64,000 bases of DNA from Macrostomum lignano (taxonomy: Eukaryota): assembly GCA_002269645.1 (NCBI GenBank), contig NIVC01000353.1, positions 124,001-188,000 of the forward strand. Direction: 5' to 3'. How positions within the stretch are numbered: the first letter of the stretch is position 1; every line of letters begins with the position of its first letter. Of this stretch, positions 1 through 64,000 are shown in pieces. Below the pieces are notes generated by a model. It had not been told where the DNA came from, did not search any database, and saw only the letters and a program-made list of their open reading frames with translations. The position numbers were made by a program, and so were the translations under genes.

Positions 1-1
1 A

Positions 2-790
2 CACCAGGTCCAGCCGGTCAAGCAGGTCCTCCAGCGCATCGGTGTTGGCGTTCTCGCGTCCCGCGATAAAGGGCGAGCGCTCGGACCTCCGCGGGACTGC
101 GTTCAGGTCTCCGAGCACTGCCAGCGTGTCGCGGTTTGGCACCTCTTCCAGCTGCCCAGCCAGGAAGTCGAAGAAGGCACGCGCCTCCTCGGGGTGAGCA
201 GCGGTGGGTGCATACGCGCAGAACAGCCGGATGCAGCGGGCGCGTAGTCGCAGGTCGACCCGCATCAGTCGCGGGGACAGCGAGATGCAGTGCACGCTCT
301 GCCGGAGGCGCGGTCCGATCAGTACGCCGACACCGCCCCGGCCGCGGTTGTCTGCCGACGTGTACAGGAGGCTCCAGCCGGCTCCGAGGTCCTCAGAGTG
401 GAGCCCCGGCTCGGCCACGATAGAGACCTCCTGCAGTGAGACGAGGTCCAGCTGTAGGTCGTGGGCCAGCTGGACAAGGATGGTGCGACGCCAGGGGGCC
501 TTCAGAGTTCGGCAGTTCATCGTGCCGAGTCTGAGGCGGCCTCCTGGTACAGCTGGGGCCAGATGGAGGTTGGCCTCATGGTCCCCGGCGCCACCCGGCG
601 GATCCATAGTTGAGGTAGCAGGGACTGGGGACAACAGGCGCCTGGCCGCGCCACGGAGTCGCCCTCGCCGGTTGCGCTCGCGCCGCCGCTCAGTTCGACG
701 TTGCGCGCTGCGCTGACCTCTGCGAGTCCCTGCTGTGCTGAGCTTTGCTGCCGCAGCCGAAGCGCGGCCGTCCGAGCCAACCGAGGTCAT
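2..790 (-). mobile_element. Non-LTR retrotransposon (RTE-like LINE) ORF, apurinic-type endonuclease domain; runs off the left edge
   Basis: Manual translation of the minus strand is stop-free from ATG 790 to the window edge: RLRLGTMNCRTLKAPWRRTILVQLAHDLQLDLVSLQEV...GRGGVGVLIG...LFCAYAPTAAHPEEARAFFDFL...LAVLGDLNA...LEDLLDRLDLV. It carries the GTxNxRTL, LQE, YAPT and GDxNA motifs of APE/EEP retroelement endonucleases. Absent from the ORF track, probably because no stop lies in the window. Confidence 0.88.
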
Positions 791-848
791 CCGCGGCCTG
801 ATGATCTGGCCGCGATGCCAGGAGGTGTCAGCACGATTTGCACGGGTG

Positions 849-1410
849 TGCAAATAAAATGGCTCTGCAAATAAAATGGCTCTGCAAATAAAATGGCTCT
901 GCAAATAAAATGGCTCTGCAAATAAAATGGCTCTGCAAATAAAATGGCTCTGCAAATAAAATGGCTCTGCAAATAAAATGGCTCTGCAAATAAAATGGCT
1001 CTGCAAATAAAATGGCTCTGCAAATAAAATGGCTCTGCAAATAAAATGGCTCTGCAAATAAAATGGCTCTGCAAATAAAATGGCTCTGCAAATAAAATGG
1101 CTCTGCAAATAAAATGGCTCTGCAAATAAAATGGCTCTGCAAATAAAATGGCTCTGCAAATAAAATGGCTCTGCAAATAAAATGGCTCTGCAAATAAAAT
1201 GGCTCTGCAAATAAAATGGCTCTGCAAATAAAATGGCTCTGCAAATAAAATGGCTCTGCAAATAAAATGGCTCTGCAAATAAAATGGCTCTGCAAATAAA
1301 ATGGCTCTGCAAATAAAATGGCTCTGCAAATAAAATGGCTCTGCAAATAAAATGGCTCTGCAAATAAAATGGCTCTGCAAATAAAATGGCTCTGCAAATA
1401 AAATGGCTCT
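849..1410. repeat. 17-bp minisatellite (GCAAATAAAATGGCTCT), ~33 near-identical copies
   Basis: Read directly; the 17-aa periodicity of the ORFs crossing it confirms a 17-bp unit. Confidence 0.97.
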
Positions 1411-1419
1411 TTTCCATTT

Positions 1420-1964
1420 CCAGTGGAAGACACTGGAAATGTAACAGAAATGTGACAGAGTCATTCGGGAAAATCCCCGTGTGACTGCAAGAGAGTTGGG
1501 GGATCGACTGGGCAGACCAAAAACCTCAATTCATCAAATTTTTCCTCTGCTGAAGAAGCACCTGTGTGGGCGCATCTTTGACCACGGCGACAACTTGGAG
1601 GGAGAGAAGTCCGGCGAGTTCTGATGCACGAGATTCCGCGTCGAGCTTATGCAGATGCCATCAATGTACTCTTCACGCGATGGACCAAGTGCTGCAAGCT
1701 GAGGGGTGACTTCGTCAAAAATTGTTCAATCGATGGCGATGCTGAGTAGCCGACCTTGCTGGGCTTGACTTGGTGTAACTCTGCTCCTTAACCCCTGTTC
1801 TACTTTTAGCCATATTTTTGAAGGAAATAACATTTTGTCAAAATTAAAAAAGCAATAAAACTGTAGAATAGTTATCAATTCAGTGACGCATGTTACACTA
1901 AATTCTGATTTCGCATTCAGTCTGTGGATCAATTTTTCCCACTATTTTTGGGACACCCCTCGTA
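1420..1964 (+). mobile_element. Internally deleted mariner (Tc1/mariner) transposon with right TIR
   Basis: From 1451: CDRVIRENPRVTARELGDRLGRPKTSIHQI (HTH) is fused directly to FPLLKKHLCGRIFDHGDNLEGE and, after a frameshift, VRRVLMHEIPRRAYADAINVLFTRWTKCCKLRGDFVKN (mariner C-terminus). The end 1928-1964 reads GGGACACCCCTCG-TA, a mariner-like TIR plus TA. Confidence 0.8.
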
Positions 1965-3382
1965 TTATTATTTCATTGATTCTATAACGTTGCGTGAAAT
2001 CAGTCAGCGTCGAAATGAACTGTCTCATTGAACACTCTCAGTCGACACTCGCCTTGATAATTTGCCAGTTGTAGAGCGTCGAAAAGATCCATGTCGGCCA
2101 GTGCTTGGGATTGCTTAACTTCATCAGTAAACTCGAATATTTATCGATACTTATCGGACCACCCAGGATGGTATTGACGTGGCTTATCGAAGCAGCTACT
2201 CGCTGGAAAGCGTGGATACCAGCTAAGAAAGTCGTATTAAGTTAGAAATATACTACTATAATTAGTATAGCAGCATTGCTTTTGACAGCCAAACTGGGAA
2301 TCCTCCATACGCTTCTTGCCTTTAGTCTATGGGCCAAAGACTGCAAAACCCAAGCAAAGTGATAAAAATCCTACTTCGTGTACTTTTTTGATTGGAAACT
2401 TAAACCAGGGAGGCCAGGGAGGGAGATAAGCAAGCGGGCTGCGACCAAAAACTATATGTATAGCGCCTTCTTGCCAATTGATAGGCGCCCCAAGCTGCAG
2501 CAACCGTGGTGCTGGCGCCCCTGGCGCTCATACGATGGCACCACCCCGAGGTGGCACTCTTTGTACTGTCTGCATCAATGTTGCCCCCCCCCAAGATGCG
2601 CTCCTCTAAATAATGATACCTTCGGGATGGAGTCAAGATGAGCATCACGTAGGAGCTTCTCTAAAGGTTTTTCTAAAGCTCTAAAAAATTCACGATGCAG
2701 TTGACGCGAACGTGGCAGATGAGTTTCAGTTGGCCCTTGTTTCTAACAAAAGGCCAGAATGACTGACAGACGTAAGTGCCTCTTCTGAAGTTTTGCATCA
2801 GACAGTATAATAATTTGAACGAATGCATGCATCCTTGACAGCTGAACAAGACTAGCAATCAACATCTCGTCAGGCCTAATTCTATCGTAAGTGAAGAAGT
2901 TAGAATTCTTTTTTCATTGAGAATGGCTCTCGAAACCCAGTCTAGATGAAAATTGCTCTGCCGTAGCAGCATAGGTAGAAATGTCTAGAAAACTTTTTGT
3001 ACGAGGCAAGTGGTACTCGGAACGGAATTGAGCAAAAAAACAAGCCAACTTATCCGTTCTGAGCGTAAAACCGATGCAAACGCCATGCTTCATCAAGAAC
3101 AAGCTCTTAAAATAATTTATTTTCCTGTATTACAGATCTTTATGTGGCGTGTATGAGGGAAACATATAAGCGTTAGAGATTAAATAGGGACGTATTACAA
3201 CAGCTAGTAGCAGTGTAGCACAACAGTACAGTAGCTGGTGAATTACCGCATCGGAGCTGTTTTGTGATGATCGCCAGAAGCAAGTCAATCGAAAGTCAAC
3301 AACACACGTTTTACTTACTGTTAGAACTTACCTGAATAAGCTGGATGAACAATGAACTGCATGAGAGGCAATTAAAGGCGTG

Positions 3383-3778
3383 TTACTCACCGAGTCGCTC
3401 ATAGATACTGTTGGACAGGTATCCTCCGCAAGCAATTGAAGCATCTCTTAAGCAACTCTGATCGCACACTCGAGTCCTGCCATCTGCAGTGCCATATCTG
3501 CCGAAAGAATTGCCGCAGAAGCATCTACTACGAAACTGCAATCCGAAGTAAGAAAATCCGGCACAGAAAGTGTTGCAATGCTCAGGGGCTGTACCAAAGG
3601 ACCAAGAGCGTTTTCCATTTAAATCTCTATTTAATAAATAATCAACGTAGCAACCAATATACTTGAAGTTCGAGCTGACTTTATAGGTTAGAAGTTCGCA
3701 AGGTGCCGCAAAGATCAAAATGCTCACCGCTGCTACAGCCAGCATTTGACTAGAGCTATTATGATGACTTAACTGCAT
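3383..3778 (-). CDS. WSC-domain protein, copy 1 (signal peptide-like N-terminus plus one WSC domain); possible small 3' exons
   Basis: MLAVAAVSILIFAAPC hydrophobic leader, then YIGCYVD...RDL...PEHCNTFC...YFGLQFRSRCFCGN...CDQSC...CGG..SNSIY, the 8-Cys WSC pattern. The ORF end coincides with a consensus donor G|GTGAGT at 3391/3390, so the true stop may lie in a later exon. Confidence 0.85.
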   Translation of the reverse strand: MQLSHHNSSSQMLAVAAVSILIFAAPCELLTYKVSSNFKYIGCYVDYLLNRDLNGKRSWSFGTAPEHCNTFCAGFSYFGLQFRSRCFCGNSFGRYGTADGRTRVCDQSCLRDASIACGGYLSNSIYERLGE

Positions 3779-4590
3779 GGTTGAGCATGATATGCGTCTG
3801 AAGGGCGCATACATGTATTTTTACTGGGAAATTTATTTATTCAGAAGATCTATGCAACGACCAATCAGAAAGATTCCTCTCTCTCTACCTTTTATTTGTG
3901 ACACCTCTCCCCCCTTTGCCCCAGCCAATCAGCATTGCTCTCTGGCTAAGCCATGCTGCTGTTTCTGCCGTTGGTTAACTTTTATTTTGGAATCTTAGAC
4001 GTGCCCAGTTCCGGTCCCGATAGCACTAGCTCGGTAAGATACAAACGATAGATTAGATTTTAGCATTAAAGTCCAGCATTTGTGTCAATTCATTGACAAT
4101 TTGTCGTGAGAATTAACTACTTAACTTAACGTCTTAGCGATTTCCCTAAAAGCCACAAATTTATTAGGGCCACAAAGCCCTAATATCCCCATTAGTCTTG
4201 ACATCTTAAAGAATTCTCTCCGTAAGCCTTAATACGTCAGCAATTCCTCACTCCCAAGAGCATTTCAGAAATTACCCCGTGAGCCATCTTAGCAATTCCC
4301 CAATAAAGCTTTTATATGGTTGATATGACGCTACTTTCATACTGGGCATTAGGCTTCTTTCACGTTGGATGTGACGCTTCACTAACTCTTTATTTTTGCG
4401 CGTCTGTCTAAAAAATAAATATTTATTGACAAACTCCAGCCAAGGACAAGCTTCGCCGAGTATGAGGTCCATACTTCAGTCGTCATCGCTCAAGCTTATC
4501 CTCATCCTCACACTATAGAAATGCTATAATTTAGTTCCACCAGTTGCTCACTCAATAAAAGTTGTGCAGGAGGAGTTATCAAGAATATTT

Positions 4591-4992
4591 CTACTTCAGT
4601 TTTTCATGCACAAGCATGGCCCAGATGCCCCTAACCTCACCAAAAAGCCGGTTAGCAAAGACGCTGTTAGTCCATAAGCCTCCGCAGGTCACGAGGGCAT
4701 CTCCAGAGCAGGCCATGTCGCACATCCAAGTCATTCCATCAGCCAAGCCGTATTTCCCATACGCATCGCCGCAGAAGCAATGCGAAGCATATTGCAGTCC
4801 AAAATAGGCATAATTACGGCAGAAGGCGTAGCAAGTATCGGGTGTTTGATTTTTGCCGTCATTGGTCGGCCCAGTCAGGTCCCTTTTGCTCCTATTAGGG
4901 TCCACGTAGCAGCCAATGTAGTTAAAATTCGGACTGGTTCTGTAGGGCAGGAAGGTGCAGTTGGCCGAGTTGATTGAGACCGAGGATGCAGC
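4591..4992 (-). CDS. WSC-domain protein, copy 2 (5' end unresolved; spliced exon or pseudogene)
   Basis: Open frame ASSVSINSANCTFLPYRTSPNFNYIGCYVDPNRSKRDL...PDTCYAFC...YFGLQYASHCFCGD...CDMAC...CGGLWTNSVF is homologous to copy 1. An in-frame TGA lies at 4993-4995 with no ATG before the domain. Confidence 0.75.
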   Translation of the reverse strand, partial: AASSVSINSANCTFLPYRTSPNFNYIGCYVDPNRSKRDLTGPTNDGKNQTPDTCYAFCRNYAYFGLQYASHCFCGDAYGKYGLADGMTWMCDMACSGDALVTCGGLWTNSVFANRLFGEVRGIWAMLVHEKLK

Positions 4993-5233
4993 TCAGCGGC
5001 TCTGAAGACCGACTCATCTTGCTCAGGGATACCACAAAAAACATGTGCGTAGTCGGAATTTATTGTATTATACTCCGAAATAACATTTTTACGCCTCAAT
5101 ACTCATTCTTTAGCCCATAAAAAATTGAAACTTGCAAGCCCAGAGAGCAAGTCTCGATCCTAATTGGTCCAGGTGCATCAGATAACTCGCGTTTTTTCAC
5201 AACTCTAATGAAGATACTTGAGATATTTTCATG

Positions 5234-5275
5234 TACGAGAGGGGTGTCCCAATGATAGCAGGAAAAATATTGATG
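5234..5275 (+). mobile_element. Mariner-type TIR, second copy of the family seen at 1928-1964
   Basis: TACGAGAGGGGTGTCCCAATGATAGCAGGAAAAATATTGAT closely matches the reverse complement of 1928-1964 (TACGAGGGGTGTCCCAAAAATAGTGGGAAAAATTGAT). Confidence 0.65.
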
Positions 5276-5639
5276 TGAAAAATGAACATGAAATGTCTTG
5301 TCTTGCTCAGGCGAGCTTCTTCTGCCTCTGCGACCTGTTTTTTTTTACAGTTTCTGGCGCTCACGTTTCTTCTGTCTTTTATGTTTCTTCTTCTGTTTAT
5401 GCCTCTGTTCCTAGTGGTGTACATGTAATTCTACCATTGCTATACATGTATTTTGGTGATAACTTCTGAAGCAATTAACAGTTTAGAAAAATGTCTAAAC
5501 GCAATTTAAATGTGGAGTTCTGACTGCTTTTATGTATTGATTCTTTTATTTTATTTAGGAAGTAGGAACATTCGATTTACAATACGGCCAATCATACTAA
5601 ACCTACGGACAAGCATTGAATGGAGTTATAGTCATAAAA

Positions 5640-5925
5640 TGTAGCCTAGCGTATATGAAAAATGGAATTCAAGACTGAAAGATCGGGGTTCGATTCTCGA
5701 CCTTAACTGGAACATTGTGTGCCCTTTAAAGCAAGACACCTAACTCTGCATTGCTTCAGTTCACCCAGCTGTAAAATGGGTGCCAGTATTAGCTGGGGTA
5801 ATTGATGCTGTGTGGCGACCCCCCAGTCCTTGGACTGAACAGGCGTACGCAGCCTTCGGATTCGCCGCGCAATAGCTGCGGCTGAGCTGTCGGTTGCACA
5901 TCTGGCCATTAGGGCAGATTATTAT
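5640..5925 (+). mobile_element. tRNA-derived SINE, copy 1
   Basis: tRNA-like head with a B-box (GGTTCGATTC), a central CACCCAGCTGTAAAATGGGT segment resembling SINE core domains, and a 3' region almost identical to 49300-49390 (CGCCGCGCAATAGCTGCGGCTGAGCTGTCGGTTGCACATCTG). Confidence 0.75.
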
Positions 5926-6519
5926 CATTTTTGAGCTTAAGACATCTAGCAGTTAAATTCAGACTCTAAATTCAGACCAGTAGACAAAAATGTTGTTTGT
6001 GACGCAGCTTAAACGGGTGATAAATTGAATTAGCATTTTTTGATGCGTATAGCCAACAAGTCAATACTGCAACTATCCTAACTGTCAGACCATCATGTGT
6101 TGCTCCAACAGATGTCTTCACGAGCCAAGCACTGGGGGGGGGGGGGCAGAAAGTGTAGTGTGTGACCAGACCAGGCCGCAATCTTGGCAACCGTATAATT
6201 ACTTTCACGCTGAACTCCGCCATTCTCTGCACTATCATGGAACGCCAATCCTATAAATTGATTTCGTCTGGTGGATTCTCCCAGCTCGATGCATTTAAGT
6301 AATAAAGATTCATTTTAATGTAACTACATGTAAGTATACGCCTACACTTTGTAGCGACAAAACATCATTAGCATGTATGCATGTAGGGCCACTATACGCA
6401 TACATACCGGTACATAGACTCCCGGGAGATCCCAGGGGATCCCAGGTATTCTTATCTAGCCTCTCAAGAACTCTATTCAAGGAGGGACGAAGGACAAAGG
6501 AATGATGTTCAAGGCACAG

Positions 6520-7345
6520 GGAGGGACGCAAGAGAAACAGGGGACGCAAGAGAAACAGGGGAGGGACTGAGAGAAACAGGGGAGGGACTGAGAGAAACAG
6601 GGGAGGGACTGAGAGAAACAGGGGAGGGACTGAGAGAAACAGGGGAGGGACTGAGAGACACAGGGGAGGGACTGAGAGACACAGGGGAGGGACGTGAGAC
6701 AACGGGAGGGACGTGAGAGACACAGGGGAGGGACGTGAGACAACGGGAGGGACGTGAGAGACACAGGGGAGGGACGTGAGACAACGGGAGGGACGTGAGA
6801 GACACAGGGGAGGGACGTGAGACAACGGGAGGGACGTGAGAGACACAGGGGAGGGACGTGAGACAACGGGAGGGACGTGAGAGACACAGGGGAGGGAGTG
6901 AGACAACGGGAGGGACGTGAGAGACACAGGGGAGGGACGTGAGACAACGGGAGGGACGGGAGAGACACAGGGGAGGGACGTGAGACAACGGGAGGGACGT
7001 GAGAGACACAGGGGAGGGAGTGAGACAACGGGAGGGACGTGAGAGACACAGGGGAGGGACGTGAGACAACGGGAGGGACGGAGAGACACAGGGGAGGGAC
7101 GTGAGACAACGGGAGGGACGTGAGAGACACAGGGGAGGGAGTGAGACAACGGGAGGGACGTGAGAGACACAGGGGAGGGACGTGAGACAACGGGAGGGAC
7201 GTGAGAGACACAGGGGAGGGACGTGAGACAACGGGAGGGACGTGAGAGACACAGGGGAGGGACGTGAGACAACGGGAGGGACGTGAGAGACACAGGGGAG
7301 GGACGTGAGACAACGGGAGGGACGGGAGAGACACAGGGGAGGGAA
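6520..7345. repeat. G-rich minisatellite: 21-bp monomers grading into a 41-bp dimeric unit
   Basis: GGGGAGGGACTGAGAGAAACA repeats (6550-6680) are followed by GGGGAGGGACGTGAGACAACGGGAGGGACGTGAGAGACACA repeats. Confidence 0.93.
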
Positions 7346-8871
7346 ATGCCGGACATGTACATGCCGGACGATTAGAAAGTCAGGACTGCTGTACACCCTG
7401 TGTGTGACCGTGTGCAAGAGACATGCCTACAGCATTAGGGCGTCTGCATGTGCTTAGGAGTCAGTGGCCGCTAAAGTGAAGAACTCAAACGAACGATACA
7501 ATAACGCAATATTTAACTGAGTGTTAACCCAGCTCCAAGCAAAACTTGATCCGAGAGAAGCAGCACAGCGCAGATTTTGCGCTCCGATCCTGTTTTTATA
7601 TTAATTCCAGAGTTCCTCTCGTTTGAGGCGGAGAGTGCCTTCACAACAGATGTTTTAAGTGGGGACGCAGCCCTTGGTCAAGTTCAGCCAAAAGCACCAA
7701 AATAGCTAGTTGCTGGGGAAGTCCGCTCTGCCCTCGCAGGGGTGGCGGAGTGATGGATTTGACGCATTGGCTGAATTAGACGGCTCTGGCTCTTAAGTCC
7801 TTTCTCCATCGGCGGAACGTTCGCCTGGTCGTCTCCGGGCGTACGAGACGAGACTATTCTATATATAGTCCGGTTTCCTGTAGCTCCGTACAAGTTGTCT
7901 CGATCCCAGACGGCTCAATCTCGTCCTGTCGCCAGGGACAGCGAGATCCTCTTCGGTCTCCATTGCTTGGTCCTTTTGTCGATTTTACTTTACATTACTT
8001 AGTTACAACAACAACAACAACAACAATACTACTACTACTAAGTACTAACGAGCTTTATTTAGCTGCATGCCACTGTGTTATGTTATATGAAAGTCCAAAC
8101 CTCAAGATAGTAACAAGTTTCAACGCGTTCGACATGCCAAAAAATCAGCGCCAATGTTCATTTTTTCTTCAGTGATTCTGTGTGCTCAATCCGTAAGGTG
8201 GGCGATTAGGGTAGCCCAAAGCCAAGCTCTTCCACTCTTCTTATGGTGGCCAAGGCAGCGTGAGGGCGAGCTTTGTCCCACAAGATTAAGGGCTTGGCAC
8301 ACATGATGCGGCGCTTCTTGATGAGGACACCCTTTTGTAGACAAGCAACTTAATCTTGCGTGGCAATGCTTGACAATCCTTGACCTTCCTTCGATCCAAC
8401 TTCTGACCGACTTCAGAAACGATTTCAAGTTAAAGATTTTCAGCCAAATCTCTCAACCAGTAGCGTTATGCAGCTCAAAATTGCAAAATTATTCCCAGAC
8501 AACTTTGCTGGGAAAGTAGCCGAATGTGGCAGCAAGTTCTAAGCTTTCTCGGGTCTTTTGCCATAGACAGAAGTCGCAGTTTTTCATCTTGAGGTCTGTA
8601 CTTTCATATAACATAACAAAGTTTCATGCAGGTAGATAAAGAAAGCCAAAATAAAGTTGTTTGCTGCCCATATGTGCAAAATTGTTGGGTAAAAATTACA
8701 AGTTCATATGTTTATCCAGTCAACAGTTATAAAAACTATAAAACCGTACTTATTCAACTATGACAACGCAAATTGCACAAGGAGTAAACTAGCTATGCTA
8801 ATTGGTTAACAACAACAATTAAGGATTGTTGAATTTATATTGCTAAGAGAGGCCATGCGTTAGGGCCCAGA

Positions 8872-11800
8872 TTAAAGGTAGAACAGCTGGTCGCAGATCT
8901 GCGGATTCGGCTCCTGCCCGAGGCTCTGACCAACCAGGTAAGCCAATCGGTGGGCGTACTGGCAAGGGGCTGGGACTCGAATAGTGCCAGGCCAATTAGC
9001 GTACAGGTGAGTCAGTTTGTAGGTAAAAACTTGAACCGAATCAGCGTTTAATCGGGTTTCGTTTTCGTCAATGATGACATTGTAGTGCGTTGGCGTGACA
9101 GTGCCCTGCGTGGCAAGTTTTTAAGACAGTTTACACAAACTTATTTTACAGAACTAACCTCAGCTAACTTTGCTTAACTAATAGCTAATTTGATAATCAG
9201 AGACAAAATCGCACCTGTTGGGTGAACTGTGACACCAGATAGAAGTCATAATAACCCGGCATGGTTACTGTTGAGTCCACCACGGTACCTGGCAGCGGGT
9301 TGCTCAATTCCCGATTTTGCTGCTGCTGCTGCTGTTGCAGGAAAAACCGCGCGCTGATTCGCTTCTTCACGACGATCACCTTCAGGCCGGGCGGCGGCCG
9401 TCTAGCGGCGCTGTACAGCTCGCGCAGAAATACCGACACCTGCGGTGGTGCGGGTGGGACAGGTGCTGAGACATGTAGCCCAGTGGTCTAGCGAGACTCT
9501 GATGTGCCAGCGGCCCAGGCTCGATTCCAAGTGCAGTCACATTCATTTGGGGCTAATCTGGAATCTCGGCTTGGCTCTGCTCGTGCAATTAACGCCCAGC
9601 TTGAGGGCCAACCCCCAAGACACAGTGAAGTGTACATGCCTAACGATAAATAAAGTTAGGGCCGCTGTACACTCCTGTGTGAGTGTGTGCCGGTGCGTAT
9701 GACTGCGTACGTATCCGCGCGCTTGTTTGACTGCTCAGGGGAGTCGGCGGAATGGGCAGCAATGCCTCTCGCCGGTTGTGTGACAATGTCGACTAAAGTG
9801 CGCACAGGGTGCCCCGTCTTTAATAAAAAAGAGACAGGTGCTGAGACAGGTGCTGCAACACGTGCTGAGACAGACACTATTAGACATGGCACGAATCGCA
9901 CCTGAGCAAACTCGATATCCTTGACCTGCTCCAGCATGGAGTCGCTGACACCGTCTCTGTAGATGACAATGGAGGCGGGTAGGCTGCCGCCATTGCTTAG
10001 CCTGTACCTCTCCAGTGCAGCACTGAAGCCCTGTACCAGACGCTGGTGCAGCTCGGCTCTGCCACGCTGGTGCAACTCGGCTCTGCCATGCTGCATCATT
10101 GCTGCGTAGGAGTAGTACTGCGTCATCAGGGCTGGAGTTGTTGATGGGGCGGCGAGGTGTGCGTCAGAGGTTGAAGTCACTGATCGTTAGCCTACGCTCG
10201 TATCTTTGCTAAAGGTCTACCTATCTTGCAACATCCGCAATTTTCAATTATCCTTAATCTCCCATCCTCACAACATTCCAACATCCTTAATCTTCCAACA
10301 TCCTCGATCTTCAAACATCCATTATCCTCAATCCCCAACATCCTCAATCTTCAAACATCCATTATCCTCAATCCCCAACATCTTCAATCTTTAACATCCT
10401 CATTCTTCCAATGTCATCAATCTTCCAATGTCATCAATCTTCCAATTTCCTCAATCTTCCAATTTCCTCAATCTTCCAATTTCCTCAATCTTCCAATTTC
10501 CTCAATCTTCCAACATCCCTAATCTTCCAACATACATTATCCTCAATCTTCCAATGTCACAAATCTTCCAACATCCTCATTCTTCCAACATCCTTCATCT
10601 TCAAACATCCTCATTCTTCTAACATCCTCAATCTTCCAACATCCTCAATCTTCCAACATCCTTATTCTTCCAACATCCTTCATCTTCAAACATCCTCATT
10701 CTTCTAACATCCTCATTCTTCCAACATCCTCAATCTTCCAACATCCTCAATCTTCCAACATCCTCAATCTTCCAATTTCCTCAATCTTCCAACATCCCTA
10801 ATCTTCCAATATTCCCAATCTTCCCAACGCATCAACCATTGAAACCAGAGTCGCTCACGATTCAGAGAGAAGACAATGCCCAGAACCGACTGGTTATGCC
10901 GTCTGTCATGATAGGAGTCCATGCCGACCACCATGCAACCCTCGTACGGCATGCTCAGGCCCCAGGGTATGCCGCCCAGCTTGCAGCTCATCTGCAGGGC
11001 CACCCTGCTGGCCACCGTAGTCGATCTTTCGTCTGAGCTGCTCACGTTTCTGAGTGGCGAGTGACGGATTGTTGCTATGAGCTCAATAGCAGATTTGGTA
11101 CTCCTGACACTCCTGCCATAGCTACCCCTGACTCTGCTGCCATAGCTACTTTTGACTCTGCTGCCATAGCTACCCCTGACTCTGCTGCCATAGCTACTTT
11201 TGACTCTGCTGCCATAGCTACCCCTGACTCTGCTGCCATATCTACTTTTGACTCTGCTGCCATAGCTACCCCTGACTCTGCTGCCATAGCTACTTTTGAC
11301 TCTGCTGCCATAGCTACCCCTGACTCTGCTGCCATAGCTACTTTTGACTCTGCTGCCATAGCTACCCTGACTCTGCTGCCATAGCTACTTTTGACTCTGC
11401 TGCCATAGCTACCCCTGACTCTGCTGCCATAGCTACTTTTGACTCTGCTGCCATAGCTACCCCTGACTCTGCTGCCATAGCTACTTTTGACTCTGCTGCC
11501 ATAGCTAATTTTGACTCTGCTGCCATAGCTAATTTTGACTCTGCTGCCATAGCTAATTTTGACTCTGCTGCCATAGCTACTTTTGACTCTGCTGCCATAG
11601 CTACTTTTGACTCTGCTGCCATAGCTACTTTTGACTCTGCTGCCATAGCTACTTTTGACTCTGCTGCCATAGCTACTTTTGACTCTGCTGCCATTGCTAC
11701 TTTTGACTTTGCTGCCATAGCCATCCCTGACTCTCCTGCCATAGCCACCCCTGACTCTCCTGCCACAGCTACCCCTGACTCTCCTGCCATAGCTACCCCT

Positions 11801-14800
11801 GACTCTCCTGCCATAGCCACCCCTGACTCTCCTGCCACAGCTACCCCTGACTCTCCTGCCATAGCTACCCCTGACTCTCCTGCCATAGCTACCCCTGACT
11901 CTCCTGCCATAGCCACCCCTGACTCTCCTGCCATAGCTACCCCTGACTCTCCTGCCATAGCCACCCCTGACTCTCCTGCCATAGCTACCCCTGACTCTCC
12001 TGCCATAGCTACCCCTGACTCTCCTGCCATAGCTACCCCTGACTCTCCTGCCATAGCTACCCCTGACTCTCCTGCCATAGCTACCCCTGACTCTCCTGCC
12101 ATAGCCACCCCTGACTCTCCTGCCATAGCTACCCCTGACTCTCCTGCCATAGCTACCCCTGACTCTCCTGCCATAGCCACCCCTGACTCTCCTGCCATAG
12201 CTACCCCTGACTCTTCTTAGGTCTCACAGCTGTTACACAGACCGTATTCACCTGGACAGAAGACACTGGTTAAGCACAGGATTCGTGACGTAGCAGAATC
12301 TCTTAATTGCATTATACCGCTCTGCCTTAGAATTTTGTAGCAGACACCATTTTAATGCCGGGCTGCAGATTAGCCTGAATAGCCTGCACCCAGCGCTGAT
12401 CGCGATCCTGCAGTACCGGCACCATGTCAGGTTTGCCAAATCGCACGCCAAAGTTGGCCCTAAGTTGCACTAAAAGCTGTTCAACACGTTTGGCCAGGCC
12501 CTGTTGGTGTTCGATGAACAGAAACAACCATTTGTCGCAATGCACCGGAGTGTGCATTACCGACTGCCTCAGATTGGCGTCCCAATTTGCCATATCGGTG
12601 GAATACTTTAGCTGGAATGGAATGGAAGGTGTGACTTGCTTGTTTCGAGTCAATTTGAATATTGCAGAATGTGCATGAATTCGCGGAATCGATCCAACTG
12701 GTAATTTGATCGCTGAGTTGCTACTGAGCTGCAGTTTTCTGCCCTAGGGCCAGTGAAAATGAGGATCTGATCCCACTGCACTCACCGACAATCGGTCCAC
12801 CCTCGGAGAGGACATTAAAACCTGCTCAGGAGGCAGCCGCCTGCCGTTGACGTGCACCAACTCCGGTCGAATCTCCACACCGTATCGGGCCGAGCGCTGC
12901 TGCGAGGCTTGATTGCCAGCCATGTCATTCGCGAACTGCATCAGCCGGTTGTACCGAGCCCTCGGCCTCTGCCTGACGATGCTGTTTTTGTCCGTAATCA
13001 ACTGGCGGTCCCCGAGCATCTCGACGGTCAATCCGGTCATGATGCACAATTCCGGCGGTATCAGACTTTTTGGGGCCTGTTGAAATAAAACTGTTAATAT
13101 AAATAAATATTCACAATACGGTGACATGTCCCACAACCGGGGTCCACGAGAATTAACCCGCAGACGAATTGCCCATCCGAGGTTTGACCGCAATGCTTAG
13201 TACGTCTTAATACAGAGACTTACCCGATCAAACCGTTTCGATGGAAACTGTATACTAAATGCTGATTTTCTTGTAGGTTTCCATTTCTATGCGCATAATA
13301 AAGGGGTACGTATCAGATACACCAGTGGGCTATTAATTCATGCGTATGCCATGTCGCTTTGTCCCATACAGGGGTGTCGCCATGGATTTTATGGTGGGGG
13401 ACAAAGCCAAGAGTTCAACATGTACTAAATTTGTACTACATGACTAAATTTTGGCACTTATTTTGGCACCGCAGGCACTCCTTTTAGCGCCGCAGGCACT
13501 CATTTTGGCGCCGAAGGCGCTATATTTTGCCGCCTTAAAGAAAAATTATTGATTACCACAACGCTAAATGCGCCAAAAGCGCCAATACCGTACGCGGGCC
13601 CGCACTCGTACACCCGCTCACACAAACAAATATAGCGCATGACAAAAAACAAGCGTGCAGTGGTTGTACCTGGCCGCGACCTTCCTGACCCCGACGACGC
13701 GGAACTGGCATGAGCATCGGCTGGCTAGCATCCTGGATCTGATATCCGTACCTTGTTCTATAGTACTCGCCAATAGTGATGCTGCGTAGTTCATTCGTAG
13801 CCGGATCTCTGTATTCAAATTCGGTGAAGACATTTGCCTCCCAATCAATATCGTTGATGCGGAATTTACGGTTATTGTTCAAGCGCATCATGACGCTTTG
13901 GCCAAATAATGCGTCATTGAAGTATTGGATCAAATGGTCTTTGTTCACCTGCGCCTGCTCGTACATATAATCCAGAACAGTGTATTGGTGAACCACTTCG
14001 AACAGCAAGTCAACATGCAGCAGAGGGAATTCGGGCTCCTCGGAGGGCACCACGGTGGCATAGAAACCGGGCCACATCTGCAATGGTAAAATGATTGCAG
14101 CTTCCTACAGTTCAAATTGAAATATTCAGTTAGGAAGCCAGATAAAAGTGAAGTAACGTAGTCTGCAATAGATACAATATTTTAGCACTTGATTAGCAAA
14201 TAGCTATCAACGCCCACCCCCCGTTGTGGTGGCAACAAAGAAAGGAATACAAATTTTTGAATAATCTACATTGTTTGTTATTCCATTCTGCGGCCTAGTT
14301 GGCACTGAAAGCTTTCAATTTAATCATAGATACGGAAATCAGGCTTGCGAGACTGAAATGTTTCTGTCTATGGTCGACACTCGCTGGCATAGCGGAGTTC
14401 AATTTAATCCTGGGGGGCATCAATTTGATCATTCTAATCATATAATGTTAGATATCCAGTGCTATAACACAGTTGTTTACTTATCGTTAAGAAACACTGA
14501 AACCAGACCTACACAATAAAAAATAGAAACATTTCAGTCTCGCAAGTCTGATTTCCGTATCTATGATTAAATTGAAAGCTTGCAGTACCAACTAGGCCGC
14601 AAAAAGGAATATTTGTGACGATTGTTTGTTATCTTAAAGAAAATGATGCTTGAAGTAAAAAAGCCTTCTTTTAAGCCAGGACTTGACCCTAACTCTACCC
14701 TCCCTTTGATTCTTGGCCTACCAAAAACATTCCCAATTGACCATTGGCATCTCAGAAACTCGTTCGCAATGAGTCTTGACAACTCAGCAATCCTCTGCTC

Positions 14801-16851
14801 TCAATGTACACTTTGTGCCTTGGGGGTTGGCCCTCATGAGTTGTGAATCACACAACAACACCGAGTCCCATAAACATGAGAATGCTCACCGCCAGACGAG
14901 AATTAGCGAGTGTAATCTCTCTGTCCGGATAAAAGTAGTTTCGCTGCACCTGCTGCATGCCGAGATCCTGCTGCGCACTAGCAATGAGCACATTCAGCAG
15001 GTGCAAATACTCCGGGCTGTTGTGAAGCACCGGGCCAATCTGTACGATGGTCACTTCGCCGTGCCATCGACCAGCTGTCGCTTCGAAATGCACGCCCTCC
15101 GGTGGCGCCTCCAGCGGCTGAGGCGTGTACAGGATGCCACCGTCATAGATAAATGCGTCTGGCAGGCGGCCGGAGTCTTGGAGGACCTGCGACGATTAAA
15201 ACAAAATAATGGAATAATATTAATTTCCTTAGATTTCTTTTGTTAAATTTCAATTAAGAGTGACTCAAAAAGCCACCTCTTGCATATGATGCCATTGATA
15301 TAGGGCGCCCACCAAGGAGATCTAGCGCGCCCACCAAGGAGATCTAGGGCGCCCACCAAGGAGATCTAGGGCGCCCACAAAGGAGATCTAGCGCGCCCTG
15401 TAGGGAGATATAAGGCGCCCACCAAGGAGATCTAGGGCGCTTACCAAGGAGATATAGGGCGCCCACCAAGGAGATCTAGGGCGCCCACAAAAGAGATCTA
15501 GCGCGCCCTGTAGGGAGATATAAGGCGCCCACCAAGGAGATATAAGGCGCCCACCAAAGAGATATAGGGCGCCCGCCCACCAAAGAGATATAGGGCGCCC
15601 GCCCACCAAAGAGATATAGGGCGCCCGCCCACCAAAGAGATATAGGGCGCCCGCCCACCAAGGAGATACAGGGCGCCCACCAAAGAGATATAGGGCGCCC
15701 GCCCACCAAGGAGATATAGGGCGCCCACCAAAGAGATATAAGGCGCCCGCCCACCAAAGAGATATAAGGCGCCCGCCAAGGAGATATAGGGCGCCCGCCC
15801 ACCAAAGAGATATAGGGCGCCCGCCCACCAAAGAGATATAGGGCGCCCGCCCACCAAAGAGATATAAGGCGCCCGCCAAGGAGATATAGGGCGCCCACCA
15901 AGGTGATATAGGGCGCCCCACCAAGGAGATATAAGGCGCCCACCAAAGAGATATAGGGCGGCCGCCCACCAAAGAGATATAGGGCGCCCGCCCACCAAAG
16001 AGATATAGGGCGCCCGCCCACCAAAGAGATATAGGGCGCCCGCCCACCAAAGAGATATAGGGCGCCCGCCCACCAAAGAGATATAGGGCGCCTGCCCACC
16101 AAAGAGATATAGTGCGGCCGCCCACCAAAGAGATATAGGGCGCCCACCAAGAGACAGAAACTGAACTTGAAAGACTGAGCCAGCCTAAGACTAAACATCC
16201 AAATTCGCTATGTAGATTTTTAACGAGTGAATAAACATTTGTGCTACAAGTCTGATAAGTGACGATTGAAAAGTCGTTTTCTTGAGTAATGCTCTGTTCC
16301 AATGGCCAAATATTGTAAGTTAAACAGCCAAGGCTTACTTGTTTATTGAATGATTTAAACTGCCAACACTCACCTGCAGCCGAAGCTGCTTGGACTCGAG
16401 CACCGGTATGAATAACACCTTATTTTGCATTGCCTGGAAATTTGTAGATACGCTCAGGCGAATGTTGTTGCTAATCAGAGCAACCGGTTCACCGCTGACT
16501 CCGCGAGTCAGCTCCACGCCCGGCGGTCGGACGTCGGCGATGCGATAGCGAAGCAGCTTCCTGGACAGGCCGCCGCGCTCGTTGTCGTGGCCACCGAGAC
16601 GGGCGAGCTCCATTCCTTGGGCCAGGCGGTCAACTTCTTCACTGCCACCTTCGGTGCCTTGAACGGCTGGAGCTGCGGCGGCGGCTGCTGCTCCTGGCTG
16701 AGCCTCATCTGCCGGAGGCTGAAGCTGCATAGGCGGTTGCGGCTGCGGCTGTTCGTCTTGCCGAGACACAGGTGGCGCTTGTGTGGGCTGCGCCGCCCTG
16801 CCTCGAGCCCGGCCACGACCGCAAGTGGCTACTGCTGGCTGCTGTTGCTGC

Positions 16852-16908
<57 letters not shown>

Positions 16909-16934
16909 GTTTGTTTTTGCTCTTGTTGTGACAT
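8872..16934 (-). CDS. piwi: PIWI-clade Argonaute, ~930 aa, 8 exons; apparent 2-nt frameshift at ~12345
   Basis: Exons (-): 16934-16374, 15186-14890, 14077-13670, 13076-12786, 12611-12252, 11049-10859, 10131-9902, 9439-9215, 9105-8872; counting these gives nine segments, all bounded by AG/GT and phase-compatible except the internal shift in 12611-12252. Motifs: N-terminal GRGRARGR; IYDGGILY; MWPGFYATV; PAZ ([24 protein letters not shown]); MID Y-K-Q-K (ERYNAIK, NQC, MSCKLGG); PIWI tetrad D (VGMDSYHD), E (GRAEL), D (YRDGVS), H (VPAPCQYAH); terminal LFYL*. Confidence 0.93.
10230..10825. repeat. Degenerate ~17-bp minisatellite (CATCCTCAATCTTCCAA) in a piwi intron
   Basis: Read directly; lies between the predicted exons 11049-10859 and 10131-9902. 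Confidence 0.9.
11098..12214. repeat. 24-bp minisatellite (GCCATAGCTACCCCTGACTCTSCT), ~46 copies, in a piwi intron
   Basis: Read directly; 8-aa periodic ORFs (AMAGESGV). Confidence 0.96.
13369..13535 (+). mobile_element. Truncated MITE of the family at 30208-30987
   Basis: Starts CAGGGGTGTCGCCATGGATTTTATGGTGGGGG and contains GGCGCCGCAGGCACTCATTTT units, both shared with the element at 30208. Confidence 0.7.
14279..14611. mobile_element. Foldback/MITE with 87-bp terminal inverted repeats in a piwi intron
   Basis: Arm 14279-14365 matches the reverse complement of 14525-14611 with 5 mismatches; the spacer is 159 bp; TTTGT flanks both ends. Confidence 0.8.
15300..16150. repeat. GGCGCCC-rich minisatellite (~22-26 bp variants of AGGGCGCCCGCCCACCAAAGAGATAT) in piwi intron 1
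   Basis: Read directly. Confidence 0.93.
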
Positions 16935-17410
16935 GCTGGAGGTGTTTTTGCTGAAATTTTCATAGAAGACAACTTGAATGACTTGAATTAAGATTTTTTG
17001 GGCAAATGTTTACTCTGACTTCTATTGATTCTAGTGACTACTCGCCTACCCCTGAGATGAACTGTACAAAGCAAAGGTTTGTAACAGACTCGACCACTTT
17101 TATTTTGTTCCTTCTTGAATGAAATATATTTGATAAATAATCTAATCTAAATAAATAATGGGTAAATAAAAAAAAGGATAAATATCAAAAATAATATGAA
17201 ATATGATAATATTGGATATTCTACCTTGCGCCCTTGTCTGTTTATAATGTACATAAAACTAATGTACGAGTACATCCACAATACTCAAGGGCACGTTGTT
17301 CTCTGAGCGAACCCTTCGACTTCAAATATATAAATCACATTCAATGCCCAAGTGGGGGCCAACTTCTTTTCAGCAAATTCTACTGGCCTCGCGTCAATTA
17401 ATACATTGGC

Positions 17411-18165
17411 TTGGAAAGCAAAGCAATGGCTGTCCAACTGCAACTGCCCCCACCTGAGCCATTGGATGTCAACTGTGAACCTCACACACTCGCTTTGCGC
17501 TGGGAAGACTGGTCATCGCAATTCTTGTGCTTCATTCAGGCCGCAAAGAGCTGCCCGAACTGTAGCAAACAGCTGAGCAACACCGAAGACACCATCAAGT
17601 CACTCCACAAGTCATTCAAGGACCACTTCACCAATTGCAACAGTATTGTGTTCTCCAGGTATGAATTCTGAAACTGCAAGCAGCAGCCCGACCAGAGCAT
17701 TGACAAGTGGGCCTGCATGTCCAAGCGGAACTTAAGAGACCGAGTGCACACCCTCGATGATCAAAGGCGGCAGGACCCGGAGAGCTTTCAGAAGTCTACC
17801 AAGCGACGTTGAGGTATTCTGTCTGGCTACAGACAAACTGCCGCTACTAACAATCTCAATCAATGGCAAGCAACTGGAAGCCCTTGTCGACAGTGGGGCC
17901 AACTGCAATGTAATCGACATGACGAGCTTTCAGGAGATCAAGGCTGCTAAAATGCCACTTTTGCTGCCAACAAGGCGGCTTTATCCTCTTGGCTCTTGGT
18001 CGCCCCTGGAAACTGTTGGCCGGGCTAAGCTCATGGTCAGCGTCTGCGGCTCGAAGAACATGGTTGACTTCACTGTGGTGCACAACCCAAGGCGTCACCA
18101 TCGTGGAAAGGGCCATGAGTGAGAAATTCGGGGTACTGCGAGTTGGGCGGAAAAGAATTTTCTTT
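17411..18165 (+). mobile_element. Degenerate Ty3/Gypsy LTR-retrotransposon gag-protease relic
   Basis: Gag-like LPPPEPLD...WEDWSSQF..FIQA and RYEF*NCKQQPDQSIDKW, followed by a retroviral aspartic protease motif INGKQLEALVDSGANCNVI. Stops and frameshifts are present, with no RT or integrase. Confidence 0.72.
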
Positions 18166-18289
18166 AGTTAGTGGAGAGATAGACAGTATATATAGTGAGT
18201 GGAGAGAAGTATGAAAGTATAACATGTAATTTTGATGTATATATATGTATATAAACTGTTTGCATTCAATAATTTAGTTCAAATAAATT

Positions 18290-18332
18290 TCGACCCTGAA
18301 GATGTCCTATTGTCGGACGAAATGCATCGGCA
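18290..18332 (+). ncRNA. Minimal type I hammerhead-ribozyme-like motif (Penelope-like-element style), possibly degenerate
   Basis: CC-CTGAAGA-T-GTCC-TATTGTC-GGAC-GAAA-TGCAT-C-GG: CUGANGA box at 18296-18302, 4-bp stem II, GAAA at 18319-18322, palindromic ATGCAT stem III, UC site at 18327-18328. Only 2 bp of stem I are evident. Confidence 0.45.
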
Positions 18333-19309
18333 ACTCAAATAAATAACTAAAGGATTAATGGTAGTCTTCATTGCACCAGATCCAAATGCAATAATTGATT
18401 TTGGGATAAAAAGGCCCAGAAATTAACTTTTGCTTATCTCCACAGTGCATTTTCCAGGAAATTGACCTCTAAATTTTTATAAACTTTCTATAGCTTGAAT
18501 AAAACCCCCGTTCGTAACTCTACATAGACACAAACCTAAACACAAGTTTGAAATTATAGTCGTATGGGCGCGCGTCTGGTCGTATGGATATTATTAATTA
18601 GGCTCGAGGGCGCAAAGTAAATAGTGCCCAGAAAATGGCATGCTTTATCTCATATAGAGCATGTATATACGAGCGTATGCTCCATAGACAAATGGTTGAA
18701 AATAAAGCCCGCAAATTGATTAACTGCTTGGAATAGCGCCGGATAGCGGGCAATGTAAGGCTCACATCACCATGCTCTATCTTAAAAAGTAGTAAGTTGG
18801 CTCAGGCAAGAAGCCTGTTTGGCCAGTATATTTCTGTGTATTTGAGATATTTTAGCATTAGTTGTTTAATTACGATTAAGTTCAAAAGGTTAAATTTGTT
18901 CAAAAGGTTAAATTTTTACACGAGTTACGATGCGAGTTACGATATTTGTAAAATTATTAAGGTATTTGAAAGAGCGTTTTTTTGTAAAAAGATGTAGTAT
19001 TTTGCAAGCGCGCGATATTTCAAAGCGTGAAAAACGAACATGAACATACTTCGAAAGAACTTTACGCTTAACGAATAACGACGATTTAAATAGGTATTAG
19101 ATAGGAAACTAATTAAATACTAATTAAATGCTGATAAATAATGAATAACGACGATTTAAATAGGTATTAGATGGGAAACTACTTAAATACTAATTAAATG
19201 CTAATTAAATAGGCAGTAAATAGGCTTAAAAAAGACAGTAAATGAATAAACAAATGAAAAGCAGATTTATTACACTGCTGATATGTCTGTTTCAGTTTGC
19301 ATAACTGTT

Positions 19310-19957
19310 TTAGCTATTCATGACTTCATATATTTTAGCTACACCAGTGAGCTCTTTTCTGACTCTTTTTTCATTTGTAGCATATCCTAACTTGTGTACT
19401 TGCTTGTCATTTAAGAGGTACTGACAGAAGTATTTTTTTCTGATCTTTTCAGTTTGTGGACATTCGGTCAAGTAGTGTAGGATATCGGAACCATTTCTCG
19501 CTCCACACAGTCTACATGCTTCATGAGAGAAAATGTTGGGTGTAATTTCGCATTTCAGTTTTAGGAGGGTTGTTAGTAATTTTTTGTTTCTAAAAGTGCA
19601 TGGAAAGTAATCTGAAAGGTCGGGCCTGCAGATTTTTTTGTAGAGATAGGCGTTTTTGTAGAGTTTAATATGTTGCTGATTCTCTAGCTTTTGGCTAAGT
19701 TCTCTTTCTCTGTGTATCTTGAGGTGCTTTTTCACTTGGTATTTCTCGTTATTAAAGCTTTGGGAAAGTTTATCTTCAGTTAGTGCTTTTAAGTCTATAC
19801 TTTCCAGTTTCTTTAGTACATTCGTTTTAAAAAATAAAAAAATAATCCGTGTTGTTGAATTTAAAAACATGCAGTATAAACAGTCTAAGTTAAAACAATA
19901 TGAACAATATATGTAAGCAATTAAAGCTACCAACTTAGTCGTGTTGCTTTTCTGCAA
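19310..19957 (-). mobile_element. AT-rich 3' relic of a non-LTR retrotransposon ORF2 (C-terminal zinc knuckle)
   Basis: CRLCGARNGSDILHYLTECP matches the Cx2Cx8Hx4C knuckle plus (I)RxxY typical of LINE ORF2 C-termini; no RT domain is visible. Confidence 0.55.
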
Positions 19958-20309
19958 AGCATTATAAAATAATGAAGCCTAATTTAGGATAAAGTAAAGA
20001 ATAAGTAGATGCAATAATATGTCATTGGTTATTTTAAAAACTAGGAAATTACACCCTTCCAGGAAGGCGAGGACTGGGCTTCAAACTACTTTCAAAATAG
20101 TGTGCATTTCGTTGAAGCTGAAGCCTTTGTTGCGTCTATTTCCACTGAATTCCATTTGACAACAAAGACTAAACTGTTACAATTAATTGTGATCTTACGT
20201 CGTATCTTCCGTCGTATCTTACGTCGTATCTTACGTCGTATCTTACGTCGTATCTACTATGCTTTTGTCATAATATTTTTAAATAGAAATGGGATTCTGA
20301 CATCAATTT

Positions 20310-20496
20310 CAGTGGCGTAGGGAGGGGGGGATCAGGGGGATGTATCCCCCCCCGAAGAGCCTGACCAAAACTTTTTTGTTGCACTTTTTCGCTATACATG
20401 CTACCATGTGAGCACTTTTACCTTGGTGTATCCCCCCCGTAGGAAATTCACCTTGGTGTATCCCCCCCCCGTAGGAAATTCCTGGCTACGCCCCTG
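20310..20496. mobile_element. hAT-like MITE, 187 bp, exact 8-bp TSD ATCAATTT
   Basis: Ends CAGTGGCGTAG and CTACGCCCCTG; ATCAATTT at 20302-20309 and 20497-20504. Confidence 0.88.
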
Positions 20497-20833
20497 ATCA
20501 ATTTTTGTCATTTTTGACACTTAGCCTTGTCTCTAATTTTAAATTTTTTTTGCAGATGCACATATTTAGAAACTATGTCGTTGGAAAATAACTACCACTA
20601 CTACTAGCTTTTAAATGTTTGCTGGCTTGCCTCTGGCTGGCTGCCTTGCTACAGTGTCTATTTGTCAATGTTTTATGATTTTATTGTTTTATAATTTGTG
20701 ATATATTTACAATATTTCTTGGGCTATAGTGTTAGATATTAGTCTTAGGGCTATATTTTTATAATTTAGTGATAGTAACTAATAGTTTTTATTACAAATG
20801 AATAAGTTATGTAATCATATTGTTGGATAAAAC

Positions 20834-21175
20834 CCATAGTCAGGAAGGTGTCCAGTGTACGCAGGAACTAATTCTGGGCAAAATTAGGCCTGTACGCCAA
20901 TGTACGCCAATATTTTTAGCTTCATTTCGAAAATTACGCTCTACGCTGAAGTCCTTTTTCCATATCATTTTCGTGCAAGTGCAAGCTTGCTTACGTACGC
21001 GGACAGTGGTTATGATGCCGCCAGTAAAATTGGTACGCCGATTTTGTCGTTCTGTTGTGTGTGTATGTAGATACGCAGATATGCCAGTTTTCTGAAGATC
21101 TGTACGCCGAAACAGATTCTAATGGCCAAGTGTACGCGGGAATATTCCTGCGTACGGACACCTTCCTGACTATGG
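20834..21175. mobile_element. MITE, 342 bp, ~30-bp TIRs, exact 8-bp TSD GATAAAAC
   Basis: CCATAGTCAGGAAGGTGTCC..GTACGCAGGAA / TTCCTGCGTACGGACACCTTCCTGACTATGG; GATAAAAC at 20826-20833 and 21176-21183; internal TGTACGCC repeats. Confidence 0.88.
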
Positions 21176-22084
21176 GATAAAACAGAAAGTTTTTGCAGTT
21201 TGTGAAGATAAAACTACAGAATTTCTAGAAGTCATGTGTGCTGTGCAGAGGTATAAAAAGACCATTGACTCATGTAGAGCAAACTGAGTTCAAGTTTCAG
21301 TTACAGGGCTATAGTACTATTATATATATTTTCAAGTAATTTATTTTATAAAAGTCATCAAAAATGGCAAGAACTCTATTTTACCCAATATTTATATATA
21401 AACTGATATTGGCCACATGTCCACACTTAAAAGTATGTTATGTACAACAATACACATATGCTAGAAAATTTTTGACCTTTGCAAAATATTAGGTTTGACA
21501 AAAATAATTTAGTATAAATTAATTAGTATAATATCTCAAATCCGCTCATGTAAATATTTAAAGTAAAATGAAATAGGAAATTTAGAGGAACTTTTATAAT
21601 TCTTTTTGTTTTATTAAGTTTAAGCTATAGTTTTTATATAAAGTATCTTACTAAAACTTGATACATTACAATATAATTAGCTTTTTAAATCATTGCCTAA
21701 TTATATTCATTTACGGTAGATATACTTTCTCTTTCTATGTGTATTTCTATTTTAGAAGTTCTTAGAATTTAAAACTAATATTGTAATATATAGTTAAAAG
21801 TTTGTTATGATAGTAGGATTAAAGGCATTGTTCTTTGATTGTGCTATTTAAAAAAATACGTTTAGATACTAGCAAAGTTATACTAATCTAGCTAGTTAAC
21901 ATTTTAATGTTTTTAAAGTTGCTTCTAACTTCTTTGGTTAATTTTAGTTGCTCCCTCAAATGCCAGTTTTTTGCCTAAGCTTTACACAAACCAATGGCTC
22001 ATTCAATTCCTGATTAACCCAGCCCGAAATCTAACAACTAAAATTACCTTAGAGATTTAATACTCTAAAAGCAACAAACTTCAA

Positions 22085-23229
22085 ATGGCAAGCTCCATGG
22101 TTGAGCCAGAAATTGGTGCCCACTCAGATGAGGTCCGTCGCGCCAAGAAGAAGTCCTCTCGCAGGCATCATCGCGCCGACGAAGGCGAAGAGGAGGCCAG
22201 CGAGCGTCGTCGTTCCTCGTCTCGACGCAAGAAATCCGCAGATGGAGGAGTTGACTCGCCTTCAGTGGACGCATCCGAGAATGGCGAGAGAAAGAAGAAG
22301 TCCAAAAAATCGAAGCATCACACTAATAGAGAGGACGAAACGCCGGAGGAACGCGAGGAGCGTCGAAGACGTCGACGCGAGAAGAAGGCGGCCAAAGAGG
22401 CCGCAGCAGCAGCCGCAGCTGCAGCTGTTCCAGCTATCGACGATATTCCAGACGATCGACTGCCGCAGCGGGTGATCGAGAATCCGCCAGTTCCGCTGTC
22501 CGACTCCGAGCACGAGGACGTCGTTGAAATTGTTGAACGTCACGTTGTCAGGCAGCCGCAGCCTCCGCCGCCGCCGCCGCCAAAGCCGGCGACTAAGCCG
22601 AAGCCACCGCCTCCCGCTGTGAAGCCGAAGCCGCCGAAGCCCGTCAGCCAGCCGCAGCCGCCACCTCCGCCACAGAGGCCGCAGCCTCCAGTGCGTCACG
22701 ATTTCTCCGACAACGAGGACGAGCAATCTTCTGGCGACGATTATCGCGGTAGACAGCAGCAGCAGCAGCAGCCGTTGAAACGCTGGGACGTAGCCGAGGA
22801 CATGCGCCATCCAGCTGAGCAGCGTCCAGCTGAACCGGACAACTATGACGACGAAGATGATGAAGACGTACCAGACGAGGCTGTTCCGCAAAACAACAGT
22901 TTAAATCGTTGGAATCATCAGCCTCTTTATCAGCAGCAGCAGCAGCAACCGCGCGAGGAGCCGCAACAACAACCTTATGGTACGCATGCACATTCGTCAC
23001 GAAATTATGTGTATTTTTTAGTTTAACAAAAGTTGCTTGGGTAGCAGAGCAACTCAGACGTCTGAGGGCTTGTGCAATTCGCGCCCATAAGAGCCAACCC
23101 ACAAGGCACAGAGCTAGACGTTCTTGACCGTTCATTTCCACTCCCATTATTACTAAAAATCGTTTGTGTCTATCCCTTTATCCCTTTCTATATCCTATAG
23201 GTCGTAGAGGCGTGCCACCACCACAGCCG

Positions 23230-23264
<35 letters not shown>

Positions 23265-26200
23265 GCCAGTTCAACCAGATCCCGCCGATCCAATGTCTTT
23301 GCATCGTTATATCGCCGACACTCTGGAAGATAGCGAAGATGAAGATAGACAGCTTCAGAAGCAGCAGCAGCAGCAGCAGCATAATGCTGATGAGCCTGGA
23401 GTTGCTAATAACGACTATCCATACTACCAAGTAAGTTTAGCATCGGTTTTGCTGCTCCAGTGATCTACTGTAAGGTTTATGTCTACTGCAGTGGCACTGT
23501 ATGAGTCACTGAAGGTACTGGATATCAATGATTTCATTCAATACCTTACACAGGATCGTTACAACCAGCAGCAGCAACAGTATCCAGACGACCAGCAGCA
23601 GTACCCAGGAAACTATCAGCAGTACCCAGATGATAATCAGCAGTACCCGGAGCATCAACAATACCCAGACGACCAGCAGCAATACCCAGCCGATCCGGAG
23701 CAGCGCTTCTCTGAATTAGTGGAAGCCGAAGCCGAGCAGCCGCCAATTCCGGAGGGTCGCAAAGGCGGCGGCGGCCTACTTGGTCGCCTATTCTCGTCGT
23801 TTCGCAATTCAAAGCGTAAGACTTCGCAGAGGCAGCAACAGCGGCCGCAACAGCCGCAGGGAGTTCCTAGCGACTCCGCTGAGCAACAGCCGGGCCTAGC
23901 TGAGCAGGGCAAGTGGCGCTCAAATCCGAGCATGTTCAATGCTAACGAGAATGCCACGCCTGGTAATACGCTGGATCCTAGATTGCCGCCAGGATCTATG
24001 CAACAGCAGCAGCAGCTTCAGCCGCCGCAACCGCAACAGCAGCGTCTGATGCAGGCTGGTGTTAGAACAGTGCCGGACACTGAGGTTCGCGTCATTCTAC
24101 TGGATGGTGAAGAGATTGGCGTACCGCTGCCTAGAAAAGCCACGGGAGCGGAGCTAATGGCGCGAGTTTGCGAACACATCGACGTTCAAGAGACTGATTA
24201 TTTTGGCTTGACTTATGTTGACGCCAAGGAACGCATGTGGTTTTGGTTGGATAACGAGAAGAAAGTTCTTAAACAGCTTAAACATTGCGATAACAGGCTG
24301 TTGAATTTCCAGGTTTGTGTTGAATTTTCTGCATGAAAAAAAGTGAAAATATTCTTGACTCGCCTACTTATCGCAGTAGTCTAATATGCGCGTATGCATC
24401 CATTTCTTCAAAACTTCAACTCCTTTTGAGGTTCTCTACGTTCGGCAAACGTTGTAAACAACGATTTAAAATCGTGCTTTTGTCGACTGCTGAGGCTCTC
24501 GAGGAGTTTTGTTCTTAGTTTCACACAGGATAAACCATGAATTGTCTTCTTTACGTATGACCCACTATTATAGAGTTTTATCTTTATAATTTAAGGCTTC
24601 AGATCGCAATTAAGTTTCTTCTAACGTTGAGACTATCCGCATTCGACCTCTAAATCACCGAGATGCACGATAAAAACACTCCTGGCAGGCGTAGATGGAT
24701 TCTATTTGGGAGCAAAAATCTTGAAAAATACAAGCTGGTGTACATTTGAGGATTAGGGTATATTTTTGTTATTATTAGTGCTATTGGATTATGAAATTTA
24801 TCATAATTTTTTTACCATTATTAGTAATAAAATTATACTCCTAATCACAGAGTTAAATATTTTACTGTATTATAATAGAATGTTAGTTGAGACATTTTCT
24901 TGCTGACTTGGACTTTGATTCAGGTCGAGAGCCCCAAAGGGGCTTGCTTATCCAGTTTGGATTTTTTTGCTCTAAGCTGACGTATTCGCTTGCATTGTCC
25001 GACTGCTCCCTGGGCTGCCCTTCGCTTACTAAACTTGTTTTCAAATATGGATTAATATGCTGATGTTTATCATAAATAATCAAAATCTATGTCAAAACAA
25101 TTCATTACTCTGACAGGTCAAGTTCTATCCGCCTGAGCCGAACATGCTATTCGCTGATGTGACTCGCTACCAGCTGTGCCTGCAGGTTAGGCAGGACATT
25201 TACACCGGCAAGCTGCCTTGCACCTGGGTTACCCAAGCTCTGTTAGGCTCATTTCAAGTACAGTCTGAACTAGGCGACTACGATCTAGCTGAACACGGCG
25301 AACTTGACAATATCGATTATTTGCAAAATTTCGAATTCGTGCACAATCAAACGTCCGAGTTGGTTCGCAAGATAGCGGAGCTGCACCGCGGTCACAAGGG
25401 CGTCACGCCTGAGGTTGCCGACCTGCGCTATTTGGAAACTGCTCGCCGATTAGAATTCTACGGCGTTGACTTGCATCCGGCTCGCGATCTGGATGACGTT
25501 GACATTACTATTGGCGTCTGCTTTGGCGGCGTCCTGGTGTACAAAGATCGCATGAGAATATCCCGATTCGCTTGGCCGAAAATATTGCGCATCTCCTATA
25601 GGAAGAATCTGTTCTATTTGAAGATTCGCTCCGATCTGTACGACAACGTTGAAGCTGTGGTCGGATTCAAGATGATGAATCACAAGTGAGACTGGTCAAT
25701 AATTGTGTCATAAATTATTAGTTATAAGAATTCAGAATCCCAAGAGCTGTTTGGTATCCCAAGAACTGAGAATTCCTTTAGTTGACTCATTGTTGCTTCT
25801 AGTCTAGACCATGGCGTCCCGCAGAGCCTCTCTATCCGGCCCTCGGTTCTTTTGGAACTTCAAAATAGCAATCTGGCCCGCTCAATGTTTATATCTCTTC
25901 TCAGCCCTCTTCTCTCTAATCTCCTCTCTACTCTCTTCCTATCTCCTCTTCTCTCCTCTCTCCTCTCCTCTCTCTTCTCTCTCCTCTCTTTTCTTTCCTC
26001 TCCTCTCTTCCCTTCTTTCCTCTCTTCGCTTCTCTATCATCTCTCTCCTCTCTTCTCTCCTCTCTTCTCTCCTCTCTTCTCTCCTCTCTTCTCTTCTTTC
26101 CTCTCTTCTCTCCTCTCTTCTCTTCTCTCCTCTCTTCTCTCCTCTCTTCTCTCCTCTCTTCTCTTCTCTCCTCTCTTCTCTCCTCTCTTCTCTCCTCTCT

Positions 26201-28790
26201 TCTCTTCTCTCTCTCCTCTCTTCTCTTCTCTCTTCTCTTCTCTCCTCTCTTCTCTCCTCTCTTCTCTTCTCTCCCCTCTTCTCTCCTCTCTTCTCTTCTC
26301 TCTTCTCTCCCCTCTTCTCTCCTCTCTTCTCTTCTCTCTTCTCTTCTCTCTTCTCTCCTCTCTTCTCTTCTCTCTTCTCTTCTCTCCTCTCTTCTCTCCT
26401 CTCTTCTCTTCTCTCCTCTCTTCTCTCCTCTCTTCTCTCCTCTCTTCTCTCCTCTCTTCTCTCCTCTCTTCTCTCCTCTCTTCTCTCCTCTCTTCTCTCC
26501 TCTCTTCTCTTCTCTCTTCTCTTCTCTCCTCTCTTCTCTTCTCTCTTCTCTTCTCTCCTCTCTTCTCTCTTCTCTTCTCTCCTCTCTTCTCTCCTCTCTT
26601 CTCTTCTCTCCTCTGTTCTCTCCTCTCTTCTCTCCTCTCCTCTCTTCTCTCCTCTCTTCTCTCCTCTCTTCTCTCCTCTCTTCTCTTCTCTCTTCTCTTC
26701 TCTTCTCTCTTCTCTTCTCTCCTCTCTTCTCTCTTCTCTTCTCTTCTCTCTTCTCTTCTCTCCTCTCTTCTCTTCTCTTCTCTCTTCTCTCCTCTCTTCT
26801 CTTCTCTCCTCTCTTCTCTCCTCTCTTCTCTCCTCTCTTCTCTTCTCTCCTCTCTTCTCTCCTCTCTTCTCTTCTCTCTTCTCTTCTCTCCTCTCTTCTC
26901 TTCTCTCTTCTCTTCTCTCCTCTCTTCTCTCCTCTCTTCTCTTCTCTCCTCTCTTCTCTCCTCTCTTCTCTTCTCTCCTCTCTTCTCTCCTCTCTTCTCT
27001 CCTCTCTTCTCTTCTCTCTTCTCTTCTCTCCTCTCTTCTCTTCTCTCTTCTCTTCTCTCCTCTCTTCTCTCCTCTCTTCTCTTCTCTCTTCTCTTCTCTC
27101 CTCTCTTCTCTTCTCTCCTCTCTTCTCTCCTCTCTTCTCTCCTCTCTTCTCTCCTCTCTTCTCTTCTCTCCTCTCTTCTCTCCTCTCTTCTCTCCTCTCC
27201 TCCTCTCCTCTTCTCTTCTCTCTCGTCTCCTCCTCTCCTCCTCATCTCCTCATCTCACTCTCCTCTTTTCTCTCTCCTTTATCTCCTCTCTCTCTTCTCT
27301 CCACTCCTCTCTTCTCCTTTATTCTCTCGCCTCTTTTTTCTCTTATCTCCCTTCTCTCTTCTTCATTCCCTCTCCTCTCTTCCCTCATACGACCTGCAGT
27401 CATTATCTACGTTCTCTATCCGTCCCTTGAGGTAAAAAAGTTTTCCGACTCCTGCTCTAGACACAATATCGTGCGACAAACCGTGAATCGAACCTGTACA
27501 TATCTAAGCTACTTTGGCTCTTAATCTCATGCATTTAAAATATTAAGATTTCCCCTCATTCATTAATTGATAATCCAAGGTGGGCCAAACGTTTGTGGAA
27601 GATCGCCATCGAGAATCACGCATTCTTCCGTCTGAAAGAGGCCCAACTAGAGAAATCGGGCAGTCGCAGTTCGCTAAATTTCATTCGCGGCAATAGTAGC
27701 CACCGATTCTCTGGCCGTACGATGCATCAGTACCGAACTGAGGGCGGCACCCTGCGCCATTCTGGCACATTCGATCGTTCCTTGACTAAACGCATGTCGG
27801 CCAGCCTTCCCAGTCTGAAAGGCTCCCAGTACGGCTCGTTTCATAGTTTAAATCGGCTGCATCCGCGAGATATGCGACCGCAGGCTAATAGCGGCCGGGG
27901 TCGCGGCGGAGTTATCGGCGGTAGTAGTCGGGCTCTCGCTTCAAGCGGCGGCGGTGGCGGCAGCGGTGGCCAGCCAATGATGATGATGGCGCGCACTGGT
28001 AGCGTTAGTATTCTGCCTACTAGCGCGTTTAATAGGCCGTCGGTGAGTCTATATATTGATCTGTGAACTTCGATGTTCTTAGGTTGTGCTACACAAGCCC
28101 TGTAGCAGTGATTTGGTGACAGGCACTGGTAGCGGACCTAGTGGAGTGACAGACGCTAGGATCAGTCTTAGTGGAGTGACAGACGCTAGGAGCAGTCTTA
28201 GTGGAGTGACAGACGCTAGGAGCAGTCTTAGTGGAGTGACAGACGCTAGGAGCAGTCTTAGTGAAGTGACAGTCGCTAGGAGCAGTCTTAGTGGAGTGAC
28301 AGACGCTAGGAGCAGTCTTAGTGGAGTGACAGACGCTAGGAGCAGTCTTAGTGGAGTGACAGACGCTAGGAGCAGTCTTAGTGAAGTGACAGACGCTAGG
28401 AGCGGTCTTAGTGGAGTGACAGTCGCTAGGAGCGGTCTTAGTGGAGCGACAGACGCTAGGAGCGGTCTTAGTGAAGTGACAGACGCTAGGAGCAGTCTTA
28501 GTGGAGTGACAGACGCTAGGAGCAGTCTTAGTGGAGTGACAGACGCTAGGAGCAGTCTTAGTGGAGTGACAGTCGCTAGGAGCGGGAGTGACAGTCGCTA
28601 GGAGCGGGAGTGACAGTCGCTAGGAGCGGGAGTGACAGTCGCTAGGAGCGGGAGTGACAGTCGCTAGGAGCAGTCTTAGTGGAGCGACAGTGATAAATTA
28701 ATAATCAATATCTATAATAGTTATTTTAAATCTAAAATATCTTACTTGCAGAGCCGCGCAACGTCAAACGCAAGCGATGATCTGCTGTAG
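22085..28790 (+). CDS. Band 4.1/EPB41 (coracle-like) FERM plus FERM-adjacent domain protein, ~985 aa
   Basis: Exons (+): 22085-22979, 23201-23430, 23554-24312, 25117-25685, 27580-28042, 28752-28790, all phase-compatible with AG/GT ends. FERM motifs: VRVILLDG, VCEHIDVQETDYFGLTY, VKFYPPEP...TRYQLCLQVRQDI..GKLPC, QSELGDYD, YGVDLHPARD, FAWPKILRISY, KRLWKIAIENHAFFRL; FA motif HRFSGRT. Confidence 0.9.
25895..27400. repeat. ~1.5 kb polypyrimidine/polypurine (CT-rich) tract in FERM intron 4
   Basis: The core (~26040-27220) is almost exclusively C/T, built from CTCT(T/C)-type 5-12 bp units. Confidence 0.96.
28135..28690. repeat. 30-bp minisatellite (AGTGGAGTGACAGACGCTAGGAGCAGTCTT) decaying to 21-bp units
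   Basis: Read directly; gives the open frame SGVTDARSSL repeated. Confidence 0.93.
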
Positions 28791-30207
28791 AGTTTCATGT
28801 CTGTTTTGGCGTATTTCACACTGCTTTGATGACATTCGGTAAAACAATTTAACTTAGTGTTCATACGAGCTAGCTCAACTTATGCCACATTTATATGCTG
28901 TTTCTAATGTTATCATTTAGCTCATAGTGAGAGCGTTTCTATATAGAATTCTTTTGTTGCAAATTTTCGCAATTTTTTCTAGCTAAAATTGACTTGATTA
29001 TTTCGAATCACACGGGCTGTGCAACGCAACATCAATTGGCATTCCATTTTGACAAGTTTTTAATTTCGATGCAAAGATTTTCGAAGAATAAAGTGCGATT
29101 TGTACTATGTCGGTGTTGTTGTTTTTTGTCTTCTTCCTGGGGAAGACATTTCCTGAAAATTTGTAGTCCCTGCAACTTACATTCCATTTTGTGTCATATT
29201 TGCATTATTTTATTCATTTTTTCTGACTTTTTGGCAATAACATTGTTTATAAAAATTATTTAATTATAGTAGGGATCATGTGATTTCACGCAATTACGAT
29301 TAATTTTTTTTAAATCCTTGTACAGTATTTTGACTTGTTGCAATATGTTCTATATAATTGCGGGTCCAGTAGCCACCGTTCAGTGTTAATGGGACCAACA
29401 AGAATTGTAGGATGAAGTACTCTGTTTCTTGAAAAGTGTTTTAAAGACAAGTACTTTACTTTTTTGTTGCAGTCAAATGTGTGCAAGTGTACCACCACCG
29501 AAAATTTAAGTTCTGATTTTGTTTTTCTATTTTAACATTCTTTAGTTTAACTGCGTTATGCTTGTATTTAATAATTTCAATATTTATTTTCACCATTTAT
29601 AATTGCAAAATTAGTTGGTCAAAAGTTCAGTTTTTTACTTGTTTTTAATCATAATCAATTTTTTTGTTAATTCGCAAATTGTATTTAGCCGAGTCTGTAT
29701 TCCTATACTATCTAGCCGTTTATTGAGTCCGTTAATTATATATTGCTTACTGCAAGTAGTAAGCATTCCATTAAAATACTATCTTGATTATTAATGTAAC
29801 TTATGCATGCAAAAGTCCAAAGTTTTGGCAGTTTTGCAATGCCACTGTGAACACAATACTCGGCTGATAATTTTGTTTTGAAATTTCAAATTAATACATC
29901 AATCTATTATGAATCATCTATGCTTGTTGATCACCGAAAATTTTGAAGCGATTAAAAATATGCATGTGCATATTTGAATTTTAGAAATTTGCATTGCTTA
30001 TGCAACTTATTAATGTTGTCTAATTTCAATATAAGATACTTACATTTGACCGCTTAATTTTTACGGTTCACGCTAAAATATTAAAATAAAAACGCACAAA
30101 ATTCAGACCTCTTTGAAACTGGAATAAAAATATATAATCTGAAATACAATATGTATTGTACTGTCTTTTGTTTGTATCTTTGTTCATTTTACTCTCTTAG
30201 TGATTTA

Positions 30208-30987
30208 TAGGAGCGTCACCATGGATTTTATGGTGGGGGGGGGGTACAAATGCAATATGTACATATTTTCATAATCGGTGTTGTCAGCCCCCATTTTAGC
30301 GCCGCAGGCACTCAGTTTGGCGCTGCAGGCACTCATTTTAGCGCCGCAGGCACTCATTTTGGCCCCGCAAGAACTCATTTTGGCGCTGCGGGCACTCAGT
30401 TTGTCGCCGCAAGAATTCATTTTGGCGCCGCAGGCACTCATTCTGGCGCTGCGAGCACTCAGTTTGGCGCCGCAGGCACTCATTTTGGCGCCGCAGGCAT
30501 TCATTTTGGCCCCGCAAGAACTCATTTTGGCGCTGCGGGCACTCAGTTTGGCGCCGCAAGAATTCATTTTGGCACCGCAGGCACTCATTTTGGCGCCGCA
30601 GGCACTCATTCTGGCGCTGCGGGCACTCAGTTTGGCGCCGCAGGCACTCATTTTGGCGCCGCAGGCACTCATTCTGGCGCTGCGGGCACTCAGTTTGGCG
30701 CCGCAGGCACTCATTTTGGCGCCGCAGGCACTTTTCTGGCGCCGCAGGCACCAGTTTGGCGCCGCAAGAACTCATTTTGGCGCCGCCGGCACTCATTTTG
30801 GCGCCGCGGCGCCATATTTTGTTGCCCTGGAGCAAAATGATTGATTCGATAACGGGTCACGATCGGGTTGGGTGGGGGAGGGGGGAGGGACAAGCATTGG
30901 CATGCCCCCCATACACTGTATAGCTTTTATTACACTGTAACCATACACTTCCCCCCTGTCGTGTCCTCCCCGGTGGCGACGCCCCTG
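30208..30987. mobile_element. hAT-like MITE with an internal 21-bp minisatellite (GGCGCCGCAGGCACTCATTTT)
   Basis: Left end TAGGAGCGTCACCATGG; right end GGTGGCGACGCCCCTG (reverse complement CAGGGGCGTCGCCACC). Flanks GTGATTTA / TTGATATG match 5/8. Shares its 5' end with 13369. Confidence 0.7.
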
Positions 30988-31180
30988 TTGATATGCCCCC
31001 CCCCAGCTGCGGCTGTGTGTACATGTAATCTTGAGACGGTCTCACGACACGATGGAGCGTAAAAAGCTATAAGCAGTTATGGGTTTTAACAGGTACAATG
31101 GATGTACATGTATCTGCAAAGAGATTGGAGCTGGCCTTTTGAATGAGCTTCGGCTAGTGAGCCATGTATCAATTAAACAT

Positions 31181-31392
31181 ACACCAGGGGCGCCAGCACC
31201 AGGAGCGCCAGCACCAGGGGCGCCAGCACCAGGGGCGCCAGCACCAGGGGCGCAAGCACCAGGGGCGCAAGCACCAGGGGCGCCAGCACCAGGGGCGCAA
31301 GCACCAGGGGCGCCAGCACCAGGGGCGCCAGCACCAGGGGCGCCAGCACCAGGGGCGCCAGCACCAGGGACGCCAGCAGGGGCGCAAGCACT
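31181..31392. repeat. 15-bp minisatellite (CACCAGGGGCGCCAG)
   Basis: Read directly, ~13 copies. Confidence 0.92.
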
Positions 31393-32336
31393 AGCTCGTC
31401 AGCACATTTTATGGTGGGCGTCAGCACAAGGGGCATTTGGGATCCATCGAAGATTAGAATTGTAAGAGGGATTTGGGATCATTGGGGGGGGGGGGTCCTT
31501 GAAATTCTGAGTCACATTTGTTAGACAAAGGGACTAAACAAACAAATACAAAAATCGGAGAGAACTACCTGGGAATATGCGTAATGAATCTACCTCATGC
31601 AAATTTTACATGGTCAAGTTTTGGGTCATCGAAGCATGCACCGCGTAGGGTCAGCGGCCCCTCCATCAAAAGACCAACGAGATCGGGTCTCACGATGTAA
31701 TTGTCGAATGACAAAGTATTTACTGTATGATATTAAAATTTACATTAGTACGTATGAAGAATTGCATGTACCGTAGCATTATCAACTTCAAAAGCCAAAC
31801 AAGCCACACAAAGCTGTGAAACTTTGCAGACCTTAACCTTGCTTAGCACTTTTCGAGCCTGGTAAAATATTTTGAAATGAGCTTGAAACGTTAAGTAAAA
31901 ATATGCACAGACCGTTTCAGATTTTCTATTATATGTTTTTATCTCTGTAAGAAATGTACACGATATCCAATAGGATTATTCCAACAGGTTCAGGAAAGTG
32001 GGGTGGTCCAAAAAATAACACCCGACCTGGGCTCTAAACATCGCGCAAGGCACATCAGAGACTTAGAAGAGTAGCCACCCCCTCCTAAAATGCGCAGACA
32101 GTTTTCACCCAACACCCTCAAAATCAGCTACGAAGCTGCTCTAGAGTATGTAGTAATACCCGTCCCATAATTGTTTGATAGCTCGTAGGGAAAGTGTGCA
32201 CAAAAGCTCTCAGGCGGAGGCGGTTGGTCCCCCCCGCCTGTCAGTGACGTTAACTTCAGTTTTTAGTATAAAAAGAGAGCCTTCATACTAGAGCGACAGT
32301 ATTGAAAACTATTGCTATATCGGAGGAACAACCCTT

Positions 32337-32506
32337 GGTCACGTGATCTCGAGGAAGACAAATCGAAGATATAAATTTGCTTCTTAAATGCTTAATTATT
32401 CAAAGAGGCAGTAGAGCACATCGAAGAAGACAGTATTAACCGTTTTTATTTTTAATATTAATCCTTAATTACTCTGGAACATCCAAAAGTCGACAAAATG
32501 GCGGCC
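32337..32506 (+). promoter_or_regulatory. Candidate MTA proximal elements: E-box GGTCACGTGATC (32337-32348) and YY1-type CAAAATGGCGGCC over the start codon
   Basis: Motif matches only; no functional data. Confidence 0.3.
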
Positions 32507-35500
32507 AACATGTACCGTGTCGGAGGTAAGAGCCTCATTTCTGCTGTTCGCATGCATTACTTTATCTTTATCCAGAACTTATGTGATACATTCTACAAAA
32601 AAATTACTTTCAATGCTGTTATAGTAATTCTTTATCCTTAAAACGGTTTTCTTATCAGCCAGTTTAGATATTTTTGCTAATAAACATCTCGAATCCATCG
32701 TTTTGCCCAATTTTATTCTGCTGATTAGAGCACGTAGAGAGCCTCAACGAGGTTTAAAGCCTATGCGCACAAGCGAGCCCCGTGTCTAGCCAACAGCTAA
32801 TGCACATACGCGTGGAAATTGTTAACGCAGAGCTAGAGCTTGTGCCTGGGGGTAGGCCTAGGGGCTATTTGAGCAAAGCCAAGTGTATAAAACACATGAC
32901 ATGCAGTTACTAACTTGCTACCTGTATAGAGCCTAGAAATAGAAACCTAAAATATGATTAATAGGTCTAGATAGAAAACTTCTAGCCAAATCTAGGCCTA
33001 ATATTAGGCTAATAAAATCAATTTATATATAGAAACAAAAAGTTAAAATTAAGGTATAAAATTTAAAATTTTGAAATAAATTTCTTAATCCTAAAATGTA
33101 AATGCCAAGGAAAAATTTAAACATGGATTGACATAAGGACAAAAATATTGAAATAAAAACAGGCCTATATTTATTGTTTTAATTTATTTAAAAAAATTCA
33201 TTATCATATCTAGAAAAGTTCAATTTTATGTCTCATGGTTTAGTGTGAATAAATTTTACAATGTAGATCTGATACACTTTATTTTTTAACCTTATACGAA
33301 TCTTAAGATAATATAGGCCTAGCCTATATATCTAGTAAATTTATGATTTATTTAAGGCTTAGATTTTTATGTTGGTTTACTTTAATAAACAATATCAATG
33401 ATAGGCCCTATGTTATTTTAAAATAAAACTTTACATTAACTGTTTTCTTTATTATTCAGTGGTGCAACCAGGTATGAAGGTAGGGCATCCCCCCCCCATA
33501 CATGCGCAACCTAGGGATTCACCCGGCCGTTTCTATTGGCAACACACACATGTAAGTCGCTATTGGCTGAGAGCAGTCACGTGACTACTATTCTGTCCAA
33601 TAGCGACTTACATGTGTGTGTTGCCAATAGAAATGGCCAGGTGAATCCCTAGGTTGCGCCCAAGCATGATCCCCCCTTAGGCAAAGACTAAAAAAATCAA
33701 AGGGGGACCTAATGAATTTTAGCCAAAATTGCTCCCCCCCCTCCTTAGACAAATTTCTGGTTGTGCTATTGTTACTCTTTGCTATATTAACAATCTAAAC
33801 TATTATAGCTGATCTATCCTTGCTACCTTCCCTGATCTATCCCTGCTACCTCCCCTGATCTATCCTTGTTACCTCCCCTAATCTTTCCCTGTTACCTCCC
33901 CTGATATATCCCTGCTACCTCCCCTGATCTATCTTTGTTACCTCCCCTAATCTATGCCTGTTACCTCCCCTGATCTATCCTTGTTGCCTCCCCTGATCTA
34001 TCCCTGCTACCTCCCCTGATCTATCCTTGTTACCTCCCCTGATCTATCCCTGCTGCCTCCCCTGATCTATCCTTGTTGCCTCCCCTAATTTATGCCTGTT
34101 ACCTTCCCTGATCTATCCCTGCTACCTCCCCTGATCTATCCTTGTTACCTCCCCTAATCTATGCCTGTTACCTCCCCTGATCTATCCCTGCTACCTCCCC
34201 TGATCTATTTTTGTTACCTCCCCTAATCTATGCCTGTTACCTCCCCTGATCTATCCCTGCTACCTCCCCTGATCTATCCCTGCTACCTCCCCTGATCTAT
34301 CCTTGTTACCTCCCCTAATCTATGCCTGTTACCTCCCCTGATCTATCCCTGCTACCTCCCCTGATCTATCCCTGCTACCTCCCCTGATCTATCCCTGCTA
34401 CCTCCCCTGATCTATCCCTGCTAGATTCCCTGATCTATCCCTGCTAGATTCCCTGATCAATCTATCCTTGCTACCCTCTCTAACCTATACCTCTCCCTGA
34501 TTTATCCTTGTTATCCTCCCTGATCTATCCCCGCTACCCTCACTGATCTGTTTATCGCTATGTTTTGTCAACATGATTATTCACAAAACCTAATCATACA
34601 TTGCACATCCTATATTATGTAACCTTTCAGACTACGTCTATTTCGAGACATCCGCAACAGCGCCCTACCAGATTCGTCGAATCGAAGAGCTAACAAAAAC
34701 TCCAACTGGCAATGTTGAAGCTAAAGTTATGTGCTTCTACAGGCGTAGGGACGTGTCTAACACCCTCGTCAGCCTGGCTGATAAGCATCAGAGTGAGCGA
34801 ATTTTCTAATTCATTAGAGTATCCAGTTGTTTTACTTTGTGTTTCAACTTCTAGTATTGAGGTCTGGTAAATCGTAGAGAGCCTTAAATTTTACAAATCC
34901 TGCTTATTCAAACTTTATCTATAGAGTTGTAGACAAATTTAATAATACTAACAGCTCTGCATTTAGTAGTATAGTTCACTTTAATGATATTTACCCGATT
35001 ATTAAGAACCTTAATAGCCTATCTTTTTGTCTAGTTCGCGCACTAAGCATATTAAATTATCTTATTTAATTTACAAAATTTATGGTTTTACGCCCACGCC
35101 ATAATTGTCTGACAGTTGATCAGCTTTTCTAGATTGTAAATATTTATACCGTTCAGTTAAGATTTATGCTATAATCTGGCATTGTTAATTAAAATTCTGA
35201 TCATTTAGTTTTTCAGTAAGATTTTGACTAATACGTATACAAGTAAGAGCTGAAGCTTCCATGTATCGTGGATTTCAAATTGGAATAGTGGAATTTGGGT
35301 ATTAGAATCGCAGGGATTTGGGATCATGCATCGGGGATTGGGGGATTAGAATCGCAGGGATTTGGGATCATGCATCGGGGATTGGGGGATTAGAATCGCA
35401 GGGATTTGGGATCATGCATCGGGGATTGGGGGATTAGAATCGCAGGGATTTGGGATCATGCATCGGGGATTGGGGGATTAGAATCGCAGGGATTTGGGAT

Positions 35501-37430
35501 CATGCATCGGGGATTGGGGGATTAGAATCGCAGGAATTATGGGATCATGCATCGGGGATTGGGGGATTAGAATTGCAGGGATTATGGGATCATGTATCGG
35601 GGATTGGGGGGATTAGAATCGCAGGGATTATGGGATCATGCATCGGGGATTGGGGGATTAGAATCGCAGGAATTATGGGATCATGCATCGGGGATTGGGG
35701 GATTAGAATCGCAGGAATTATGGGATCGTGCATCGGGGATGGGGGATTCGAATTGCAGGGATTTGGGATCATGCATCGGGGATGGGGGATTAGAATTACA
35801 GGGATTTGGGATCGTGCATCGGGGATTGGGGGGATTCGAATTACAGGGATTTGGGATCATGCATCGGGGACCTGACCACGATTCCTATTTTACCATCAGG
35901 CTACATCGACGAAGAGGAAGATTCAAATTCGGCTCCGACGCCGGAATCGGCTAGCGACAAGGACAAACCAGTCGATGGTGTAGTTGCCACGGCTGCAGGC
36001 GACTCGAACACAAATAGCAACGGTAGCAGCGGCAATAGCGGCTTGTCCGACTCGCAGCGGCACCAATTAAAGCACCGGGAACTGTTCCTGTCGCGGCAAG
36101 TTGAAACTCTGCCGGCCACTACTATTCGAGGAAAGTGTTCGGTGACGCTGCTGAACGAGACGGAATCGTTAATGTCTTATCTGAATCGGGAGGACGCGTT
36201 CTATTATACGCTAATGTACGACAGCTCGCAGAAGACTCTGCTAGCCGACCGAGGCGAGATCCGGGTTGGCGGGCGCTACCAGGCCGAGGTGCAGCCGCTG
36301 CTGGCCCAGGGCGAGTCAGATGGTCGAGAGGATTCGGCCAGCTTAGAGGAGCTGGTCTGGCGTCCGGACAATGGACTGCAGAGTAGCGATATAGATAGGT
36401 AATGATCAGCTAATAGGGACTGCAGGCAGACGGAAGACTTATCTACTGTTTAGAATTGCCTTTTGATCTTAATCATATAGTATAATCGTGGCTCAGCCTC
36501 AAGAGGTTCGCTTGTTAATTAATCCCAGTTAAGTATAGTTTCTTAATCTTCATTGAGAAGCCGGCCCTTAATCCGCATGAAAAAATTGCCATTTAAATCC
36601 TATTCATAGTAGTATTGTGCAAATTAAAATCGGTTATCTATTAACAAATTAAAAAATGCCGCTTAATACCCATTAAGAGTCGCCACATATCCATTAGGCA
36701 TGGCCCATAATCCATTAGGCATAGCCCATAATCCATTAGGCATGGTCCATAATCCATTAGGCATGGTCCATAATCCATTAGGCATGGTCCATAATACTGC
36801 ATAGAGCGCACTCCCATACTCGCGCCAGATACCTGCTGGTGTCCCGCGCCGTTGGCACGCTGGCCCGCGCCATGGACGCCAGTAGCGCCACTCGCCAACC
36901 TGGCCTTGGCCTGGCAGCCGCCTCCGCCGGTCGCGACTGCACTCAGGCGCACGCCTACAAAACTCTGCACTCGAATGGCTACGATTTAGGCCGAGCATTC
37001 TGCGCTTTGGTTAGCGACGCCGGGCCGTTGCTATGCCGAGACGAGCTCGAGGATTGGTCGGCCGGGGAGAGCAACCTGTTCGAGGAGGCCATGGAAAAGT
37101 ACGGCAAAGATTTTCACGATATTCGACAAGATTTTCTGCCGTGGAAATCGATGAAAGCAATTGTGGAGTATTTCTATATGTGGAAGACTACGGATAGATA
37201 TGTGCAGCAGAAACGGCTGAAGGCTGCGGAGGCTGAGCGGAAGCTGAAGCAGGTTTGTCTACATCAGATCTATTTATAGACAGATCGGTTTAGATTGATC
37301 ATATACAAATATTTGCTTAGAGGCCTGCTGGGCACCCTGGCGCAACGCCTTGATGACCAGCGCTGAGGCAATTCTGGCCATTCCGCTGACTCCTGACTCC
37401 GCTGGCCTCGGTAGAGTAGATGGATAGATT

Positions 37431-37472
<42 letters not shown>

Positions 37473-37561
37473 TAGATAGATTGATTGATTGATAGATAGA
37501 TTGATTGATAGATAGATAGATTGATTGATAGATTGATTGATTGATAGATTGATAGGCAGAC

Positions 37562-37595
<34 letters not shown>

Positions 37596-39415
37596 ATTGA
37601 TAGATAGATAGATAGATTGATTGATTGATAGATTGATTGATTGATAGATTGATAGATTGATAGACAGATTAATAGATAGATAGACAGACAGATTGATTGA
37701 TTGATTGATAGATTGATAGATTGATTGATTGATAGATTGATAGATTGATAGACAGATTAATAGATAGATAGACAGACAGATTGATTGATTGATTGATAGA
37801 TTGATTGATTGATAGATTGATAGATAGATAGATTGATTGATTGATAGATAGATAGATAGATTGATAGATTGATAGATTGATAGATTGATTGATTGATAGA
37901 TAGATAGATTGATTGATTGATTGATTGATAGACAGATTAATAGATAGATAGACAGACAGATTGATTGATCGATTGATAGACAGATAGATAGATATGCAGA
38001 TTATTAAATAGCAGTCTGTCATCAGCGTTACTAACTGAGTCAGCAGCTATGATAGAAAACCGCTAACCCTCCCCCCCAAGGTGTACATTCCCAACTACAC
38101 GAAGCCCAACCCGGCCGTGCTGTACAATCGCCAAGACACGGCTGGCGCCAGCCGCGGCTGCGAGAGCTGCTACACGACCAGCCCCGGCGGCCAGTGGTAC
38201 GCCTGGGGCCCGCCGCACCTGTCCTGCCGCCTGTGCACCGCCTGCTGGGCCTATTGGAAACGGTACGGCGGTTTAAAGAGCGCCACCAGATTAGAGAAAG
38301 CTGTCGCCTCCGGAGCTGTCGGCGGCGGCTCATCGGCATCGATGGGCGGTGTGCACCGGTGCACCGTGGCCGGCTGCGAGAAGGAGTTCCGCCTGCGGCC
38401 TCAGCTAGTCCGGCATCTGGCCGCGGCGCACAATCTAGACGAGTCTAGTATAGGCAATTTGAGCAAAGCTAAAGCCGTCAAGAGTATGCTAATGTCCGCT
38501 AATGTTACTACTAGACTGGCCAGGCGCCTGTGCTCGGACCTGCTCAAGCTCAGGCGATTAGCTCGCCGACCATTCGATTCGCGATTCGACGCTAAGCCGG
38601 CCCTGAAAGAACTGCCAAATCGGTATTCGTCTGCTGGTAATAAATCAGATTTATTAGCCAAGCAGCTGAAGCCGAGCTGCGCAGCCTCCCTGACTGTCGA
38701 TCAGCTGGACAGCCTGCTGACTAAAATCTGTCCGAAGCGTGACGGCGACAGTTTAACTAACGAATATTCGGATTTGTTAAGCCGCGACCGAGCTTCGGTG
38801 CTGAAGCCCAGTCCTAGGCCGAGCGCTTTCCCAACTCCGGATTTGGCTAAGCGCCAAGAATTTCATCGTCAATTGGACGAGCAGCGAGCTGCTGTCGCGG
38901 CCGCCGCTGCCGTTGCCGTTTCTTCAGCCGCTCCGGTGGTGTCCAATGGCGGCGGCAGCGCATTGAACTTCCTGCTGCCGCAGAAGCGTTCAGCAGCGGC
39001 AGCGGCCGCAACCAATGGTTCCAGCGGTCAGCAGCAGCAGCAGCAGCTCGACTCGTCTCTGGGGGTGCCGGCGGCCAAACGGCCGGCTTTGAAGGCCGCC
39101 GCGGCTGCTAAATATGTTCAACAGCAGCAGCAGCAGCAACAGCAGCAGAGCAATGGCTCATTGCCATTGAAGCCGTCTGCCAATTCCGATTCCGATAGCA
39201 ATTCTGCCGCTATCGCCGCCCCTAATCCAGCAGCCAGCGCCGCCGAAGAGCTGTTCGTCTATCGAACTAAATCAACTCGTTCTCACCTCACTGGTCAACA
39301 GCTGCGCAAAGCTGGTAGGCGGCCGTTTAAATTAGTGCCGAACTCTGCCGTTGCCAGATCGTTGCCTAATGGAGACGGCGCCTCTGTGCCTGTTTCTGCC
39401 AAGTCTGGCGTTTAA
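32498..39415 (+). CDS. MTA1: Metastasis-associated protein (MTA family, NuRD subunit): BAH, ELM2, SANT, GATA-type zinc finger; ~815 aa
   Basis: Exons (+): 32498-32525, 34631-34792, 35900-36398, 36829-37252, 38081-39415, phase-compatible and with no internal stop. Motifs: [115 protein letters not shown]...CRLC..CW.YWK.YGGLK. The symbol denotes the family, since invertebrates typically have a single MTA1/2/3 co-orthologue. Confidence 0.95.
33457..33771. mobile_element. Aged hAT-like MITE in MTA intron 1, containing a nested 156-bp palindrome (33504-33659)
   Basis: Ends CAGTGGTGCAACCAG / CTGGTTGTGCTATTG match 11/15 (all transitions); flanks TTATTATT / TTACTCTT match 6/8; the inner arms match 61/63. 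Confidence 0.7.
33810..34550. repeat. 23-bp minisatellite (CTATCCCTGCTACCTCCCCTGAT) in MTA intron 1
   Basis: Read directly. Confidence 0.93.
35300..35870. repeat. 44-bp minisatellite (GGGATTTGGGATCATGCATCGGGGATTGGGGGATTAGAATCGCA) in MTA intron 2
   Basis: Read directly. Confidence 0.93.
36690..36795. repeat. 21-bp minisatellite (CATGGTCCATAATCCATTAGG) in MTA intron 3
   Basis: Read directly, ~5 copies. Confidence 0.88.
37415..37995. repeat. Compound GATA/GATT/GACA microsatellite in MTA intron 4
   Basis: Read directly. Confidence 0.95.
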
Positions 39416-39599
39416 AGTGCAAGGCTAAGCTGACTGACATAATAATGCGTGTTTTGCGTGTGTTTTTATTCCTTAATTAGATATATTATTATTCATCTAA
39501 ATTTGTTTGTCTGTCCTATTTAATAGCTACTATATGTTATATATTTGTATCTTATTCTGGTGAAATACTAGTTCTATTATTGTCACGAAAATTGGATTC

Positions 39600-40100
39600 G
39601 AATCCCTGAAATGGGGATTTTTATCCTTTGTAAATATTGTGGGATCCCTGATTTAGGGATTTTTATCCTCGGTAACTATTGTGGGATTCGAACCCCTGAT
39701 TTAGAGATTTTTATCCTCTGTAAGTATTGTTGGATTCGAACCCCTGATTTAGGGATTTTTATCCTCTGTAAATATTGTGGAATTCGAACCCCTGATTTAG
39801 GGATTTTTATACTCGGTAAATATTGTGGGATTCAAATCCCCTGATTTAGGGATTTTTATCCTCTGTAAGTATTGTTGGATTCGAACCCCTGATTTAGGGA
39901 TTTTTATCCTCGGTAAATATTGTGGGATTCAAATCCCCTGATTTAGGGATTTTTATCCTCTGTAAGTATTGTTGGATTCGAACCCCTGATTTAGGGATTT
40001 TTATCCTCGGTAAATATTGTGGGATTCAAATCCCCTGATTTAGGGATTTTTATCCTCAGTGAATATCATTATGGGATTCGAATCCCTGATTTGAGGTTCT
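39600..40100. repeat. ~48-49-bp minisatellite downstream of the MTA stop, alternating as a ~97-bp dimer in its 3' half
   Basis: Recurring CCCCTGATTTAGGGATTTTTATCCTC core. Confidence 0.9.
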
Positions 40101-40884
40101 TTATTCCTAATTTTATAGAATGAGAGCTCATTAATGTTAGAATTTGTAAGTTATCTCAGCCTCGCGTATTTATTTGAGTTTAGCCCACAAAATAATAAAT
40201 TGTTCAATTGTTTAATTTTAACAATTGTTTTCAGCTTAAATTTAAAAAATAGTTGCAAATAAGTTGCTTATGCTCTGCTTCTTGTTGCTTTGTGCTTATT
40301 TTCTCTTTTCTTACTGCTCATATCATTATTTATTCGCGAAGTTTGCGCAGAAAATCTGTCGTTAACACGAAAAAAGAGAAAAAATATTTCGACGAAATTA
40401 AAATGGTTAATTATTAACTCGTTGCAAACAATTTTGAAGCTTTGTTAGGTAGGGTGTTCCTGCTGCTTTTTTACATTGTTCTTTTGTCATTGTTTGTTAT
40501 ATTATTTTATTGTCGGCCTAACCTTTGACAAGACAACAAAATACTGATTGAAAAATTAACAATCTATGTAATTGTTGCATTGGCAGCATTGCTGTTGTCT
40601 TTTGCTTTAAAGATTTTACTTGCGTTGTTTGTCTACTCTCTCTCTCTCTGTTTCCTTCGATTGTTTGTTTAAATGCGTTTCTTTACAACCTTTGTTCCGG
40701 CATTTTTGTTGCTTCATATGTGCGTCTCTGTTGGGGCCGAAGTTTCATTATTCTGTCTTTTCTCTGTGTTTTTGCACTCAAAATTCAGCTCTGATGGAGT
40801 GGCTCGTGCTTCGGTGATTGCTTGTGTCTTTTGTGTTTGGCGCGAATTTTTACTGACAGAAATCAATGCTTATTTGTTGTTTGT

Positions 40885-41044
40885 CTGTCATTCTGTCTGT
40901 CTGTCTGTCTGTCTGTGTGTCTGCCTGCCTATCTGTCTACTAGCTGCATATCTGTCCGTCTGTCTTAGTGTCTGTCTGTCTGTCTTAGTGTCTTAGTGTC
41001 TGTCTGTCTGTCTGTCTCTGTCTTAGTGTCTTAGTGTCTGTCTT

Positions 41045-41081
<37 letters not shown>

Positions 41082-41207
41082 GTCTTAGTGTCTTAGTGTC
41101 TTAGTGTCTGTCTTTCTGTCTGTCTGTCTGTCTGTCTGCCTCTGTCTTAGTGTCTTAGTGTCTGTCTGTCTGTCTTTCTGTCTGTCTGTCTGTCTACTGG
41201 CTGCATA

Positions 41208-41243
<36 letters not shown>

Positions 41244-41245
41244 CG
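40885..41245. repeat. Compound (TCTG)n / TCTTAGTG microsatellite
   Basis: Read directly. Confidence 0.92.
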
Positions 41246-41997
41246 TGTATCTATCTGGTCTGCCAATATTTATCCCACTAATCTATAGTATCAGTCCGTC
41301 TGTAAAGTCAGCCGCCCAAGCGCCCTAATCAGTGTTTCGCAGTTGAAGCTCTCTCGTCCAACGTCAGTGACAGTTATCCAACAATGTGTACATTAATTAT
41401 AACAAACTTGTACAATTAGTACAGCCGAATTTTAAATCTACACTGTGGCTTCTGTTGTGAAAGTAAAATGGTAAAAAATCATATGAGCAACGTTGTACAG
41501 CGTGGCGGTCAATATTGTCTTAGTAGTATATTAACCCAATTAATGACTGTTTTTGAGCGCACCACACAATAATAGTAGTATAAAAGTAAAACAGTGTCTT
41601 TATTAGTGAATCCTAATTGCGAAAATTCTGTTTCTAATATTATTTTGTTTTACTCGTAAATTGACGCGAGTGTAATCCCAGTACTCGTAAAATAATAAAT
41701 ATATTTAGCTTTATTATCTATCGTTATATAAGCGTGGTTTGTAATCGCAATGCACTGTCCTTACACAGAGAATAATGCAAAGAGGCGCTCAGCCAGAATA
41801 AGTCTCTTATATTCATTTATTTATCAATCTAATTACTCTACTTGAAGTAGGCGTAGAGTTTGTACTGACGGATTAGTAGATTAATAGTGCATTCCTGATC
41901 CTGGCTGTCGCATCTGGAGGATGATTTCTATTATTTAACGGCACGGTTGGGAATTTGGCAAGCTTTCTCTTAAAGGGGGATAAGGGCGGCTGAACTG

Positions 41998-42011
41998 GTT
42001 GCCATGGCAAC
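41998..42011. promoter_or_regulatory. Perfect palindromic RFX X-box GTTGCCATGGCAAC
   Basis: Exact match to the canonical 14-bp X-box, 93 bp upstream of the predicted first coding exon at 42104. Confidence 0.65.
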
Positions 42012-42103
42012 GGTACGCGGACAGGCGGCTTTTTGCACAGTTGAATAATTCTATTCTCTCTTCTGTCTCTCTCCCCGACTGAAAAAATGCTCACAGGCGT
42101 TGA

Positions 42104-44665
42104 ATGTACACTGCCGGGACTGGGCTTGCGGTGAGACCACCAACCGATCGTGACACCTCTCTATATCTTCTCTATCTCTTAGCAAGTCCTATATTTCTAA
42201 ACATGAGCGTCTGCTATATAGGTTCTCACTCTCTGCTCTTGTGCGGCTTGCTGAGCATAAGAAATTTTATTGACTACTCTTCTACTTCAGGCCCTGCATT
42301 CACGCTTTAGTTCAGGCTTTTGTATTGGTAGCCATTGGCAACTGAAAAGATGCTTTTCTAACCCTCCTACCACCACCCGCTATCCCAACTCCCCTCCGCC
42401 CCAGCTTCCATTCAAATTATTTGAGTTTTCATCCCTTGGCCTGATCGCTGTGTACATGCAGTGTACAAGTGCAAGCACAGAATGCCATTGTTTGCCTGCT
42501 GTTGGTTGGCTTTTTATAAGTTTGAGATGCTCCAGCTGGCTCTCTGAGTCTGTCTGCCTCCCCCGTCTCTCTCCACACCACGCTCTCTTTCTCAGCAATT
42601 TGAGTGAGCACTCCTCTTACCTCTCTCTCTCTCTCATTCCTTTCTTTCTCTCTTTCTCAGATTGCATGCAGCCAGCCAACCAAGTGTGCGGGTGGACAGC
42701 CAGGGTGTTACAAGGCTTATATAGGAAAAGCGTGAACAAAGTCCTTGGCAGGCAAATAAATCTGATACTAAGGTTATAGTTTCTCTTGACTCAGGCTTCC
42801 ATAAAGCTAGTATTTTCTAGAAATCCGAAACAATTATGCCGGAGCTTTCCTACTTAGTTTGGGAGCTGCAGGCGGTTCGCCATCGCGAGTCGCTGCATCA
42901 CAGGCGGGATGCTGAGTCGCCCGGCTACATCAAGCGAGCCGCCATTGGGCAGCTGGGAGCAGTTGTAGTCTGCTTGTCGCTAGCCGTGGCTGGCAACGCG
43001 ATCGCGCTGGTGGATTTGACCAGCTCAGATGTGGAGAACCAGCTTCAGAATGCTACTCAGGTGAGACTTTGTCAGAGTTTTACTGTATATTTTCCATGTA
43101 TTTGTGATTTGTCATGCCGTATTATGCGAATAGGCTGTGTGATTGTGGTTTGGGAGGAGAATGAGGAAATGGAATTGAGGGAGAGAGAGGGAGGGGGAAC
43201 GGGAGAGAGAATGGAGAAGGAGAGTGAGAGGGAGAGAGGGGAGAGGGGCAGAGTTAGAGGAAGGAAAAGAGGGAGAGGAGGAGTATCACCCGAGAGAGAG
43301 AGAGGGAGAGTCAGAGGGAAAAGGAGGGAGGAGAGAATGTAAGAGGGGGAAAACGGAGAGAAGGAAAGGTGGAAGAGGGAGAGAAGGAAAGGTGGAAGAG
43401 GGAGAGAAGGAAAGGTGGAAGAGGGAGAGAAGGAAAGGTGGAAGAGGGAGAGAAGGAAAGGTGGAATCAGGGAGAGAAGGATCAAGAGAGGGGAGAGGGT
43501 GCTCGAGGGTGAATCGATTTTTCATGTTAAATTGGTCTGTCACTTGAAAGAACATTTAAAACAATAACAAGACCAATTTAACATGAAAAATCGATTAATA
43601 CGTCGTTAGAGCAGCATGTGAGGCACAAAATAGTGTGATTAGAACTTTCTCTGACACTGTTAAGAGACCCAATCACTGTTTTAGTGCTGAAAATCGTGAA
43701 ATTTCCTATCTCCGTAGTGTATTTTTCCGGTGAAACCTGCCTTTAAAACTATTTCTGAACGAAAAGCTTTATGAATATCGATAGAGCAATAAGAAAGGCA
43801 CAACCTATCAAAAAATAAACACTGAATCTGCCTCCTATCAAAAGCAATAACAATTTTTGTGCTGAAAAAATTAAAACCCCCTATCTCTGTAGTGTATTTT
43901 TTGGCGGAAATTTGCCTTCAAAACATTTGCCAAAGATTTCGAGTGTAAGCGTCCTATATGTTACTTAAGTAGTCCTTGGCCCCAGCAGCGATAGGGTTTG
44001 GTTTCATGCAATTAGCAAAGCACAATTGCGCAGAATTGTCTGTAGTACTGCATATTTATAGTGATATCTAGCTGGGGATCGGAGGTTTTCAACCTGTGTG
44101 TTTTACTAAAACTGGATTAATTTTCTCTTTGCTCTCTTACCTACCACAACCCCAGCTGAGAATCGCCTACATCGTGTTCCTCTGCCTGGAAGTCTGCCTA
44201 CTCATTGTGGACTCGTCCTTGGCCTGCGTAGTTGGCAGCAGCTGGATGCGCGGCCGGATGGGCGCGGAGAAGCCCAACCGAAGGGAGCAACGAGTGCAAG
44301 TGTGCTCAGTCTTCATCATACTGGCGTTCAGCTTGCTGGCAGATTTCCCGCTCACACTGGGCAAGTTTCTGTTCCTACACTGGACCCGATTCACGTCGGC
44401 AACTGTTCGGCCGTACATCCTGCTGTCCGGGTTTCTCACTGCGGTGGCCTACGCTGGCAAAACGGCTCTGGGATTTGTGCACTACGTGTGGAAGCAGATG
44501 ACGCCTAGGGTGGATCCGCTGCACGAGAAGGCGCCGGTGTACTTTGAAACCAGCCCGCTGTGCGACTCGCTGCTGTGGGGCATCTCAATGATGATGCCCG
44601 TGGTGAATATGCTGTTTGCTATTGTGGTCATCTGCATGTCCTTCATGACTACTAAACTCAATTGA
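42104..44665 (+). CDS. Uncharacterised multi-pass membrane protein, ~258 aa, ~5 predicted TM segments
   Basis: Exons (+): 42104-42130 (MYTAGTGLA, donor GTGAGA), 42821-43060 (acceptor TTCTAG, donor GTGAGA), 44156-44665 (acceptor CCCCAG), all phase 0 and open. Hydrophobic stretches: GAVVVCLSLAVAGNAIALV, IAYIVFLCLEVCLLIVDSSLACVV, VCSVFIILAFSLLADFPLTL, YILLSGFLTAVAYAG, LLWGISMMMPVVNMLFAIVVICM. Family not recognised. Confidence 0.7.
43170..43500. repeat. GA-rich purine tract including a 23-bp repeat (GGAAGAGGGAGAGAAGGAAAGGT)
   Basis: Read directly; intronic. Confidence 0.88.
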
Positions 44666-44867
44666 GAATAGTTAATTGAGACTTTGCCAACTAAATGCAC
44701 GTGTAGAATCGTTATTTTGTAAGTGAGCACTGTGATATTTGTCTGTCGTACTTTTTTTAGTCTTGTAGGTAGTGCATGTCTTTTGCCAATCTTGTTAATT
44801 TGCTGATCCATTCTCTTGCTAATAGGACTGCGAGCTTGCTTTAAACTTGATTTTGCAATTGTTTAAT

Positions 44868-45380
44868 TGAAAATTTGAGCTGTTTTGATGATGGCGTGAG
44901 CTGTTTTGATGATGGCATGAGATGTTTTGATGATGGCATGAGCTGTTTTGATGATGGCATGAGATGTTTTGATGATGGCATGAGATGTTTTGATGATGGC
45001 GTGAGCTGTTTTGATGATGGCATGAGATGTTTTGATGATGGCATGAGCTGTTTTGATGATGGCATGAGATGTTTTGATGATGGCATGAGATGTTTTGATG
45101 ATGGCATGAGATGTTTTGATGATGGCGTGAGCTGTTTTGATGATGGCATGAGATGTTTTGATGATGGCATGAGATGTTTTCATGATGGTATGAGAAGTTT
45201 TGTCAATAGCGTGCATGTAACAGCTGTTCTGTCAGCGGTATTAGTTCTTTTGACTGATGTCAGGTTATGTTTTGTCAGCTGCTTTCACAGGTGTGTCAGC
45301 TGCTTTCACAGGTGTGTCAGCTGCTTTCACAGGTGTGTCAGCTGCTTTCACAGGTGTGTCAGCTGCTTTCACAGGGGTGT
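44868..45380. repeat. Two adjacent 21-bp minisatellites (GAGATGTTTTGATGATGGCAT; GTCAGCTGCTTTCACAGGTGT)
   Basis: Read directly at 44868-45190 and 45275-45380. Confidence 0.92.
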
Positions 45381-45951
45381 CAGTTACTTTCGCTTCTCAC
45401 ATTTAACCAAGATTTAATGTATACCCATATCGATATTTTACAGAGAACAATATGTGCTACTAACTGATGCCGTTGTTATTTAAGTTTTTTCTATCTTTCA
45501 GTATGCGTTATGCATTATGCCATGAATATACTTGAATTTCAATGCATGCATAATTGCAACTTGCCTTAAATTAAATAAATTTGTAACTCTTATCATTAAT
45601 TCGCGTATTTTGTGACTGGCTAATGACACATAGGAAGTTGCAAAATGTGTGCCATAAAAAACAGATGCACAGTTGTGCTACAGTAATTAACCGAAATTAA
45701 ACTGGTTTATGACTTACATTAGACAGATATGATTGGGTTTATTAGCAATACTTATTGATTGGACTAATTACTACACGTCCGGGACAAGTGCGCGCTAATT
45801 GGGGCACACGGACACATTAGCCTGGATTGATCTGATGCTAAACTAGGCTTAGCTAATGACCCGCTCCGCACGGCTGTTGAGATTGCCAAGTCCTTTCTGT
45901 TGCCTTTGTTTTGTCTTCAATGCTCTCTCACTAGTCTAGCCTAACCAATAT

Positions 45952-46680
45952 AGTGTCACTCTCTTATTCATTCCCTGCTGTCACTCTCTTATTCATTCCC
46001 TGCTGTCACTCTCTTATTCATTCCCTGCTGTCACTCTCTTATTCATTCCCTGCTGTCACTCTCTTATTCATTCCCTGCTGTCACTCTCTTATTCATTCCC
46101 TGCTGTCACTCTCTTATTCATTCCCTGCTGTCACTCTCTTATTCATTCCCTGCTGTCACTCTCTTATTCATTCCCTGCTGTCACTCTCTTATTCATTCCC
46201 TGCTGTCACTCTCTTATTCATTCCCTGCTGTCACTCTCTTATTCATTCCCTGCTGTCACTCTCTTATTCATTCCCTGCTGTCACTCTCTTATTCATTCCC
46301 TGCTGTCACTCTCTTATTCATTCCCTGCTGTCACTCTCTTATTCATTCCCTGCTGTCACTCTCTTATTCATTCCCTGCTGTCACTCTCTTATTTATTCCC
46401 TGCTGTCACTCTCTTATTCATTCCCTGATGTCACTCTCTTATTCATTCCCTGCTGTCACTCTCTTATTTATTCCCTGCTGTCACTCTCTTATTTATTCCC
46501 TGCTGTCACTCTCTTATTTATTCCCTGCTGTCACTCTCTTGTTCATTCCCTGCTGTCACTCTCTTATTCATTCCCTGCTGTCACTCTCTTATTCATTCCC
46601 TGCTGTCACTCTCTTATTCATTCCCTGCTGTCACTCTCTTATTCATTCCCTGCTGTCACTCTCTTATTCATTCCCTGCTG
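45952..46680. repeat. 25-bp minisatellite (CTGTCACTCTCTTATTCATTCCCTG), ~29 copies
   Basis: Read directly; the 25-aa ORF periodicity confirms the unit. Confidence 0.96.
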
Positions 46681-47284
46681 ATTACCCGCTGTCAGTCTTA
46701 TTATTGAGCCAGTCGTAAGGTAAGTTTAAGAATTTAGGGTCAGGCAGTTCTGTATTTCGCCAAGAAATTAAATTTAAGAAGCTTTAAACAGAAAAAGATA
46801 TTTATAGATGAATTGAAATTTCGCTTACCGAAATAGAAGCTGCATTCACAGACACCGAATTACTGTTTTATAGCAAATCAGTAATATCAGGGCGATTTGC
46901 GAGTATATATTTTTGTAAGAGGCCAACGCTCTTAATATGTATTATTAATAAAGACAAGCTTTCAGCAAAAACACGGAAAACAATATTAACCTACTCGACT
47001 CGCTACTTCAAGTAAAACAGTACAGATTAAAGGTAACTGAAGCCCAAAAATACGACACAAAAAGCCGACAATCGGAAGTGACAAACAATATCGATCAGAT
47101 CTCGAAACAAAACTTCGCCAAAACTAAAAATGTTTTTATAAAGGACAAAAAATTACATGGGAAATCCAGAAAGAAAACTGAAAAGTGAAGAAATATAACT
47201 GTTTTATATCATCCAACAAAAAGGGATTAATCAAGTTACCTTTAAATCTTTCCCAAGTGGCACCGCTACCCCATAAGCTCCTTT

Positions 47285-47551
47285 AGGAGTGCTACCCCAT
47301 CAGTTATTCAGGAGTGACACCCCATCAGTTATTCAGGAGTGCTACCCCATCAGTTATTCAGGAGTGCTACACCATCAGTTATTCAGGAGTGCTACACCAT
47401 CAGTTATTCAGGAGTGCTACCCCATCAGTTATTCAGGAGTGACACCCCATCAGTTATTCAGGAGTGACACCCCATCAGTTATTCAGGAGTGACACCCCAT
47501 CAGTTATTCAGGAGTGACACCCCATCAGTTATTTAGGAGTGACACCCCATC
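47285..47551. repeat. 25-bp minisatellite (GGAGTGCTACCCCATCAGTTATTCA), ~10 copies
   Basis: Read directly. Confidence 0.93.
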
Positions 47552-47830
47552 TGATAATTCTATAATTATAAAGAAAAACACGGACAAAAAAGCAATACTG
47601 ACGCACACACAACAGCGTTTACAAGCTCCCAAATCACAATTATACTACTGTAACGCTTAATAAATATTAATATATTTAGTATTAGGAATAATATGTGTAT
47701 AAGCGTGTTTTGTCATCCAGTAGTTAATAATGATATAAGGGGGAAATTAACGCAAAAATACTATTCCTACTACTAAACCCCAATCAGATTTGCAGTAGTA
47801 TGTATGTATATGTCAAACAAAAAATCAATC

Positions 47831-49438
47831 TTAGTTATTATTCCCATCTTTATTATTACTCGAACCCACGGTAGATTCCCCGGAGGAATTAGCAGAACCG
47901 GAACCAGCCGAAGCGACAATAGGCGGCGGCGCTGGAGGGCCTCTGGCCCTGGCCAGCCTAGGATTGATGCTCATCCTCAGAGTGCGCATAGCCATTGCCC
48001 GATTGAAATGTCGCTGAGTTTTCATTACTTCTCCGTAAGCGTCCAGGTTGGCCTCCGTGGTGGTGAGCAGTCCGGCTAGAACGCACAGCACCAGGAATGC
48101 GATGATGGTCAGGGTGTACACCTGGCGGGATTTCACGCGGATTTGTGAGGAATATTTTTGTCTAAGTGCGCTATGCTAATTATTCAAGCTTTAAGGATAA
48201 CGAAGGTCAAAGGCTCAAGTCTAAGGACATTAAAGGCCACAGGGTTAAGCTTAAGGATATCAAAAGGTCACAAGGTCAAGCCTAATTATATCAAAGGTCA
48301 AGGGGTCGAGCTTAAGTATTTCAAAGGTCACATGGTCATGCCTAAGGACATCAAAGGTCACAGGGTCAAGCTAAGCCTAAGGACATCAAAGGTCACAGGG
48401 TCGAGCCAAGCCTAAGGACATCAAAGGTCACAGGGTCAAGCCAAGCCTAAGGACATCAAAGGTCACAGGGTCAAGCCAAGCCTAAGGACATCAAAGGTCA
48501 AAACGTCACCAAGAAAATAAAAAACCGGCGACTCTTACAGTCAAAGACGACTGGCCAGCTGGCTCCAGCAGGCGCAGCTGGGCCTGAGCCGGTTTAAACT
48601 CCGGTTTCAACGAGACCGCCTGTCTAAGATGGTGAGCAGCCTCGGCCGAGTGTCCGGCGGCGCGCAATATTTCGCCCAGAGTGAAATGCTGCAGCCAGGC
48701 GTTCCTATTGGCCGGTTGAGTCTCCAAGGAGCGGCGAGCCAAATAGGCCGCGTCCTCCAAGTAGCGGTGATTGAACAGCACCCTGGCCAGGTTCAGCAGT
48801 ACATCGGCGTTGTTAGGGCTGACAGACAGGGCTTTGCGAAAGCATTCCACTGCGCTTAGGGTCCGGCCGTGGTAGCGCAGCAGGTTGCCGGCTTGGTTGA
48901 GAGCGTGGGCGGATTTCGGCGAGGCGCGTAGGCGCTCGGAGACGGCGCGAGCCACGTCGCGTTCGGTAGGGCGCGGCTTGCCAGGCTGTACGAATATGGA
49001 GAACACCTGGGTAGGGATTGGTGGGTGGTGGAGGCGCCGAGTTCGAGCTTGAAGGCATTGCTTATGTAACTATGGATATTCTAGTTCAACAAACACTTGA
49101 TTTCCGATTTCACACTACTAATAGTAGTATTAGTAGTAGTTCCAATTAATACTAATATTAACAGGGGGTTGTAGCCTAGTGATTCAAGCGTCGGACTCAC
49201 GACTGAAAGGTCAGGGTTCGATGCTTGACCTACTTGGAAAAATTTGTCTTTAAGCAAAGCATTAGATGGGGTAATTAAGGGTGTGTGTGGCGACCTTGGA
49301 CTGAACAGCCATACGCAGTCTTCAGATGCGCCGCGCAATAGCTGCGGCTGAGCTGTCGGTTGCACATCTGCCCATTAGTGCAGGTGTAATCAATTATTTT
49401 AATTATAATAGTTATTAATATTATTACTAATAGTACTA

Positions 49439-49486
<48 letters not shown>

Positions 49487-50474
49487 AAGTAGTAGTAGTA
49501 GTAGTAGCAGCAGAAGTAGTAGTAGTAGCTGTAGTAGTATAGAAGTAGACTACGATAAAGAAAAGTTTTTATGCGTTCTAAAAATCGCACTGTGATAATA
49601 CTATCCAAATATTGAGTTGGGATTTACTATGCACTAATAGGGTGGCAGATCCTAAGCAACCATAACCCTAAATCATGTGATGCCATCAGAGAAAACCGGC
49701 AACTCAAACCTGCGGTTCAGCCTGAGCTGGCAAACTGATTCGCGCTGCGATGCCTCTTAAATGATCATACTGGGTGGCATTGGCAAACGGCCGACAGTTC
49801 ACTGGGTCGTCTGTGGCCGAGCCGCTGCCCAGGCTTGACGCTGACGAGGACGAAGCAGCGGCAGCAGCGGCGGCGGCTGCGGCAGCGGCGGCAGCAGCTT
49901 CAATAGCATCCTCAGCGGCCAGCACAGACCACTCGCCGGTGTCTGACACCAGACGGGGCCTGCTGAGAATCGACATCACCAAATCGCTGTCGTCGCCATT
50001 GTTGTCATCGACAAACCTTTCGCCGCCGCCGACGCTACCAGTGATTGATGACGAACTGGTTGAAGATGAATTGAACAGCATTGGAGTTACCCGGCTGTCA
50101 ATCAGTTTCCAATGACTGTGCTGATGGTGATAGCCGCCTGTACCAATACCTGTGATGGCGTCTGCGAATGCAGATTCACCTGCGCGGTCAAGGTGTTGAG
50201 GATAATAAGAGATGTCAGTGTTTAACCAGTCGCCTGGCAGAGCCATAGGCTGATCGGCCTGCTGATGCAGCTGGTGCCCATCAAGCAGTGGACTGTGCGC
50301 TTTTGTTAATAACAAACTGGAGCTCAGCAGTGTTATCAGGCACAATAGGCGACACAAACCAATGTCTGTGCTGATTGAATATCGCCTTCGATGATGATAA
50401 TAATACTGCTGATGGTGAATCCGATGCGGCAGTAGTATTGTCAGTAGTATGCGTAGCAGCATAGTTTTAGTCAT
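47831..50474 (-). CDS. TPR-containing predicted type I membrane protein, ~507 aa (weakly TTC17-like)
   Basis: Exons (-): 50474-49710, 49006-48539, 48121-47831, all phase 0. Features: hydrophobic leader (LLCLITLLSSSLLLTKA), HWKL and QYDHLRGIAAR motifs, about 3 TPRs (ALNQAGNLLRYHG...AVECFRKALSVSPNNADVLLNLARVL...FTLGEILRAAG..AEA..HLRQAVSLKP), one TM (TLTIIAFLVLCVLAGLL), and a cytoplasmic tail. Confidence 0.82.
48180..48500. repeat. Degenerate ~35-bp minisatellite (CCTAAGGACATCAAAGGTCACAGGGTCAAGCCAAG) in TPR-gene intron 2
   Basis: Read directly. Confidence 0.88.
49169..49395 (+). mobile_element. tRNA-derived SINE, copy 2 (central segment deleted), followed by a (TAG)n microsatellite at 49436-49545
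   Basis: Head GTAGCCTAG...GACTGAAAG...GGGTTCGAT and 3' tail are homologous to 5640-5925; the CACCCAGCTGTAAAATGG segment is missing. Confidence 0.75.
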
Positions 50475-51647
50475 GAGATTGAATAGTCATTATATTTCTT
50501 CATTTGACTGAATGCAGATAGTTTTAATGTTCTTACATAAGAAATTTTAAGTACTTAACGTTATCCTTAATAATTTTTTCTTAGCTGATTAATTGAAGTA
50601 GCTTGTATCATAGATATATTATAATGATGACATTAAGATTGGTAGTAACTGGCACTAAGATTGATCTATATAAAAATGACATTCAATTTTTTTTTGTATC
50701 TCATTTGCTTCCAAACTAATAAGCCTATAAGCTCTAACATTTTCTTTTTTGGCCATATAGAAAATTTCCTGTTTAATCTTACTTGAATTTCATTTAACTT
50801 GTTTTGCATGGAAGTATTATTTTATTTATAGTGGTTCCTAAAGAATTCATACTCCAAAATTCAAATAAGAATGGATAAAGATTATAATAAAAATGCTATT
50901 TTTAATGGGGGGGGGCAATAAAAGGCTGTAAGTACAGCAGATTCAAGGACAGGGGTGCCTTAAATTCACTGGCACCTTTTCCTGCTTGTTGCTAGAGAAT
51001 CATAAAGACTCTTATGACAAATATAAGCTTTAATAACTGTTCAATCCTATATACTAACAATGGTCTGTCTGTGTCTATGTGATCGATTAGAGAAAAAATG
51101 GCTGGACCGATTTTGTTCGAACTTGCACTGTTCGATCAGAAATTTTCCCGTGACTGTACATGTATCGTGGCTAAGAAATTGCTCGATGCTAAAGGCATTA
51201 AATATTCGAAAAACATGCTTTTTTGCAAAGGTCAAGCAGCTCTTTCGACTTGAAATGCATTGTAAGAATGCTAGAGAACAAACTGACTGGTTGAATTCTG
51301 ATTCTGAAATAGATTGCATCATAACTGAATTGTAACTCCGACTTGAATTGAAAATGCAGTGTGGAAGCGTAGCACCAGAATTGCGTAACCATATTATTAA
51401 CTGATACTGACTGACTGAGAAACTGATTATGTCATAACTGCTTCGTGTGATTTACTCTATGCTTGGATTTTCAAGTGTTGAATTATATAAGTGCAAAATT
51501 TAATGTTATCAAAACGATGAGAGCTAGCCTAGAGGTGAACAAACTGAACTGCTAAATGCAGAGACGATGGTTCGAATTTTCATAGAGTATAATTTTTTTA
51601 ATTAAAGCTTTTCAACGTCAGGAAAACTAAAATACTTTTAAAAAAGA

Positions 51648-54600
51648 ATCGTCATGTAAAAATCATAGAAGCGTCATGTAAAAAATCATAGAAGCGTCAT
51701 GTAAACAATCATAGAAGTGTCATGTAAAAAAATCATAGAAGCGTCATGTAAACAATCATAGAAGCGTCATGTAAAAATCATAGAAGCGTCATGTAAACAA
51801 TCATAGAAGCGTCATGTGAAAATCATAAAAGCGTCACGTAAAGAATCATAGAAGCGTCATGTAAACAATCATAGAAGCGTCATGTAAAAAAATCATAGAA
51901 GCGTCACGTAAACAATCATAGAAGCGTCATGTAAAAATCATAGAAGCGTCATGTAAACAATCATAGAAGCGTCATGTAAACAATCATAGAAGCGTCATGT
52001 AAACAATCATAGAAGCGTCATGTAAACAATCATAGAAGCGTCATGTAAAAAATCATAGAAGCGTCTTGTAAACAATCATACAAGCGTCATGTAAAAATCA
52101 TAGAAGCGTCATGTAAACAATCATAGAAGCGTCATGTAAACAATCATAGAAGCGTCATGTAAAAAATCATAGAAGCGTCATGTAAACAATCATAGAAGCG
52201 TCATTTAAAAATCATAGAAGCGTCATGTAAAAAATCATACAAGCGTCATTTAAAAATCATAGAAGCGTCATGTAAAAATCATTGAAGCGTCATATAAACA
52301 ATCATAGAAGCGTCATGTAAAAATCTTAAAAGCGTCATGTAAAAAATCATAGAAGCGTCATGTAAAAAATCATAGAAGCGTCATGTAAAAAATCATAGAA
52401 GCGTCATGTAAAAAATCGTAGAAGCGTCATATAAAAATCATAGAAGCGTCATGTAAACAATCATAGAAGCGTCATGTAAACAATCATAGAAGCGTCATGT
52501 AAAAAATCATAGAAGCGTCATGTAAAGAATCGTAGAAGCGTCATGTAAAAAATCATAGAAGCGTCATGTAAAAATCATAGAAGCGTCATGTAAAAAATCG
52601 TAGAAGCGTCATATAAAAATCATAGAAGCGTCATTTAAAAAATCATAGAAGCGTCATGTAAAAATCATAGAAGCGTCATGTAAACAATCATAGAAGCGTC
52701 ATGTGAAAATCATAAAAGCGTCACGTAAAGAATCATAGAAGCGTCATGTAAACAATCATAGAAGCGTCATGTAAACAATCATAGAAGCGTCATGTAAACA
52801 ATCATAGAAGCGTCATGTAAAAAATCATAGAAGCGTCTTGTAAACAATCATACAAGCGTCATGTAAAAATCATAGAAGCGTCATGTGAAAATCATAAAAG
52901 CGTCACGTAAAGAATCATAGAAGCGTCATGTAAACAATCATAGAAGCGTCATGTAAAAAATCATAGAAGCGTCACGTAAACAATCATAGAAGCGTCATGT
53001 AAAAATCATAGAAGCGTCATGTAAACAATCATAGAAGCGTCATGTAAACAATCATAGAAGCGTCATGTAAACAATCATAGAAGCGTCATGTAAACAATCA
53101 TAGAAGCGTCATGTAAAAAATCATAGAAGCGTCACGTAAACAATCATAGAAGCGTCATGTGAAAATCATAAAAGCGTCACGTAAAGAATCATAGAAGCGT
53201 CATGTAAACAATCATAGAAGCGTCATGTAAACAATCATAGAAGCGTCATGTAAACAATCATAGAAGCGTCATGTAAAAAATCATAGAAGCGTCTTGTAAA
53301 CAATCATACAAGCGTCATGTAAAAATCATAGAAGCGTCATGTGAAAATCATAAAAGCGTCACGTAAAGAATCATAGAAGCGTCATGTAAACAATCATAGA
53401 AGCGTCATGTAAAAAAATCATAGAAGCGTCACGTAAACAATCATAGAAGCGTCATGTAAAAATCATAGAAGCGTCATGTAAACAATCATAGAAGCGTCAT
53501 GTAAACAATCATAGAAGCGTCATGTAAACAATCATAGAAGCGTCATGTAAACAATCATAGAAGCGTCATGTAAAAATCATAGAAGCGTCTTGTAAACAAT
53601 CATACAAGCGTCATGTAAAAATCTTAGAAGCGTCATGTAAACAATCATAGAAGCGTCATGTAAACAATCATAGAAGCGTCATGTAAAAAATCATAGAAGC
53701 GTCATGTAAACAATCATAGAAGCGTCATTTAAAAATCATAGAAGCGTCATGTAAAAAATCATACAAGCGTCATTTAAAAATCATAGAAGCGTCATGTAAA
53801 AATCATTGAAGCGTCATATAAACAATCATAGAAGCGTCATGTAAAAATCTTAAAAGCGTCATGTAAAAAATCATAGAAGCGTCATGTAAAAAATCATAGA
53901 AGCGTCATGTAAAAAATCATAGAAGCGTCATGTAAAAAATCGTAGAAGCGTCATATAAAAATCATAGAAGCGTCATGTAAACAATCATAGAAGCGTCATG
54001 TAAACAATCATAGAAGCGTCATGTAAAAATCATAGAAGCGTCATGTAAAGAATCGTAGAAGCGTCATGTAAAAAATCATAGAAGCGTCATGTAAAAATCA
54101 TAGAAGCGTCATGTAAAAAATCGTAGAAGCGTCATATAAAAATCATAGAAGCGTCATTTAAAAAATCATAGAAGCGTCATGTAAAAATCATAGAAGCGTC
54201 ATGTAAACAATCATAGAAGCGTCATGTGAAAATCATAAAGCGTCACGTAAAAATCATAGAAGCGTCATGTAAACAATCATAGAAGCGTCATGTAAACAAT
54301 CATAGAAGCGTCATGTAAACAATCATAGAAGCGTCATGTAAAAAATCATAGAAGCGTCATGTAAACAATCATAGAAGCGTCATGTAAAAATCATAGAAGC
54401 GTCATGTAAACAATCATAGAAGCGTCATGTAAACAATCATAGAAGCGTCATGTAAAAAATCATAGAAGCGTCATGTAAACAATCATAGAAGCGTCATTAA
54501 AAATCATAGAAGCGTCATGTAAAAAATCATACAAGCGTCATTAAAAATCATAGAAGCGTCATGTAAAAATCATTGAAGCGTCATATAAACAATCATAGAA

Positions 54601-57600
54601 GCGTCATGTAAAAATCATAAAGCGTCATGTAAAAAATCATAGAAGCGTCATGTAAAAATCATAGAAGCGTCATGTAAACAATCATAGAAGCGTCATGTAA
54701 AAAATCATAGAAGCGTCATATAAAAATCATAGAAGCGTCATGTAAACAATCATAGAAGCGTCATGTAAACAATCATAGAAGCGTCATGTAAAAAATCATA
54801 GAAGCGTCATGTAAAAATCATAGAAGCGTCATGTAAAAAATCATAGAAGCGTCATGTAAAAAATCATAGAAGCGTCATGTAAAAAATCATAGAAGCGTCA
54901 TATAAAAATCATAGAAGCGTCATTAAAAAATCATAAAGCGTCATGTAAAAAATCATAGAAGCGTCATGTAAAAATCATAGAAGCGTCATTAAAAATCATA
55001 GAAGCGTCATGTAAAAAATCGTAGAAGCGTCATATAAAAATCATAGAAGCGTCATTAAAAAATCATAAAGCGTCATGTAAAAAATCATAGAAGCGTCATT
55101 GTAAACAATCATAGAAGCGTCATGTAAAAATCATAGAAGCGTCATGTAAACAATCATAGAAGCGTCATGTAAACAATCATAGAAGCGTCATGTAAACAAT
55201 CATAGAAGTGTCATGTAAAAAATCATAGAAGCGTCATGTAAACAATCATAGAAGCGTCATGTAAAAATCATAGAAGCGTCATGTAAACAATCATAGAAGC
55301 GTCATGTAAAATCATAAAGCGTCACGTAAAAATCATAGAAGCGTCATGTAAACAATCATAGAAGCGTCATGTAAAAAATCATAGAAGCGTCATGTAAACA
55401 ATCATAAAGCGTCATGTAAAAATCATAGAAGCGTCATGTAAACAATCATAGAAGCGTCATGTAAACAATCATAGAAGCGTCATGTAAACAATCATAGAAG
55501 CGTCATGTAAAAAATCATAGAAGCGTCATGTAAACAATCATAGAAGCGTCATGTAAAAATCATAGAAGCGTCATGTAAAAAATCATAGAAGCGTCATGTA
55601 AACAATCATAGAAGCGTCATGTAAACAATCATAGAAGCGTCATGTAAAAAATCATAGAAGCGTCATGTAAACAATCATAGAAGCGTCATGTAAAAATCAT
55701 AGAAGCGTCATGTAAACAATCATAGAAGCGTCATGTAAAAAATCATAAAAGCGTCATGTAAAGAATCATAGAAGCGTCATGTAAACAATCATAAAAGCGT
55801 CATGTAAAAAAATCATAGAAGCGTCACGTAAACAATCATAAAAGCGTCATGTAAAAATCATAGAAGCGTCATGTAAACAATCATAGAAGCGTCATGTAAA
55901 CAATCATAGAAGCGTCATGTAAAAAATCATAGAAGCGTCATGTAAACAATCATAGAAGCGTCATGTAAACAATCATAAAAGCGTCATGTAAACAATCATA
56001 GAAGCGTCATGTAAAAAATCATAGAAGCGTCATGTAAACAATCATAGAAGCGTCATGTAAAAATCATAGAAGCGTCATGTAAACAATCATAGAAGCGTCA
56101 TGTAAACAATCATAGAAGCGTCATGTAAACAATCATAGAAGCGTCATGTAAAAATCATTGAAGCGTCATATAAACAATCATAGAAGCGTCATGTAAAAAA
56201 TCATAAAGCGTCATGTAAACAATCATAGAAGCGTCATGTAAAAATCTAAAAGCGTCATGTAAAAAATCATAGAAGCGTCATGTAAAAAATCATAGAAGCG
56301 TCATGTAAACAATCATAGAAGCGTCATGTAAAAAATCATAGAAGCGTCATGTAAACAATCATAAAAGCGTCATGTAAACAATCATAGAAGCGTCATGTAA
56401 ACAATCATAGAAGCGTCATGTAAAAAATCATAGAAGCGTCATGTAAAAATCATAGAAGCGTCATGTAAAAAATCATAGAAGCGTCATGTAAAAAATCATA
56501 GAAGCGTCATGTAAAAAATCGTAGAAGCGTCATATAAAAATCATAGAAGCGTCATGTAAAAAATCATAAAGCGTCATGTAAAAAATCATAGAAGCGTCAT
56601 GTAAAGAATCGTAGAAGCGTCATATAAAAATCATAGAAGCGTCATGTAAAAAATCATAGAAGCGTCATGTAAACAATCATAGAAGCGTCATGTAAACAAT
56701 CATAAAGCGTCATGTAAACAATCATAGAAGCGTCATGTAAACAATCATAGAAGCGTCATGTAAACAATCATAGAAGCGCCATGTAAAAAAATCATAGAAG
56801 CGTCATGTAAACAATCATAGAAGCGTCATGTAAACAATCATAGAAGCGTCATGTAAAAAATCGTAGAAGCGTCATATAAAAATCATAGAAGCGTCATGTA
56901 AACAATCATAGAAGCGTCATGTAAACAATCATAGAAGCGTCATGTAAAAATCGTAGAAGCGTCATATAAAAATCATAGAAGCGTCATGTAAAAAATCATA
57001 AAAGCGTCATGTAAAAAATCATAGAAGCGTCATGTAAACAATCATAGAAGCGTCATGTAAAAATCATAGAAGCGTCATGTAAAAATCATAGAAGCGTCAT
57101 GTAAACAATCATAGAAGTGTCATGTAAACAATCATAGAAGTGTCATGTAAAAAATCATAGAAGCGTCATGTAAACAATCATAGAAGCGTCATGTAAAAAT
57201 CATAGAAGCGTCATGTAAACAATCATAGAAGCGTCATGTGAAAATCATAAAAGCGTCACGTAAAGAATCATAGAAGCGTCATGTAAAAAATCGTAGAAGC
57301 GTCATATAAAAATCATAGAAGCGTCATTTAAAAAATCATAAAAGCGTCATGTAAAAAATCATAGAAGCGTCATGTAAAAAATCATACAAGCGTCATTTAA
57401 AAATCATAGAAGCGTCATGTAAAAAATCTTAGAAGCGTCATATAAAAATCATAGAAGCGTCATTTAAAAAATCATAAAAGCGTCATGTAAAAATCATAGA
57501 AGCGTCTTGTAAACAATCATAGAAGTGTCATGTAAACAATCATAGAAGTGTCATGTAAAAATCATAGAAGCGTCATGTAAACAATCATAGAAGCGTCATG

Positions 57601-58610
57601 TAAAAATCATAGAAGCGTCATGTAAACAATCATAGAAGCGTCATGTGAAAATCATAAAAGCGTCACGTAAAGAATCATAGAAGCGTCATGTAAACAATCA
57701 TAGAAGCGTCATGTAAAAAAATCATAGAAGCGTCACGTAAACAATTATAAAAGCGTCATGTAAAAATCATAGAAGCGTCATGTAAACAATCATAGAAGCG
57801 TCATGTAAACAATCATAGAAGCGTCATGTAAACAATCATAGAAGCGTCATGTAAAAAATCATAGAAGCGTCTTGTAAACAATCATACAAGCGTCATGTAA
57901 AAATCATAGAAGCGTCATGTAAAAAATCATAGAAGCGTCATGTAAACAATCATAGAAGTGTCATGTAAACAATCATAGAAGTGTCATGTAAAAAATCATA
58001 GAAGCGTCATGTAAACAATCATAGAAGCGTCATGTAAAAATCATAGAAGCGTCATGTAAAAAATCATAGAAGCGTCATGTAAACAATCATACAAGCGTCA
58101 TGTAAAAATCATAGAAGCGTCATGTAAACAATCATAGAAGCGTCATGTAAACAATCATAGAAGCGTCATGTAAACAATCATAGAAGCGTCATGTAAACAA
58201 TCATAAAAGCATCATGTAAAAATCATTGAAGCGTCAAATAAACAATCATAGAAGCGTCATGTAAAAAATCATAGAAGCGTCATGTAAAAAAGTCATAGAA
58301 GCGTCATGTAAACAATCGTAGAAGCGTCATATAAAAATCATAGAAGCGTCATGTAAACAATCATAGAAGCGTCATGTAAAAAATCATAGAAGCGTCATGT
58401 AAACAATCATAAAAGCGTCATGTAAAAATTCATAGAAGCGTCATTTAAAAAACCATAGAAGCGTCATGTAAACAATCATAGAAGCGTCATGTAAACAATC
58501 ATAGAAGCGTCATGTAAACAATCATAGAAGCGTCATGTAAAAAATCATAGAAGCGTCATGTAAAAATCCAAAGAAGCGTCATGTCAGACATTAAAGGTGT
58601 CATGTAAAAA
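51648..58610. repeat. ~7 kb satellite array of 22-24-bp units (GTCATGTAAACAATCATAGAAGC), roughly 300 copies, with higher-order repeats
   Basis: Read directly; diagnostic variants recur at ~1525-bp and 456-bp spacings. Confidence 0.98.
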
Positions 58611-58699
58611 TTGAATGAAGCTATAGTACAGTGCTGTGCTGGGGAGAATTACTGAGACGTCAAGGCTCACAGAGAATAACTGAGATTACAGGTGGGGGG

Positions 58700-59700
58700 G
58701 GTTTCTGAGATGTCAAAGCAAAGTCAGAAGCTACTTCAAAGTTCATGTACTTTACTCAATTTTTTTATTGCATTCTTTGTTGGCTCGCCACGGGGGGGGC
58801 GCTGATAGAAGAAGAGTCATGTAAAAAATAAAAGTAGCACTATGTATACATAAAAGAAAAGTCATGTCGAAGTTAAAAGATTCATTTGGGAATTGCTACG
58901 ATGTCAAAGCTAGGTGGAAATCGTTATAGTTCTGTGATTCTTAAAGAAGGAATCACTAAAATGTCAAGGCTTAGGGGAGAAGAATTGCTGAGATTTCAAG
59001 GCTTTAGGTTGGGTTAAAGTTAGGTTTAGGTCAGGTGTGGGTTGAGGGTTAGATTTTATCGGGTTTCAAGGTTAACAGAATAACAGGGGATTTTTTAGAT
59101 TTCAAGGTTTATGGGGGCCATCGCTGACATGTTAAGGCTTACGGGGGGAATAGCTGAGATGTCAAGGCTCACGGGGTATAAATGAGATTTCAAGGCTAAA
59201 GTCAGAAGCTACATGTAGTTTATTGAAAACTTTTTATTACATTATTTGATGCCTCCTCAGGGGAGGGATCGCTGATAGAAAAAGCATAATGTAAAAAATA
59301 AAGGAAGCTTCATGTCGAAGTTAAGAGATTCATTTGGGAATCCCTACGATGTCGAGGCTTGCAGGAAATCGCTATAATGCTGTAGTAGTGCTATAATGAC
59401 TCAGAATTACTGAAATTTCAATGTTTTAGGGTTAGGTTAGGGTTAGGGTTAGGGTTAGGGTTAGGCTAGGGTTAGGGTTAGAAGGTTGACAGATATTTTT
59501 AGATTTCCAAGGCTTATTGGGGGCATTGCTGAGATGTCAAGGGGGGAAGTTGATATGTTAAAGCTTGTGGGGGGGGAGAATTACTGACATGTCAAGGCTT
59601 ACAAGGTTTGACAGGAGATTTTTTAAGATTTCAAGGATACATGTAGCTTATTAAAAAAACGTGTATTGCATTTCTTTGGCTCCCCAACGGGGGGCGTAGA
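58700..59700. repeat. Diverged ~480-bp tandem duplication (2 copies plus a partial third) containing an interstitial (TTAGGG)n tract at 59426-59481
   Basis: Shared blocks AAAGTCAGAAGCTAC, CGCTGATAGAA, CATGTCGAAGTTAA.AGATTCATTTGGGAAT and CTACGATGTC occur at 58700-59180 and 59183-59650. Confidence 0.8.
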
Positions 59701-62499
59701 TTGCTAGTCTAATACCTAAGAACAGTATAATACAATCTTTAATGACATCTTTTTGCTACAAAAAAATCAAACAATTATATTACTTCTACAAAAAATGAAT
59801 CATCTTTTAAAGTTTAACATCAATAATATTTAGCAATTTTGAAAAGTTACTTTAGAAATGAAAAGCATATTTAAATTCAATATAGGTCATATGAATTGAT
59901 AGCTATAATCCACATTAGCAAAAGCCTACTTTATGAGAAAGCAATTAAAATATATTGGCAAAAAGATATTTTGGAAAGAAACTTGACCTATTGGGCAAAT
60001 ACATTTCAGTTTAATGGCCTTTAATGATAGCTTATAAGTATATGGCAAATGATTAATATTAGCTTAATGTATGATCTCTAAAATTGCATAGGCTATATAA
60101 CTTACACTTTGAACTTTTGACTAAAAATACCCACTGGGAAAGGGAACATCGAAACAACGTTGAAATGACATCAAGATCTCGATTTCATGTTGTTTTTTTA
60201 AAAATGAAAATGGGATTGGAAAAATGATTTATTATTGCATAATTGTCCTTTTTAGCCTGATTGCAGCGCATGGGCATTTTGGCGGACGGCGTCCGGCGCG
60301 GATCAGCCTGCGCGGCGCAGCATTGGTGGTGGACCAGGGGTAAGTCGCAAAAATGCCACCCCATAGAATACGGGCGTAGTACTAATTAGATGCCGAGGCA
60401 TTTAGGCTTGATAAGACAGTCATAGTTACTCCTGCCGTTTACCCAAAACTGCGTTAATTTTGCTTTAGGGTTTCTTTTACAGGTAAGTCATTTCACAGCG
60501 TGGCGCAGGTTGTGTAGGCGTCTGGCGTACTTAAGCCATGCGCTGCAATAGCGCTTTTTAGCCTTTTTTATATTTATTTGGCTTAAATTGGGTATTTTTT
60601 CCATGTTGTAAGTAAGTTGTTTTGTACGACATCAAAGTATTTTGTCATATCAATGTCATAATGACATGATTTTTTGCAATTGAACCCATATCCAAAACAT
60701 AACATACTGACATTGTTAAAACAACATGGGTTACACACAGCATCACAGTTCTCCATTCCAGTTCAAAATCAAATTGCTATTTCAGGTCATGCTTTAGTCA
60801 AGAAACTATTCTTAGCAGGCTGAGGAATTTTACTTGTTAGATCTGTATTAAATGTATTAGTTGTGCAACTCAGATACTTCATACATAGGCCTACAGGCTA
60901 TAGTTACAAGCCAATTCAGTTTACAGTAGATATGATCATGCTTCATGTACATGGTTCTATTAGTAATTTTTTCAAACATGTGCATGTCATCTTAAATCTA
61001 ATTTCATATCATGATCAAATATCAAAGAATTGAAATCAATCTTTTTATCCCTAATTAATTGAAATTTTAATGATTTACCTTATCAGTTTTGTCCATGCTA
61101 GGCCCTACTACAATTTAAATATAGACTAATAATACTTATGCTAATGCTAACCAATATCTAATTTTAATAAATCAGCAAATCAATTTAAGTGCTATATCTA
61201 ATTGGTGTAAAGACTAAGTAGACACAGGACGGGCATAGCCGAGGGGAAGGGGACACTGGGGACATGTCCCCCCTGGAAGGCAAATTTTTTTATTGCCTTT
61301 GTATTTTGCTTTTATTGCTAACATTGGAAATAGATTTATGGTCTGTCCCCCTCCCTGATGTGAATCCTGGCTATGTGCCTATAAGTAGGCCTAGGCCTAT
61401 AATATTGACCTAAAAATATGCTTGGCAATTAGGCATATAATATCTAGCATATTACAATGATAGTGCCATCATCCCATGGTAAATTTGTGTACTATTATGT
61501 TTGCATATAGTGTAGCTATGTCAAGCATATTTTTTGGTCTTGGAATCTTTTAGCATAAATGATATACATATAATTTATAATTATATTGTAAGATTCAAAG
61601 TAGGATGTTGAATATATTAAAGTAAAACCAAGATCTATCTTATAAAAAAGTATTAAACTACTATATATATTATCTTTTCAACTAATAGCATATTTATAAT
61701 CTATATCATAACCAACAAAGTAGAGAAATAAAATTTGCTTTTATTTATGCTTTTATTGATAGGCATAGACTATAGATATAGTTTTAGCTGCTTCCTTTTT
61801 GCATTCCCTTTTAAGTCATAATATTAGGGCCTAGTCACTATTTTTAATATATAGATATAGGAGTTGATTTATAATTTTATATCTAGTACATTTTTGCAAG
61901 CTAGAAAATTTGTAAAATAGGCATTATTAAATATAAAAACAGATCTACAACTATTTGTCTACTACTAGACTATTTGTTTGTTATAATTAAATGGCCAGTA
62001 GACTATTTGTCTGCAAGTATTTAATAGTATGCCTAGATAATAATTGATAAATAAGATTGACCTTTTGGGGAATTGAAATGATAATTACTAATTACTACCT
62101 AATTATAATTTATGCTATATAATATAATATACTATTCTTTTTTTAAAATAGAAAGAGATTTCAATAGAAAAGTTGCCTAAATAAAAGCTTATGCTTATTG
62201 AGTGCAAGCAACTAATTAGGTCTAATAGTTCAACTTTTTATCTAGACTTCTTGCAAGATTTCAATGGTGAAAATATGCAACTATATTAATTTAGTGATAG
62301 CTTTAAAAGAAAGCTTTTAGCCTCTTAGATTCCTCTTTCAACAACTTTTTTATTGTGATCTGTTAAGTTTTTTATTAGGCTTATATTTAAATAATTATTT
62401 TTTTACATGAAAACAAAATTAGATTATCAAAGTAAACTATATGACTCTAAATACTAAGCCTATAAGCCTATAAGTCCAGACTTGACTTCTTCATCGAGT

Positions 62500-63695
62500 C
62501 CTCGCGTGCATCTGCTGCAAACTCATCACGTGCATCTGCTGCAAACTTGTCGTCACGTGCATCTGCTGCAAACTTGTCACATGCATCTATTGCGCACTGC
62601 TCTGCAGGCAATACTGGTCAACAGTCTCCCATCTTTCAAAGCAGGAGGCTGATCGAGCTCCCTCCAATCACAGAGTGCGTGGCCCCACTTCCGCCAATGA
62701 CTGTGCACTAAAATGCTCCAACTGCTGTTCGTAACCCTGAACAACCAGTCCCTGCCACAAATGGGCGATTTGCTAATGATGTGTAGCCGTACATTAATGC
62801 CCTACAGAGTCACGGCATCAATGTATTCTCAACTGAGGGTCAGATCTATCTGCTGCTCCTTCTCATGAGCAAGGTGGCTAAGCTCCGTTCCCAATTGGCA
62901 GATGTCCAGGGCAACAGGCGGACTGACCAGGGCGGCAATGTGTCAAGGCTGCCAATACCCGGCATTCCAATAGATAGCTTGGCTGCCTACGCTGACTTAA
63001 AGGCTCGTCTTGTTGACCCAGAATTTAAATCTGACATGGTGAGTGATACCAATTATACTTTCCAATGCCAGCATATGCCATTTGTATCTAAAGTCATGTT
63101 TTTTACTCCATCATGTTTGTCAATGTCGCTTATTATTTCACTTCCCATACATATCCAACAACAGTACTATCAGACAAGTTTTAGATTTTAATTTATCCTA
63201 AAAGATATTTTGCATTTTAGGTACGTCACTTGCGACACCTTGGAGGCTCGTCTTGTGACTGCAAGGTCACAAGAATGCTTGACGCTCTATTAACGGCGGA
63301 ATTCTAGACCATGTGCAATAGAACTGGTTGGGATTACCAAGTGAAGGGCTGACCTACTGGGGGCACAAAGGTCAGCATTTTTGAATGCATTGAGCCGTTG
63401 ATCATTGGTGAGTAGTTAGCCTTTTATAGTCCCACTAATCTACTTTATGAATGATAATTTTTCATGTATTACAATGTCGTTTTGGTAAAGTATACACTTT
63501 TAAACATAAATTTGAAAAGAAAAGACATTTGGTAGGAAAAAAGTCGTATACAGACAGTCCTTTTAAATATCTCTCTACTTTTCAGACGCAATGTCAAGTA
63601 CCCAAATGACAGACGCAGTTGTCGGGGCCCACATTGGTCAATACCTGCAAGATGCGAATCAGCGACTAGGGAGGAGGATTGAAGTTGAACAGTGA
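62500..63695 (+). pseudogene. DUF4806-like spliced pseudogene (probably transposon-associated)
   Basis: An exon ending at 63038, then exons 63221-63407 and 63586-63695, give ...KARLVDPEFKSDM-VRHLRHLGGSSCDCKVTRMLDALLTAEF*TMCNRTG...K..IF...-...HIGQYLQDANQRLGRR*, resembling the DUF4806 LGG...il..l...nxtG..K..F...wL.xA.xR pattern. In-frame stops at 62784, 63305 and 63350. Confidence 0.55.
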
Positions 63696-64000
63696 CAATG
63701 ACAAAACAACACCTGCGCACTGCTTATTCCCCTCATTGGATCTGGTCCAAAATCCTTTATAGGGTCAGACCTACTTTATATGATAGCCGACATGATACCG
63801 ATACACCCTCTGACCATTGCTTCTTAAAGCCGCCATACCCAGGTACCATACTCCTCCAGTGATAGATCCTCTTCAACCACAAATCCTCATGCTCCCAAGT
63901 CCCAGATATTGCAGTTGTCATGCCCAAATTACTTTCCAATGTGATTCTTTCCACTTCAAAGATACGCGTGTTACTCCTGTTCTCAATATTAATATCCTGT

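Follow-up and report, generated by a model that had tools for sequence, protein, structure and literature searches.

A PIWI-clade Argonaute paralogue of Macrostomum lignano, sister to Macpiwi1/2, is probably a recently disabled duplicate

Macrostomum lignano serves as a model in the study of flatworm stem cells. Its Macpiwi1 protein (CAQ03958.1/B9ZU52; AM942740) is an experimentally established piRNA binder that is required both to silence transposons and to maintain neoblasts (PMC4604429). PIWI function in this animal can, it seems, be separated in part from the silencing of transposons, a ping-pong partner for Macpiwi1 was not identified, and Macpiwi2 is reported to be 80% identical to Macpiwi1 (PMC4604429). 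Fontenla et al. 2021 named the FLiwi clade of free-living rhabditophoran flatworms and described it as flatworm specific, fast evolving, repeatedly amplified and probably derived from the PIWIL1 class (PMC8191739). A full inventory of the PIWI genes is important when RNAi specificity is judged, antibodies are designed or knock-downs are interpreted, and it must state which copies are intact. No named fourth Macpiwi was found in a literature search, and accessions of the sequences described here are missing from the Fontenla 2017 supplements.

The window, i.e., the whole stretch of 64,000 nucleotides analyzed, contains a PIWI-clade Argonaute gene of M. lignano that runs on the minus strand from 16934 (ATG, 16934-16932) to 8872 (stop codon, 8874-8872). 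It has nine exons and eight minisatellite-packed introns of 109 to 1202 nt, all GT..AG (16/16 splice sites canonical). Pfam detects a PAZ domain (PF02170, 68 bits versus a cut-off of 28.8, residues 321-453), which also matches the PAZ structures of PIWIL1 and PIWIL2, and, in a conceptual translation across a frameshift, an RNase H-like Piwi domain (PF02171, 247.9 bits, model positions 2-300 of 302). The top solved structure is PIWIL1 9s0z_B (448 bits, E 2.9e-133), which is collinear with the conceptual protein from residue 40 through the last residue. An earlier note, made from the sequence alone, had claimed that all domains are present and collinear with canonical PIWIs, and this holds for the conceptual translation. 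PIWI-subfamily structures score 329 to 448 bits with that protein, compared with 104 to 122 bits for human AGO1-4, and the closest database relatives are all PIWI, Aub or Siwi. The locus at 8872-16934 is a genuine PIWI gene and belongs to the PIWI clade rather than the AGO clade. Rfam and tRNA scans across the window gave no match.

The protein is 44% identical to Macpiwi1 over 868 residues, and the two group together in 99 of 100 bootstraps of a neighbor-joining (NJ) tree. An exhaustive HMMER search, for which the M. lignano gene model P0001 (99.8% identical to the window gene over 561 in-frame residues) served as the query in place of the spliced conceptual protein, places the Macpiwi1 cluster at 519 bits and the next relative at 281 bits. 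The shared species and some motifs in common with Macpiwi1/2 could suggest an ordinary orthologue or allele of Macpiwi1, 2 or 3, but homeologues of Macpiwi1 are 94 to 99.7% identical to it and even Macpiwi2 reaches 80%. In addition, the published Macpiwi1/2 primers mismatch the window gene at 3 to 5 of 20 or more positions, and Macpiwi3 (ALD16252) corresponds to the P0232 cluster, a separate protein with different motifs. Identity with any of the three named genes is thus refuted by the primers, the 44% identity and the separate Macpiwi3 cluster, and an ordinary orthologue is hardly credible. The identity value and the primer mismatches instead indicate, at the level of sequence comparison, an unnamed sister paralogue of Macpiwi1/2 that lies outside their orthology group; the lineage-specific paralogue proposed in the earlier note is in this respect borne out, and its suggested phylogenetic check resolves the gene as separate from the described piwi genes.

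The same note called the gene highly divergent and fast evolving, and both descriptions need to be toned down. Among 61 columns that are ≥90% conserved in 131 PIWIs, the window gene deviates at 8, so that divergence is real but was overstated, as Macpiwi1 deviates at 5 (the median sequence deviates at 2). The NJ branch of the window gene is about 1.45 times that of Macpiwi1 (0.51 versus 0.35), and Tajima tests count 63 to 89 changes unique to the window gene versus 42 to 64 unique to Macpiwi1 (P < 0.05 with six of eight outgroups). Evolution faster than that of Macpiwi1 is therefore only modestly true. All motifs quoted in the note exist, including the terminal LFYL, but three of the four presented as replacements of invariant positions (VGMD.YHD, G.DSMLE and LY.NWPG) are wholly or partly common to Macpiwi1. 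Most of the oddity is thus a trait of the whole flatworm PIWI lineage (FLiwi) and not the sign of a new mechanism.

All exons lie on the minus strand. Exon 1 (16374-16934) encodes the start MSQQ, a run of 24 glutamines, the RG motif GRGRARGR (from 16820) and the beginning of the N domain, with a 10-residue N-domain motif from 16433, and ends at the donor CAG/GTGAGT. Intron 1 holds a minisatellite with a 26-nt unit (15297-16154). Exon 2 (14890-15186) covers N domain and linker 1 (VLQDSG...ANSRLA; 47.5% identity in tblastn with Macpiwi1), and exon 3 (13670-14077) opens with MWPGF and carries the Pfam PAZ domain. The intron ahead of exon 3 occupies the position of one of the two Macpiwi1 introns (before WPGF). 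Relative to an oyster PIWI gene there is one approximate coincidence of intron position, near intron 4, and otherwise no match. Exon 4 (12786-13076) encodes the end of PAZ and linker 2 through RVDRLS, with the donor GTGAGT and a weaker alternative donor at 12801. For the junction with exon 5, donors at 12801 and 12786 and acceptors at 12743, 12728, 12638 and 12611 were weighed, and the pair 12786 and 12611 was picked on splice-site strength and on its fit to the Macpiwi1 and PIWIL1 sequences in alignment; this selection, with the acceptor CCATTCCAG at 12612, is the leading candidate rather than a proven one.

Exon 5, the MID exon of 360 nt (12252-12611), contains the frameshift and, after it, the pocket residues Y619, K623 and Q635. 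A minisatellite of about 46 copies of a 24-nt unit (11099-12214) fills intron 5, and one with a 17-nt unit (10223-10824) lies in intron 6. Exon 6 (10859-11049) supplies K663 of the pocket (within SCKLGG) and D684, the first catalytic Asp (within VGMDSYHD; codon 10919-10917). Exon 7 (9902-10131) encodes the region of the glutamate finger together with D763, the second catalytic Asp. Within it, an in-frame 24-nt tandem duplication (10040-10087, minus strand; two copies with one synonymous difference) doubles GRAELHQR, so that two copies of the glutamate finger are present (E722 and E730) and the loop is 8 residues longer than in Macpiwi1 and PIWIL1. This duplication is also found in P0001, P0002 and P0290. 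Exon 8 (9215-9439) carries a Q7 insertion and NPLPGTVVD. Exon 9 (8872-9105), which is 74% identical to Macpiwi1, carries a 23-residue motif quoted in the earlier note (from 9006), H907 (codon 8952-8950) and, before the stop codon, the terminal LFYL, which is retained in the conceptual protein.

In that protein, Y619, K623, Q635 and K663 align with the residues of the MID 5′-phosphate pocket of PIWIL1 and Macpiwi1, and alignment to PIWI structures gives the catalytic DEDH tetrad as D684, E730 (with E722 as its duplicate), D763 and H907. The RG motif at residues 39-46 equals that of Macpiwi1; N-terminal RG/RA motifs are sites of arginine methylation (sDMA) and Tudor docking. Pocket, catalytic and RG motifs accordingly look canonical in alignment, and the suggestion that the protein uses a different guide class or target finds no support in the sequence.

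The assembled gene does not, however, encode this protein, a point overlooked in the earlier note. The exons sum to 2797 nt (3n + 1), and the homologous frame changes within the MID exon at 12356-12341 (minus strand; ATTAAAATGGTGTCTG): the upstream frame is closed by TAA at 12329-12327, whereas the homologous frame continues. A tblastn search with Macpiwi1 independently gives a switch from frame −3 to frame −1. As assembled, the gene therefore has no uninterrupted reading frame through MID and PIWI; the upstream frame ends after about residue 610, ahead of all four pocket residues and the entire PIWI domain, neither of which the assembled copy can encode. The description "catalytically complete" is thus correct for the Y-K-Q-K and DEDH residues of the conceptual translation but fails for the frame as assembled. 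Compared with the Macpiwi1 DNA (CTG GTG TTC TGC CTG CTG), the window is 5 nt shorter at this site, and only a 5-nt gap yields the residue count (V-F-C-L-L) of Macpiwi1 and PIWIL1, although the call of a 5-bp deletion relies on a paralogue with no more than 44% identity. Homopolymer errors usually involve a single base, unlike a gap of 5 bp. The frameshift is the sole lesion in 2.8 kb: there are no in-frame stops, and the downstream catalytic and pocket residues are intact.

The frameshift and stop make the assembled copy most likely a recently inactivated duplicate, and we give a probability of about 0.6 to the reading that it is a recently disabled lineage-specific paralogue, i.e., a young pseudogene or null allele. 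The gene would have arisen by duplication at the DNA level inside the FLiwi (PIWIL1/Aub-like) lineage and must have encoded a canonical piRNA-guided slicer over most of its history. A small deletion in the MID exon, best read as 5 bp, would then have shifted the frame. Translation would halt near residue 610, so that neither the phosphate pocket nor any of the PIWI domain would be made, and Macpiwi1/2 may cover the function of the disabled copy. If a pseudogene, it would be an unprocessed duplicate, as it has eight introns; a processed (retro)pseudogene is rejected by these GT..AG introns, one of which shares its position with Macpiwi1. With a single lesion in an otherwise intact gene, inactivation would have to date from very recent times, and one error in the assembly would produce the same picture.

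The gene may instead be intact and functional, the frameshift being an assembly or consensus error or private to one haplotype, and the product a 930-aa slicer-competent PIWI, a fourth Macpiwi that would load piRNAs and possibly engage in ping-pong with Macpiwi1. All but one site is preserved (the nine exons, splice sites, Y-K-Q-K, DEDH, RG motif and LFYL), small indels can occur at the A4 and GTGT runs within the frameshift site, and a heterotypic ping-pong partner of Macpiwi1 is still missing from the work of Zhou et al. 2015 (PMC4604429). However, the paralogue comparison prefers the 5-nt gap, as a 1-nt homopolymer error would leave a β-strand two residues short, and neighboring genes have no frame errors (none in ~1.9 kb of exons of the adjacent protein 4.1 gene). 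Furthermore, the MID exon is omitted, via poorer splice sites, by three of three independent gene models of the paralogue (P0001, P0002 and P0290), which derive from an early PacBio-based assembly and may have indel errors of their own. A full-length protein or transcript is also absent from the databases searched, a weak point, as their coverage of M. lignano transcripts is poor and transcript-derived entries of Macpiwi1 are lacking too. An intact gene is thus possible but rather unlikely. It is more doubtful still that, with the frameshift an artefact or partial, a functional fourth Macpiwi acts in neoblasts or the germline as the ping-pong partner of Macpiwi1 or as a binder of distinct small RNAs; in this joint reading it would be a slicer whose glutamate-finger loop carries the 8-residue duplication and whose PAZ residues are altered.

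Other copies, of which the genome has enough to bring the total to at least four, bear on the preferred reading of a recently disabled duplicate. Out-of-frame stretches occur in exon 4 of P0002 and P0290 and in exon 1 of P0290, and together with the exon-skipping models they look like a decaying gene family. We infer from the gene models only that the frameshift is common to other genomic copies. Exact look-ups for such copies with P0001 and with the frameshift-spanning, exon 1, WSC and 22-kb open reading frames returned no match, and a protein search with neighboring genes for other assemblies returned only UniRef entries without contigs. The frameshift is presumably biological rather than an assembly error, and the gene is probably not productively expressed.

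The frame might be rescued at the RNA level in three conceivable ways: splicing of a cryptic short intron, omission of the MID exon as in the database gene models, or +1 ribosomal slippage on AAA-A. Each would leave the resulting PIWI variant with its MID domain damaged or absent, and such a variant could be regulatory or dominant negative. A 64-nt span (TGG/GTGCAG...CTAAG/GCA) would restore the frame, as would a 22-nt GT..AG span; short introns are known in M. lignano (those of Macpiwi1 are ~75 nt), and tRNA-Lys can re-pair in the +1 frame on AAA-A. However, one-third of random GT..AG pairs restore a frame, both splice signals are weak (GTGCAG as donor, an A-rich acceptor), and either splice would delete 8 to 22 conserved MID residues, including the central β-strand. 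Exon skipping would remove the phosphate-pocket residues Y, K and Q, and downstream of AAA-A there is neither a stimulatory element nor a slow codon. The 22-nt and 64-nt cryptic introns and the slippage site are judged to be due to chance, and rescue of this kind is very improbable.

The locus adds an unnamed and probably dead paralogue to the PIWI inventory of M. lignano, and a recently disabled duplicate is more likely than a new kind of small-RNA enzyme. Were the copy intact, it would be a candidate for the missing partner of Macpiwi1 and, with its extended glutamate-finger loop, a naturally occurring variant.

Among known systems, Macpiwi1 is the nearest relative and has the same species, clade and domain order. 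Both proteins have in common a 12-residue N-terminal stretch, the clade motifs VGMD(S/T)YHD, G.DSMLE.VK and PQICD.LF.L, a 25-residue motif and an insertion of 2 to 3 residues after I(I/E)D. The window gene differs in its eight introns (109 to 1202 nt with minisatellites, compared with two of ~75 nt), the N-terminal Q24 tract, the Q7 insertion, the 8-residue duplication in the glutamate-finger loop and the MID-exon frameshift; it is known here from sequence alone, whereas Macpiwi1 is characterized by experiment. Both genes fit the description of the FLiwi clade, and the membership of the window gene follows from its sister relation to Macpiwi1 rather than from the Fontenla sequence set or tree. 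The solved PIWI proteins PIWIL1/MIWI, Siwi and EfPiwi (9s0z, 5guh and 7kx7) are collinear with the window gene in N, PAZ, MID and PIWI, align at Y-K-Q-K and DEDH and share the C-terminal ...L(F/Y)YL, with 32 to 36% identity on conserved columns. Compared with them, LYQYHxDFxP is replaced, PAZ carries T350M, Y353N and Y358F, and the glutamate-finger insertion of 8 residues and the frameshift are present. Macpiwi3 (ALD16252.1; KR132204), of the PIWIL2/Ago3 class, is a PIWI-clade protein of the same species with a DDH triad; it is ~32% identical on conserved columns and has FVFRDGVSDKQIGEVQQQEVKAIY where the window gene has a different 20-residue stretch.

Six-frame translation revealed, from 8.4 to 17.1 kb on the minus strand, a series of open segments in which PIWI motifs were unmistakable. 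Reading the junctions from the sequence gave a gene of nine exons, every intron of which is bounded by GT..AG. The exons, all on the minus strand, lie at 16934-16374 (exon 1), 15186-14890 (exon 2), 14077-13670 (exon 3), 13076-12786 (exon 4), 12611-12252 (exon 5, the 360-nt MID exon), 11049-10859 (exon 6), 10131-9902 (exon 7), 9439-9215 (exon 8), and 9105-8872 (exon 9), the junction between exons 4 and 5 being the best guess among several candidates. The ends coincide exactly with an ATG and a stop codon, as the earlier note had placed them (8872-16934). Introns are 109 to 1202 nt long, and three are filled by minisatellites (10223-10824, 11099-12214, and 15297-16154) with units of 17, 24, and 26 nt, respectively, in 35 to 46 copies each. 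Comparable arrays fill introns of neighbouring genes, e.g., 25894-27386.

Macpiwi1, Macpiwi2 (80% identical to Macpiwi1), and Macpiwi3 (~30% identical) of M. lignano were described by Zhou et al. 2015 (PMC4604429). The published Macpiwi1/2 primers had no match in the window, the best sites carrying 3 to 5 mismatches. When P0001, a database gene model of the window paralogue, was run exhaustively against 1.84 billion representatives with HMMER, one relative stood out (519 bits; next, 281 bits); its cluster includes the homeologues of Macpiwi1 along with the original entry for that protein (CAQ03958/B9ZU52). The window gene also has clade-specific motifs in common with Macpiwi1/2, namely ELH(N/Q)RL, DSMLE.VK, and extra residues after I(E/I)D (PMC4604429 supplementary alignment). 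Identity with Macpiwi3 is ruled out by the same alignment and by the separate cluster (P0232) that represents Macpiwi3 (ALD16252). Macpiwi1 and the window protein share 44% identity over 868 residues, whereas the Macpiwi1 homeologues are 94 to 99.7% identical to Macpiwi1.

One such homeologue, a functional Macpiwi1-type gene (NIVC01000131.1, positions 3001-5808 of genomic stretch L001), is very compact, with 885 codons in 2.8 kb and two introns of ~75 nt, whereas its sister in the window spans 8 kb and has eight introns. The two genes have a single intron position in common, the one before WPGF. The eight introns, one of them shared with Macpiwi1, indicate an unprocessed duplicate and rule out a retrocopy. 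The contrast suggests that introns were lost on a large scale in the Macpiwi1 line or gained in that of the window gene.

The conceptual protein, joined across a frameshift in the MID exon, has ~931 residues and contains both Pfam PAZ and Piwi domains. It aligned end to end with PIWIL1 as the top solved structure (448 bits, E = 2.9e-133), followed by EfPiwi, Siwi, MILI, and Drosophila Piwi, whereas AGO-clade proteins reached only ~120 bits. All motifs quoted in the earlier note were found, including the 5'-phosphate pocket (Y619, K623, Q635, and K663), the DEDH tetrad (D684, E730, D763, and H907), and a terminal LFYL that aligns with its counterparts in solved PIWI structures. Also retained is an N-terminal GRGRARGR, a motif at which arginine methylation and Tudor docking usually take place. 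A Q24 tract follows MSQQ, and a Q7 insertion precedes NPLPGTVVD. A 24-nt in-frame tandem duplication (10087-10040, minus strand) doubles GRAELHQR, giving two glutamate fingers and a loop with 8 residues more than that of Macpiwi1 or PIWIL1. All four known copies of the gene, the database ones included, carry the duplication, and its two units differ at one synonymous base, indicating that it is not new.

The exons sum to 2797 nt (3n+1), and the frame changes inside the MID exon at ATTAAAATGGTGTCTGCTA (12356-12338). The upstream PIWI-homologous frame ends at a TAA (12329-12327), and homologous sequence downstream of ATTAAAATGGTGTCTGCTA continues in a different frame. Catalytic completeness, as previously proposed, thus holds for the motifs of the conceptual translation but not for the literal product, which stops short of the 5'-phosphate pocket and has none of the PIWI domain. 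An independent tblastn search with Macpiwi1 gave a frame -3 HSP ending at 12345 and a next HSP at 12424-12239 in frame -1; the two overlap on the genome, so no intron is possible between them. At the homologous site, a Macpiwi1 homeologue reads CTG GTG TTC TGC CTG CTG (L V F C L L), and the window, with ATG GTG T CTG CTA, is 5 nt shorter; only with a 5-nt gap does the beta-strand residue count equal that of Macpiwi1 and PIWIL1. Long-read assembly errors are usually single-base homopolymer errors rather than 5-bp deletions. A neighbouring protein 4.1/FERM-domain gene (23293-28045, plus strand; 96% identical to M. lignano A0A1I8GUV2 and 62% to Opisthorchis protein 4.1) served as an internal control of assembly quality, and its exon frames are intact, with no breaks over ~1.9 kb.

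The nearest database proteins are three M. lignano UniProt gene models, compared as models and derived from an early assembly: A0A1I8GTA4 (P0001; 99.8% identical over 561 in-frame residues), A0A1I8J3X4 (P0002; 97.9%), and A0A1I8JI51 (P0290; 97.5%). All three avoid the MID exon, joining exon 4 to exon 6 through poorer splice sites that keep the frame. In addition, exon 4 is partly out of frame in P0002 and P0290, as is exon 1 in P0290. Such models would be expected if the frameshift were common to the other copies and further lesions had accumulated.

Over most of its history the gene was clearly selected to act as a canonical slicer PIWI, since its motifs are intact, its splice sites are canonical, and it lacks stops over 2.8 kb. 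The single frameshift is an error or else an inactivation that happened very recently. A real lesion is favoured, with a probability of roughly 60%, by the 5-nt nature of the gap, the models from another assembly that skip the exon, the extra out-of-frame stretches in two other copies, and the full-length transcripts, which were reportedly obtained for Macpiwi1-3 only (PMC4604429). An intact, functional fourth Macpiwi, about half as probable, would fit the conserved motifs and splice sites. Rescue of the reading frame at the RNA level is unlikely.

Around the gene, ~800 bp upstream of the start codon, is a retroviral-type aspartyl protease fragment (17757-18122, plus strand; Pfam RVP, E = 2e-5). 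Beyond it, within 18000-22000, comes an AT-rich stretch (GC 0.34) containing a 215-amino-acid ORF (19310-19957, minus strand) with no Pfam family match; these are probably retroelement debris. Downstream of the PIWI gene, a WSC carbohydrate-binding domain is encoded by a small ORF (3383-3814, minus strand). The window also contains an MTA-like chromatin gene (35806-39415, plus strand) with BAH, ELM2, SANT/Myb, GATA zinc finger, and MTA_R1 domains over several exons, an ORF with TPR repeats (48506-49006, minus strand), and, in an AT-rich region, a 6.9-kb satellite array (51645-58584) of ~305 copies of the 23-nt unit AGAAGCGTCATGTAAAAAATCAT (91% match).

In a distance-based neighbour-joining tree (134 full-length PIWIs, 731 trimmed columns, Kimura distances), the window gene and Macpiwi1 grouped in 99 of 100 bootstraps, with terminal branches of 0.51 and 0.35, respectively; the next sequence out was an ENA transcript bearing flatworm-like insertions. 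With eight outgroups, Tajima relative-rate tests counted 63 to 89 unique changes in the window gene versus 42 to 64 in Macpiwi1. Identity to outgroup PIWIs was 32 to 36% and 34 to 40%, respectively, and of 61 columns with ≥90% conservation, 8 deviate in the window gene, 5 in Macpiwi1, and 2 in the median PIWI. By these measures, the window gene has diverged further than Macpiwi1 within a flatworm lineage that was divergent already; Fontenla et al. 2021 named this lineage FLiwi and characterized it as a repeatedly amplified PIWIL1-class group that is probably fast-evolving (PMC8191739). The earlier suggestion of a fast-evolving paralogue is therefore borne out in part: the branch is longer and six of the eight Tajima tests gave p<0.05, but two showed no difference and half of the deviating columns (4/8) deviate in Macpiwi1 too. 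Of the four motifs considered to replace invariant ones, VGMD.YHD, YRDGV.DS, and LY.NWPG are wholly or partly common to Macpiwi1. Macpiwi1 is an experimentally validated canonical piRNA-binding PIWI. Nothing in the sequence points to the different guide class or target also proposed.

Follow-up and report, generated by a model that had tools for sequence, protein, structure and literature searches.

In the free-living flatworm Macrostomum lignano, a transcript study recovered three PIWI genes, Macpiwi1, Macpiwi2 and Macpiwi3, and no others, at full length, and mentioned other sequences as 'PIWI-like gene fragments' (Zhou et al. 2015; PMC4604429). For Macpiwi1, a role in piRNA silencing and in stem-cell maintenance has been demonstrated (PMC4604429). 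In Argonautes, cleavage involves the glutamate finger, which moves to the D-D-H centre and completes the catalytic tetrad (PMC10772731).

We analysed a 64,000-nucleotide stretch of the M. lignano genome (contig NIVC01000353.1, positions 124,001 to 188,000; hereafter, the window, within which all positions are counted), where an initial annotation, made from the sequence alone, had pointed to a doubled glutamate finger. The gene that hosts this feature is a fourth, previously uncharacterised PIWI-clade Argonaute paralogue of M. lignano. The duplication in its exon 7 is genuine, inherited and in frame.

A fourth PIWI paralogue in M. lignano

The gene consists of nine exons (Table 1), and all 16 splice sites are canonical GT/AG. 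The conceptual protein contains the PAZ domain (Pfam, E = 9.6e-19; residues 321-453) followed by the Piwi domain (E = 2.8e-73; residues 608-916), the canonical order. The top-scoring solved structures are PIWIs without exception (E values from 1e-68 to 1e-49), compared to 1e-27 for human AGO2, and sequence and fold both put the gene closer to PIWIs than to AGO-clade proteins. All members of the D-E-D-H tetrad are encoded, the two Asp, the His and the Glu of the second repeat unit, together with an extra Glu in the first unit (Table 1); these residues are the predicted catalytic set of the protein, and their presence carries no word on activity.

The protein starts with MSQQ and a poly-Gln run, which is followed by the GRGRARGR motif (16797-16820). 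The N-terminal arginine-glycine/alanine motifs of PIWIs are sites for Tudor-protein binding. The second poly-Gln stretch, in exon 8, is another slippage-type insertion in this gene, in addition to the duplication described below. A search for a second Piwi locus that could serve for paralogue comparison within the 64-kb window yielded none.

Table 1 Features of the PIWI gene and of the tandem duplication in exon 7
Feature	Position	Strand	Remarks
PIWI-clade Argonaute gene	8875-16934	-	nine exons; coding sequence 2794 nt (3n+1)
Exons 1-5	16934-16374, 15186-14890, 14077-13670, 13076-12786, 12611-12252	-	
Exons 6-9	11049-10859, 10131-9902, 9439-9215, 9105-8875	-	
Poly-Gln, (CAA)n microsatellite	16843-16929	-	~24 residues close to the N-terminus, shortly before GRGRARGR
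Exon 5 (MID domain)	12252-12611	-	360 nt; flanking phases need 359 or 362
Exon 6	10859-11049	-	first catalytic Asp, VGMDSYHD, codon 10917-10919
Exon 7 (PIWI domain)	9902-10131	-	duplication; second catalytic Asp, IYRDGVSD, codon 9953-9955
Poly-Gln, (CAG/CAA)7, exon 8 (PIWI domain)	9317-9337	-	+5 residues compared to solved PIWIs
Exon 9	8875-9105	-	catalytic His, CQYAHRL, codon 8950-8952; C-terminal ...LFYL, then stop
Repeat unit A	10040-10063	+	ACGCTGGTGCAGCTCGGCTCTGCC
Repeat unit B	10064-10087	+	ACGCTGGTGCAACTCGGCTCTGCC
First GRAELHQR in the protein	10064-10087	-	Glu codon 10076-10078; Leu encoded by TTG
Second GRAELHQR in the protein	10040-10063	-	Glu codon 10052-10054; Leu encoded by CTG
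Partial repeat CAGCAT	10088-10093	-	directly upstream of the first unit; 5/6 bases identical to the unit end CAGCGT

The tandem duplication

Two 24-bp units adjoin head to tail at 10040-10087 and are identical at 23 of the 24 bases, with no indels. Tandem Repeats Finder delineates a slightly longer repeat (10040-10093; period 24, 2.2 copies, 93% matches, no indels), and its count of 2.2 copies is explained by the CAGCAT sequence before the first unit, which resembles the unit end, CAGCGT. On the coding strand, the layout is CAGCAT[GGCAGAGCCGAGTTGCACCAGCGT][GGCAGAGCCGAGCTGCACCAGCGT]CTG. Apart from these two, no further sites of the 24-bp unit were detected in the 64-kb window with up to 3 mismatches allowed, and in the chance control, none of 100 dinucleotide-preserving shuffles contained a match to the unit.

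A single open frame on the minus strand runs across the repeat and encodes GRAELHQR twice in tandem. The sole difference between the units, A at 10075 against G at 10051 on the plus strand, translates into TTG against CTG, both of which encode Leu. Thus, the letters, the repeat finder and the frame all agree with the initial annotation, which had described an in-frame 24-bp tandem duplication at these positions, with a single synonymous difference (TTG/CTG) that sets it apart from a simple exact stutter. The interpretation of the 24 bp as an intron was ruled out, and the list of plus-strand ORFs includes no antisense feature over the duplication.

Insertion into the glutamate-finger loop

We searched 1.84 billion cluster representatives exhaustively and without a profile, with A0A1I8GTA4, a sister copy of the window protein, as the query. 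The nearest relative outside the family is the Macpiwi1 cluster, whose members include CAQ03958.1 and several NCBI PAA models. When 106 PIWI segments are aligned with MAFFT, eight inserted columns are filled only by the window protein and three sister models from M. lignano, whereas all 102 surveyed PIWI representatives outside this family have a gap at the duplication. Likewise, every solved PIWI shows a 9-residue gap precisely over the repeat; in MIWI, for example, QDRGQ is followed by the nine gap positions and then by ELVDGLKVCLQAAL. Eight of the nine inserted residues come from the duplication and the ninth is also found in Macpiwi1. In the family of the window gene, YRDG is 80 residues away from the first catalytic Asp motif, compared to a mode of 71 among the PIWI representatives, with a genuine range of 69-77. 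The invariant loop length in the 102 PIWIs outside the family suggests that insertions at this site are normally selected against.

The two Glu residues differ in register. The downstream one shows the canonical spacing to the next helix (E, ten residues, AAL) and, in an alignment of 60 proteins, falls in a column with conservation of 90% or more; the upstream one keeps the family's own distance from the strand before it. Once one copy is taken out, the segment from Q to the AAL motif aligns with canonical PIWIs without gaps, as the initial annotation had maintained, and this alignment puts the Glu that it had identified as the tetrad residue in the same conserved column. The comparison with paralogues that it had proposed reveals a single unit, GKAELHNR, in Macpiwi1. 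Because the nearest paralogue has a single copy, the duplication is derived.

The AlphaFold2 model was built for A0A1I8GTA4, a protein without the MID domain and the last exon, from a 60-sequence alignment (mean pLDDT 83.5, pTM 0.81). The top 20 structural matches of this model all belong to the PIWI clade, and the TM-score normalised to the query is 0.59-0.74 against solved PIWIs. A strand at residues 515-523 precedes the first copy, which is predicted with low confidence (pLDDT below 50 at 527-533) and lacks regular structure except for one short helical turn; the second copy is immediately followed by a confident helix that starts at residue 541. These features are in keeping with an upstream unit that is an extra, probably disordered stretch of loop and with a downstream Glu in the catalytic register. 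In this loop modelling, which the initial annotation had advocated, the placement of the second Glu is not independent evidence because the input alignment already set this residue in the conserved column.

Origin of the duplication

Three introns of the gene contain minisatellites, with 36 copies of a 26-bp unit in intron 1, 46 copies of a 24-bp unit in intron 5 and 35 copies of a 17-bp unit in intron 6. Elsewhere in the window, a 6.9-kb array consists of a 23-bp unit (51645-58584). Given these 17-26-bp intron minisatellites, a purely mutational explanation of the duplication is at hand. The duplication itself bears the marks of slippage or unequal exchange, namely, head-to-tail units that are equal in length and nearly identical, and microhomology (CAGCAT/CAGCGT) at the junction.

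The most plausible course of events is that, in a gene and a genome rich in 17-26-bp tandem repeats, slipped-strand mispairing or unequal exchange across the imperfect 6-bp direct repeat CAGCAT...CAGCGT produced the duplication. As a result, eight residues including a second Glu would have been put into the catalytic glutamate-finger loop. It is the downstream copy, being in the canonical register to the next helix, that would enter the active site, and the upstream copy would become extra loop, probably disordered. The insertion was then presumably passed to several copies of a redundant paralogue that is probably losing, or has recently lost, its function.

Sister copies of the gene

Three other M. 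lignano models in UniProt, A0A1I8GTA4, A0A1I8J3X4 and A0A1I8JI51, carry the duplication and are 93-100% identical to the exons in the window. In all three, the Arg of the first unit is replaced by Cys, and two of them differ from the window protein at about 3% of the N-terminal and PAZ residues. The Arg-to-Cys replacement in all three models, together with the other differences of about 3% in two of them, implies that the sister models derive from different sequences, and therefore, the duplication is older than the divergence of these copies. Changes are unevenly distributed along the protein, with 1-2 in 211 residues of the PIWI domain against about 12 in 330 residues of the N-terminal and PAZ part. 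The near-invariance of the PIWI domain among the copies could reflect continuing constraint, judging from these counts.

A0A1I8GTA4 is otherwise the same as the window protein, yet has the same Cys as the copies that diverge more. Possible explanations include a recurrent CpG change, conversion between the units, or an allele.

A frameshift in exon 5 and the state of the gene

As assembled, the reading frame of the gene breaks in exon 5, the length of which does not fit the phases of its neighbours (Table 1). Homology follows one frame up to ...QPGIKM and the next frame from there on; this +1 frameshift maps within 12344-12353 (ATTAAAATGGTGTCTG). A premature TAA codon appears at 12327-12329, 7 codons past the last homologous codon. 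The 5'-phosphate pocket motif, RYNAIK...NQC...CKLGG, is recognisable but in the other frame, and an in-frame MID domain is not encoded. The frameshift adjoins an A4 run and a GTGT run. It could be a real mutation or a long-read consensus error. Apart from this frameshift, about 931 codons are intact, with no other stop.

The sister models show further defects. All three omit exon 5, bridging it by weak alternative junctions that hold the frame, and all three are without exon 9. A shared out-of-frame reading of exon 4 occurs in two, and in one, exon 1 is out of frame as well. A targeted, word-indexed search of a protein database of 5.8 billion sequences, a method of patchy recall that missed Macpiwi1 in an earlier untargeted run, produced no close match to exon 5 or exon 9, that is, none above 68% identity.

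Missing annotation is no proof against expression. The Logan assemblies contain no members for the well-expressed Macpiwi1 cluster either, so they are no guide to expression.

The rest of the sequence shows the signs of long-term constraint. At sites conserved in 131 other PIWIs, the window gene has 35 unique changes and Macpiwi1 has 24 (p = 0.15), and at the 62 sites with conservation of 90% or more, the respective numbers of changes are 7 and 4. Thus, there is no significant acceleration of evolution or relaxation of constraint relative to Macpiwi1. Because its divergence does not significantly exceed that of the functional Macpiwi1, the gene must have experienced purifying selection through most of its past, during which it was clearly functional. 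Given that constraint is not relaxed compared to Macpiwi1, any loss of function would be recent.

Neutral, tolerated or adaptive?

The frameshift in exon 5, the frame defects of the sister copies and the lack of a full-length model make it most likely that the duplication is neutral or tolerated. Accordingly, we favour, at somewhat better than even chances, a neutral or merely tolerated product of slippage in a redundant PIWI paralogue that is decaying or was recently inactivated. The sequence statements of the initial annotation hold throughout, and its functional reading, a possible alteration of slicer activity, is weakened by the frameshift, the skipped exon, the lack of close database matches to exons 5 and 9, the absence of the gene from the three full-length PIWI transcripts and the minisatellites.

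The main alternative is that the gene is functional, the frameshift being a consensus error, and that the lengthening of loop L2 is tolerated, with the downstream Glu acting as the normal finger and slicing nearly unchanged. This is the next most likely reading, at clearly less than even chances, and much in the gene would be compatible with it: the 16 canonical splice sites and the otherwise open frame, the presence of the catalytic tetrad and the pocket motifs, conservation on par with Macpiwi1 and a PIWI domain that is nearly invariant among the copies. The second Glu is in the canonical register, the first copy has low AlphaFold confidence, and the location of the frameshift at short A4/GTGT runs also fits. 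However, none of the three database models includes exon 5 and in two the frame is faulty elsewhere, exons 5 and 9 are without a close database protein, the gene is absent from the PIWIs recovered as full-length transcripts (PMC4604429), and the loop that would have to be tolerant is of invariant length in the 102 PIWI representatives outside the family.

Because cleavage requires that the glutamate finger reach the D-D-H centre, a longer finger loop could matter to slicing. A further possibility, in line with the altered slicer activity of the initial annotation, is that the gene is functional and that the doubled finger is adaptive, with a two-Glu loop that would alter how or when the finger plugs in and would render slicing slower, faster or cofactor-dependent. 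The insertion is indeed unique among the surveyed PIWIs, is located exactly at the catalytic Glu, is kept in every known copy and affects the element whose movement completes the catalytic tetrad in Argonautes (PMC10772731). Nevertheless, we consider an adaptive origin improbable: the gene carries a frameshift, Cys replaces Arg in the first copy of the sister models, and the local mutational background accounts for the event without selection. The synonymous difference between the units says nothing on selection. The duplication probably does not represent an adaptive change of slicing.

Finally, although long-read assemblies of the highly repetitive, recently duplicated M. lignano genome are prone to errors, there is hardly any chance that the duplication is an assembly artefact, be it a consensus stutter or the merging of truly single-copy haplotypes that the initial annotation had considered, because it recurs in three other models with the Arg-to-Cys change, two of them about 3% different elsewhere, and because the one-base difference between the units is not that of an exact stutter.

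Under the favoured reading of a neutral or tolerated insertion, the decay of this copy, which seems the likelier fate, makes the finding one of modest interest, which then lies in a fourth family of PIWI paralogues, so far unannotated, in a flatworm used as a stem-cell model and in the reach of 17-26-bp tandem-repeat mutagenesis in M. lignano, which would extend to coding exons and even to an active site. If, on the contrary, the frameshift is an assembly error and the gene is expressed, for which we see only a slim chance, the product would be a natural Argonaute with a two-Glu finger loop that is 8 residues longer and plugs in differently, and hence a naturally occurring variant in which the gating of slicing could be studied. 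Such a protein, if made, would be the only PIWI among some 100 surveyed representatives in which residues are inserted at the catalytic glutamate, and could reveal how much slack in the finger loop is tolerated and from which side of the loop the register is set.

Comparison with known PIWI proteins

Macpiwi1 (CAQ03958.1 / A0A1I8JF89; Mlig034222) shows 46% identity to the window gene over 821 aligned residues. The two have in common the domain order, a similar N-terminus (MSQQ...GRGRARGR) and the surroundings of the finger, QYYSY...G[KR]AELH[NQ]R, including one extra residue before the Glu. Unlike the window gene, Macpiwi1 has one copy of the unit region (...QYYSYSPIVKGGKAELHNRLEVGFNLAL) and lacks poly-Gln insertions, and its MID exon is intact. 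Moreover, transcript-based NCBI gene models exist for Macpiwi1, whereas for the window gene, no full-length model was found. Macpiwi3 (ALD16252.1 / KR132204) is likewise a divergent M. lignano PIWI; its finger region, ATQRHGQEILDSMRVIVQSQIAKY, contains one Glu, and its cluster, P0117, has its own NCBI models.

Each of the three described paralogues was considered as the possible identity of the window gene and rejected: Macpiwi1 is only 46% identical to it, Macpiwi2 is 80% identical to Macpiwi1, and Macpiwi3 has a different, single-Glu sequence (PMC4604429 Supplementary Figure 1, P0117 cluster).

The solved PIWI structures, Siwi (5GUH), EfPiwi (7KX7), MILI (7YFY and 9IJ0), MIWI (9S0Z) and Drosophila Piwi (6KR6), align with the window protein throughout the PAZ and PIWI domains, the DEDH residues and the C-terminal motif, and are interrupted by the 9-residue gap at the duplication and, over the poly-Gln of exon 8, by a gap of 5 residues. 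In the alignment, the duplicated Glu corresponds to the fourth catalytic residue of Argonautes, E1013 of KpAGO, E637 of HsAGO2 and E512 of TtAgo. In these known Argonaute fingers, there is a single Glu, and the length of the loop is constant across the surveyed PIWIs; in contrast, the finger loop of the window protein, known here from its sequence, is 8 residues longer and contains two Glu.

Tandem repeats in the Piwi gene and its surroundings

In the Piwi gene, which encodes a PIWI-clade Argonaute paralogue, three introns are filled by large minisatellites. Their repeat units are comparable in length to the two 24-bp units that make up the duplication in exon 7. Two microsatellites are located within the coding sequence itself. 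Compared with the PIWI proteins of known structure, (CAG/CAA)7 introduces 5 extra Gln residues inside the PIWI domain, and the (CAA)n run encodes N-terminal poly-Gln.

Repeats and low-complexity DNA are found elsewhere in the window as well. The ORF encoding the Exo_endo_phos domain is joined to a tandem array that codes for repeated AEPFYLQSHFICRAILF. The high AT content and strong AT skew seen at 52-58 kb are explained by a 6.9 kb tandem array of a 23-bp unit (51645-58584; ~305 copies, 91% matches). The pyrimidine-rich low-complexity block of ~1.6 kb at 25811-27435 (C/T on the plus strand) is characterized by extreme strand skew (GC skew -0.68, AT skew -0.70) and gives rise to long spurious ORFs on both strands. 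Among the other host genes, the two ORFs with WSC domains are probably exons of a single gene downstream of the Piwi gene.

Repeats, host genes and transposon remnants in the window
Feature	Position	Strand	Description
Transposon remnant	2-1525	minus	ORF with Exo_endo_phos endonuclease domain (non-LTR retrotransposon type)
WSC-domain ORF	3386-3820	minus	Pfam E 5e-14
WSC-domain ORF	4594-4992	minus	Pfam E 2.5e-18
Coding microsatellite	9317-9337	minus	(CAG/CAA)7, PIWI domain
Intronic minisatellite	10223-10824		17-bp unit x35
Intronic minisatellite	11099-12214		24-bp unit x46
Intronic minisatellite	15297-16154		26-bp unit x36
Coding microsatellite	16843-16929	minus	(CAA)n, N-terminal poly-Gln, ~24 residues
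Transposon remnant	17757-18122	plus	short retroviral-type aspartyl protease fragment
FERM-domain protein exons	23479-25689	plus	FERM_N, FERM_M, FERM_C
MTA-like chromatin protein	35806-39415	plus	SANT/Myb, GATA finger, MTA_R1
TPR-repeat exon	48506-49006	minus	

Sequence differences in the Piwi gene

The first unit of the exonic duplication ends with Arg (CGT, 10064-10066) in the window, whereas all three M. lignano database models that carry the duplication (P0001, P0002 and P0007) contain Cys in this position. Apart from this Cys, which it has in common with the more divergent copies, P0001 (A0A1I8GTA4) is identical to the window protein. Such an incongruent distribution could reflect a recurrent CpG change, unit-to-unit conversion or an allele.

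On the minus strand, the reading frame of the MID-domain exon shifts by +1 at 12344-12353, which can also be read as a deletion of 2 or 5 bases, and a premature stop is located at 12327-12329. The frameshift, which is adjoined by A4 and GTGT runs, is due either to a genuine mutation that inactivates the gene or to an error in the consensus.

In the PAZ domain (13841-13894, minus strand), the motif xLTxYNNKTYRIDDIDW is altered at three near-invariant residues (T->M, Y->N and Y->F). Macpiwi1, the nearest M. lignano paralogue, shares only one of the three altered sites, where it carries a Y->H change.
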